Origin: Octopus sinensis
Taxonomy: Eukaryota
Assembly (NCBI RefSeq): GCF_006345805.1
Contig: NC_043000.1
Coordinates: 7,440,001 to 7,504,000 of the forward strand
Direction: 5' to 3'
Length of the DNA: 64,000 bases
This document shows, one piece after another, positions 1 to 64,000 of this stretch. Within the stretch, counting starts at the first letter, position 1; each line of letters begins with the position of its first letter. The notes beneath the pieces are model-generated. The model was not told the origin of the DNA, did no database searches, and saw only the letters and a program-made list of their open reading frames with translations. The translations under genes were made by a program, and so were the position numbers.

Positions 1-49
1 CTTGATTCACCAGAAGCTAATCTATTGCTCATTAAAATACTGAATCGAA

Positions 50-262
50 TACTGGTTTCACATTTTGGTACAAGGCCAGCAATTTCAGGAGAGGAGCTAA
101 GTTGATTACATCAACCCCAGTACTCAAGTAGTACTTATTTCATCGGCTCCTAAAAAATGAAAGGCAAAGTCAACCTTGGCAGAATTTGAACTCAAAATGA
201 AAAAAATAGAGAAAATACCACAAAGCATTTCGTCTGGTATATGAATGATTCTGTCAGCTTGA
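50..262 (-). mobile_element. Degraded tRNA-derived SINE (family A variant)
   Basis: Reverse complement matches the family A core (gaggtcgactttgcctttcat...aagtaccag) seen intact at 32381 and 42359. Confidence 0.75.
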
Positions 263-569
263 ATTAAATACGGATTCTGTATTCAAGAACATTGGAGTTA
301 ATACTTAGTATTTAGCTTCATCCCACTGCATTTTGAGTTCAAGTCCTGCCAATGATGGCTATGCATCTCAGCCTCTGTTGTTAGATGAATTCCAAGTATT
401 ATTTTCTTGTGTTAATACAAGAAATGATACTCTTTCATATAAATTTCTTTCAAAGTTAGGAATCAATATTGTTGTCTCGCTAAGGCAAAAATCAATCGTT
501 AAAGGAAATGGATATAGTAAAGGTAATCAATTTTACGATATTAATGATTATTAGTTTATTGATCTTAAT

Positions 570-3500
570 GCTGGTGCCATGTAAAAAGCATGTGTGCCAG
601 TGCTATGTAAGAAGTGCTTGCTTTGGTTCTATGTAGAAAAACAATTGTTTGGGGCCAAGTAAAGAGCATTTGTGCCAGTGTTATGTAAGAAGTGCTTGCT
701 TTGGTTCTATGTAGAAAAACAATTGTTTGGGGCCAAGTCAAAAGCATGTGTGCCAGTGCTATGTAAAAGTGCTTGCTTTGGTTCTATGTAGAAAAACAAT
801 TGTTTGGGGCCAAGTAAAGAGCATTTGTGCCAGTGTTATGTAAGAAGTGCTTGCTTTGGTTCTATGTAGAAAAACAATTGTTTGGGGCCAAGTAAAGAGC
901 ATTTGTGCCAGTGCTATGTAAGAAGTGCTAGCTTTGGTTCTATGTAGAAAAACAATTGTTTGGGGCCAAGTAAAAAGCATGTGTGCCAGTGTTATGTAAG
1001 AAGTGCTTGCTTTGGTTCTATGTAGAAAAACAATTGTTTGGGGCCAAGTAAAGAGCATTTGTGCCAGTGTTATGTAAGAAGTGCTTGCTTTGGTTCTATG
1101 TAGAAAAACAATTGTTTGGGGCCAAGTAAAGAGCATTTGTGCCAGTGTTATGTAAGAAGTGCTTGCTTTGGTTCTATGTAGAAAAACAATTGTTTGGGGC
1201 CAAGTAAAGAGCATTTGTGCCAGTGCTATGTAAGAAGTGCTAGCTTTGGTTCTATGTAGAAAAACAATTGTTTGGGGCCAAGTAAAAAGCATGTGTGCCA
1301 GTGTTATGTAAGAAGTGCTTGCTTTGGTTCTATGTAGAAAAACAATTGTTTGGGGCCAAGTAAAGAGCATTTGTGCCAGTGTTATGTAAGAAGTGCTTGC
1401 TTTGGTTCTATGTAGAAAAACAATTGTTTGGGGCCAAGTCAAAAGCATGTGTGCCAGTGCTATGTAAAAAGTGCTTGCTTTGGTTCTATGTAGAAAAACA
1501 ATTGTTTGGGGCCAAGTAAAGAGCATTTGTGCCAGTGCTATGTAAGAAGTGCTAGCTTTGGTTCTATGTAGAAAAACAATTGTTTGGGGCCAAGTAAAAA
1601 GCATGTGTGCCAGTGTTATGTAAGAAGTGCTTGCTTTGGTTCTATGTAGAAAAACAATTGTTTGGGGCCAAGAAAAAAGCATTTGTGCCAGTGCTATGTA
1701 AGAAGTGCTAGCATTGGTTCCATGAAGAAAAACACTTGTTTGGGGCCAAGTAAAAAGCATGTGTGCCAGTGCTATGTAAAAAGTGCTTGCTTTGGTACCA
1801 TGAAGAAAAACACTTGTTTGGGGCCAAGTAAAAAGCATGTGTGCCAGTGCTATGTAAGAAGAGCTTGCTTTGGTTCTATGTAGAAAAACAATTGTTTGGG
1901 GCCAAGTATAAAGCATTTGTGCCAGTGCTATGTAAGAAGTGCTTGCATTGGTTCCATGAAGAAAAACACTTGTTTGGGGCCAAGTATAAAGCATGTGTGC
2001 CTGTGCTACGTAAAAAGTGTTTGCTTTGGTTCCATGAAGAAAAACACTTGTTTGGTACCAAGGATAAAGCATGTGTGCCAGTGCTATGTAAAAAGTGCTT
2101 GCATTGGTTCCATGAAGAAAAACACTTGTTTGCGGCCAAGGATAAAGCATGTGTGCCAGTGCTATGTAAGAAGTGCTTGCATTGGTTCCATGAAGAAAAA
2201 CACTTGTTTGGGGCCAAGAAAAATGCATGTGTGCCAGTGCTATGTAAGAAGAGCTTGCTTTGGTTCTATGTAGAAAAACAATTGTTTGGGGCCAAGAAAA
2301 AAGCATGTGTGCCAGTGCTATGTAAGAAGTGCTTGCATTGGTTCTATCTAGAAAAACAAATGTTTGGGGCCAAGAAAAAAGCATTTGTGCCAGTGCTATG
2401 TAAGAAGTGCTTGCATTGGTTCCATGAAGAAAAACACTTGTTTGGGGCCAAGTAAAAAGCATGTGTGCCAGTGCTATGTAAGAAGTGCTAGCATTGGTTC
2501 CATGAAGAAAAACACTTGTTTGGGGCCAAGTAAAAAGCATGTGTGCCAGAGCTATGTAAAAAGTGCTTGCTTTGACACCATGAAGAAAAACACTTGTTTC
2601 GGGCCAAGTAAAAAGCATGTGTGCCTGTGCTACGTAAAAAGTGTTTGCTTTGGTTCCATGAAGAAAAACACTTGTTTGGGGCCAAGGATAAAGCATGTGT
2701 GCCACTGCTATGTAAGAAGAGCTTGCTTTAGTTCTATGTAGAAAAACAATTGTTTGGGGCCAAGAAAAAAGCATGTGTGCCACTGCTATGTAAGAAGTGC
2801 TTGCTTTGGTTCTATGTAGAAAAACAATTGTTTGGGGCCAAGAAAAAAGCATTTGTGCCAGTGCTATGTAAGAAGTGCTAGCATTGGTTCCATGAAGAAA
2901 AACACTTGTTTGGGGCCAAGAAAAAGCATTTGTGCCAGTGCTATGTAAGAAGTGCTTGCATTGGTTCCATGAAGAAAAACACTTGTTTGGGGCCAAGTAT
3001 AAAGCATGTGTGCCAGTGCTACGTAAAAAGCGCTTGCATTGGTTCCATGAAGAAAAACACTTGTTTGGGGCCAAGTATAAAGCATGTGTGCCAGTGCTAT
3101 GTAAGAAGTGCTTGCATTGGTTCTATGTAGAAAAACAATTGTTTGGGGCCAAGAAAAAAGCATTTGTGACAGTGCTATGTAAGAAGTGCTTGCATTGGTT
3201 CTATGTAGAAAAACAATTGTTTGGGGCCAAGAAAAAGCATTTGTGCCAGTGCTATGTAAGAAGTGCTTGCATTGGTTCTATGAAGAAAAACACTTGTTTG
3301 GGGCCAAGTATAGAGCATGTGTGCCAGTGCTATGTAAAAGTGCTTGCTTTGGTTCTATGTAGAAAAACAATTGTTTGGGGCCAAGAAAAAAGCATTTGTG
3401 CCAGTGCTATGTAAGAAGTGCTTGCATTGGTTCTATGTAGAAAAACAAATGCTTGGGGCCAAGAAAAAAGCATTTGTGCCAGTGCTATGTAAGAAGTGCT

Positions 3501-6500
3501 TGCGTTGGTTCTATGTAGAAAAACAAATGTTTGGGGCCAAGAAAAAAGCATTTGTGCCAGTGCTATGTAAGAAGTGCTTGCTTTGGTTCTATGTAGAAAA
3601 ACAATTGTTTGGGGCCAAAAAAAAAGCATTTCTGCCAGTGCTATGTAAGAAGTGCTTGCTTTGGTTCTATGTAGAAAAACAATTGTTTGGGGCCAAGAAA
3701 AAAGCATGTGTGCCAGTGCTCTGTAAGAAGAGCTTGCTTTGGTTCTATGTAGAAAAACAATTGTTTGGGGCCAAGTAAAAAGCATGTGTGCCAGTGCTAT
3801 GTAAGAAGTGCTTGCTTTGGTTCCATGAAGAAAAACACTTGTTTGGGGCCAAGTATAAAGCATGTGTGCCAGTGCTACGTAAAAAGTGTTTGCTTTGGTC
3901 CCATGAAGAAAAACACTTGTTTGGGGCCAAGGATAAAGCATGTGTGCCAGTGCTATGTAAAAAGTGCTTGCTTTGGTTCCATGAAGAAAAACACTTGTTT
4001 GGGGCCAAGTATAAAGCATGTGTGCCAGTGCGATGTAAAAAGCACTTGCTTTGGTTCCATGAAGAAAAACACTTGTTTGGGGCCAAGTAAAAAGCATGTG
4101 TGCCAGTGCTATGTAAAAAGTGCTAGCTTTGGTTCCATGAAGAAAAACACTTGTTTGGGGCCAAGTATAAAGCATGTGTGCCAGTGCTATGTAAAAAGTG
4201 TTTGCTTTGGTTCCATGAAGAAAAACACTTGTTTGGGGCCAAGGGTAAAGCATGTGTGCCAGTGCTACGTAAAAAGTGCTTGCATTGGTACCATGAAGAA
4301 AAACACTTGTTTGGGGCCAAGTAAAAAGCATGTATGCCAGTGCTATGTAAAAAGTGCTTGCTTTGGTTCCATGAAGAAAAACGCTTGTTTGGGGCCAAGT
4401 ATAAAGCATGTGTGCCAGTGCTATGTAAAATGCGCTTGCTTTGGTTCCATGAAGAAAAACACTTGTTTGGGGCCAAGGATAAAGCATGTGTGCCAGTGCT
4501 ATGTAAAAAGTGCTTGCATTGGTTCCATGAAGAAAAACACTTGTTTGGGGCCAAGGATAAAGCATGTGTGCCACTGCTATGTAAGAAGAGCTTGCTTTGG
4601 TTCTATGTAGAAAAACAATTGTTTGGGGCCAAGAAAAAAGCATGTGTGCCAGTGCTATGTAAGAAGTGCTTGCATTGGTTCTATCTAGAAAAACAAATGT
4701 TTGGGGCCAAGAAAAAAGCATTTGTGCCAGTGCTATGTAAGAAGTGCTTGCATTGGTTCCATGAAGAAAAACAATTGTTTGGGACCAAGTAAAAAGCATG
4801 TGTGCCGGTGCCATGTAAGAAGTGCTTGCTTTGGTTCTATGTAGAAAAACAATTGTTTGGGGCCAAGAAAAAAGCATTTGTGCCAGTGCTATGTAAGAAG
4901 TGCTAGCATTGGTTCCATGAAGAAAAACACTTGTTTGGGGACAAGTAAAAAGCATGTGTGCCAGTGCTATGTAAGAAGTGCTAGCATTGGTTCCATGAAG
5001 AAAAACACTTGTTTGGGGCCAAGTAAAAAGCATGTGTGCCAGAGCTATGTAAAAAGTGCTTGCTTTGACACCATGAAGAAAAACACTTGTTTGGGGCCAA
5101 GTAAAAAGCATGTGTGCCAGTGCTATGTAAGAAGAGCTTGCTTTGGTTCTATGTAGAAAAACAATTGTTTGGGGCCAAGAAAAAAGCATTTGTGCCAGTG
5201 CTATGTAAGAAGTGCTTGCATTGGTTCCATGAAGAAAAACACTTGTTTGGGGCCAAGTATAAAGCATGTGTGCCTGTGCTACGTAAAAAGTGTTTGCTTT
5301 GGTTCCATGAAGAAAAACACTTGTTTGGGGCCAAGGATAAAGCATGTGTGCCACTGCTATGTAAGAAGAGCTTGCTTTGGTTCTATGTAGAAAAACAATT
5401 GTTTGGGGCCAAGAAAAAAGCATGTGTGCCACTGCTATGTAAGAAGTGCTTGCTTTGGTTCTATGTAGAAAAACAATTGTTTGGGGCCAAGAAAAAAGCA
5501 TTTGTGCCAGTGCTATGTAAGAAGTGCTAGCATTGGTTCCATGAAGAAAAACACTTGTTTGGGGCCAAGAAAAAAGCATTTGTGCCAGTGCTATGTAAGA
5601 AGTGCTTGCATTGGTTCCATGAAGAAAAACACTTGTTTGGGGCCAAGTATAAAGCATGTGTGCCAGTGCTACGTAAAAAGGGCTTGCATTGGTTCCATGA
5701 AGAAAAACACTTGTTTGGGGCCAAGTATAAAGCATGTGTGCCAGTGCTATGTAAGAAGTGCTTGCATTGGTTCTATGTAGAAAAACAATTGTTTGGGGCC
5801 AAGAAAAAAGCATTTGTGCCAGTGCTATGTAAGAAGTGCTTGCATTGGTTCTATGTAGAAAAACAATTGTTTGGGGCCAAGAAAAAAGCATTTGTGCCAG
5901 TGCTATGTAAGAAGTGCTTGCATTGGTTCTATGAAGAAAAACACTTGTTTGGGGCCAAGTATAGAGCATGTGTGCCAGTGCTATGTAAGAAGTGCTTGCT
6001 TTGGTTCTATGTAGAAAAACAATTGTTTGGGGCCAAGAAAAAAGCATTTGTGCCAGTGCTATGTAAGAAGTGCTTGCATTGGTTCTATGTAGAAAAACAA
6101 ATGTTTGGGGCCAAGAAAAAAGCATTTGTGCCAGTGCTATGTAAGAAGTGCTTGCTTTGGTTCTATGTAGAAAAACAAATGTTTGGGACCAAGAAAAAAG
6201 CATTTGTGCCAGTGCTATGTAAGAAGTGCTTGCTTTGGTTCTATGTAGAAAAACATTGTTTGGGGCCAAAAAAAAAGCATTTCTGCCAGTGCTATGTAAA
6301 AGTGCTTGCTTTGGTTCTATGTAGAAAAACAATTGTTTGGGGCCAAGAAAAAAGCATGTGTGCCAGTGCTCTGTAAAAGAGCTTGCTTTGGTTCCATGAA
6401 GAAAAACACTTGTTTGGGGCCAAGTAAAAAGCATGTGTGCCAGTGCTATGTAAAAGTGCTTGCTTTGGTTCCATGAAGAAAAACACTTGTTTGGGGCCAA

Positions 6501-9500
6501 GTATAAAGCATGTGTGCCAGTGCTATGTAAAAAGTGCTTGCTTTGGTTCCATGAAGAAAAACACTTGTTTGGGGCCAAGTATAAAGCATGTGTGCCAGTG
6601 CGATGTAAAAAGCACTTGCTTTGGTTCCATGAAGAAAAACACTTGTTTGGGGCCAAGTAAAAAGCATGTGTGCCAGTGCTATGTAAAAAGTGCTTGCTTT
6701 GGTTCCATGAAGAAAAACACTTGTTTGGGCCAAGTATAAAGCATGTGTGCCAGTGCTATGTAAAAAGTGTTTGCTTTGGTTCCATGAAGAAAAACACTTG
6801 TTTGGGGCCAAGGGTAAAGCATGTGTGCCAGTGCTATGTAAAAAGTGCTTGCTTTGGTTCCATGAAGAAAAACACTTGTTTGGGGCCAAGTATAAAGCAT
6901 GTGTGCCAGTGCGATGTAAAAAGCGCTTGCTTTGGTTCCATGAAGAAAAACACTTGTTTGGTGCCAAGTAAAAAGCATGTGTGCCAGTGCTATGTAAAAT
7001 GCGCTTGCTTTGGTTCCATGAAGAAAAACACTTGTTTGGGGCCAAGTAAAAAGCATGTGTGCCAGTGCTATGTAAAAAGTGCTTGCATTGGTTCCATGAA
7101 GAAAAACACTTGTTTGGGGCCAAGTATAAAGCATGTGTGCCAGTGCTACGTAAAAAGTGCTTGCTTTGGTACCATGAAGAAAAACACTTGTTTGGGGCCA
7201 AGTAAAAAGCATGTATGCCAGTGCTATGTAAAAAGTGCTTGCTTTGGTTCCATGAAGAAAAACGCTTGTTTGGGGCCAAGTATAAAGCATGTGTGCCAGT
7301 GCTATGTAAAAAGTGTTTGCTTTGGTTCCATGAAGAAAAACACTTGTTTGGGGCCAAGTAAAAAGCATGTGTGCCAGTGCTACGTAAAAAGTGTTTGCTT
7401 TGGTTCCATGAAGAAAAATACTTGTTTGGGGCCAAGTATAAAGCATGTGTGCCAGTGCTATGTAAAAAGCACTTGCTTTGGTTCCATGAAGAAAAACACT
7501 TGTTTGGGGTCAAGTATAAAGCATGTGTGCCAGTGCTATGTAAAAAGTGCTTGCATTGGTACCATGAAGAAAAACACTTGTTTGGGGCCAAGTATAAAGC
7601 ATGTGTGCCAGTGCTATGTAAAAAGCACTTGCTTTGGTTCCATGAAGAAAAACACTTGTTTGGGGCCAAGTATAAAGCATGTGTGCCAGTGCTATGTAAA
7701 AAGCACTTGCTTTGGTTCCATGAAGAAAAACACTTGTTTGGGGCCAAGTATAAAGCATGTGTGCCAGTGCTATGTAAAAAGCGCTTGCTTTGGTTCCATG
7801 AAGAAAAACACTTGTTTGGGGCCAAGTATAAAGCATGTGTGCCAGTGCTATGTAAAAAGCGCTTGCTTTGGTTCCATGAAGAAAAACACTTGTTTGGGGC
7901 CAAGTATAAAGCATGTGTGCCAGTGCTATGTAAAAAGCGCTTGCTTTGGTTCCATGAAGAAAAACACTTGTTTGGGGCCAAGTATAAAGCATGTGTGCCA
8001 GTGCTATGTAAAAGGTTCTTGCTTTGGTTCCATGAAGAAAAACACTTGTTTGGGGCCAAGTATAAAGCATGTGTGCCAGTGCTATGTAAAAAGCGCTTGC
8101 TTTGGTTCCATGAAGAAAAACACTTGTTTGGGGCCAAGTATAAAGCATGTGTGCCAGTGCTATGTAAAAAGTGCTTGCTTTGGTTCCATGAAGAAAAACA
8201 CTTGTTTGGGGCCAAGTATAAAGCATGTGTGCCAGTGCTACGTAAAAAGTGTTTGCTTTGGTTCCATGAAGAAAAACACTTGTTTGGGGCCAAGTAAAAA
8301 GCATGTGTGCCAGTGCTATGTAAAAAGTGCTTGCTTTGGTTCCATGAAGAAAAACACTTGTTTGGGGCCAAGTATAAAGCATGTGTGCCAGTGCTATGTA
8401 AAAAGCGCTTGCTTTGGTTCCATGAAGAAAAACACTTGTTTGGGGCCAAGTATAAAGCATGTGTGCCAGTGCTACGTAAAAAGTGTTTGCTTTGGTTCCA
8501 TGAAGAAAAACACTTGTTTGGGGCCAAGTATAAAGCATGTGTGCCAGTGCTATGTAAAATGCGCTTGCTTTGGTTCCATGAAGAAAAACACTTGTTTGGG
8601 GCCAAGTAAAAAGCATGTGTGCCAGTGCTATGTAAAAAGTGCTTGCATTGGTACCATGAAGAAAAACACTTGCTTGGGGCCAAGTATAAAGCATGTGTGC
8701 CAGTGCTACGTAAAAAGTGTCTGCTTTGGTTCCATGAAGAAAAACACTTGTTTGGGGCCAAGGATAAAGCATGCGTGCCAGTGCTATGTCAAAAGTGCTT
8801 GCTTTGGTTCCATGAAGACAAACACTTGTTTGGGGCCAAGGATAAAGCATGTGTGCCAGTGCTATGTAAAAAGTGCTTGCTTTGGTTCCATGAAGAAAAA
8901 CACTTGTTTGGGGCCAAGTATAAAGCATGTGTGCCAGTGCTATGTAAAATGCGCTTGCTTTGGTTCCATGAAGAAAAACACTTGTTTGGGGCCAAGTAAA
9001 AAGCATGTGTCCCATGCTATGTAAAAAGTGCTTGCTTTGGTTCCATGAAGAAAAACACTTGTTTGGGGTCAAGTATAAAGCATGTGTGCCAGTGCGATGT
9101 AAAAAGCGCTTGCTTTGGTTCCATGAAGAAAAACACTTGTTTGCGGCCAAGTAAAAAGCATGTGTGCCAGTGCTATGTAAGAAGTGCTTGCTTTGGTTCC
9201 ATGAAGAAAAACAATTGTTTGGGGCCAAGTAAAAAGCATGTGTGCCAGTGCTATGTAAAAAGTGCTTGCTTTGGTTCCATGAAGAAAAACACTTGTTTGG
9301 GGCCAAGGGTAAAGCATGTGTGCCAGTGCTATGTAAAATGCGCTTGCTTTGGTTCCATGAAGAAAAACACTTGTTTGGGGCCAAGGATAAAGTATGTGTG
9401 CCAGTGCTATGTAAAAAGCGCTTGCTTTGGTTCCATGAAGAAAAACACTTGTTTGGGGCCAAGTATAAAGCATGTGTGCCAGTGCTACGTAAGAAGAGCT

Positions 9501-12500
9501 TGCTTTGGTTCTATGTAGAAAAACACTTGTTTGGGGCCAAGTAAAAAGCATGTGTGCCAGTGCTATGTAAAAAGCGCTTGCTTTGGTTCCATGAAGAAAA
9601 ACACTTGTTTGGGGCCAAGTATAAAGCATGTGTGCCAGTGCTACGTAAGAAGAGCTTGCTTTGGTTCTATGTAGAAAAACAATTGTTTGGGGCCAAGTAA
9701 AAAGCATGTGTGCCAGTGCTATGTAAAAAGTGCTTGCTTTGGTTCCATGAAGAAAAACACTTGTTTGGGGCCAAGTATAAAGCATGTGTGCCAGTGCTAC
9801 GTAAAAAGTGCTTGCTTTGGTTCCATGAAGAAAAACACTTGTTTGGGGCCAAGTATAAAGCATGTGTGCCAGTGCTATGTAAAAAGTGCTTGCTTTGGTT
9901 CCATGAAGAAAAACACTTGTTTGGGGCCAAGTATAAAGCATGTGTGCCAGTGCTATGTAAAAAGTGCTTGCTTTGGTTCCATGAAGAAAAAAAACTTGTT
10001 TGGGGCCAAGTAAAAAGCATGTGTGCCAGTGCTATGTAAGAGGTACTTGCTTTGTTTCTACGTAGAAAAACAATTGTTTGGGGCCAAGTAAAAAGCATGT
10101 GTGCCAGTGCTATGTAAGAAGAGCTTGCTTTGGTTCTATGTACAAAAACAATTGTTTGGGGACAAGTAAAAAGCATGTGTGCCAGTGCTATGTAAGAAGA
10201 GCTTGCTTTGGTTCTATGTACAAAAACAATTGTTTGGGGAGAAGTAAAAAGCATGTGTGCCAGTGCTATGTAAGAAGAGCTTGCTTTGGTTCTATGTACA
10301 AAAACAATTGTTTGGGGACAAGTAAAAAGCATGTGTGCCAGTGCTATTTAAGAAGAGCTTGCTTTGGTTCTATGTACAAAAACAATTGTTTGGGGCCAAG
10401 TAAAAAGCATGTGTGCCAGTGCTATGTAAGAAGAGCTTGCTTTGGTTCTATGTAGAAAAACAATTGTTTGGGGCCAAGTAAAAAGCATTTGTGCCAGTGC
10501 TATGTAAGAAGTGCTTGCTTTGGTTCCATGAAGAAAAACACTTGTTTGGGGCCAAGTATAAAGCATGTGTGCCAGTGCTATGTAAAAAGTGCTTGCTTTG
10601 GTTCTATGTAGAAAAACAATTGTTTGGGGACAAGAAAAAAGCATGTGTGCCAGTGCTACGTAAGAAGTGCTTGCTTTGGTTCCATGAAGAAAAACACTTG
10701 TTTGGGGCCAAGTATAAAGCATGTGTGCCAGTGCTATGTAAAAAGTGCTTGCTTTGGTTCTATGTAGAAAAACAATTGTTTGGGGACAAGAAAAAAGCAT
10801 GTGTGCCAGTGCTACGTAAGAAGTGCTTGCTTTAGTTCCATGAAGAAAAACACTTGTTTGGGGCCAAGTAAAAAGCATGTGTGCCAGTGCTACGTAAGAA
10901 GTGCTTGCTTTGGTTCCATGAAGAAAAACACTTGTTTGGGGCCAAGTAAAAAGCATGTGTGCCAGTGCTATGTAAGAAGTGCTAGCATTGGTTCCATGAA
11001 GAAAAACACTTGTTTGGGGCCAAGTAAAAAGCATGTGTGCCAGTGCTATGTAAAAAGTGCTTGCTTTGGTACCATGAAGAAAAACACTTGTTTGGGGCCA
11101 AGTAAAAATCATGTGTGCCAGTGCTATGTAAGAAGAGCTTGCTTTGGTTCTATGTAGAAAAACAATTGTTTGGGGACAAGAAAAATGCATGTGTGCCAGT
11201 GCTATGTAAGAAGTGCTTGCTTTGGTTCTATGTAGAAAAACAATTGTTTGGGGCCAAGTATAAAGCATGTGTGCCAGTGCTATGTAAAAGTGCTTGCTTT
11301 GGTTCTATGTAGAAAAACAATTGTTTGGGGCCAAGGATAAAGCATGTGTGCCAGTGCTATGTAAGAAGTGCTTGCATTGGTTCTATGAAGAAAAACACTT
11401 GTTTGGGGCCAAGTATAAAGCATGTGTGCCAGTGCTATGTAAGAAGTGCTTGCATTGGTTCCATGAAGAAAAACACTTGTTTGGGGCCAAGTATAAAGCA
11501 TGTGTGCCAGTGCTATGTAAGAAGTGCTCGCTTTGGTTCTATGTAGAAAAACAATTGTTTGGGGACAAGAAAAAAGCATGTGTGCCAGTGCTATGTAAGA
11601 AGTGCTTGCTTTGGTTCTATGTAGAAAAACAATTGTTTGGGGCCAAGTATAAAGCATGTGTGCCAGTGCTACGTAAGAAGTGCTTGCTTTGGTTCTATGT
11701 AGAAAAACAATTGTTTGGGGACAAGAAAAATGCATGTGTGCCAGTGCTATGTAAGAAGTGCTTGCTTTGGTTCTATGTAGAAAAACAATTGTTTGGGGCC
11801 AAGTATAAAGCATGTGTGCCAGTGCTATGTAAGAAGTGCTTGCTTTGGTTCTATGTAGAAAAACAATTGTTTGGGGCCAAGGATAAAGCATGTGTGCCAG
11901 TGCTATGTAAGAAGTGCTTGCATTGGTTCCATGAAGAAAAACACTTGTTTGGGGCCAAGTATAAAGCATGTGTGCCAGTGCTATGTAAGAAGTGCTTGCA
12001 TTGGTTCCATGAAGAAAAACACTTGTTTGGGGCCAAGTATAAAGCATGTGTGCCAGTGCTATGTAAGAAGTGCTCGCTTTGGTTCTATGTAGAAAAACAA
12101 CTGTTTGGGGCCAAGTATAAAGCATGTGTGCCAGTGCTACGTAAGAAGTGCTTGCTTTGGTTCTATGTAGAAAAACAATTGTTTGGGGACAAGAAAAAAG
12201 CATGTGTGCCAGTGCTATGTAAGAAGTGCTTGCTTTGGTTCTATGTAGAAAAACAATTGTTTGGGGCCAAGGATAAAGCATGTGTGCCAGTGCTATGTAA
12301 AAAGTGCTTGCTTCGGTACCATGAAGAAAAACACTTGTTTGGGGACAAGAAAAAAGCATGTGTGCCAGTACTATGTAAAAAGTGCTTGCTTTGGTACCAT
12401 GAAGAAAAACACTTGTTTGGGGCCAAGTATAAAGCATGTGTGCCAGTGCTATGTAAGAAGTGCTTGCATTGGTTCCATGAAGAAAAACACTTGTTTGGGG

Positions 12501-15500
12501 CCAAGTATAAAGCATGTGTGCCAGTGCTATGTAAGAAGTGCTTGCATTGGTTCCATGAAGAAAAACACTTGTTTGGGGCCAAGTATAAAGCATGTGTGCC
12601 AGTGCTATGTAAGAAGTGCTTGCTTTGGTTCTATGTAGAAAAACAATTGTTTGGGGACAAGAAAAAAGCATGTGTGCCAGTGCTACGTAAAAAGCGCTTG
12701 CTTTGGTTCCATGAAGAAAAACACTTGTTTGGGGCCAAGTAAAAAGCATGTGTGCCAGTGCTATGTAAGAAGTGCTTGCATTGGTTCTATGTAGAAAAAC
12801 AATTGTTTGGGGCCAACAAAAAAGCATTTGTGCCAGTGCTACGTAAAAAGCGCTTGCTTTGGTTCCATGAAGAAAAACACTTGTTTGGGGCCAAGTAAAA
12901 AGCATGTGTGCCAGTGCTATGTAAGAAGTGCTTGCATTGGTTCTATGTAGAAAAACACTTGTTTGGGGCCAAGTATAAAGCATGTGTGCCAGTGCTACGT
13001 AAAAAGCGCTTGCTTTGGTTCCATGAAGGAAAACACTTGTTTGGGGCCAAGTAAAAAGCATGTGTGCCAGTGCTATGTAAGAAGTGCTTGCATTGGTTCT
13101 ATGTAGAAAAACAATTGTTTGGGGCCAACAAAAAATCATTTGTGCCAGTGCTACATAAAAAGCGCTTGCTTTGGTTCCATGAAGAAAAACACTTGTTTGG
13201 GGCCAAGTAAAAAGCATGTGTGCCAGTGCTATGTAAGAAGTGCTTGCATTGGTTCTATGTAGAAAAACAATTGTTTGGGGCCAACAAAAAAGCATTTGTG
13301 CCAGTGCTACGTAAAAAGCGCTTGCTTTGGTTCCATGAAGAAAAACACTTGCTTGGGGCCAAGTAAAAAGCATGTGTGCCAGTGCTATGTAAGAAGTGCT
13401 TGCATTGGTTCTTTGTAGAAAAACAATTGTTTGGGGCCAACAAAAAAGCATTTGTGCCAGTGCTACGTAAAAAGTGCTTGCTTTGGTTCCATGAAGAAAA
13501 ACACTTGTTTGGGGCCAAGTAAAAAGCATGTGTGCCAGTGCTATGTAAGAAGTGCTTGCATTGGTTCTATGTAGAAAAACAATTGTTTGGGGCCAACAAA
13601 AAAGCATTTGTGCCAGTGCTACTTAAAAAGCGCTTGCTTTGGTTCCATGAAGAAAAACACTTGTTTGGGGCCAAGTAAAATGCATGTGTGCCAGTGCTAT
13701 GTAAGAAGTGCTTGCATTGGTTCTATGTAGAAAAACAATTGTTTGGGGCCAACAAAAAAGCATTTGTGCCAGTGCTACGTAAAAAGCTCTTGCTTTGGTT
13801 CCATGAAGAAAAACACTTGTTTGGGGCCAAGTAAAAAGCATGTGTGCCAGTGCTATGTAAGAAGTGCTTGCATTGGTTCTATGTAGGAAAACAATTGTTT
13901 GGGGCCAACAAAAAAGCATTTGTGCCAGTGCTACGTAAAAAGCGCTTGCTTTGGTTCCACGAAGAAAAACACTTGTTTGGGGCCAAGTAAAAAGCATGTG
14001 TGCCAGTGCTATGTAAGAAGTGCTTGCATTGGTTCTATGTAGAAGAACAATTGTTTGGGGCCAAGGATAAAGCATGTGTGCCAGTGCTATGTAAAAAGTG
14101 CTTGCTTCGGTACCATGAAGAAAAACAATTGTTTGGGGACAAGAAAAAAGCATGTGTGCCAGTGCTATGTAAGAAGTGCTTGCTTTGGTACCATGAAGAA
14201 AAACACTTGTTTGGGGCCAAGTATAAAGCATGTGTGCCAGTGCTATGTAAGAAGTGCTTGCTTTGGTTCTATGTAGAAAGACACTTGTTTGGGGCCAAGT
14301 ATAAAGCATGTGTGCCAGTGCTACGTAAGAAGTGCTTGCTTTGGTTCTATGTAGAAAAACAATTGTTTGGGGACAAGAAAAAAGCATGTGTGCCAGTGCT
14401 ATGTAAGAAGTGCTTGCATTGGTTCCATGAAGAAAAACACTTGTTTGGGGCCAAGTATAAAGCATGTGTGCCAGTGCTATGTAAGAAGTGCTTGCTTTGG
14501 TACCATGAAGAAAAATACTTGTTTGGGGCCAAGTATAAAGCATGTGTGCCAGTGCTATGTAAAAAGTGCTTGCTTTGGTACCATGAAGAAAAATACTTGT
14601 TTGGGGCCAAGTATAAAGCATGTGTGCCAGTGCTACGTAAGAAGTGCTTGCTTTGGTTCTATGTAGAAAAACAATTGTTTGGGGACAAGGAAAAAGCATG
14701 TGTGCCAGTGCTATGTAAGAAGTGCTTGCATTGGTTCCATGAAGAAAAACACTTGTTTGGGGCCAAGTATAAAGCATGTGTGCCAGTGCTATGTAAGAAG
14801 TGCTTGCATTGGTTCCATGAAGAAAAACACTTGTTTGGGGCCAAGTATAAAGCATGTGTGCCAGTGCTACGTAAGAAGTGCTTGCTTTGGTTCTATGTAG
14901 AAAAACAATTGTTTGGGGACAAGAAAAAAGCATGTGTGCCAGTGCTATGTAAGAAGTGCTTGCATTGGTTCCATGAAGAAAAACACTTGTTTGGGGCCAA
15001 GTATAAAGCATGTATGCCAGTGCTATGTAAAAGTGCTTGCTTCGGTACCATGAAGTAAAACACTTGTTTGGGGCCAAGTAAAAAGCATGTATGCCAGTGC
15101 TATGTAAAAGTGCTTGCTTCGGTACCATGAAGTAAAACACTTGTTTGGGGCCAAGTAAAAAGCATGTATGCCAGTGCTATGTAAAAGTGCTTGCTTCGGT
15201 ACCATGAAGTAAAACACTTGTTTGGGGCCAAGTAAAAAGCATGTATGCCAGTGCTATGTAAAAGTGCTTGCTTTGGTACCATGAAGAAAAACACTTGTTT
15301 GGGGCCAAGTAAAAGCATGTATGCCAGTGCTATGTAAAAGTGCTTGCTTCGGTACCATGAAGTAAAACACTTGTTTGGGGCCAAGTAAAAAGCATGTGTC
15401 CCAGTGCTATGTAAGAAGCGCTTGCTTTGGTTCCATGAAGAAAAACACTTGTTAGGGGCCAAGTAAAAAGCATGTGTGCCACTGGTATGTAAGAGGCGCT

Positions 15501-15860
15501 TGCTTTGGTTCCATGAACAAAAACACTTGTTTGGGGCCAAGTAAAAGCATGTGTGCCAGTGCTATGTAAGAAGTGCTTGCTTTGGTTCCATGAACAAAAA
15601 CACTCTTTTGGGGCCAAGTAAAAAGCATGTGTGCCAGTGCTATTTAAAAAGGGCTTTCTTTGGTTCCATGAAGAGAAACACTTGTTTGGGGCCAAGTAAA
15701 AAGCATTTGTGCCAGTGCTACGTAAAAAGTGCTTGCTTTGGTTCCCTGTAGAAAAACACTTGTTTGGGGCCAAGTAAAAAGCATGTGTGCCAGTGCTATG
15801 GAAAAGGTGCTTACTTTGGTTCCATGAAGAAAAACACTTGTTTGGGGCCAAGTAAAAAGC
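570..15860 (+). repeat. 78-bp satellite array, ~196 units, each unit 3 x 26-bp diverged subunits
   Basis: Consensus gggccaagtaaaaagcatgtgtgcca-gtgctatgtaaaaagtgcttgctttg-gttccatgaagaaaaacacttgtttg repeats continuously. It starts at gctggtgccatgtaaaaagca (570) and ends at gggccaagtaaaaagc (15860). The 26-aa periodicity of all overlapping ORFs confirms the 78-nt period. Confidence 0.98.
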
Positions 15861-16013
15861 CCCCAGTAACGTGGTTGGCATTAGGAAGTGTATCCAGTCA
15901 TAGAAACCATGCAAAATGAAAAAGAGAACTGGAACCAGGGCAGCTCTCTGGCTGGCAAGCTCCTCTCAAATCAGCATGGAAAACATATATTAAATGATGA
16001 TGGTGATGATGAG
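15861..16013 (+). mobile_element. 3' tail of an RTE-tail element fused to the end of the satellite
   Basis: gtggttggcattaggaag...cagcatggaaaacatatattaaatgatgatggtgatgatg matches the tails at 16480-16639, 17870-18030 and 48950-49104. Confidence 0.85.
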
Positions 16014-16118
16014 GGGATATGAACCTAGGAATTGTGAATAAATACTGTGATGCATTTAACAACCGTCTTTAATGTTGATTTCTAACATAGGCACAAGGAA
16101 TTATGCTTTGGCAGGGAG

Positions 16119-16639
16119 CACAGAGACAATGACGAAAGACCGAGACCTCTTGAGATATGCTGTGACTGCGAAGACCTGACAAATGAGGTGAGTTCTTGGC
16201 TGTTTCCTGCACCAGCTTCACATAGAAGCCCCAGCCCATCTAAAGTACCTTGGATCGCAGGACGGCCTGCTGTGCTTACCTTGGTTCATAGGGCGACCTG
16301 CTGTGCTTGAGGAGACCTGTTGAGTCAAGTAGAACAACATCAACATCAAATGGAAATTGTAGTTGTGATACCTGTGCCAGTGGCACGTAAAAAGCACCAT
16401 CCAAACATGGCTGATGCCAGTGCCACCTTGACTGGCACCTGTGCTGGTGGCACGTAAAAAGCACCCACTGCACTCATGGAGTGGTTGGCATTAGGAAGGG
16501 CATCCACCTGTAGAAACACTGCCAGATCAGACTGGAGCCTGGTGCAGCCTCCTGGCTTCCGAGACCCCGGTCAAACCGTCCAACCCATGCCAGCATGGTA
16601 AACGGACGTTAAACGATGATGATGATGATGATGATGATG
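16119..16639 (+). mobile_element. 5'-truncated RTE LINE (last codons, 3'UTR with VNTR, (GAT)n tail)
   Basis: gaccgagacctcttgagatatgctgtg matches the DRDLWKYAV coding end of the RTE at 48351. It is followed by ggcacgtaaaaagcacc repeats and gttaaacgatgatgat. Confidence 0.85.
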
Positions 16640-17328
16640 TATAGATGGCCTCCAAAATTTGAGGTGTACTTATTTCGTAGGCACTGGAACAATAAAAGGC
16701 AAAATCCACCATTACAGGATTTGAATTTAGATCATAGCTACAACTAAATACTGCAAGTTATTTTCTCCATCACTGCACCATGACGCTGTCCTCTCACTGA
16801 TTTTAATATTGAATTTTACATAAACTTGAGAATCGTAAATAAATGTTTTCAAGTTTATCGTTTTCCTTTTAATGTTACACTGAAACTGTCTTATTTTTAC
16901 TTACAGCAAATCAGTTCAGATCTAAATTTAGATTCTCAGTTTTCCAGTTACCATGTTTTATTGGAAAACAAGCAGAAGTGATTTTAGGTACATCTACTAA
17001 CTATCTTCTTCGAAATCAGCTTGAAGTATATTTAGCATCTATAGTAGTTCGTCACTTTCTAATTTCATCACAGTGTTACGCTGACATTTCGTAAATACCT
17101 CACCATCATCATCTTGTTATGTCATTGCAGCCTGTCATTTGACATTATCACATATAACTGTGTTGTTTCATGTTGCCATTCGCTGCTTTATTTATTCATT
17201 TCCTGTCAGACCCGATCTCAACATTGCGCTATCATTGACTTTCGTTTCAAACAAAGATTATTTACCTGCATGAAGTTTGTAGCTGTGTCTACAACTTTAT
17301 TGCTTATATGTAAGCTGTTTGATTATAT

Positions 17329-18066
17329 TTAACTCTTTAGCATTCAAACTGGCCATATCCAACCCAAATATTCTACCTGTTTTATGTCCAGACTGGCCAG
17401 ATCTAGCATCTCACACATACCCTACAATATCATTCTAAAAATATACAATCACATCATTGAAATCTCAAAGCTTCAAGATAATGCATGATTAATTCAATAT
17501 AATGTGAATAAATAAGCATTACGAGTGTGATCGTTGACAGAGCGGCTAACCGGCTTCCGTGCCAGTGGCACATAAAAGGACACCATTTGAGTATGATCGT
17601 TACCGGCGTTGCCTTACTGGCACTTGTGCCTGTGCTAGTAGGGTGCCAAGAGCACCATCCGAGTGTGATCGTTGCCAGAGCAGCCAACTGGCTTCCGTGA
17701 CAGTGGAATGTAAATGGGCACCATTCGAGCGTGATTGTTACCAACATCACTTCACTGGCACCTGTGCCGGTGGCACGTGTAAAAAGATCCGAGCAAGGTC
17801 GTTGCCAGTACCGCCTGACTGGCGCCCATGCTGGTGGCACGTAAAAAGCACCCACTACACTCTCAGAGTGGTTGGTGTTAGGAAGAGCATCCAGCTGTAG
17901 AAACTCTGCCAGATCAAGATTGGAGCCTGGTGCAGCCATCTGGTTCACCAGCCCTCAGTCAAAATCGTCCAACCCATGCTAGCATGGAAAGCGGACGTTA
18001 AACAATGATGATGATGATGATGATGATGATACACTTGACAAAGTAATCTGAATGTTAAAAAGTTAA
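17329..18066 (+). mobile_element. TTAA-ended (piggyBac-like) MITE copy 1, interrupted by an RTE-tail element at 17523-18030
   Basis: The ends ttaactctttagcattca and tgaatgttaaaaagttaa are an 18-bp imperfect TIR. The body is shared with copies at 39041-39543 and 47036-49218. The insert has gtggcacgtaaaaagca repeats and a (GAT)n tail. Confidence 0.8.
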
Positions 18067-19540
18067 ACTATTTACCACTGTCACAGGAATTCAGATGTCC
18101 CACAGAAGTGGGTAGTTAGTTTTATGGTTTTGCTCCGAGAACATCCATACTAGTAATAGGTTGATGACTAACTCTATATTCACACAATCTATAAAAGCTT
18201 TATAATAGAGATTTAAAGTCTTCCAGTTCTTTATAGTTTAAACAGACATTGTGTGTGGCTTGTATATTATATAGAACACAATACGAACTATTGATAGTGG
18301 GAGTAAACCCATATTCTTTCATAAATTTAAAGAATTCTGCACATGTGAATTGTGGTTTGTTGTTAGTCATTAATTTGACTGGTGTGTGACTGTGTGGTAA
18401 GCAGTATGTTGCCTAACCACATGGCTTCAGGTTCAGTTCCACTGCATGACACATTGGGGAAAGTGTCTTTTTACTATAACTCCAAAGCCCTGTGAGTAAA
18501 TTTGTTAGATGAAAACTGAAAGAAGCCCATTATACATATGTGTGTGTGTGTGTGCATGCGTTTTACTGTCTTCTTGCCTTGACATCACATAAATGAGTGT
18601 CATCATTATACAAATGGTGTCCTTCATTTCCAGTCTTCCATGGAAACATTTCTTGTCATGGGGAAATAGTAACTTACTTGGAAACAAATGAGGGTTGGCA
18701 ACTGGAAAGGCATCTGGTAATAGAAAATCTGCTTCAACAAGTTCTGTCCAACCCAAGCAAGCACGGAAAAGTAGATGTTAAAAAATGATGAAAGTGATGA
18801 TATATCCCACCTTTAGATAACATGCACCTAATTCAACACAATATAAAGCAATTAGGTGGCGTCGGGGGATACCAATTAATATCTTGTCATTTACATTGTA
18901 TTATGTCTGTAATGAAGAATGATGACTATCAAATGACCCCTAATCCGACTAACTGGAAAATGGATACTGAAGGTAGGAACAGCTGCTCTTTTAATTGTTT
19001 CAACGTGGCCATACTGCGAATTTGTTGCAGAATTCAACTCTGGTGCTTATATTTTTTAAAGTTTGGTACTTATTATATCAGTTTCTTTTGCTGAGGTGTT
19101 AAGTGATAGGGACATAAACAAACAGTCACCAATTGTCAAGTGGTGTGGGAACATACACAAAGACATACAAACACACATATACAAGTTGTCTTTAGGAAAT
19201 CAAAGATTAAAGATATTAATGATATAACTTCGGATACAGCAGGGCTGTCACGGAACCTTCAGTGTTGGAGATTACTGGTGGACCTGGTCAACTCAATGCA
19301 TTATAACATTCCTGGGACCACTAACCTAGGAAGAATCCCAGCCCCCATCAAGCAAGAGCATATATATATATATATAGTTATCGCCATACTTATATGGCAG
19401 TCTTATAAATATAAGACTAAAGCTGTCGCTGATTAGCTCCAAGGGGCCACCACCTCAAGCTAGCTATTTGACACACAATCTGCGTCCATTATAAACCTTC
19501 GAACAGGGGAGGTCAGCCGCTTCATCCTGCCAGTCAGACA

Positions 19541-19583
19541 GCTGCAGACATGTTTCAGGGTATTTGCCCTTTATCAATGCAGC
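19541..19583 (-). ncRNA. Second, inverted copy of the same hammerhead ribozyme
   Basis: Exact reverse complement of 19873-19915. Confidence 0.72.
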
Positions 19584-19872
19584 GTAGTCAGAAGGTTTAT
19601 AATGGACGCAGATTGTGTATCAAATAGTTAGCTTGAGGTGGTGGCCCCTTGGAGCTAATCAGCGACAGCTTTAGTCTTATATTTATAAGACTGCCATATA
19701 AGTATGGCGATAACTATTAATTTCCAGTAACGCTGCCGTAATCTCCTTTAGAGAGACTTAGTAATTTTAATATTTCTATTATTGAAAACAAGTGGATGTA
19801 TTCCACTGAAACTAGGTAAATAGATTCTTCGAACAGGGACAGTCAGTAGCGACACCTGCTGGGTGTGACTAC

Positions 19873-19915
19873 GCTGCATTGATAAAGGGCAAATACCCTG
19901 AAACATGTCTGCAGC
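19873..19915 (+). ncRNA. Minimal type-I hammerhead ribozyme (U3:A8 core variant)
   Basis: gctgca-TTGATAA-aggg(caaata)ccct-GAAA-catg-TC-tgcagc gives a perfect 6-bp stem I, a 4-bp stem II, a palindromic stem III and a GUC cleavage triplet. Confidence 0.75.
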
Positions 19916-20174
19916 TGTCTGACTGGCAGGATGAAGCGGCTGACCTCCCCTGTTCGAAGGTTTATAATGGACGCAGATTGTGTATCAAATAGTTAGCTTG
20001 AGGTGGTGGCCCCTTGGAGCTAATCAGCGACAGCTTTAGTCTTATATTTATAAGACTGCCATATAAGTATGGCGATAACTATTAATTTCCAGTAACGCTG
20101 CCATAATCTCCTTTAGAGAGACTTAGTCATTTTAATATTTCTATTATATATATATATATAAAATTATCATTATA

Positions 20175-20217
<43 letters not shown>

Positions 20218-20884
20218 GATTAATGTGGTATTTAAGTTTAGGCACCAGAATTTAGTATGGTATTATCCATACAATTTCAAAGTAAGATAATTAAAATCAA
20301 AATAAGCAACAAGGATATCGAAAGGTAATGCAGTACGATCATTTCATGCAACTTCATTTAATTGAACAATGCAATCATATACGTTTATATTTTTGTTTTG
20401 CAAGATTCTTGATGTGAAATCGTGTGTTGAAACAGATATTGTTGTATTTAGGGATGGTTGTTTTGCCAGTTTAGCCAATAAAAAAACACGCACTATATAT
20501 TTGGTGTTAATTTGCTTCTGCTTAATTTTTTACATTAATCTTAATTTGGCCAGAGTTCTTTCGTCACACTTCTGTGACCTCATCAGTGGTCCTTTGCTTT
20601 CTTCTTTCTTATTAGTGTGTCTCTCCTTACTAACAATCAGCCATTTTGTATTTTGTATTCCTATTGTATGTCATTATTTGTGCATGTGTATACCCCTATG
20701 TGTGTCTATGTAAGTATGTGTGTGTGTGAGGGGGGGATGCCTGTATTATCTGTATCCCCTGTTTATACAACTTCGTGTAATTTGTTTTTATTTATTTTGT
20801 TCATGTGTTTATACCAACTTATTTTTTTTGTATTTAATTTAATTTTTTTTTTATTAAATACAAACTTTTCATATATATATATGA

Positions 20885-21557
20885 ACTTTCAGAACAAGAG
20901 AGAAGGAGACACTCATGGTCCTCTGGAAAACATTCGTCCTCAGCCGCTTGGACTACTGTTCCCAACTATGGTCACCACACAATATAAAACTAACAGCAGA
21001 ACTCGAAGCAATTCAGAGAAGCTACACAAAGAAGATCGTCTCAATGCAAAATATCAGCTACTGGGAAAGACTGAAAGTATTAAACCTCTTCTCCCTAGAG
21101 CGGAGGCGGGAGAGATATGCAGTGATATACATCTGGAAAATCCTGGAGGGTCTTGTCCCAAACTTTGGCATTCAAAGTTACCCCAACCGCAGAACGGGGC
21201 GCCACTGCATGGTGCCAAAGATTCCTACATCACCATCAAAATACAGGTCCAGATACTGCAACAGCTTGGGTTTCAGAGGACCACAGCTCTTTAACATCCT
21301 CCCTAAATGCCTGAGAGACTTACATGGTGTGGATGTGGGTTTCTTTAAAACTAAACTGGATCTCTTCTTGTCGGGAGTCCCAGATGAACCTACCTCACGA
21401 CAGGAAACGCAGATGCGGGCAGCAGCATCGAACTCCCTTGTTGATCAAGTGCCACGTATCAGAGGTGGATTCACATATTAGTGTAGCTCATTCAGCGGTG
21501 GTGCCCCAGCATGGCCGCGGCCTTCAGGCGAAAACATTTTTAAGGATTTAAGGATTT
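20885..21557 (+). mobile_element. 5'-truncated CR1-group LINE: C-terminal ORF2 region, 3'UTR and (TAAGGATT)n tail
   Basis: ORF 20915-21481 LWKTFVLSRLDYCSQLWSP...LEAIQRSYTKKI...YWERLKVLNLFSLERRRERY...FKTKLD is the typical post-RT domain of CR1/L2-group ORF2. The frame is still open. Confidence 0.9.
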
Positions 21558-21732
21558 ATATATACATACACACACACATATACATATATATGTATTTATT
21601 GATATTCAGCAGAAGCAAAAGAGTGACTCAAGAGGCGAGAGTCACTCTGATGCTTCTGCAAAATATTAATAAAAATATGCATATACTCATGTTCTGAGTT
21701 CTGTTTTTCCTGTTTGCATCACCATACCTATC

Positions 21733-22036
21733 GTGGCTGTGTGGTAAGAAGCTTGTTTCCCAACCACATGGTTCTGAGTTCAGTCTCACTATATAACACC
21801 ATGGGCAAGTGTCTTCTATATGTGTGTGTCTTTGTAGCTGTGTTCTTCTCATCACTGCTGAACAATGGGTGTTGGTGTGTTTACATCCTCATAACTTAAC
21901 AGTTCAGCAAAAGAGACTGATAAAATAAGTACTAGACATAAAAAAACATAAGTCTTGGGATCAATTAGTTTGACTAAAACCCTTCAAGGCAGTGCTTCAG
22001 CATGGCCACAGTCAAATGACTGAAACAAGTAAAAGA
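21733..22036 (+). mobile_element. tRNA-derived SINE family B
   Basis: Head gtggctgtgtggtaagaagcttg, core ccatgggcaagtgtcttcta, tail cagcatggccacagtcaaatgactgaaacaagtaaaaga. Confidence 0.85.
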
Positions 22037-22986
22037 ATATATATGTGTAGAAAAGCCACCTACCCCCTTGTTACAAATTCCTCACATCCCCCTTTCTGTG
22101 TGTGTGTGTGTGCCTGTGTGTATTTATGAAAGTATGTATGCAGCATTGCATGTATATGACAGCTGTGGTAACATTACCATCCCATTGCCACTGTTGTTCT
22201 TACATGCGTGTGTATGTGTGTGTGTGGTAGACAAGAGATGAGGTCTCTGCAATTTTTTGTTGAGTAACCTGCACAGGCGATTTGGTTATAGTGATCGAAC
22301 GTTTGTGCTGCATATTAGTTTGGATCTTCCAAATCAAAACTGCCTTATACAGGAGCATGGTGTGCCACACATCAGGTGTCTAAATGATTACAGAGCAAGG
22401 CAAGATGAAGTGTTTTCCTCAAAAACACAATGCAACACCTGGGCTAGGAATTGAAATCATAATCACAACATCATGAGTACAACACCTTAACCACTAGACT
22501 ACATATAGATATGTGTGTGTTCATCTATGTAATTGTCTCTTCATGTGACATGTGTTAATGATTGTTACTATACAAGTAATGTTCATTCCCAATCCTCTAT
22601 GGAAACATATCTGGCTATAGGGAAATATCACCTTGCTTGGAAACAGGTGATGCTTAGCAACAAGATTATCATCTGCAGCCCCAACAAGTTTTGCCTTACT
22701 CATGCAAACATAGAACAGTGGACATTAAATAATCATAACAATGATGATGATGATGATGATTACAGTATTTCATTGCTTTGTTTGGGTTATGGATATAGTA
22801 ACTCTTATTTCAGCTGCAGGAAATGTTTTGCAATTGGAGAAATGTGTACACTGTCAAGGAAACTACAAGGCTTTTGGATTAAGTGTCGCTCATTGGAACG
22901 AAAGACTTGAAGACTATGAAATGGGGTAAGAAGTTTGCTTCCCAACCACATGGATCCACATTCAGTTCCACTGTGTGGTATCTTGG

Positions 22987-23237
22987 TTGTTCCTTCTTGA
23001 GCCATGCCTGGCTCATAAAATTTCCTTCGCGTTGCAGGTGAGCTGCTAGCTGCAGGAGAAAAGAGTGAGAGAAAGTTGTGGTGAAAGAGTCAGCAGAAGT
23101 TCGCCATTACCTTCTGCTGGAGCCGCTTGGAGCTTAGGTGTTTTCGCTCATAAACACACACATCACCCGGTCTGAAATTCAAACCCACAATTCCTCAACC
23201 GCAAGTCCGCTGCTCTATCCACTAGGCCATGTGCCTC
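22987..23237 (-). mobile_element. tRNA-derived SINE (further family) inserted into a family B SINE with a ~16-18-bp TSD
   Basis: Flanked by cactgtgtggtatcttgg (22969-22986) and cactgtggtatcttgg (23238-23253). The minus strand begins gaggcacatggcctagtggatagagc (A-box-like). Confidence 0.8.
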
Positions 23238-24078
23238 CACTGTGGTATCTTGGGAAAGTGTCTTCTACTATAGCCTTGTGCAGACTGAAGCCTTGTGAGT
23301 GGATTTAATAGATGGAAACATATGTATATATGTGTGTGTGTCTGTGTTTGTCCCTCCATCACCACTTGACAACCAATATTGGTGTTTATTTCCCTGTAAC
23401 TTAGTAGTTTGGCAAAATAGATTGATAGAATAAGCACCAGGTTTAAAAAGATAAATACTTGGGTTGATTCATTTGACTGAAAATTCAAAGCATTGCCCCA
23501 GCATGGCTGCAGTCTAATGACTGAAATAGGAAAAAGATAAAAGATAGCCAAAAAGTACAGTGGATCTTCGGCTTACAAGTTTGATTTGTTCCTGAAAGCC
23601 ATTCGTCACCCAAAATGACCGTAAACTGAAAGTATTTTCTCCATAGGAAATTTAAGAGAAGGCATGGTGAATTCAAGCTGGGATGTGCAGTGAGTGAAAG
23701 CTAGACAGCAACTGATGCTCCTCTGCCAATACTCCCAGCTTGTCACCAGCCATTGTTGCCAATCACTGTTGCTGGCTTTCATGTTCATTACTTGAGACAC
23801 CATCGAGCACCTGAGATGTTTTATGCTTGAACAATTGTTTGCAAATTAATTTGTTCATGATGAGGTGTTTATAAGCCATGGTTCCACTGTATATTAAAAA
23901 AGTGTACACAGTGGCTGTGTGGTAAAGAAGTTTGCTTCCCAACCATATAGTTCTGGGTTCAGTCCCACTGCGTGGCACCTTGGGCAAGTGTCTTCTACAT
24001 TAGTCTTGGGCTGATCAAAGCCTTGCGAGTGGATTTGGTATATGGAAACTGAAAGAAAACTGTTATATATATACATAC

Positions 24079-24715
<637 letters not shown>

Positions 24716-24869
24716 GGGAGTATAACTCCAAACTTACAGGGAAAAATTCAATTTAGTATTAAATCAAATTTCACAATATAAATATATAATATATAAATTG
24801 TGTATCATTGTTTGAATTGCATAATAGTGGTTTTTCTCTAATTTATATATTATCATATATATATATATA

Positions 24870-25912
24870 CTAGCTGAATAGTCTGTCATTGCCAGGCAAT
24901 TTTTACAATAGAATGCCTTGTATAAATTTTCATTTATTCCATGTCAGAGAATACCTTCCCCGACAGGCCTGTTAATCAGGACAGATTTCTGAAATTTTTC
25001 ACTAAAAAACTTTGTTGAGGATTTTAATACTTTTCAAATTATGTACATATCTGTTCAACTTTTTGACATGACTTTATTCATTAAAACTTCAGAATTTCTT
25101 ACGACTTTGGTCGTTGCTTCCATTTGTTTAATAAAAATTCCTCCTCCTAATGATTTTGCTTTCATTTCATGATAGACAGCTATCATGCAGAAAATGCCAG
25201 CTTCCAAATCCTGTGTTCTGATTAGGTAAAATTGATTAAACTTTAAACCTTAGTAACATTTCTCTGCAACTTTTCTGGAACAGATAAATGACAAAATTGG
25301 ATTATTCATCAAAAACTATTACAATATACCAAATTTGGAAATTTTGATATAATTTTAAAATTTCACAATATGTGACAGCAACAGGGAAACCCCTACAAAA
25401 GTAGAGAGACAAACAGTTATAGGACGACACACACATTTACAAATGTACAAGTTTAAAATGGTGCATAGTAGACATGTATGTGTGTCTGTGAGCGTTTCTT
25501 TGTGATGGACAGTAGAAAAGCCACCTACCCCCTCTTTCCTTAAAGCTACATATTCATCACATCCCCCTTTCTGTGTGTGTGCCTGTGTGTATTTATGAAA
25601 GTATCTATGCAGCATCGCATGTATATGACAGCTGTAGTAACATTATCATCCCATTGTCACTGCTGTTCTCACCTTCACTGATATAAGTCACCTTCTCTCT
25701 ATTATTACTTTCCCTTCAGACTAATACTTTTTGCAACCTTCTCATTTTATCATATAATTCGCCCAACGCCCCTAGGGGGATACATTATAAATTTTTATTG
25801 AAATCTAATTAGCCTATTATTGAACTGGATGTTAGTGTAACATGTATGCAAAGTTTCATAAATATTGGTTCATTGGTAACAAAAAGACAGAAATTCCCAT
25901 TTATATATATAT
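24870..25912 (-). mobile_element. Non-autonomous Helitron-like element
   Basis: On the minus strand it ends ...ggcaatgacagactattcagCTAG|T (degenerate hairpin, CTAG 3' end, T target). The far end resembles an AT-rich Helitron 5' end. It contains a ~190-bp segment also present at 22040-22230. Confidence 0.5.
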
Positions 25913-27208
25913 GTGTTTGTGTGTATGTATGTGTGTGAGGTTTTGTGTCTGTGTTTGTGCCCCTACAATCGTTTGACAACCGTTGTTGGTGTGTTTACGT
26001 CCCTGTAAACTTAATGGTTCGGCAAAAGTGACCAATAGATTAAGTACTAGGCTTACAAAGAATAAGTCCTCAGGTCACTTTCTTCGACTAAAAAAAACAT
26101 TTGAGGTGGTGCTTCAGCATGGCCGAAACAATTGAAAAAATAAAAGAGTGGAAAATTCTAACTTGGATTATATGACCTATTCTTGTGAAGTAACTTCCAT
26201 CAAAATCGAGAAGATGGAGTCAAAGATAACAACGCAAATGTCAAGATTTATACAGGCGCAAGGAACTCACAAAGGAATAATTAGAAATGACCATTTTTGA
26301 TAGGGTTAACATGCAGTTTACAGTTGTAAGAAAGTGAAAGTAAATTGTCCTTAAAATTGAAAGTAAGTTGCAACGGAAGCCAAAAGTGACTTCAGTGACC
26401 TACCAAAATTTCCTACAACATATTTGATAGCCAATGGCTTCCTACGTGGGTCTCAGCAACTTCTATACTTATGAAGTTGTCAACTGTTCACTCAGACTAT
26501 AGAAGGGCGATGAAATTCTTGCAAATAAGAAACTTAGGCGACATTGTGGGACTAGTGATGATATATTTATACCATATATTCAAGGGTATGTGTGGCGAAA
26601 CACATTTAGAGATCATGAAAAACTATTCTCGAATTTCATTTCGTACATCAAAGACTAAAGTTTTCTCGTAAACGTGATTGGTTACATCTCATAAAATATG
26701 TTCATTCCATACATTAGTTATGTCACAAACTTTGTTTACATGAAATTATGGTATGTCACTATTATCACTTCTGGTTTCTATCGCAATTTACTTTCTTTTA
26801 GGACGATTTATTTCCACTTTCACAATGATAATCTGGATGTTAACATTTTTATAGGAAGATCTAAAGAAAACGAACATAGCGTATTGTTTCAAGTCAATAC
26901 TCAAGTGTTCTCCAAGGGTATATCAGAACGGATGCATGTTTCATGATGAAACCTTGAAAACGTGATATATCAGAGGAAACTGACAAAGACAAAACGAGAA
27001 AAGTATTTTTAATATTTATTTTTGCTAATCACCTGTTTTTCGTCATGTTTAATTATTTCCGTATCTGGTCGAATTTAATTTTACCTCGTTTGCTGTGTTC
27101 GCTGTTTCTTATGAATACAATGTTTAAGAGAAAGATGAGACGGAAAGGAGTGAGAGAAGAGAAAGAGAGGAAGGAGAGAGAACGAGAGAGCCAAATGAAA
27201 TAATGTCT

Positions 27209-27211
<3 letters not shown>

Positions 27212-27271
<60 letters not shown>
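27212..27271. repeat. (AG)n microsatellite
   Basis: About 30 AG units. Confidence 0.97.
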
Positions 27272-27273
<2 letters not shown>

Positions 27274-28882
27274 AAGATAATGTCTACTAGAAATAAGACA
27301 TATTTAGGAAATAAAAGATCCGGTGAAAGAAAAATGCAAAAACCGAAAAGAAAGTTCAATTGAAATGAGGCAGACGAGAAAATCTACATAGATAAGAGTA
27401 TGCTTGGTCAAACTAAACATTGATTTTTATATTTACCTAAGCTCGGTTTAATCAGTTTTTCTCTGGATATAGTCACACTTTAGTTGTGTGTTATTTTAAG
27501 GTGTAAAAAAAAAGGAAAAGTATAAATGCGAAATAAGTAAATGTGAAAAGCTGGGACAACAACAGATTGAGAAAGAAAAGAAGGTAATAGGAGGAAATAA
27601 TTAAGTTTCAAAACACACTGAGTGAGTTTAAGCGATAGAAAATAAAGTATACCTAAATGAAAACAGCACTGATAAATTAAATTTGAAGACTTGTTTCTAT
27701 TGATTGAACCTTATCCCCAACATGGCTTTCCAGTCACGAGGTTCCAGTTTCAATTCCATTGCGTAGTACCTTGGGCAAGTGTCTCGAAAGATATTTGTAT
27801 GAAATAAAATTAATGTTTGTTTCTCAACTACATGGCTTCGGGTTCAGTTACACTGCATGGTAGCTTGGGCAATTGTCTTCTACGATAGCTCGGGACAAAC
27901 AAGGCCTCATTGAAAAAAACCCATTTCCCTAAAAGTTATGAAGGAAAAACTTGGATCTTGTGAATTTTCCGAAGTCCTTTCCCCACCTTCCCGTTGCGTT
28001 GCGCGCATTTTTTTTCATACACATTGTTTCTTACACATTGTTTTACACCCATTCCAGTACCTTTGGGGGATTTTCATTGTGTAAACATTAACCAATACTT
28101 TTATTTAAATATGTCCACTGATAAACTAATCTTACCAACGTAGATACATTCATAGTTATATAGTCTTGAAATATTGTCATCACAATTTTATAAAGTTATT
28201 TTTGTGATAACATCTGTATTTCTTTCATACAAAACATATCATTGATATGCTTACTGTTCTTTTTTATGAAAAACACAATTATTTTGTGAGAATAATTGAC
28301 TATAATTTCTATCCTGTATGAATGAATTTGTGTCGTGATAACATGTAGTCAGAAAAGTTCTGTCAACTTAATTTCACACCAGGTTTGGGTCAACCTAAGG
28401 AGTAAATAAAGAACAATTGTCCAAGATGCAACAGTGACGGAACGGTGTATAGCAAGGGTACTGTGTTCTCCCTTTCTTCAACTAAGGAAGGGGGGGTCTC
28501 ACAGCTATCTAATTCTCTCTCTCCATACTATCCCCAGCCTCAAGACCTTAGTGTATTCCTTCATAGTTATTAAAAATCTGTTTCCATCAATGACTATGGT
28601 ATCGAACACAGGATGTCATGATTGTAACCATATGATCATGTACGTACATGTGTGCAGGCATTGTTTCGTTCTCGATGGGCTGATAGACAACTCAATGAAG
28701 GCATTGTTATTGTTTTACGTGTTTATTTACCTTTTCTTATTACACGAACTGTCAACATTCAGCATAGTAATACATATATACTTTAGACACAGTGCGTACT
28801 GTTTACTATCAAAATAGTGCCAAAAGTGGGGATGTATTCTACACATATATACCCACGTATACACATAGATATGAATGTGTAA

Positions 28883-29025
28883 CAGTGACGTAGCTAATAG
28901 TGGAATAACCGCTCCTCACGAGCACATTTTTCAAAACTGACGCATTTTATAAAATGTATAATCAATGAATTAAAAATTGCTTTGTATGTGCGCGCTCCCT
29001 ACTTTACAACTTGGCTACGTCCCTG
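28883..29025. mobile_element. hAT-like MITE (143 bp)
   Basis: Termini cagtgacgtagct and ggctacgtccctg form a 13-bp TIR with 2 mismatches. No clear 8-bp TSD remains. Confidence 0.55.
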
Positions 29026-29200
29026 CAATGGGTGTGTGTATGTATATATACATAGACATGCAGGAAGTAAATAGACACTTTTAATTTTCAAAATTTCTGA
29101 TCTAAGCGTCCTAATATGCTTTCAGTGGGGTAGAATTTACAATGTAATTATTCTTTTTCAGTCCAGGTGCCATTATATTAAACATTTGCGAAGAGTAACC

Positions 29201-29566
29201 ATGTCACGCACAAAAAATTCAGCAGAACTGTCAAATTTTCAAAGAGGTCGTACTGTTGGGCAATCTGAGGCTGGTCTTAGCCAGCGAAAAATTGCCGAAA
29301 ATCTTCAAATTCCTCTTGCTACTGTTAATAGAATTATAGCGCAATTCAAAAGCCAAGGAAAAAATCAACAGATTCTCGTCCCGGCCGACCTGGGCCCTCG
29401 GAAAGGAAGCTTCGCTGTTTGAAGAGAATTGTGGAAAACGAATCCCGTTCGAAGGCTTCTGATATTGCAAAACAGCTAGAAGTTAGTCCAAGAACGTGTG
29501 TTACATATCTGCATGAGCTTGGGTATTATGGACGAGCCGCTAGAAGAAAACCTCTCCTTCAACCTG
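29201..29566 (+). pseudogene. Tc1/mariner transposase N-terminal DNA-binding region, frameshifted and truncated before the DDE domain
   Basis: MSRTKNSAELSNFQRGRTVGQSEAGLSQRKIAENLQIPLATVNRIIAQFK, a frameshift, then SRPGRPGPSERKLRCLKRIVEN...VSPRTCVTYLHELGYYGRAARRKPLL. This is a paired-like HTH, GRP linker, second HTH and the RRKPLL motif. Confidence 0.9.
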
Positions 29567-30549
29567 TAGCAATATTGTTTTCTTCATTGTTATCTTCACC
29601 GTTTGAGAAAAATATTAAGAATGATCTCGTTTGAGATTACAAACATTTTGGCTAGTTTAACGTTGTTGTGTCCACTATTTTGATTGGGTGGCATCTAAGC
29701 GCGGTCTGTCTCTCTACTTATTTCGCGCCACTGGCCAAAGCCAACCAATCACGGCCTTTGGTTAAGATTCCATTTCTGAGACTCGTTTGAGCCACCCAAC
29801 CGGTATATAAAGGAGTGTTTTCAGACACTTTTGGTCTTTGGTTCCAGTTCTTCTAAGAACTAACTTTAGACCACAGCGCTACTCAACCAAGCGATATACG
29901 ATTGTTCCTGCTACTACTACCTATTGATGCACGTGGTTCTACTTTTAACGAATTATTACAAGCCATAAATACATGCAGCAACAATAGAGCATAAGTGAAT
30001 TGACGACAAGTCTTGCTGTTGAGATATAAATATTGTTTATTTTACAATCGTGTCAACGTTAGGAGTTTGTAAGCGTTCGCATGTCTTGTGTCTGTGTGTT
30101 CGTGTGTGTGGCAGGACAATCAGGGTGAATGCGGCTGGCATAGAAGGTACATGATGGTGGCGACGGGGAAGATAGTCGGCTTTCTATGATTGTGTACATT
30201 AGCGTAGCCGGTAGTAGCCGGAACAATCGTATATCGCTTGGTTGAGTAACGCTGTGGCCTAAAGTTAGTTCTTAGAAGAACTTGAACTAAAAGACGAAAA
30301 GTGTCTGAAAACACTCCTTTATATACCGGTTGGTTGGCTCAAACGAGCCTCAAAAACGGAATCTTAACCAAAGGCCGTAATTGGTTATTTCGGGACAGTG
30401 GCGCGAAATAAGTAGAGACAAATCGCGTCACGTGTCAACCAATCAGTTTAGTGTTTACAACAGGAACTAGTTGGCCAAAGATGGCTGTAACCTCAAACGA
30501 GATCATTTCTTGCCTTGCCTTTCAACAGTGACGATATTAGAAATCGCTA
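29567..30549. mobile_element. Non-autonomous DNA element with ~300-bp terminal inverted repeats (foldback/Mutator-like)
   Basis: About 29620-29920 is the reverse complement of about 30204-30507 at roughly 85% identity by eye. Weaker similarity extends to tagc (29567) and gcta (30549). No ORF. Confidence 0.75.
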
Positions 30550-32380
30550 TAGTCATATTTCAAAATGGCTGAAAATGCCATGCTACAATGGCTTTCCGAA
30601 GAACAATTTTGTTTCGATGCGAAAGACTTACAAGTTTCGGTGTTAATTTAAGAAGCAAAGTAAACTTTACAAAGTTTCATACATAATTTTATGTTATTAA
30701 GATAGCTTTTTACTTTTTCATTTGATATGGACACATCCTGACAAAATATGTTTTTAGTGCGTAGATTGTTACATAACATAATTCTAGTGGTTAGAATTAT
30801 GAATTTCCTTTTCAAAGTAAATCTTTAACGCTAAATACAAAACGAAACAAACTTTTACATAATGTCGAAAGTGAAATAATTTAGTTATTAGTCTTGTTCT
30901 ATGTATTTTCGTTGTTATCTACTCGTTAACAATAGCCATCTGTCGCTCTTAAGATGCACTAACAAAGCAACTGATTATCGTCTTTCTATCTTGATAATCA
31001 ATAAACCTCCACCTTTTAATCAATGACTTGGCAATCCGGTTGGCGGCAACAGCTTGTCCAAATATGACTGAATGTGGTGTGTGCATGCCAATTCGTCTCT
31101 CATCTGAAAGATACGTGTAAAAGATTACTATTTTCAGACTGACTTTTTCTTGTTTCCTGGAGCTTTTACACCTCTGTAATGTCGTCTTTCAAATTTTTAC
31201 AACTTTTGTTTTATTCCTGTTGTTTCATTATATTGGCCAACGCAACTGTGATTGAAGTTAACTCGTATAATTTCAACCAGGTAAACTATTTTATTTTTTC
31301 CTTTTTCTGTCGGTGTCTTAATTACGCAACGACTTGCTTAATCACAAAGGATTTTTAAGACGAGTTTCTTTAATTTAAGCCAGTCTTTTCAAACGACATG
31401 TTTTTTGACTCCAATTAGTAAGTCCTAAATTAGTTTAGTTTTATTTTTAGCAACTTTCAGAAAAAGGACATTCTAACTTTATTTGCTATGCTGTTTTCTT
31501 CCCTTTTTCGTTTTCACTTTCGTCACCCTGGATTTAATTTTTGTCAAACCATGAAAAACGTGTTGCTACTTAGTTGCGCATGCAAAGAAGTTAATTGGAT
31601 TCTAAACGACGCTATTTAACGAATGGAAATTACCAAAATCTTTAATATCTTGATATTTTCCTTTCGAATTGAAAGTTTCTATAAAGCCAGTTTGATTTTC
31701 TTAATAGACAAATGATTTTGATGAAAACTTTAGTCTTTTTTTAAAATTTTTCTTTCGTGGCACAGCCAATGAGGTGTGGGGGAAGGCCTCCATGCCGTTA
31801 CGCGACTTACTAGAAATAAAAGCCAATCTTCCATCTAACCACACTGTGAACTGAAAGGGTACACCGAATAATGTGATTGTGAATTTGAAGAAGGGAGACG
31901 TGGCAGAATTTCGAAATAGTTATCCCACGAAGAAGTGGATAAAAAACCCAACCCAATTCCTTGTCCGTTTCCTTCCCCCATGTAGAAATTCCACCGAAGG
32001 CATGATAGTCACAGTTGGTCAGCATTGGCAGTATAAAAAATGGGTAAATTTTGCTAAGTATACCTGCACGTGGGCATAATGATATAGACCAAATGATTTA
32101 TTACGAAAAGTCCGAGCGGTTGTTTATGCAAGACGTTTTGTTATGAAATAAAAATGGGCGTAACTTCGGTGCAAGTACCGGATACATTTCAAGAAAGTGT
32201 TTTTCGTCAATAATGTCATACAATCCCCAAATAATTTGAATGCGTTATTTTCATGGCTTCTGTTTCAGAACCGTTCTTGGAAATAGAGCCACTTCAGTTT
32301 TAATGCATGGGTACAATGAACAGTTGTCTAGGGTCCTCACCGGTTTAGGGTCCAATCCTGATTTATGTATGCTGTGGTTT

Positions 32381-32612
32381 GGCGAGCTGGCAGAAACGTT
32401 AGCACGCCGGGCGAAATGCTTAGCAGTATTTTGTCTGTCTTTACGTTCTGAGTTCAAATTCCGCCGAGGTCGACTTTGCCTTTCATCCTTTCGGGGTTGA
32501 TAAATTAAGTACCAGTTACGCACTGGGGTCAATGTAATCGACTTAATCCGTTTGTCTGTCCTTGTTTGTCCTCTCTGTGTTTAGCCCCTTGTGGGTAGTA
32601 AAGAAATAGGTT
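32381..32612 (+). mobile_element. Full-length SINE family A
   Basis: ggcgagctggcagaaacgttagcacg (A box), gagttcaaattcc (B box), conserved core, tail agtaaagaaataggt. Confidence 0.92.
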
Positions 32613-33411
32613 TACTGTCAGTAGAAAAATACTCCAGGGCTTCGTGCATTGGTTTTTCCCGGGGAGGGGGCGTCATGCTGCTAAGAACATCTGATGTTCT
32701 TCCACTCATGGTGTGATGTTTATCTCTCACTTTGCTCTACGTGGCTTCTATTTATTTGTGTGGATCGGTGCTTCGTTGGAATTCACAAAGTGAATTCTGA
32801 ATAAATACCACTTATAAATCTTTTATTTATGGAGTTGCTGAATAGCATGAAATATTCCGTTTCACTTTGTGATCCTTATACTGAAAGTTTTCCTTTATCA
32901 TTTATATGCAGGGTCCAGGTATCCTGTTCTTTATGGCCTGAAATAAACAATTTTTCAAGACAAGAAATAAGCTGTTCGATTCATTTTGGTTTTTGCTCAA
33001 GCAAATATATTCAACATTTAGAACAGTTTATAATATGAATTATTGTTAAGCAGTTAGGGTTCAGGGCTGGATGTAATGGGAGAGGTTGGTCATGAATGGA
33101 AACACGTATGTGTTTGGCTTATTTTTAGCACATGAGTAAAAACCTAAATAAACTGGATTTTTCTTTTAATTTTTTACTTGTTTGTCATTTGACTGGAGCA
33201 CCGCCTTGAAGGGTTTTAGTCGAACGAATAAACCCTAGGACTTATTTCTTAAGCCTAGTACTTACTCTATCAGTCTCTTTTGCCGAACTGCTAAGTTACG
33301 AGGATGTAAACACACCAACACCGGTTGTCAAGCGGTGATGGGGTGGGGGTAACAAACAGACACAAAAACACAGATGTAGACATACACACATACACACACA
33401 CACACACACAC

Positions 33412-33625
33412 AATAATAATGAAATTATTGTATACAGTGCTCAGGTGCACCACAACTTGTCAGAAAGTGTGTATAAAGTATATGCAGTAATGTACAAATG
33501 ACTGGAAAGTGAATAGTGTATGAGTCAGATACATGCTTGCGTGTGTATGGAGGGGAGAAAATCAGGTGTAGTGTCCGCGAATCTCAGGAAGCATGGAAGT
33601 TTTGAAGGATGCAGTGCTCCGACAT
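33412..33625 (-). mobile_element. 3' end of a CR1/L2-type LINE with an (ATT)n tail
   Basis: The minus strand reads ...gcatccttcaaaacttcc...gtggtgcacctgagcactgtatacaataatttcattattatt. Confidence 0.5.
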
Positions 33626-34110
33626 GATGAATTTCTTTCAGTTTCTGTCTACCAGATCCACCCACAAGGCTTTGATCTGCTTGAGGCTATTGTAGAAAGC
33701 ATTTGCCCAAGGTGCCATGCAATGAGACTGAACCTGGAACCATGTGGTTGGAAGCAAGCTTCTTTCCACACAGCCACGCCTGCGCCTTTTGTTTTGGAAT
33801 ATTTCTATTTCAGACTGTGAGGTATGGGTTCCCCCTTCCCAGGCTCCTTCTCCAGTTATTTTCTATAACTTCCTTCAGCCATTCCTCTCTAATTACTAAC
33901 TGAAAAAAATACAATCGAAACATTCTAATTAACTTGCAAACAAAAAATAAAAAAAAAATATGATCAAGTATAGATGCAGGTGTGGCTGTGTGGTAAGAAG
34001 CTTGCTTCCCAACCACAAGCTTCCAGGTTCAGTCCTACTACGTGGCACCTTGGCCTACTGTAGCCTCATGCAGACCAAAGCCTTGTGAGTGGATTTGGTT
34101 GATGGAAATG

Positions 34111-34556
34111 TTTACATGCTACCAAGGTGGCACTGGCATCGACCACACTCGAATGGTACTTTTTACATGCCACCAGCATGGGTGCCAGTCACATGGCACT
34201 GGCACTGGCCATGCTTGAATTTTGCTGTTTCTGTTCCACTGGCACGGGTGCCGGTCAGGTGGCACTAGCATTGACCATGCTCGAATGGTACTTTTTACGT
34301 TCCACCAGCATGGGAGCCAGTGTGACAGCATTTGCATCGACCACACTCGAATGGTACTTTTTACATGCCACCAGCATGGGTGCCTCTCAGGCGGCACTGG
34401 CACTGGCCATGCTCAAATTGTGCTTTTTCTGTGCCACTGGCTTGGGTGCCAGTCAGGTGGCACTGGCATCAGCCACGACTATGTTTTCACTTGACTCAAC
34501 ATGTCTTCTCAAGCACAGCATATTGCCTGATGATTGAAGGGTACTTTTAAATGGGC
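34111..34556 (-). mobile_element. RTE 3'UTR fragment with a ~70-bp VNTR containing the gtaaaaag core
   Basis: Repeated gaatggtactttttacatgccaccagcatggg units, followed by the ttgactcaac...tctcaagcacagc segment shared with 16290-16330. Confidence 0.75.
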
Positions 34557-34780
34557 CACATATATGTACACATACATACATTGGGCTTCTTTCAATTTCC
34601 GTCTACTAAATCTAGTCACAAGGCTTTGGTTGACTTGAAGCTATAGCAGAAGACATTCGAACAAGGTGCTACACAATAAAACGGAACTCAAAATCACATG
34701 CTTAGGAAATGAACTTCTTAACCACAGCAATATCTGCATCTTAAATACATACAGACATATATACAAACATACATTACACG

Positions 34781-34786
34781 CACACA

Positions 34787-34845
<59 letters not shown>
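34781..34845. repeat. (CA)n microsatellite
   Basis: About 30 CA units with one interruption. Confidence 0.95.
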
Positions 34846-34847
<2 letters not shown>

Positions 34848-35719
34848 AATCTATTATTCTATTATTTTTACTTGGTTCAGATGTTAATTGTGATTCTCTC
34901 TTCTCTCGTAATTTATCTTGCAGACTGTTTCAAAGATGTATTTTTCCATACTGTTTGTAGCAACAAATGGTAAGTTGAGAAAACCTCATTAATTCATTTT
35001 CTTAATTAACCAATTATACACAAAATTGTTGAAATATTTATTGGTGCATGATGCAGCCTGCAGCTCACTGGATCCTGTTAAGCCATCCATCAGCATGGAA
35101 AATGGACATTAAATGATGATGTGATGATGATGATGATTGCCAATAAAAGATGGCTGAATGATTATGTTAAGTTGTTATTTAGCCCCATTTTACTCTTGAT
35201 CAAAGACGTTCCAGTCATGGCCACTTCAACTTTTCCAGACATTGACTACATTATCCTCTGTCCATTTTTAAAATTGTAGGGTATGGTATGAGAAAGTTTT
35301 GGCTGCTATTTCTAGTAGAAAAAGCAGCTACATACAGACTTCTTTGGTGGTTTATGATTATTGAGGTATAGAAGTTATTGATGTAGGATGTTCTGAAGTC
35401 TTGGTGTTTTGATGGAGCAAGGGTCAATTTTCAAAAGAGAACATTTCACAAATTCAACAGTCAATCAATCAATTGATATTTTATCTTCATTGTTGTGTAG
35501 TCTGAGGTCAAACTCGATTATGAGAGTCTTATTATCAAAGATATTCCAGCTGTGACCAGTAAATTTCTTCTTCTGTCATAGTGTATCTAGGGCTACATTA
35601 TCGAATGTGTCTTTTGCTTCTTAAAACAGTGTGGTGTGTGACTTGAAGGAGATATTGGTTCTTATTTCAATCAGGGCAGGCAAGCAGCTACATTGATTTT
35701 TCCTCAACTTGACTAATTA

Positions 35720-36115
35720 CTCTTACTCTTTTACTTGTTTCAGTCATTTGACTGCGGCCATGCTGGAGCACCGCCTTTAGTCGAGCAAATCGACCCTGGG
35801 ACTTATTCTTTGTAAGCCTAGTACTTATTCTATCGGTCTGTTTTGCCGAACCGCTAAGTTACGGGGGACATAAACACACCAGCATCGGTTGTCAAGCAAT
35901 GCTAGGGGGACAAACACAGACACCCGAGCACACACACATATATATATATACATATATACGACGGGCTTCTTTCAGTTTCCGTCTACCAAATCCACTCACA
36001 AGGCTTTGGTCAGCCTGAGGCTATAGTAGAAGACACTTGCCCAAGGTGCCACGTAGTAGGACTGAACCCTGAACCATGTGGTTGGTAAGCAAGCTACTTA
36101 CCACACAGCCACTCC
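35720..36115 (-). mobile_element. Full-length SINE family B (about 20 further full or partial copies across 18-63 kb)
   Basis: On the minus strand: ggagtggctgtgtggtaagtagcttgc head, internal (TA/TG)n, tail ggcggtgctccagcatggccgcagtcaaatgactgaaacaagtaaaagagtaagag. Similar copies lie near 18375, 23910, 33170, 43130, 55855, 59086, 60160, 61625, 62180 and 62790. Confidence 0.92.
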
Positions 36116-38629
36116 TTACCCTGTATAAATTCATTGTTATAAGGGTGATAAAGTTTTGACTGATCTCACAGCAATGAATCAAATCTGGGGTGTCCAATAC
36201 AACTCCAAAACAGCATGACTGTGTTTTCATGGCATCTGTATCAGAAAAATTCTTGTAGATAAGTTGGAAACAGAGTATCTGAGGTTCCACACATGATGCT
36301 GTGATATTTATTATCTGCTCTATGTGGCTTCTGTAGTGATTCTTGTGGTGTATTCTTGCATCACTGAGATCCACAAAGCGCCTTGACCAAAGCCATGGGA
36401 ATTCAAAGACCACTTTGAATTCTTCTATTTACATAGAGTATTGAATTGTGTCAAATATTCCACTTTCACTTTGTGATCATAAACTAAAAGTTTACCTTTA
36501 TGATGTCTTACCAGGGCTCAGGTATCCTATTCTTTATTGTCTGAAACAAAAAAGAAATTATCAAGACAAGAAATAAGCAGTATGATTCATTCACCTGTAT
36601 ACCACTTACCCATGTGACAGTTCTTATTTCAGTGCTTATTACCTGTCTATTTGAAATTGATCCCTTGAATTATAACCCAGGCCCCTTAACAACTCAAGTC
36701 ATAACACCTTCTTAGAAATTTTCACCATCATCATCTTTTAATGTTTACTTTTTCCATGGCTTGCTTGCATCAGAGAAAATTTGTTGAGGCAGATTTTCTA
36801 TAGCTGGATACCCTTCTTATCACCAATCCTCACCTGTTTTCAAGCCAGGTAATATTTCCCTTGGTTCTTTGAATATAGACACCACAATGGCTGATTATGA
36901 TTTCATAGAAGGTTGCAAATGGATCACACTGCTTGTATGATTGGTGATGTTTGTTGACAGCTATCATATGATGTGAAGAGAAAGAGAGACAACACACACA
37001 GATCCCCCCACACACACAATCCATGCACACATGCACATACACACATATATATATATAACATACACATACAATCCATGCACACATACACATATAAAATATG
37101 CTGCTTTCAGTTTTCATCCACCAAATCCATTCCCATGGCTTTGGTCAAATCTGATGCGCATGTGCCTCTGGAGAGGACGCATCAGTTTACTTAGCTGTTT
37201 GGCATGGATACCTGATCTTATGGACAAAGAACAATAAACTTGGCATAACTATGTCGTAAAAAGCTTGCTTCCCAACCACAAAGATTGGGTTGAGGAATAA
37301 TTCATGAATGTTTTTTCAAATTTATTTTAAACAAAAAAACTACAACAAATTAATCAATAATATACTTACACCTACATATAATTACATATAGTTTTCTAAT
37401 ATATAAATATTCTATTTTAATTTGAAAACATAGATATCTCTTTGCAAGATTTTTGATCTGAAACCAATTGTTTGAAACCAATATTGTTGTTATTCTAGAA
37501 ACATCTTACTGTTAAAGCCTTTATAGATTTTAGTTATATGACTCTTCCAAAATGTAGCAACAACTCTATTCAGTTAGTTTCTAAAATGTAACCCCCAAAT
37601 ATGATGCAAATTGTAACATTTCTAAGTTGGAAATCTAATGCCTTATTCAGTCGGCCTGTTTACCTTTGCAAGTTAAAAAAGTTGGAAATTATGCGTCCCA
37701 AATACAGTTTTCAGACTTCTACTATAGTCTTGGGCTAACCAAAGTCTTGTGAGTAGATTTGGTTGACAGAAACTGAAAGAAGCTTGCTAAATCTATGTCT
37801 GTTAGTATATGAGTGTGTATTTGTGTCTCCTTGTTCTGATGTTAAGTGATGGTTGTAAGTAAGTGTCACCACCATACAGCCATGTTATTCATATCTAGTC
37901 TTCCATATAAACATATTAAGCCAAGGGGAAACATTACCTTATTTGAAAACAAGTGAGATTTGGTGACAGGAAGGGTGTCTGACCATAGAAAATCTGCCTC
38001 GATGAATTCCATCTGCTCCATGCAAACATGCAAAAATAGAAGTTAGAATGACAATATGGTGTTTCTTTTAAAAAGGCACAGGCATGTTTGTGTGGTTAAG
38101 AAGTTTGCTTCTCAACCATGTGGTTTCAGGTTCAATCCTATTGGGCAGCACCTTGGGCAAGTGTTTTTTACTTATGGGGCTGAACTAATGATGGGCTTCT
38201 TTCAGTTTCCATCAATCAAATTCCAAAATGCAACACCAATTTTGTTACTTAGATTAATTCCATTCTTCTTATAACTGTTGGTCATTCGATTTTTTGTTTT
38301 GCTTTATCTGTAGACTGTGTGCAGTGTGACATTGAATATCCTAAATTTCTGGCAGCATCCCAACCATTCCACTCTGATCCACAGATCTATTTTGGCCATG
38401 TTACTGATTCTGAACTTATCAAAAGTTTCGGGGTTACTGAGTATCCATCAATTGTCTACTATCAACCAGGCAGTGAATCACCATCTATGTAAGTCTTTGT
38501 GGTTCCTTTTTTTAAAATTTCATGCTTGTTTTTTGTTCCAGATATTTCCTCTTTTCCGCTTACATAAATCACTTACATCATCCATCATCCATCATAATCA
38601 TCATCATCATAGTTACCATCAACATCATC

Positions 38630-39010
38630 ACACAAGAACTTCCGGCGGTTTATTTTTTGTTTGTCACTGTTATTTATGATAACCCTAACCCTAAAACCTT
38701 AACCCTAACCCTAAAACCCTAACTCAAAAATCCTAACCTTAAAACCAAAACCAGTACAAATGCATGAACGATTTCATAAATAACAGTGACAAACGAAAAA
38801 TACACCACTGATAGTTGTTGATAAACAATGGCAGTAATTTTATTCAGCTGAATACACGTCATTGATTGGTTGAAATTACCGAAATACGAATACTTTAATG
38901 TGAAATTACTTCGTAAATATAAGTTTTTCTCAAAAATGCTAAAAGTAACAGATGTTTTATATGACACATTCTACCAGTGTCCGAAGTTTGAAAGGGTTTA
39001 GTTACAAAAA
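38630..39010. mobile_element. Interspersed element with (TAACCC)-like repeats enclosed by an inverted repeat
   Basis: 38651-38679 and 38774-38802 are a 28/29 inverted match around taaccctaaccctaaaacc units. The architecture resembles Helentron-associated (DINE-1-like) elements. Confidence 0.55.
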
Positions 39011-39040
39011 ATTATTCTGTTGGTCAAAAGGTAAAGATCC

Positions 39041-39543
39041 GATTATTCTGACAAATGCAATGCTTATTCATTCACATTGTTTTCATTTAATCATGCATTA
39101 TCTCAAAGCTTCAAGATTACGATGATGTCATCATCATCAGCTAATGTCTTTTTTCCATGCTGGCAAGGGTTGAACGGTTTGATTGGAGCTGGTAAGGTCA
39201 GAGGCTGTATCATGCTCCATTGTCAGTTCAGGAATGGTTTCTATAGCTGGATGCTCTTCCTAATGCTAGCCACACCACTGAGTACTGGGTACTTTTTATG
39301 TGGCACTAGCATCAGTACTTTTAATGTGGCACCAGCATGAATGCTCTTTATGTGGCACCAGCACCTGTGCTTTTTATGTGGCACAATTCTGCTGTGGAGG
39401 ATAGGTAGGCCTTCGTGATGTGATTTGATATTTTTAGAATAACATTGCAAGGTTAGTGTGAGAGACCAGATGTGGCCAGTCTGGACATAAAACAGATACA
39501 ATATTTGTACTGGATATGGTCGGTTTAAATGCTAAATAGTTAA
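39041..39543 (-). mobile_element. TTAA-ended MITE copy 3, interrupted by an RTE-tail element (39129-39415) carrying 3.6 x 26-bp repeats
   Basis: The MITE end aatgctaaatagttaa is at 39543. The insert is flanked by tgatgt at 39123-39128 and 39416-39421. The 26-bp units start at 39291, 39317, 39343 and 39369. Confidence 0.8.
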
Positions 39544-40251
39544 TGCTTAGTGACTCTCTCAAATCACCAATGCTTTGCCTTTCATGCAAATGAACATTGA
39601 TCATTCATTAATTCTTAATCAATCCATTTTCATCCAGCCTCTTGCAGATCTTCGGAATTTAATGCTCATATCTCATAACCAAGCAGCATCCTCTTTCTTG
39701 GATGTGCTTCATACAATCTTCCCTTTGCATGTGTGTGTATGTTTGTAGAGAGAGAGAGAGAGAGAGATTTTGTTGTCAACAGTTTTAATGCCTCTTTTTT
39801 TATTGTTGTTGTTCTGATTCAGTAAAAGTCTAATTGACACCTGATGCCGTTTCAGAGATTTTTCTGGGAGCAGGGAACTGACATGATCGATCGCTGAAAT
39901 TAAACTTTACTATTATAGCTATCAAGCAGAAATCTGATCTCTGGAGTGTGCCGTATTTACTGGCTTGGAATATTCTTCCAGATTAGTTTAGCTTTTCTTG
40001 ATTGATTGATTCGTAAACGGAAGGGGAAGAAGAGTGAAGAATAAAGTTGCTAGCGAGTTAAAAGTATTCTCAGCCTAAAAAAGTTTGTTCTTTTAATAGA
40101 ATTTTATATTGGAATTTAGTATCATGACTACTACTGCCTCTTCCCACACATCTCTAGCAATGAGCCAATGAAGGAGCTTGACCTAGTAGAAACAGCAGTT
40201 AAATCACCCTCAAATTGCACCCTTTCATCTTAAAAAAATGAAGAAAAGCAA

Positions 40252-40603
40252 TATTTCATCTGCCGTTATGTTCTGAGTTCTAATTCCGCGAGGTTGACTT
40301 TGCCTTTCATCCTTTCGGGGTTGATAAATTAAGTGCCAGTTACATACTGGGGTTGATGTGATCGACTTAATCCATTTGTCCCCTCTGTGTTTAGCCCTTT
40401 GTGGGTAGTAAAGAAATAGGTATTTTGTCTGCCGCTATGTTCTGAGTTCAAATTCCGCTGAGGTTGACTTTGCCTTTCATCCTTTCGGGGTCGATTAAAT
40501 AAGTACCAGTTACGCACTGGGGGTCGATCTAATTGACTTAATCCCTTTGTCTGTCCTTGTTTATCCCCTCTGTGTTTAGCCCCTTGTGGGCAATAAAGAA
40601 ATA
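40252..40603 (+). mobile_element. Head-to-tail dimer of the SINE family A body
   Basis: Units start at tatttcatctgccg (40252) and tattttgtctgccg (40421), joined through aaagaaatagg. Confidence 0.88.
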
Positions 40604-41289
40604 AAAATATTAATGATGAGGATATTCTGCTGAGGTCGACTTTGCCTTTCATCATTTTGGGATTGATAAAATAGGTACCAGTTGAACACTGGGGTCAATG
40701 TAATTGACTTACTCCCTCCCCCAAAATTTCTGGCCTTGCGCCAAAATTTGAAACCAATATTAATGATGTGGATGATGATGATGATATTATAATGAGTGGA
40801 TTTGGTTCAAATTATTATTCTTCACAGACATATAAAGCTTAGCCTGTATCTAAAATTGAATCAATAAGTTTAATAGTGTATTTACTTCATACTACAAAAA
40901 AGAAAATTAGATTTTAATCAAGATAAATATTCCATTATCACCAACTCCTCACAGTAGCTGTTTCATCACAGTTAAGTCATCAGTTATCTGTTTGCCAGAA
41001 GCCATCTCATACAACATTCTCTGTATTTTACACAATTTCAAAAATTCCTGTTAGTTGCTCTTATTAAAGTAAGTTATCTCTCGTATTTGGTGTTTTTAGA
41101 TTGTAAACACTCTGAGAAGGAAGTTTTGTTTTCTAATCGTATAGATAATCTCAGTTAATCAATCTTCTCCACTCACTATGGTACATATGTGAGACCCCAC
41201 TATATTGGTGTTAAGAAGAGCACTCCCCTAAGGTATTTTCTCTCTGCTAAAAGAGAATGATTTGATTTATATAATAACATTTTTGTTGT

Positions 41290-42090
41290 TTCATATTAGT
41301 GTTCTTCTTCATCATCATCATCGTTGTCGTTATCCTCCTCCTCTTCCTCCTCCGTCTGTTTTCCATGCTGGCATGGGTTAGATGGTTTGACAGGATTTGG
41401 CAAGGCCAGGAGCCACACCAGGTTCCATAGTCTGTTTTGGTTTGGTTTCTACGCCTGGATGCCTTTTCTAATACCAACCACACTACAGAGTGTGCTGGGT
41501 GCTTTTTATGTGACACCATCACCAGTACTTTTTATGTGGCACCAGCACTTTTTACATGGCACCGTGGCTTTTAGATCTCAGTTCTGTTGTGGGTAGGTCT
41601 TCTTGAGTGCAGCAATGCATGACTTACCTCTGTCTTCTGTCTTCTCTTTGTAAGGTTCAGTATTTTGAGATCGAGCTTCAATGCTTCGTCACATGTCTTG
41701 CTTTTCCACAACTTCCCTCCACTTTAACTGATCAACTCTTCTTTATGCAACTGTCCTCATCCCATGATCAAACCAATGCAGTCTCCTCTCTTGCACACTA
41801 CATATAATTCCTCTTATGCACAACCTCTCTCTCTCTCAATACACTAGTGCTCTGTTGCACATGCACACTGACATCACACATCCAGTTGCGCATACTAGTT
41901 TTGTTCCTCTCTAGCCTTCACATGTCCTCTGCATTCAGAGCTCACACATCACTACCTTCTATCATTGAAGTTTGTACACATGCATCATACAATCTTTCCT
42001 TCATTTGGATTGGGCACCATACAATCTTTCCTTCACTTTGTTGCCAACAAAAGTTACCATTTGTAGGAGCAATACTAACCATCCTTATGT
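41290..42090 (-). mobile_element. Degraded 5'-truncated RTE LINE (C-terminal ORF remnant, 3'UTR and tail)
   Basis: Reverse complement is similar to 47900-49104 (for example tgtatgatgcatgtgtac and gtgcaagagaggagactgc). It carries short 26/20-bp gtgccacataaaaagca repeats near 41500-41565. Confidence 0.75.
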
Positions 42091-42350
42091 AACAAGTCTG
42101 TGATTGCAAACTGTGGTTGCGATTTTGAATTTATTGATACCACCAGCAAAGTATAAATATTAATCTTGTAAATATTGTGGAACTATTTTTATTGATTTTT
42201 TTTTCTCCCATAATAACTACCTTTCACATTAAGTATATTTATGGCGTAATTTCCTCTTTCCATTTCTTTGAATTCATCATCATTGCCATCATCAACATCA
42301 TTTAATGTCTGCTTTCCATGCTGGCATGGGTTGGATGGTTTGACAGGAGC

Positions 42351-42589
42351 GATGGTTAGGCGGCGAGCTGGCAGAAACGTTAGCACGCCGGGCGAAATGC
42401 TTAGTGGTATTTCGTCTGCCGTTACGTTCTGAGTTCAAATTCCGCCGAGGTCGACTTTGCCTTTCATCCTTTCGGGGTCGATAAATTAAGTACCACTTAC
42501 GCACTGGGGTCGATATAATCGACTTAATCCCCTTGTCTGTCCTTGTTTGTCCCCTCTATGTTTAGCCCCTTGTGGGTAGTAAAGAAATA
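42351..42589 (+). mobile_element. SINE family A inserted into an RTE-tail element with a 14-bp TSD
   Basis: ggtttgacaggagc occurs at 42337-42350 and 42590-42603. Confidence 0.92.
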
Positions 42590-42877
42590 GGTTTGACAGG
42601 AGCTGGCAAGCCAGAGGACTGTACAAGGCTCTACTGTCTGTTTTGGCATGGTTTTTATGGCTGTATGCCCTTCCTAATGTCAACCACTTTACAGCATGGA
42701 CTGGGTGCTTTTTATATGGCACAAGCTGCAGTGAGGTCACCAAATAATTTACAAGACAAGACTATTTTATTTTACCATCACAGTTAAAATATGTATTAAT
42801 TTTAAGAAGACTGAAATCCATATCCTATAACCAACCCTGACTAACTTAGATCTCAAGTGACTATGTTTTATCTAGAT

Positions 42878-43121
42878 CAGTACTTCTCAACCATTTTTTT
42901 GTACCTATGGACCCCGTTTTTTACTTGGATTGAAACCCCCTACTCATCCAATGTTTAAAAAATATCATATATTTTTATAACCAAATATTATTAAGAATTG
43001 TATTAAAAAATTGTTAAAATATTTTGTGTATTATAGGAATTTAACTAATTTGTTGCTGATAAATTTTAATGACAAACTCTTATACGGACCTCTAAGGGCC
43101 ATATGGACCCCTGTAGCACTG
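42878..43121. mobile_element. hAT/Charlie-like MITE (degenerate)
   Basis: Starts cagtacttctcaac and ends agggccatatggacccctgtagcactg. Related to 49984-50334. Confidence 0.6.
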
Positions 43122-43288
43122 CCTTTATTTGAACAAATTGATTCTAGGACCTATTTTTTGTAAGCCTAGCAATTATTCTATTAGTCACTTTTGCCAAACC
43201 ACTAAGTTATGGGGACGTAAACACCAGTATTGGTTGTCAAGAAATGGTAGGGGGCACAAACACAGACACACAAGCACACACACACATG

Positions 43289-43320
<32 letters not shown>

Positions 43321-43559
43321 CACACAAGCACACACACACACACACACACACGACAGGCTTTTTTCAGTTTCCATCTACAAAATCGACTCGCAAGGCTTTG
43401 GTCAGCCTGAGGCTATAGTTGAAGAGATTTGGCCAAGGTGCCACACAGTGGGACTGAACTGGGAACCATGTGGTTGTTAAGCAAGCTACTTGCCTCACAG
43501 CCATGCCTACACCTTGCCATACAGCCATGTCCGTGCCTCCCACACAGCCAAGCTTGCAC

Positions 43560-43604
<45 letters not shown>

Positions 43605-44027
43605 TGTATATATGTGCGTGTATCTGTTATGTGTGTGTTTGTATTTCTTTGACCTTCATGTGTGTTTATTCTCCGGTTGTAAACCACAGATTCCTGAGAG
43701 TGTCATCTGCTTGCAGTCCATCATAAAAGCATGTCCAGTCTTCTTCACATGTCTTGACATCGTGCACAATCATTGCAAACAAGACTCATTCATACAATGT
43801 GGCTTGCTTGTAAAACGTGTCCAGGCAGCTGTTTGTTGTTTCATAGACTGGGAAACTATTACCATGCTTGCTAAAACAAGTAAAGGCTGGTGACAGAATG
43901 ATTATTTGGTTGTAGAGAACTCTGCCTCAACATATGCTTGTCTGACCTATGAAAGCATAGGAAAGCAGATCTTAAAATGATGATGATGATATAATTTAAT
44001 GTTGTTTAGCTCCTGTTGAGTAGACTT

Positions 44028-44628
44028 ATTCCTTTATTACCCACAAGGGGCTAAACATAGAGGGGACAAACAAGGACAGACAAACGGATTAAATCGATTG
44101 CATCGACCCCAGTGCGTAACTGGTACTTAATTTATCGACCCCGAAAGGATGAAAGGCAAAGTCGACCTTGGCGGAATGTGAACTCAAAATGTAACTGCAG
44201 ATGAAATACCTATTTCTTTACTACCCACAAGGGGCTAAACACAGAGGGGACTAACAAGGACAGACAAACAGATTAAGTTGATTACATCGACCCCCAGTGC
44301 GTAACTGGTACTTAGTTTATCGACCCCGAAAGGATGAAAAGTAAAGTTGACCCGGCGGAATTTGAACTCAGAATGTAACGGCAGACGAAATACCTATTTC
44401 TTTACTGCCCACAAGGGGCTAAACACAGAGAGGACAAATAAGGACAGACAAACGGATTTAGTCAATTATATCGACTCCAGTGCATAACTGGTACTTATTT
44501 AATTGACCCCGAAAGGATGAAAGGCAAAGTCGACCTTGGTGGAATTTGAACTCAGAACGTAGTGGCAGACGAAATACCTCTAAGCATTTCGCCCGGTGTA
44601 CTAACGATTCTGCCAGCTCGCCGCCTTC
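44028..44628 (-). mobile_element. Trimeric SINE family A (one head plus three ~170-bp bodies) within a single 18-bp TSD
   Basis: ctcctgttgagtagactt occurs at 44010-44027 and 44629-44646, around three tandem bodies joined at gaaatacc|tatttctttac. Confidence 0.92.
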
Positions 44629-44849
44629 CTCCTGTTGAGTAGACTTGTTATTGGAGGTATTCTAGCCATGACAATCCAGTCTCTCATTCAGACAGTGGTA
44701 TCTCATTGTTGCTGGCAGCTGTGGTGATGGTGGTTTTAACTAGTATCTGAGAATTTAGTTTCTTCTTTGCTGAATGCTTCCTTTATGGTGATGGCATTGA
44801 TGACTGTGTAGAGCAGTTCTTGGTATCTAGGACTACGTTATACAGGTCA

Positions 44850-45590
44850 AATCAGATATGGGGGCATGCACCATTGCAGTGTGTAACTGAATCCATCATT
44901 TGTCGGTATCTGCTCAAGTTGTTCTGGGAAACCCTCTGAGTAGTAATGTCCCAGACAGTTTCCATGAAATACTTCCTCATCCATTGTGACCATGAGGTAT
45001 GTGGCTGACTAACATGAGTGGTCACCACAGCTGGTTTCTCAGAGGAGAGAACACAGTATGTAAGATGCAACTTGGAGCAACATCACCAAACACTTCCGAA
45101 TCATACAAGTAATGGAACACATTTTAGTTTCTGTTCATAGTTGTTGGCTGGAGTTGAAATCTGACCAATGGTAACCAATAATCCTGCAAAATGTTCTGGT
45201 AACAAAGGAGTTCCGAATACTTCTTCATCCACTGTGACCATGAGGTCTGGTCAACACGAGCCATCACCACTGCTGGTTTCTCAGAGAAGAGATTATGGTA
45301 TGCAGGGTACAACAGAGAATTGAGCAACATGGCCAAGTGGGCTAAACTGATGCTCCTGAACCATAAAAGTAACAGGACACAGCTTCTGCATATAGTTCTA
45401 GGTTGGATTCAAAATCTGACCAAAGGGAGCCCATAATCTTGCAAAACATTCTGGTACTGAAGGAGTTCAGGTAGTCCCTAACAGCTCCAGGCATTGTCCA
45501 AGTCTTGCAATTGTAGAGCAAGTGAGGGAGGCCCAGAGGCCTGGAGATCTAAACCTTTGTCTCTTGTGTCTGCCAATATCTGCAGTATAC
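44850..45590 (-). pseudogene. Old RTE LINE C-terminal fragment, tandemly duplicated with a ~250-bp period
   Basis: The minus strand reads KTWTMPGAVRDYLNSFSTRMFCKIMGSLWSDFESN (RTE ETWT...RRILG..W.D.VSN-like). tacttcYtcatccaYtgtgaccatgaggt recurs near 44970 and 45218. Confidence 0.6.
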
Positions 45591-47067
45591 AGTACATTAT
45601 CAAGTTTTTCAAGATGCTAAGGTGTGATTCGAGGGAGATTTAGTTACTATTTATAGCAGGTCAAGTGTCCATGTAGAAGAGGATGTCTTGCTTGTTATTA
45701 TGACTATTAGTTAGGTTAGTAGAAAACTACTTTTTGAAGTTATTTTCAGGTCTTTCCTTGTGAGATATGGGAAAGTTTTGTTAATTACAGTATTTTATAG
45801 ACAGTTGAAAATAACTAAATGGAATATGGATGAGATGGACAGTTTTTATCTTTGCTGGAAACTGCTTAATATTGGAAGTTTTATAGAAGTATATTCTTTA
45901 TGTCTTACTAGAGTTGTTCTTTACTCTATAAAATATGGCTGCCTATTTTTATTATGTATGTAGTTATGAAAACTTGCTGCTTTATTGAATTGATAATGTG
46001 TCAGTGAGGAACCAAAGAATTAATGATGTTTTTGTGTTTGTGTTGCAAAATTCTTGGTGTAAAATTATGCGTTGAATCAAGATGTTGTTGTATCTTGGTA
46101 GGATTATTTTGTTTGTAAGAAGCACATACATTGGTACCTAATACCACACTCTACTAATCTTAAAAAAGCAAAAAAAAAAGAAACCAAAAATTGAAATTAA
46201 TAGTGTACAAAACAGTGTAATCTTTGATACTACTATGTCTGAATAAGAGACAGGGGCTGTCATGGTTGGAATGCCTCGATAACAGAGCTTGATTCAAGGC
46301 TAAACATCTGAACAGAAGCTGAAGAACAACAAATAGAACAATAGACCACCAGTATGACAATTCGTTTGTTAAAGGTAGTTTGGAAGCTGTTACTTCTCTT
46401 CATTGTTTTTAATATAGTTAACTAATTAACTAATCAATTGCTTGATCAATCAGTCAATCAATCAGTTGATCTGTCAGGGTCTTTTTGTTGCCATTTGCAA
46501 CCTCATCAATGACATGTTCACATTAGTTCAGTTCTGTCATTGATGAAGGTGCAACTGGTGATAAAAGGATTCGGATAAACCTACTTATTGATTGATTGAT
46601 TGATTGATTGATTAAACGAATAGTCTTTTAGTTAATTGATTAATTAGTTAAGTAGTTGAGACTAACAGTAATAAAGAAGTGAACTGGAACCAGTGTGTGT
46701 GTTTTGTTGGCAAAATGACTCTCCCAAGATTCAACAATTATTGGTTCATATCATATTGTTGATATTATGGTGGAGATCAAACTTCCTTTATATGTTACTG
46801 AAGAGCCAAAAGTCTCCGGATAGAAATAATACTAGTCTGTCTACAACTTGAATAATGTATTTCCATGGGTACTTTATCTCAAACACGGTGAATAGCAGAG
46901 TTGTTAGAATATTGGATAGAATGCCTTGTGTTATGCATTTTGACTGTCTGTGCTCTGAGTTCAAATCTTGTTGAGGTTAACTTTGTCGTTCATTCTGTAA
47001 GAGATGATAAAAAAGTTTCAATCTAAGGCAGTGGCTTAACCCATTAGCATTTAAAGCTGCCATATCT

Positions 47068-47295
47068 TATTTCTTTGCTGCCCACAAGGGGATAAACATA
47101 CAGGGGACAGACAAAGGAATTATGTCGATTACATTGACCCCAGTGCATAACTGGCACTTAATTTATCGACCCCCGAAAGGATGAAAGGCAAAGTCGACCT
47201 CGGCGGAATTTTGAACTCAGAATGTAACGGCAGACGAAATACTGCTAAGCATTTCACCTGGCGTGCTAACATTCCTGCCAGCTTGCCGCCTTAAA
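47068..47295 (-). mobile_element. SINE family A with a 15-bp TSD
   Basis: aaagctgccatatct occurs at 47053-47067 and 47296-47310. Confidence 0.92.
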
Positions 47296-47394
47296 AAAGC
47301 TGCCATATCTGGCTCAAAATATTCTACCTGTTTTATGTTCAAATTAGCCAGATCTAGCCTCTTCCGCACCTACCCTACAACATTATTCTAAATA

Positions 47395-49104
47395 TACTCC
47401 AGGCAATTATGGAGGAATTCAAGACAGGTTGCTCCTGGGAGCTCCTCTACACTGACGACCTTGCTCTAATTGCTGAGTCACTATCAGAACTGGAGGAGAA
47501 GTTCCAGGTGTGGAAAGAGGGTTTAGAATCAAGGGGCCTTAGAGTCAACCTAGCTAAAACCAAAGTACTAATAAGTAGGAAGGTAGACAATCCACAAATA
47601 TCTTCAGGAAGATGGCCCTGCTCGATCTGTAGAAAAGGTGTAGGTAGAAACTCTATAAGATGTACCCAGTGTAAGCTATGGACACATAAGAGGTGCAGCA
47701 ATGTCAAAGGTAGGCTAACTGGGAAGATAGTTTTTGTATGTGGCAGATGCTCAAGAGCATTAACCTCCGAAAATCTGCAGAAAACAACTTCCGTCACTTT
47801 CCAGGGGGAATAACTAAAAGTAGTTGATAGCTTCCGTTATCTAGGTGACCAAGTCAGTAGTGGGGGTGGGTGCGCTGAAAGTGTAACTGCTAGAATAAGA
47901 ATAGCCTGGGCAAAGTTTAGGGAGCTCTTACCTCTGCTGGTGACTAAAGGCCTCTCGCTCAGAGTAAAAGGCAGACTGTATGATGCATGTGTACGAACAG
48001 CCATGCTACATGGCAGTGAAACATGGGCCGTGACTACTGAGGACATGCGTAAGCTCGTGAGGAATGAAGCCAGTATGCTCCGATGGATGTGTAATGTCAG
48101 TGTCCATACTCGACAGAGCGTTAGTACTTTGAGAGAAATGTTGTACCTAAGAAGCATCAGTTGTGGTGTGCAAGAGAGACAATTGCGCTGGTATGGTCAT
48201 GTGGCGAGAATGGATGAAGATAGGTGTGTGAAAAAGTGCCAATCCCTAGCAGTTGAGGGAACCCGTGGAAGAGGTAGACCCAGGAAAACCTGGGACGAGG
48301 TGGTGAAGCACGACCTTCGAACTTTAGGCCTCACTGAGGAAATGACCAGCGACCGAGACCTTTGGAAATATGCTGTACGTGAGAAGACCAGGCAGGACAA
48401 GTGAGCCCAGCCGACTTATGAATGCCTTTCCTCCCTTGGACACAAAAACCTGTTGAGGCAAGCGAAGTCGATATAGAACCTCATCCGACGACAGGCACCC
48501 ATGCCAACCCCCTTTGCTTGCGAAGACATGTTGGGGCAAGCGAAAGCGAAATCGAATTGAACCAGCCAGGATCCCTGGTCTGGTGGTACGTAAAAAGCAC
48601 TATCCGACTCATGGCCGATGCCAGCGCCGCCTCCACTAGCTTATGTGCCGGTGGCACATAAAATACACCAATCCGACCGTATGACAGGCACCCATGCCAA
48701 CCCCCTTTGCTTGCGAAGGCATGTTGGGGCAAGCGAAAGCGAAATCGAAATCGAATTGAACCAGCCAGGATCCCTGGTCTGGTGGTACGTAAAAAGCACT
48801 ATCTGACTTGTGGCCGATGCCAGCGCCGCCTCGACTGGCTTCCATGCAGGTGGCACGTAAAATGCACCAATCCGACCGTGGCCGTTGCCAGCCTCGCCTG
48901 GCACCAGTGCAGGTGGCACGTAAAAAGCACCCACTACACTCACGGAGTAGTTATCGTTAGGAAGGGCATCCAGCTGTAGAAACTTTGCCAGATAAGACCG
49001 GAGCCTGGTGCAGCCTTCTGGATCCCAGATCCCCGGTCGAACCATCCAACCCATGCTAGCATGGAGAACAGACGTTAAACGATGATGATGATGATGATGA
49101 TGAT
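47395..49104 (+). mobile_element. 5'-truncated RTE-clade LINE: RT C-terminal half with a PHD-like insertion, one premature stop, repetitive 3'UTR and (GAT)8 tail
   Basis: ILQAIMEEFKTGCSWELLYTDDLALIAES...VNLAKTK...GE*LKVVDSFRYLG...ARIRIAWAKFREL...LHGSETW...LRWYGHVARM...RGRGRPRKTW...DRDLW. ORFs 47409-47813 and 47940-48404 are in the same frame, separated by TAA at 47811. Confidence 0.95.
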
Positions 49105-49349
49105 AAGCAGCCATATAATCGAAATATCCAAGCTATTAGATAATAAATGATTAATTCAAAGCAATGTGAAAAAATATGCGTTACATTTTACAGAGTAATC
49201 TGGATGCTAAATGGTTAATGGAATTTGAAGTTTGAGCCAGATGATTTCCGGTATCTGTTTTGGTTCTTTGCATTCTGGCAGCAACACCTGTGGTGACACT
49301 GGTGCTAAGCTGTATTGCTCAAAGTCGGCAGACTTTCCTTTGGATAAAA

Positions 49350-49666
49350 GACCTCCTTCAGTCATGAATGACCATGGGATTGCAAGTAGAAAGGTCCCCT
49401 CTGAGGCACAAGTCCAGGCAAATTTGTTTATGGAAGACCAGCAGTTGCCCATGCGTACCAGCCTCTCCTCTCCATGCCACCAGTGTTATCCAAGGAAAGG
49501 TAAAGGCTGATACAGCTTGGCACCAGTGATGTTGCAACTCATTTCTACAGCTGAGTGAACTGGAGCAACATGAAATAAAGTGTCTTGCTCAAGAACACAA
49601 CACACAACGTGGTCCAGGATTCGAACTCACAACCTCATGATTGTGAGCCCAATGTTCTAACCACTG
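49350..49666 (-). mobile_element. tRNA-derived SINE family C
   Basis: Reverse complement of the copy at 61833-62148. Confidence 0.8.
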
Positions 49667-49983
49667 ATAATATCATTGGAAAAGGCAGATTTGCATGAAT
49701 GGGTAACTGCAAGTCTACTTCAAAAAACTTTTTTCCCAGGTCTGCATATTTATGTACAGATTCATGGTCTACCTTCATCAACATTGCCTTCTCCCCAACA
49801 ATAGAAAAAAGGGTTGGCTGAAGATACCAGCTAGTTTCTTTAATTGTATATACTTAATCCCCTTCACACCAAAAAGGCTGCCTCTGATTCTCTGACAAAA
49901 TAGATAACCCTTAGTTCTTCCAACTTAATGCTCTGAGCTGAAACAATATTATCATCATAGTTTCGAAAAGTATTCTACTAAAC

Positions 49984-50334
49984 CAAGGGTTCTCAACTAT
50001 TTTTTTTATCTAAGGATCCCTTTGATTATTGTTTTATTCTGGTGGACACCCATAGTCATTCGATGTTTAAAAACTAGTTTTATCGAAACTTCTTTCAAAA
50101 TTCCTATTTGGTGTTTCATACATTACCTTATGTAAATTGAATTATATAAAATGTTAGAGAAAGAAACCTAGCTTCTTGCAATACATACCAATACATACAT
50201 TTAAAATAAAACTTTTTCAGGGGTCCTTAAAATATTATTGTAGATCCTCAATTTGCTATTTTGTTGTGTAGACCCTGCAAAATTATCCTATATGGACCCT
50301 CAAGGGCCATATGGCCCCCAGTTGAGAACCACTG
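49984..50334. mobile_element. hAT/Charlie-like MITE
   Basis: TIR caagggttctcaac / gttgagaaccactg. The flanking 8-mers tactaaac and tattatat match at only 5/8. Confidence 0.75.
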
Positions 50335-50940
50335 TATTATATTCTGTAATGCTAATTAGTCTTAATCTTTGATTGATGTTTAATGAATCAGCACAATACA
50401 AGTTTTTATTGTTATCATACTTATGTGCCTAAATATTGATTGATATAAAAGAAACTGAATAATGATGATAATAGACCTTTATTAATGAATGACTATAATA
50501 TTATCATTAACACTTGCATGTTTGTGGTACTACTTTGCTAAGTTCTGAGAAGTCATTGTCAAACTGCCAGACAGTATATTAGAAAACTCACTGTTGCGTC
50601 CTTGGCAGTTATTACAGAACATTGGTTGTATTTCTATATTATTAGAGTACAAGGTAATTGCCATGCTGACCTACTCAGCAAAACACAGCCTTCTTTATTG
50701 GTCTGCCAGACATCTGAGAACGACAGCGATATCGGTTTGTTAGATTATAAAAGTATGACTAACACAGCTTGGTTAAATATGGAAGAATGTCTGCTAAATA
50801 ATGATTGTTCCACCTCTCGGTGAACTAACATTGAATGAAGGAGTCTTTATGTTGTTACATGAGTTGCTAGAATTAGTTGTCAAAACTAATTCTTCAAACT
50901 ATACTATCATCATCATCATCACTACCACGATTACCATCAC

Positions 50941-50976
<36 letters not shown>

Positions 50977-52448
50977 TAACATCCATTTTCCACACTGGCT
51001 TGGGTTGGATGGCTTGACAGGAGCTGGTAAGGCCAGGGCCCACATCAGGTTCCATAGTCTGTTTTGGCTTGGTTTCTACAGCTGGATGCCCTTCCAAATG
51101 CCAACCACGTTACAGAGTGTGCTGGGTGCTTTTGACATGGCACCTTTACCAGTGTTTTGTTTTATGTGACACCAGCACCAATACTTGTCATCTTAAAAAT
51201 GAATTCATTCGATAATGAAGCCAACAGTATTCTGTCTGACCTCCGCCCTAACAGAAAAACCCCCCAAAAAACCAAATTTCATCAAAATAAGATGATCACT
51301 ACTGATACGCTTTTAATCCCATGTTTTTTTTATGATGGTTGATCTGCAGCTAAACAAAAGCTACAACAGTAGTCAATAGCAGACTGCAAGAGCCAACGAG
51401 GCAGCCAAATCTCCATTAAATTACATTCTACTCACTTAGCTGTCTTAATAAATGGTCACATTGGATAATGTGGTTCTATTATCAACACCACCTTCACCGC
51501 CACCATCGTTTTTACCATTCATTTTTCCATGTTTGCAAGGTGGAATTTGATGATGCAGATTTTTCTATGACTGGATGCCCCTCATGTTGCCAACCCTTAT
51601 TTGTTTCCAACCAAGGTAATATTTTCCAATGACCAGATATGTTTTTTTGGAAGAATAGAAATGAAAGACACCACTTTCATGATGAGGTCACTCGTTTACA
51701 CAACTATTGCATGATATCAAAGTAAGGAGACAGTAACATCCACGCACACACACACACATACACACATACACACATACATTCTCATGTGCACAGAATGGGC
51801 TTCTCTCTATTTCTTTCTGCTAAGTCCACTCATTGTGATTTGGTTGACCTGCAGCTATGGCAGAAGACACTTGCCCAAGGTGCCATGCAGTGGAACTGAA
51901 TTTGAAATGGGTGGCATGTAAAAAGCACCCACTACACTCTTGGAGGGCCTCCAGCTGTAGAAACCATTCCAAATCAGATTGGAATTTGGTGCAGCTCCCC
52001 AGCTTACCAGTTTTCAGTCAAACCTGTTTCTTTACTACCCACAAGGGCTAAACACAGAGGGGACGAACAAGGTCAGATAAACGGATTAAGTCGATAACAT
52101 CGACTCCAGTGCGTAACTGGTACTTATTTAATCGACCTCAAACAGATAAAAGGCAAAGTCAATCTCAGCGGAATTTGAACTCAGAACATAACCGCAGACG
52201 AAATACCGCTAAGCATTTTGCCCGGCGTGCTAACGTTTCTGCCAGCTCACCATACAATCTATGCCAGCACGAAAAACGGATGTTAAATGATGATGATGAT
52301 GATGATGTGGTTGGGAAGCAAACAGAGCCATGCTTCTGCTTATTCCGGATATACAGACTTATTCCTAAGTTACTTGCTAATCCACAATCTTTGTAAATGT
52401 TGCTGCTAAATATTTAACAGGACTGTGAAGCATTGGTTATATTTTTAG

Positions 52449-52654
52449 AACAGTGGTGCAGCAGACATTGTGATGCTTAGAACATTGGTTATGCCATTGT
52501 TCTTTGGTATTGGAGAGGACAACATAACAAACGTTGCTACTTTTATTTTTAGCACTCATTCTCTTCCTAATTTAATACAGTTCAACAGACAGACACTTAA
52601 CAGCACCAGTCTCAAAGACTGTGGATTAGTTTGTTACTTTGGAGAATTTATCAA
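52449..52654 (+). CDS. Candidate exon of a thioredoxin-fold (PDI-family-like) protein
   Basis: Acceptor atttttag at 52441-52448. The open frame NSGAADIVMLRTLVMPLFFGIGEDNITNVATFIFSTHSLPNLIQFNRQ resembles the PDI b/b' junction (F.G......FI...SLP.V.EF). The putative donor AA|gtttgt is phase 2 and compatible with the next exon. Both boundaries are uncertain (alternative acceptor at 52552, alternative donor at 52673). Confidence 0.5.
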
Positions 52655-54676
52655 GTTTGTTCAAAAGCCATTGTGATATTTAGACAAAGTAATACAAAGC
52701 AACAGTTATTGTGATCACTTTTGTTATCATTTAACCCTAGGTTGACCTTGATGAAGACAGATCTATGGACTATGGTTTTCCATCCTATTTTTTAATACAT
52801 TATATCTGGAACTACAACATCCAATGTCCTTTTTTTGTATTGAGACAGTAAAGTGTGATTTAAAGATTTCTACTAAAAAGTATTGAGTAATGATTCAATT
52901 TAATATTTGTTTTTATATAAAACTTGACATTAAAACATTTATATCACCACCAACACCATCATCATCATCATCATCATTTAATGTCCATTTCCTATGCTGG
53001 CATAGGTTGGATGGCTTGATAAGAGCTGGCAAACCAGAGGACTGCACTAGGCTCCACTGTCTGTTTTGGCATGGTTTTTATGGCTAGACCCTCTTCCTGA
53101 TGCCATCCACTTCACAGATTGGACTGAGTGCTTTTCAAATGGCACCAGCACCAGACTCCAGTCTGTTTTGGCATGGTTTTTACAGCCGAATGCCCCTCCT
53201 AACACTATCCACTTCACAGATTAGACTGGGTGCCTTTCCCGTAGCACTAGCACTGATATATAATAATATTAATCAGACTATCAGATGTTGTTATATATCA
53301 CTGGTCACAGTGTGCTTTACATTGTTTTATCTTTGAAATAATACAACCCTACTGGCTAGGTGAGCCAGCCAACATTCTTGATCAGAAGAATATTCCATCA
53401 CAGGGTTTTCTTTTTGGAGTTGAATGGACTGAGCAACATGAAATAAAGTGTTTTCCTCAAGAACACAATGTACTACCCAGTCTGGGAATCAAACCATTAA
53501 TCTAGCAATCGTGAGTGCAATACCCTAACAACTAGGCCACTCATTTTGAATATAATGATCTATATATTATTATATTCAAAACAATATGATTTGACCTCAA
53601 ATGACTGAAATTTTCATAGGCTTCTTACAGAAACCTATATATTGATATGATAATTAGATGTACTTAATACACGTCATAGAGTATAGTATAATTATTTTAT
53701 TCAACTGAAGCCCTAGAGCTGTTACTCATGAGTTTCTGTGTGCAAGAATGCTTTGCAAGATGGCAGCTATAAGGGTAGGTGCCATCTAACAAAAGCATTT
53801 ATGCTTTGTTAGATGACAGCTACCATCAGAGCTGCTGTCTTACAAAGCATTCTTTGTAAGGAAATACATGAGTAATGGTTTTATAATTTCAACCAATGTT
53901 TGTGTGTGTGTGTGTATATTGTCGTTGTTTAACCCTAGGTAAGCCTGAACTGAGCAGACCAGTGGTGAAAGGTATTTCAACCACAGCCATATCATTCTTC
54001 TTTTAGGTGTTACATCTCCTAGCACCACATTATCTAATGTGTCTTCAGCTTTTCAAAGTGGTAAAGTATAATTTGAAATCTGGCTACTATCTCTAGCAAG
54101 TCAAGCAACCATGGAAGGGCTCCTAAGTGACTAGGGCTATTAAATCCATACCTAAATGTTGTGTATGGCCCAACTACATTTGTCATCCTTTATGAGGTGA
54201 ATGAACAAGTGTTAATGTGTCTTGTTAGAACTGGGATTAAGTAATGGATGATACAAACTGTTTCTGTGAAGCAGAATTTGCTCCTTGGGGGTCCAAACTC
54301 TGCCTAAAATTGACTGAGCTGTATTTTATTTTTTTCTTATGAACTTCAATTTCCTCTTTTCTTTATTTATGTGAAGATCTAGATATTTTATTAGAATTTC
54401 TTGTTTTTTGTATCATTGTTAAAACAATAGATTGACTGAACTGATCACTTGTTAGACTAGATACCATGCAGTATTTACTTCTACTTCTCAACATGGTGAG
54501 ATCAAATTCCACTCAGTCAACTTTAGTTTTGATTTTTGATTTTTCTTTTACTTTTTGTTTTGTTTTTATTTTTTTTGGCAAATGGTAAAGTAAATTCAGA
54601 TTCAATTGACTGTTTGTGTTCTTCCATGTGAGTTCATAAATTCGTACCATTCCTTATTGTCATTGTCTCTTTCCAG

Positions 54677-54849
54677 TTCTGATCAAGACCACACTGTAGA
54701 AGGTGTCATAACGACTATTGCAAAAGCAATGAAAGGTGACTTTTCACGTGTGAAACGGGAATATGCTGCCGAACTGGTTGAAGAGAATTATGACAAAATA
54801 GTTAGCTTGCCAAACGTTTATACCTTGATATTGCTTTATAAAAACAATG
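54677..54849 (+). CDS. Internal exon, thioredoxin-fold (PDI-family-like) protein
   Basis: Acceptor tctctttccag and donor G|gtaaat. Encodes SDQDHTVEGVITTIAKAMKGDFSRVKREYAAELVEENYDKIVSLPNVYTLILLYKNN. AELVEENYDKIV....LILLY fits the start of a Trx-like domain. Confidence 0.8.
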
Positions 54850-55620
54850 GTAAATCAATTTTTCATTTGATATTTTATTATTATTATACACTGATATTGT
54901 CAGACCAGTGTCTTCATCTTGGTTGCTATAGTTACAATATTTCAGCCATTATACACTCTGGTCTCCAATAGCAGGATTATTTAAGAAATTAAAATTGTGA
55001 TATGCCAAGTTAAAATAGTTCATTATCTTTGGCCTATAGCATTTTATTTCTCAGCTATTTTAAAGTGAAAAATTATCAAGAATAGCTATGCTACCATATT
55101 GAATTTTCAAACAGACAATGAAATCTCTACATAGTTGTTGGATCTGCTTTATATAAATGCCTAATTTTACTCTTATCACACCCTATCACCCTAAGGAAAA
55201 GAGGGCATTAGGTAATGTAGTCCTGGATACATTAGGACTACATTGTAGTGTAAAAAGGTGGGCTGATCATAGCTGAAATGGGGTTATGGCATCAAGGGAG
55301 TGCATATATTAATGTCTTATGTTATTACAAAATGTCTAGGGATTTTAATATTTCATAATAAATTTGCATGGTGAGTTGGCAGAATCATTAGCACGCCAGG
55401 CAAAATGTTGAGCAGCATTTTGTCTGTCTTTACATTCTGAGTTCAAATTCCACTGAGGTTGACTTTGCCTTTCATCTTTTTTAATGTCAATAAAACTAGT
55501 ACCAGTTCAACACTGGGGATTGATGTAATTGACTTGTTCCATCCCCCAAATTGCTAGTCTTTTGCCAAAATTTGAAAATAATATTTCATAATAAACTAAT
55601 GAGTCTTTAATTGGTTTCAG

Positions 55621-55682
55621 AGGCTAAAGAAGACATTGCAGTCTTTGAGAAAATTGCTGCCAGTTTCCGGAATGATTTTAAT
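55621..55682 (+). CDS. Internal exon, same gene
   Basis: Acceptor ggtttcag and donor AAT|gtaagt. The phase matches the previous exon (G+AG = Glu). Encodes EAKEDIAVFEKIAASFRNDFN, the helix that follows the active-site position in Trx folds. Confidence 0.82.
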
Positions 55683-56259
55683 GTAAGTTTTATTTATTTA
55701 TTTTTTGTTTCTTCCAGCATGTCATCTCTGTTGCACATTGGAGCTGGTTCTTATATCCAAATTGGGAGAGCCTTCAAAGGACATAGATGGAGAGAATTTT
55801 TGTTTCCTTTAGTATTGTTAAAAAGTTCGGTAGAAAGGGAAAATTTATGGATCACTCTTTACTCTTTTACTTGTTTCAGTCATTTGACTGCGGCCATGGT
55901 AGAGCACCGCCTTTAGTCGAGCAACAAATCAACCTCAGAACTTATTCTTTGTAAGCCTAGTACTTATTCTATCAGTCTCTTTTGTTGAACTGCTAAGTGG
56001 TGGGGACGTAAACACACCAGCATCGGTTGTCAAGCGATGTTGGGGTGGGGTGGGGGACAAACACAGACACACAAACACATATATATATACATATATACAA
56101 TGGGCTTCTTTCAGTTTCCAGCTACCAAATCCACTCACAAGGCTTTGGTTGGCCCGAGGCTATAGTAGAAGACACTTGCCCGAGGTACCACGCAGTGGGA
56201 CTGAACCTGGAACCATGTGGTTGGTAAGCAAGCTACTTACCACACAGCCAAATAAAAAT

Positions 56260-56590
56260 GTTTGCAGGTATTTTGAAAATACCTCATGGAGTGATGACTG
56301 TTTCCTGCATAGTTCCAAGCTGCTCTTTGCAAGGCATAACACCTGTTCAACCATCCTGTGAGGGACACAGCAAAGTCATGAGACCGCAGTATGGCGGATT
56401 GGGAAGAGGCAACAGAAGAACTCACTTGAGTCAATTGTGCTTCTTACATTGATGCTGACTAGAGGAATCCTTGAAGACCAATTGTCAGGATCACCAAGCT
56501 CTATCAAGGGGGTTACTGCAATGCATCCAAGATGCTTAATCAACTAATGGATGGCGACAGAGAGTCATGGAATTGCATGCAAGTAGCATA
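56260..56590 (+). pseudogene. Highly degraded RTE LINE C-terminal remnant
   Basis: Fragments GHSKVMRPQYGGL and DGDRESWNC resemble the RTE GHV.RM and A.DR..WR motifs. Confidence 0.4.
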
Positions 56591-57189
56591 ACCAAATGAT
56601 GATGAATAAAAATTTTGTAGCATCAGTAGTACCCCAAATAAGCATTTAGTTTTATCCCGGTCATTACAGCAAAAATCTATATATTGAACTGAACGCGTAT
56701 TCATTGAGAAGGAAATTCATTCACCCAAGAAACAATACTGATTAGTCTATGGAATGAGTTTGATGAATGTGTACTCATAAACCGTTTTATTACTTGACGT
56801 TAGATTTCCTCATAAACATACCCAAATTACTTGAATCTATTGGTTAGAATTACCCCTTAGTGACCTGTAATTTGGAAACATGAAATCTTGATTGGTCTGT
56901 GTGAAGTCATTGTTTTCTTTCTCTTATCTCTCTATATAATCTGTGTCTGTTAGTAATATAATATTTCCACAATACAATAAACATAATTTGAATTACTCTG
57001 AAATTTTAACATCTTTAGATTTGTTAATTAAAATTTTTACCAGCTTTTCCTCATAGCTCAACATTTTGAGGACCATATATTGCACTTCAGGTTTGTATTA
57101 TCCTCTTCTGAAGTTATAATCTGCAAGTCTGCACTCAGTATTTATGATGATGTCTAAAATGGCTTGTCCAGTCTAACTATGCCCTGACT

Positions 57190-57409
57190 AAAATTATTGA
57201 TTTTGTCTGAAACCATCCTTACTTCTGTGATACAAATTCTGTTCTAAAGTGATCTAAATTAAAACTTCCCATCAAAATTCCATGTTAATTTATGTCTTAA
57301 ACACAGCTTAATAATGACAAAGTTATTTTACTAAATATTATATTACTTTCAAAATTAACTGAAATGAAGGCAGTCCATGCTGACAGAAATATGGTAACAA
57401 AAGGGTTAA
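57190..57409. mobile_element. Second TTAA-ended MITE family (partial)
   Basis: Right end ggtaacaaaagggttaa. The left TIR is not recognisable. Confidence 0.4.
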
Positions 57410-57413
57410 CATA

Positions 57414-57790
57414 TCTATTATATAAAATCCATTCTCTGTCTGTGTGTGTGTGTCTTCTAGGATCTTGGGCATCCTCCATCCGATTGCACTCAAATTTGAT
57501 ATGTAGATATCGATGGTATCAGGGCATGTATAAGTCTTGAAAAAATTACAAAAATCGATTCCAGGTGAGAATGCGATCGATAAAGCCGTGGGAACGTGCA
57601 TTTGTATGTGCAAGTACATCAGCTGTTGCGATTGATACTACGTGTACGCGAGAAAAATGCATGGTGTCTCAAATTTAGGTTAAATCAGTGTTTCTCAAAG
57701 GGGAGGCCTATGGGACGGTCAGACAAGTTGTTTTGAGAAAATTTGGTTTAAATGTTTGACAACTCAGCACTGTCCATTATACGGGGGGGG
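57414..57790 (+). mobile_element. Helitron-like 5' fragment
   Basis: A|TCTATTATATAAAA start followed by a (TG)n tract, as in many non-autonomous Helitrons. No 3' CTAG end found. Confidence 0.4.
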
Positions 57791-60284
57791 GGGGCGTTTT
57801 GCTTGTCTAATATATTTTTGTAATGAAATACTTCATTGATTTAATCTTTAGTGTTCAGGGTTTCATTTGTTACACCTAAACCTCAAAATATGAAGATTGA
57901 TTTAAGTATGGTCCTGGCTGAATTGTATTATTTAGTTTTGCTTTTATTGAACAGCATTTCCTTACTAATTCCATCATTTTCATGATGCATAGTCATTTGA
58001 CATTGTTTAGTTTCCTTATATCCAAATTTAAAATAGTAATAAAAGTATCCATCATTGAGCACTATATACCATAAGTTCATTGAGTTGGCAAAATCAATAG
58101 CATGTTGAACAAAATGCTTAGCAGCATTTCTTGCAGCTCTTTATGTTCTGGGTTCAAATTCTGCCAAAACTGACTCTGACATTCATTGTTCCAAGGCCAA
58201 TAAATAAGTACCATTTGGGCACTGAAGTTGATGTAATTGATTTACACCCCTCCCCCAAAATTGCTGGCTCTGTGTCAAAATTTTAAGCTATTATTTTTAT
58301 TATTGTTATTCTTTTTAACTTGGGTTTTGTTGGAGCTCCTGAGTCTTGCATGCATAGCGGGCTTGCTACTTGCAACCTATGGTACCATGCCATCCGTTTT
58401 TTTTCAACTATCTAATACTTTCCTGATTATTCTGGCCGTGCCAAAGAGGCAAACTTTTTGTAACAGCTCTACTGGGCATTATTATTATTATCAAGGTGGT
58501 GAGCTGGCAGAATCGTTAGCACATCGGGTAAAATGTTTAGCAGTATTTCGCCTGTCTTTACGTTCTGAGTTCAAATTCCGCCAAGGTCGACTTTGCCTTT
58601 CACCCTTTTAGGGTGAAAAGATTAAGAACCAGTCAAGTACTGAGGTCGATGTGTTCGACTTATCTCCTCGCCACAAATTTCAGGCCTTGTGCATATAGTA
58701 GAAAGGATTATTATTTTATGTATATATATATAAATAAAAATAAATATATTACAGACATTAAAAGAGAACATTTTTTAAAATGTTGTCAGCGTGGCATCTG
58801 TTCAAGGGAATTAACTCTATTTATATAATGGGAGTTGTCTACCGTTGATCTCTTTTCACGCTATCTCTATTGTTAACTCTTGTCTTGCTGCAGTCTTATG
58901 GTTTCGTCCATCTGTGTGTGTGTGTGCGCGCGTTCTTCTAGAATTCCGCCGCTGCTTAACATAATTTTCGAATGTTATCCGTCTTTTAGTTTGCATTATT
59001 AATTTTATTTGTTGCTTAGCACCAAATTATTTCTAGTTCTACGTAGCCAATGGTCAAGGACATTCCAAACTTGACTTTTTTTATTCTATTCTTTTACTCA
59101 CTTGTTTCAGTCATTTGACTGCGGCCATGCTGGAGCACCGCCTTAAAGGGTTTTATAGTCGAAGAAACTGACTCCAGGACTTATTCTTTGTAAGCCTAGT
59201 ACTTATTCTATTGGTCTGGTTTGCCGAAATGCTAAGTTACGGGGATGTAAACACACCAACATTGGTTGTTAAACGATGGTGGGGAACAAACACAGATACA
59301 AAGACACACACACATAAATATATACATGTTCATGTATGCGTGTGTGTGTGTATATATATATATATACACACACAATGGACTTCTTTTAGTTTTTATCTCC
59401 CAAAGCCACTCACAAAGCTTTGGTTGGCCTGAGGCTATAAACTTGCCCAAGGTTTCATGCAGTAGCACTGAACCCTGACCTATATGGTGGGGAAGCAAGC
59501 TTCTTTCCGTTTCCTTTATGCCTACGATTTCATTATCAAATGTGGTCTTTTTTCTTTATTAGAGAGTAGGATGTATGAAGGAGGAGATTTAGCTGCTATT
59601 TCTACCAGATTGAGCAACTGCATAGAGGCTTCCCTTGTCAAGTTGATTTTCTCCTGTGCATGTGTGTATGTGTGTGTGTGTCTAGCTTATGTGAATTTTA
59701 ATTCCATCTCCATAATGTAAGATTGATATTTGAGATAGTTGGGGGGTGGGGGTGTTGGGAGTGGGGGGGGGCAATATCAAGTGAAAGGCGACCAAAAAAG
59801 AAATAAGTAAAAGAAAGCTGTCTGTTGTAAATTGCAATTACGAGTTCTTCATTAACTCCTGTCTATTGTACTTGATGAAAGGCAGTTGTTGCAGCTGAGT
59901 GACATTCCATTGCATACGATGCAGTGTAAAATTTCACTGCAGAGAATAACACTGCAGTTGCACATATATGAGCATGTCTTTGTCTTCCTTGCGTTAAGAT
60001 TCTTTCTTTTTTTTTATCTTTTTCTTTTTTTCTTATTTGCAATAAACTTATTCTTTTCTACCTGGCAATGATTGGATAGAGCTAATGATAAAAAACAAAA
60101 TTACTTAGAACAAAAAACAGAAAAAAAAGAATTTGATTTAAGTTCTTATATAATAGGCACAGGCTGCTTCTCAACCACATGGATCTGGGTTCATTCCCAC
60201 TGTGTGGCACCTTGGTCAAGTGTCTTCTTCTATAGCACCAGGTCAACCAAAGCCTTGTAAGTGGATTTGGCAGATGGAAACTGA

Positions 60285-60515
60285 GGCAGCAAGCTGGCAG
60301 AAACGTTAGCACACCGGGTGAAATGCTTAGCAGTATTTTGTCTGCCGTTATGTTCTGAGTTTAAATTCTGCCGAGGTCGACTTTGCCTTTCATCCTTTTG
60401 GGGTCGATAAATTAAGTACCAGTTATGCATTGGGGTTGATGTAATCGACTTAATCCCTTTGTCTGTCCTTGTTTGTCCCCTCTATGTTTAGCCCCTTAAT
60501 GGCAATAAAGAGATA
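60285..60515 (+). mobile_element. SINE family A inserted into a family B SINE with a 9-bp TSD
   Basis: ggaaactga occurs at 60276-60284 and 60516-60524. Confidence 0.88.
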
Positions 60516-60922
60516 GGAAACTGAAAGAAGCTCATCGTAATATATATATATAGGGTGGGCCAAAAATCATGCACAAATTAAGTTTAATATTCTCTGAAAA
60601 TGTCAAAAACGTGTTTCAATTTTTCTAAAATTGAATGAAAAAATTAAATAATACAGCTACTTGTATAAGATGAACAACATAATAATAATAATAATGATAA
60701 TAATAATCCTTTCTGTTGCGGGCACAATGGCTGAAATTTTGGGGGAGGAGACTAGTTGATTACGTCAACCCTAGTGTTTCACTGGTACTTAATTTATAGA
60801 CCCTGAAAGGATGAAAGGCAAAGTCAACCTCAGCAGAATTCAAACTTAGAATGTAGCGATGGGTGAAATACTGCCAAGCATTTCGTCCAGCGTGCTAATG
60901 ACCCTGCCAGCTTGCTGCCTTG

Positions 60923-61015
<93 letters not shown>

Positions 61016-61050
61016 GTAATATAATAATAATAATAATGATGGTAATATAA
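60923..61050. repeat. (AAT)n microsatellite
   Basis: About 40 AAT units with few interruptions. It explains the poly-N and poly-Y ORFs. Confidence 0.96.
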
Positions 61051-61832
61051 TAATGATGTAATGTAAATGCAATGTCAAATGTTTTGATGTGTGACTTTTG
61101 GCCCAGTCTCTATATATTTATTTATAGAGGTGTGTCTGTGTGTTTGCATTTGTTCTCTACCACCACTCGATAACTTGTGTTGGTTTGTTTACACCCGCAT
61201 AACCTAGTGGTTTGGTATGTGAGACCAAATAGAATAAATACCAGGCTTAAAAGTATAAGTAGTGGGGCCAATTCATTCACTTAAAACCCTTCAAGGTGGT
61301 GCTCCAGCACGGCTGTAGTCCTATGACAAACAAGTAAAAAAACAAATGATAAAAGGTAAATTTATGGACAGGTCTTCTGTGTTGGAAACTGTGTTTGAAT
61401 AGATTTGATTTCCAGTAAACACACAACAGAATTTGTAAAACTCCTTCAACCTTCAACCATTGTCTGCTGGGAACCAAATATTCACGATGGCCACACTTTT
61501 GGCAGAATTCTACAATATTTCTGGCTATTTCATATTTTCCATTCCTCTCTTTAAACATCTACTAATATTGTTTTTAAAACATTCAATGTTTGCTTTATCG
61601 TTTTATCTTTTATTTTTTTTTATTTGTTTCAATCATTAGACTGTGGCCATGCTGGAGCAATGCCTTGAAGAATTTTAGTCAAACAAATTGACCCCAGTAC
61701 CTTTTTTTTATTTTTAAAACCTGATATTTATTCTATTGGCCACTTTTGCTGAACTGCTAAGTTACAGGAATGTAAGCAGTGGTGGAAAACGAACACAGAC
61801 ACACACACAAATATATATATATATATATAAGT

Positions 61833-62148
61833 GAAGGCACATGGCCCAGTGGTTAGAGCGTTGAGCTTACGACCATGAAGTTGTAAGTTCGATTCCCAGA
61901 CTGGGCTGCATGTTGTGTTTCATGTTGCTCCAGTTAACTCAGCTGTAGAAATGAGTTGCGATATCACAGGTGCCAAGCTGCATCGGCCCCTTTGCCTTTC
62001 CCTTGGATAACATCAGCGGTGTGGAGAGGGGAGGCTGGTATGCATGGGCGACTGCTAGCCTTCCACAAACAACCTTGCTTGGACTTGTGCCTCAGGGGGT
62101 AACTTTCTAGGTGCAATCCCATGGTCATTCATGACCAAAGGGGATCTC
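61833..62148 (+). mobile_element. tRNA-derived SINE family C
   Basis: gaaggcacatggcccagtggttagagcg (A box), gttcgattccc (B box), then gttgctccagttaactcagctgtagaaatgagt core and gcaatcccatggtcattcatgacc tail. Confidence 0.85.
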
Positions 62149-63501
62149 CTCTTCCTCATATATATATAAACACACACGGATATGATGGGCTTATTTCAGT
62201 TTCCATCTACCAAATCCACTTACAAGGCTTTGGTTGGCCTGAGGCTATAGTAGAAGACACTTGCCCAAGGTGTTATGAAGTGGGACTGAACTCGGAACCA
62301 TTGTGCCTTTATAGAGTGATATTCAAATTTGTTTAATAATGTTAAGTAAACCTACTTCTTTGCACACTGAACACAATTCTTGTGTTCTTAACTACTGCAT
62401 ATATTTAACATCTTCTCAGCTAAGCTAGTTGCAATCTTATTTTATTTAGATGTTTCTTTTCCCTCACTTCATATATTCAAACTAATGTTTGTGTTTAGAA
62501 AGCTATATGATCTGTAGTAGTAGTAGTATCATCATCGTTTTAATATCTACTTTTCCATGCTTCCATTGGTCAGACAGAATTTGTTGAGGCAGATTTTCTA
62601 TGGCCAGATGCCCTTTCTGTCACAAACCCTCACCTATTTCCATGGAAGGTAATATTTCTCTACGGCCTGACATGTTTTCACAGAAGGCTGGTTGTGAACA
62701 CTTATTTGATGATGACACTTGTTTACTGCCATCACTCAATGTCAAAACAAGGAAGCAAATGTACATGCACTCATATATTAATATAAATGTGGCAGGCTTC
62801 TATCAGCTTTCCTCTATCAAATCCACTCAGAAGGCTTTGGTTCATCCAGGGCTATAATAGAAGACACTTTCCCAAGTTGCCATGCAGTAAGATTGAACCT
62901 GAAACCATGCAGTTGGGAAGTGAATTTCTTAACCTCACAATCATGCCTACAACTAGCAATGAATATTAAAGTATAACAAGGTTGTGAGGTGGCCGAATTG
63001 TTAGCACATCGGGTAAAATGCTTAGTGGTATTTCCTCTGACTTTTTGTTCTGAGATGAAATTCCACTGAGGTCAACTTTGCCTTTCATTCCTTTGAAGTT
63101 GATAAAATAAGTACCAGTTGAACACTGAGGGTCAATGTAATTGACTTATCCCCTCCCTAAAATTTGCTGGCCTTGTGCCAAAATTTGAAACTAATATTAA
63201 AGTATAACACATACACACACTCACATATATATGCATGTAAGCCATCTGAGAGTTCATAAGTCAGGAAAAAATGCATTTGTATATTGTCAGTTGAGTGGGC
63301 ATATTAATTGAAATGTACAGTATTATATATCCATCATGTCCGATCTCTAGAGAGTAGTTATCATATTTCATTCCATAAGAGCTACCTCTGATGAGTGCAG
63401 GGCTACATAATCAGGTTGTTACCTAACACTCCGTTGAACCTCTAGTGCGAAACTGATTGGTAAGATCAGCCCTAATGGATATATAATACTATACACTTTG
63501 A

Positions 63502-63537
<36 letters not shown>

Positions 63538-64000
63538 AATTGCAACAATGAGATATAATTAACAGTCTCTAATAATATTAGAGGTTCAGTAAACCTTTAT
63601 TTTAACTAATCATGATTTTGCTTGAATAACACATAGAACTGCTAAGCTAGTGATAGTCTGTATATCAGGTTGGAAATCAGGTTGGAAATGTAAATTGAAC
63701 ACTATATTTTTCTGTGCTCTGAAAAGTAGGATTCCTCTCTGACTAAGGGACACATCTGAAATAGTGTTTTCCACTTTTCATGTTCCTCCAATATGCAGTT
63801 CTCATAATTTGTATTCCCTATTTTCCTTTGATCGTTTTTGCAATGTTTCTAGGTTACTAGACACATTTAAACTAAACAAATGACTTTAATAGTGAGAGCC
63901 TTTCATAGCTTAACGTCAGCATTATAGAAAACAGATAACCTTGATAGACAGATGCATTTCCTTCAGTTTCATAACCACCAGTCTATGTTATATTCAAGGT

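Follow-up and report, generated by a model that had tools for sequence, protein, structure and literature searches.

The window analysed here, a stretch of 64,000 nucleotides of Octopus sinensis DNA, contains near its start a 15-kb satellite array that stops in the 3' end of a retroelement. Did the satellite grow out of that element, and if so, by which steps? An earlier note on this DNA had proposed that a VNTR of one retroelement copy was amplified in situ about 200-fold, and this core idea is supported by the junction, the repeat blocks and the first unit of an array of 196 copies. We consider it likely that the satellite is the 3'UTR minisatellite of one old truncated LINE copy, expanded in place.

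Monomers and inner period of the array

The array occupies most of the first 16 kb:

572..15860, + strand: satellite array with 196 monomers (78 bp), each divided into three ~26-bp subunits (S1, S2 and S3)

Tandem Repeats Finder (TRF), which the earlier note had suggested as a check on periodicity, reports both expected periods: 78 bp for 572-15860, with 196.2 copies and 93% matches, and 26 bp in a weak second row with 55% matches. Segmentation gives 196 head-to-tail monomers, 177 of them 78 bp and 16 of them 77 bp long. In a circular autocorrelation of the 78-bp consensus the peak falls at a shift of 26, where 37/78 positions match; for shuffled versions of the consensus the best shift gives a mean of 28.4 matches (P = 0.0015, 2000 shuffles). 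The earlier note's claim that the 78-bp unit resolves into three 26-bp subunits holds; they are S1 GGGCCAAGTAAAAAGCATGTGTGCCA, S2 GTGCTATGTAAGAAGTGCTTGCTTTG and S3 GTTCCATGAAGAAAAACACTTGTTTG.

Monomers are on average 91.6% identical in pairwise comparison. Two main variants, a and B, form blocks; at approximately monomers 153-172 they alternate as (aB)n, and short duplications of several monomers are found inside the array. Divergence as a function of distance within the array was read from a monomer distance matrix, in place of a megablast self-comparison, and the number of mismatches climbs from 5.2 to 7.0 as the distance along the array grows. Distance-linked divergence, short multi-monomer duplications and the (aB)n run together are what local unequal exchange would produce. 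The array length comes from one assembly, and long tandem arrays are difficult to assemble, so that a real array might have been given a false size of 196 copies by collapse or inflation. The variant map speaks against such an artefact, which we regard as very unlikely: the 140 distinct monomer sequences follow each other in an ordered, non-periodic pattern, unlike that of a collapsed or looped assembly.

We take the array to be non-coding and neutral, and claim no function for it. Its long open frames had no match in a protein database; they stay open by chance because 78 nt is 3 × 26, a run of 26 codons, and the array ORFs are therefore not evidence of coding. The exact 78-mer pattern had 0 matches in collections of metagenomes, prokaryote genomes and viruses; no octopus genome is among them, and the zeros carry no information on the octopus.

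The tail and its host element

The array starts at position 570 with GCTGGTGCCATGTAAAAAGCA. Its last unit, ...GGGGCCAAGTAAAAAGC, is incomplete, stops at position 15860 and passes without a spacer into a tail that reads CCCCAGTAACGTGGTTGGCATTAGGAAG...CAGCATGGAAAAC...TTAAATGATGATGGTGATGATGAGG. The sequence at 570 and 15860 is thus as the earlier note had described it, with an array that ends directly in a retroelement tail. About ten further copies of this tail occur in the window. The satellite's own tail and the copies used below are:

15861..16014, + strand: LINE 3' tail of the same copy as the array, 154 bp, identified by BLAST to other tail copies
16114..16640, + strand: element B, a 5'-truncated copy with the last ORF codons, two repeat cores, the tail and (GAT)8
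39128..39415, - strand: element G, four 26-bp units (3.7 copies; TRF 39289-39384) and the tail
41353..42013, - strand: element H, a decayed RT C-terminus (41696-42013), three units of 20, 26 and 26 bp (41499-41563), then the tail
47409..49104, + strand: element D, a 5'-truncated LINE of a sister subfamily, with an ORF (47409-48404) followed by the 3'UTR, the tail and (GAT)n
50950..51175, - strand: element E, two units and the tail; E1 resembles S3 and E2 resembles S1

Only ~100 bp separate the satellite's tail from the start of element B downstream.

A reverse-transcriptase (RT) ORF or its remnant lies directly upstream of the tail in four copies (D, H, G and B), which form a 5'-truncation series. 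Its place just downstream of these remnants identifies the tail as a LINE 3' end. In D the ORF encodes a reverse-transcriptase/PHD/C-terminal product with RVT_1 and PHD domains in Pfam, and the 3'UTR, ~700 nt long, bears 199-bp and 63-bp repeats (TRF). The RT C-terminus of H is recognized by tblastn at 46% over 110 aa, and G has a remnant of the reverse transcriptase upstream, at 39548-39797. A SINE identity of the tail was considered and rejected: there is no tRNA-like or Rfam match, and the longer copies run upstream into the RT ORF.

The best PDB matches of the RT protein are R2 and LINE-1 ORF2p, and homologous proteins were found in Octopus vulgaris and O. bimaculoides, among others. Three relatives (P0128, P0133 and P0173) carry Exo_endo_phos followed by RVT_1 in one protein, and in P0133 a PHD domain follows RVT_1; all copies in the window are 5'-truncated, and an APE domain N-terminal to the RT is known only from these relatives. 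Taken together, Pfam and PDB place the element as a non-LTR RT with PHD, and no finer. An internal PHD finger is, to our knowledge, not a listed RTE feature. The C-terminal motif RLRWYGHV...GRGRPRKTW...DRDLW presumably resembles the BovB C-terminus, which we treat as a lead only. Complete copies all end in (GAT)n or (ATG)n, short tandem repeats instead of poly(A), and microsatellites are common in RTE elements (PMC9115989). An RTE clade is plausible for this LINE but unproven. Of the earlier description of the tail as 'RTE-type', the retroelement 3' end stands, with RT remnants upstream of four copies, and the clade label is not established. A search for the tail in the supplementary data on octopus RTE elements (PMC9115989) gave one chance match only, and sequence strings searched against the full-text literature matched no relevant paper.

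The same 3' end carries tandem repeats in its unexpanded copies. The earlier note had seen tandem 26-bp units followed by the tail at 39129-39415, and 26/20-bp units at 41500-41565; TRF finds 3.7 units before the same tail in the former (G), and a period of 20 at 41520-41563 in the latter (H). We consider G the best model in the window of the unexpanded state. Outside the array, a 19-nt repeat core (at most 4 mismatches) was found at 23 places, where shuffled sequence would give 0.05, and 23/23 occurrences lie in copies of the LINE 3' end. Element D shares 88% identity with a copy from Octopus vulgaris, L001, which has the same layout of 3'UTR repeat and tail, with a 61-63-bp repeat. The repeats vary by copy, with 1-4 units of 26 bp or longer units of 61-66 bp, and there are also 199-bp and 102-bp duplications. 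Across the window and L001 the other copies hold 1-5 units, compared with 196 monomers in the array: the dispersed copies are short arrays and the expanded array is the exception.

Homology, edges and relative ages

To compare the 78-mer with these units, both single subunits and whole repeat blocks were aligned. Against 12 LINE units, S1 (z = 5.7) and S2 (z = 4.1) score well and S3 by itself does not reach significance (z = 1.4); the likeness of S3 convinces only when it is seen next to unit E1 or as part of an aligned block. Specifically, the G block is identical to S1S2S3S1 at 63/96 positions (66%, z = 7.9 against shuffles), the H block to S2S3S1 at 48/64 (75%, z = 7.7) and the E block to the 78-mer at 34/47 (72%, z = 6.5). 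In the comparison with shuffled sequence that the earlier note had named beforehand, the subunits align better to the LINE repeats, clearly as blocks and not significantly for S3 alone. The tail of the satellite copy is 64-66% identical to the tails of G, H and E, and a block identity of 66-75%, at least as high as that of the tails, is expected if the 78-mer is the copy's own repeat.

The units at the two edges of the array are:

570..591, + strand: first array unit, in the ancestral form of the LINE minisatellite (GCTGGTGCCATGTAAAAAGCAT); 5' end of the truncated element copy
15843..15860, + strand: last, partial S1 unit, placed by alignment and sequence; counterpart of the final minisatellite unit

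The first unit agrees with the LINE repeat core at 21/22 positions, whereas the remaining 195 monomers agree at 13-18/22; a search upstream of 570 found no LINE sequence. At the other edge, the final minisatellite unit leads in every copy into unique ...CACCCAG... sequence, and an alignment that starts three subunits before the end of the array pairs them, one after the other, with the three final units of other copies and continues into the tail. The junction between array and tail is collinear and in register, and the + strand carries every array core and also the tail, which ends at ~16014 in (GAT)n-like repeats, GATGATGGTGATGATGAGG, is decayed and has a 15-bp deletion. The collinear tail junction and the LINE core kept in the first unit argue for expansion in place. 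No direct repeat of at least 8 nt was found as a target-site duplication around 570...16014, so a single insertion event is unproven, although this says little, given the age of the copy and the fact that certain LINE clades produce no target-site duplication.

LINE tails are very dense in this region, about 11 in 48 kb by BLAST, and adjacency alone therefore means little: an unrelated satellite could lie beside a LINE tail, or a LINE could have inserted at the edge of an array. Such a chance juxtaposition does not account for the in-register collinear junction, the equal orientation, the block scores or the ancestral unit at the far edge, and is close to refuted.

The relative ages can be read from the same alignments. 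The tail at 15861..16014 is 62-73% identical to the others in the tail alignment, with a Jukes-Cantor (JC) distance of about 0.31 to the family consensus, compared with JC 0.06 for the array monomers; the expansion is much younger than the insertion. S1, S2 and S3 have decayed to the same degree as the copy's own tail. Their mutual divergence of about 35-50% is roughly what the decay of a copy this old, with a tail JC of 0.31, would give.

The 78-mer might instead be a dispersed satellite family, born from a LINE 3'UTR elsewhere, with this locus as one of many arrays; for example, a LINE subfamily with 78-bp 3'UTR repeats could have been spread by retrotransposed truncated copies or otherwise. 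The number and unit length of LINE 3'UTR repeats do differ between copies, as such an origin would allow, but neither 78-bp periodicity nor a 78-mer match was found in the ten other window copies or in the O. vulgaris locus L001. An ancestral first unit, a last unit that enters the tail, and subunits as decayed as that tail fit amplification from this old copy, and we consider the dispersed family quite unlikely.

For expansion in place, the steps may be pictured as follows. An octopus non-LTR retrotransposon (a LINE of APE-RT-PHD type, possibly of the RTE clade) bears a 3'UTR minisatellite of variable copy number, with a unit of ~26 bp and the core GGTGCCAYRTAAAAAGCAC, just upstream of a conserved ~170-nt tail ending in (GAT)n. 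One copy, now old, would have inserted at window position 570, 5'-truncated within the minisatellite and carrying about four units and the tail, a starting state that would still be visible in element G. This copy would have decayed by roughly 25-30% before the expansion began. Misaligned exchange or replication slippage between the first and the fourth unit, 78 bp apart, could then have duplicated a three-unit block, and repeated unequal exchange in the 78-bp register may have raised the number to 196 copies. The sequence itself shows the homology, the collinear order, the common orientation, the states of the two edges and the relative ages; this exchange mechanism and the four-unit start are what we infer. 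The inner S1 subunits are hybrids, with a 5' half from the last unit and a 3' half from the first; an exchange between the first and the fourth unit accounts for these hybrids, for the ancestral 5' half in the first unit and for the last partial unit entering the tail.

The earlier note had included a different step, in which a single 26-bp unit was triplicated at the locus and the three copies diverged into the 78-mer before it was amplified. A common core in the three subunits and the significant 26-bp period are compatible with such a triplication, but other copies already hold 3-4 differing units before the tail, and the closest likenesses (S2 with H1, S3 with E1 and S1 with G1) each fall in the matching slot. 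The step is also not needed: the distance from unit 1 to unit 4 of a four-unit minisatellite, as in G, is 78 bp, and the decay of an old copy explains the divergence of the subunits, making a local triplication superfluous and, in our judgement, unlikely. A rotation test asked whether each of the three subunits can be traced to one particular ancestral unit. For E the expected register scores 12, compared with 2 and 2 for the other two; H is marginal and G is not separated. Because the test is clear for E alone, the correspondence is only suggestive.

Known routes to satellite DNA

Expansion of a minisatellite inside a retroelement has precedents. In legumes, tandem repeats in the 3'UTR of Ogre LTR-retrotransposons have given rise to satellites, nine of them in Lathyrus sativus (PMC7004042), and PisTR-A of pea is cited as an Ogre 3'UTR-derived satellite (Macas 2009 as cited in PMC6947457). 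As in the octopus, short 3' untranslated tandem repeats of a dispersed retrotransposon sometimes grow long while still embedded in the element; the octopus case differs in its host, which is a mollusc LINE of the non-LTR kind, in its monomer, a block of three units, and in that only one expanded locus is seen.

Satellites derived from SINEs are described in squamate reptiles (PMC10702118), and for the limpet Patella an origin of PcH-Sat from a Nin-SINE has been proposed (PMC11121367). There too a non-LTR retroelement seeds the array and unequal recombination is the proposed first step, and Patella is also a mollusc, but those monomers are partial or whole SINE bodies, whereas the octopus monomer is a pre-existing LINE 3'UTR minisatellite. 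The satellites from CR1-C LINEs at chicken centromeres and PROsat from LINE-1 (table in PMC6947457) share a LINE origin with the octopus array, but come from other LINE clades and other parts of the element, and a seed copy with both edges is generally unavailable for them.

In the octopus RTE-2_OV, a microsatellite makes up most of a 600-nt 3'UTR (PMC9115989); here too, and within the same genus, simple or tandem repeats are carried and spread by the 3' region of a LINE. The RTE-2_OV repeats and the RTE-borne microsatellite families of Lepidoptera (PMC2887409) are microsatellites moved by transposition, whereas the array at 572-15860 is a 15-kb expansion in place.

The locus is thus an unusually clean example of an already known route to satellite DNA, and leaves the understanding of satellite origin unchanged. 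Its value is as a compact teaching case of satellite birth from a transposable element: what appear to be a four-unit minisatellite seed in a truncated LINE, the register in which it was first duplicated and the homogenised expansion that followed are still readable, and unexpanded sister copies lie only a few kilobases from the array. Cephalopod satellite DNA is barely described, and the literature that could be searched yielded no survey of octopus satellites. It is possible, and we offer this only tentatively, that no cephalopod satellite has been documented before whose origin is legible base by base, with both un-homogenised edges kept, and that octopus tandem repeats are generated more generally by the hypervariable 3'UTR repeats of this very abundant LINE family, with loci at several stages of expansion. 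The 78-mer may also be of use in cytogenetics or population work, as a marker, and for checking repeat annotation.

The array and its 78-bp monomer

The satellite was resolved by Tandem Repeats Finder as:
572-15860 (+): satellite array, period 78, 196.2 copies, 93% matches, no indels

The same program reports an overlapping weak 26-bp row in this array (55% matches). When the array is cut by register, 177 of the 196 monomers are exactly 78 bp and 16 are 77 bp, with an average pairwise identity of 91.6%. The circular autocorrelation of the consensus is highest at a shift of 26 (37/78 matches), compared with an average of 28.4 for the best shift of 2000 shuffles (P = 0.0015). The inner period is thus true, and the 78-bp unit with three 26-bp subunits described in the earlier note (here S1, S2 and S3) is recovered.

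Eleven columns are polymorphic among the monomers, and three linked ones split them into two types, a (TTCTATGTAGAAAAACAATTG) and B (TTCCATGAAGAAAAACACTTG). The types are arranged in blocks, including a strict (aB)n run at approximately monomers 153-172. The farther apart two monomers lie, the more mismatches separate them (5.2 at lag 2, 7.0 at lags >80), and the array also contains a few duplications spanning 4-7 monomers. This is the texture expected from local unequal exchange. Long ORFs run across the array only by virtue of a unit length divisible by 3, with some frames free of stop codons; a protein search found no database relatives of them.

The LINE 3' end and its repeat

BLAST with the satellite's tail and the neighbouring copy at 16340-16640 finds approximately ten more copies of the tail on the two strands of the window (lettered B-J below where needed), and complete copies terminate in (GAT)n. 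Coding sequence lies upstream of several:
47409-48404 (+): ORF directly ahead of copy D, with a YTDD reverse-transcriptase (RT) motif, a PHD finger and a C-terminal GRGRPRKTW...DRDLW segment
41696-42013: decayed remnant of the RT C-terminus just upstream of copy H (tblastn, 46% over 110 aa)
39548-39797: decayed remnant of the RT C-terminus just upstream of copy G (tblastn)
16114-16182: decayed remnant of the RT C-terminus just upstream of copy B (tblastn)

This upstream coding sequence identifies the tail as a LINE 3' end, its shorter copies being 5'-truncated insertions. That the tail is instead a SINE is ruled out by the RT ORF and remnants upstream, and by the absence of any tRNA-like or Rfam match to it.

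Relatives of the ORF protein include Octopus vulgaris predicted proteins (76% identity), O. bimaculoides and many marine-invertebrate sequences. In longer relatives an APE endonuclease precedes the RT, and the closest solved structures are R2 and LINE-1 ORF2p. In O. vulgaris, the chromosome locus L001 contains a copy at 88% identity in which ORF, 61-63-bp tandem repeat and tail follow in the same order. The RTE clade named in the earlier note is plausible, though unproven, because of the (GAT)n end, the 600-nt 3'UTR of octopus RTE-2_OV, which is mostly one microsatellite (PMC9115989), and the RTE-BovB expansion in cephalopods (PMC10294476). The PHD finger follows the RT palm and precedes the C-terminal segment. 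This RT has >3000 relatives (E <= 1e-20) in marine metagenome assemblies, Hydractinia and Mercenaria; one, P0070, is labelled a Herbaspirillum MAG protein and is probably animal DNA contaminating that bin.

In every copy, units with the core GGTG(C/G)CAYRTAAAAAGCAC sit between stop codon and tail. Allowing up to 4 mismatches, the 19-mer core has 23 matches outside the array, 23/23 of them within these LINE 3' ends (0.05 expected). Units of 61-66 bp define one subfamily (B, C, D, J and L001) and units of 26 bp another (E, F, G, H and I), in which the satellite's tail falls. Copy I has 1 unit, E 2, H 3 (20, 26 and 26 bp) and G 3.7, in agreement with the 26-bp units noted earlier in the tail copy at 39129-39415 (G) and the 26/20-bp units at 41500-41565 (H). 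A 66-bp-unit array and two larger duplications are:
34125-34540 (-): copy J, 66-bp x 5.2 array of the sister-subfamily 3'UTR repeat
52951-53253 (-): copy F, 102 bp x 1.9, repeat unit plus first part of the tail
48490-48879 (+): copy D, 199 bp x 2, in the 3'UTR

The variable unit numbers, together with the larger D and F duplications, argue that the 3'UTR repeat region is generally unstable. The whole LINE 3' region seems prone to tandem duplication. The J array has the upstream 3'UTR and no tail on its 3' side; it has either expanded to an intermediate size or belongs to a truncated copy. Copy B starts approximately 100 bp past the satellite's tail (16015-16114) in the same orientation, which may reflect a local insertion hotspot of this LINE family.

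A probable path from 3'UTR repeat to satellite

Compared with the 12 units of E-I, S1 and S2 score far over shuffles (z = 5.7 and 4.1), whereas S3 alone does not exceed them (z = 1.4). For blocks of subunits the match is stronger: S1S2S3S1 is identical to G's four units at 63/96 positions (z = 7.9), S2S3S1 to H at 48/64 (z = 7.7) and S3S1 to E at 34/47 (z = 6.5). These identities of 66-75% equal or exceed the 64-66% between the satellite's tail and the tails of the same copies, as they should if the 78-mer derives from the repeat of this very copy. The top partner of each subunit lies in the matching slot (S1-G1, S2-H1, S3-E1), a hint that S1-S3 correspond to slot-specific ancestral units. This correspondence is no more than suggestive, since a rotation test is clear for E alone (12 vs 2 and 2), with a marginal outcome for H and a flat one for G.

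The array starts at 570 with GCTGGTGCCATGTAAAAAGCAT and ends mid-unit at 15860 with ...TTTGGGGCCAAGTAAAAAGC, and this partial unit directly abuts CCCCAGTAACGTGGTTGGCATTAGGAAG...CAGCATGGAAAACATATATTAAATGATGATGGTGATGATGAGG, the tail stopping at ~16014; the spacer-less join reported earlier is thus real. All array units are oriented as the tail, and no target-site duplication was found. In a multiple alignment the array's last S2-S3-partial S1 matches the final three units of G and H, E contributing its final two, after which all run into ...CCCAG...GTGGTTGGCATTAGG. The first array unit matches the LINE core at 21/22 positions, each of the other 195 monomers at only 13-18. Block scores, collinear junction and first unit together uphold the central idea of the earlier note, that the satellite came from the LINE 3'UTR repeat.

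The probable starting state is an element like G, with four units and 78 bp between the first and the last. Misaligned exchange or slippage between units 1 and 4 would duplicate the three-unit block. Each resulting inner S1 would join unit 4's 5' half (TTTGGGGCCAAG) to unit 1's 3' half (AAAAAGCATGTGTGCCAG), while unit 1's original 5' half would survive at the left edge only (GCTGGTGCCATG) and unit 4's original 3' half at the right edge only (AAAAAGCCCCCAG...). The hybrid inner S1 and both edge halves predicted by such an event are exactly present in the sequence. Since such an exchange would account for the edges, the separate step of triplication and then divergence proposed earlier is unneeded; S1-S3 may differ from one another simply as decayed units of an old copy.

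The satellite's tail has a 15-bp deletion and lies at JC 0.31 from a consensus built on the other 26-bp-subfamily copies, a divergence like that of the copies it was built on (0.21-0.31); the monomers lie at only JC 0.06 from the array consensus. The insertion is therefore several-fold older than the expansion, or than its last homogenisation, and the expansion set out from an already decayed copy. On a scale where JC 0.09 is about 25 My and JC 0.2 about 56 My (PMC13282606), the array would date to the order of 15-20 My and the insertion to >60 My, though only as rough figures.

Parallels and other repeats

Satellites born from tandem repeats in the retrotransposon 3'UTR are established for plant Ogre elements (PMC7004042; Macas 2009, as cited in PMC6947457). 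SINE- or LINE-derived satellites are known from reptiles, limpet, chicken and rodents (PMC10702118, PMC11121367, PMC6947457). Our literature search found neither a description of this satellite nor any octopus satellite survey. Pattern scans for the 78-mer gave no hits in metagenome, prokaryote-genome and viral collections, which include no octopus genome. The first reading is confirmed in its observation and supported in its core interpretation, corrected for the triplication step and RTE label; the satellite is worth noting for repeat annotators and would not surprise a specialist.

At 20915-21481 (+) lies a 188-aa C-terminal ORF without a Pfam match; by its sequence it appears to belong to an unrelated LINE of CR1/L2-like type. 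A short interstitial telomere-like (TAACCC)n lies at 38680-38746 as 2-3 copies of 14-20-bp composite units. The LINE tail copies at 42274-42726 (-) and 51910-52307 (+) are broken at the identical point, after GTCAAACC, by the same ~230-bp tRNA-like SINE in opposite orientation; in its own orientation it begins GGCGGCGAGCTGGCAGAAACGTTAGCACGCC and includes ...GAGTTCAAATTCCGCC. A 14-bp target duplication is present at one of these copies and absent at the other. The shared point could be explained by site-specific insertion or by a composite element family. Dispersed copies of the SINE-like unit lie at about 60-250, 40300-40700 and 47150-47330, and at 44027-44579 the unit is tandemly repeated (184 bp x 3, 88% matches), which may represent another, smaller example of a retroelement becoming a tandem repeat.
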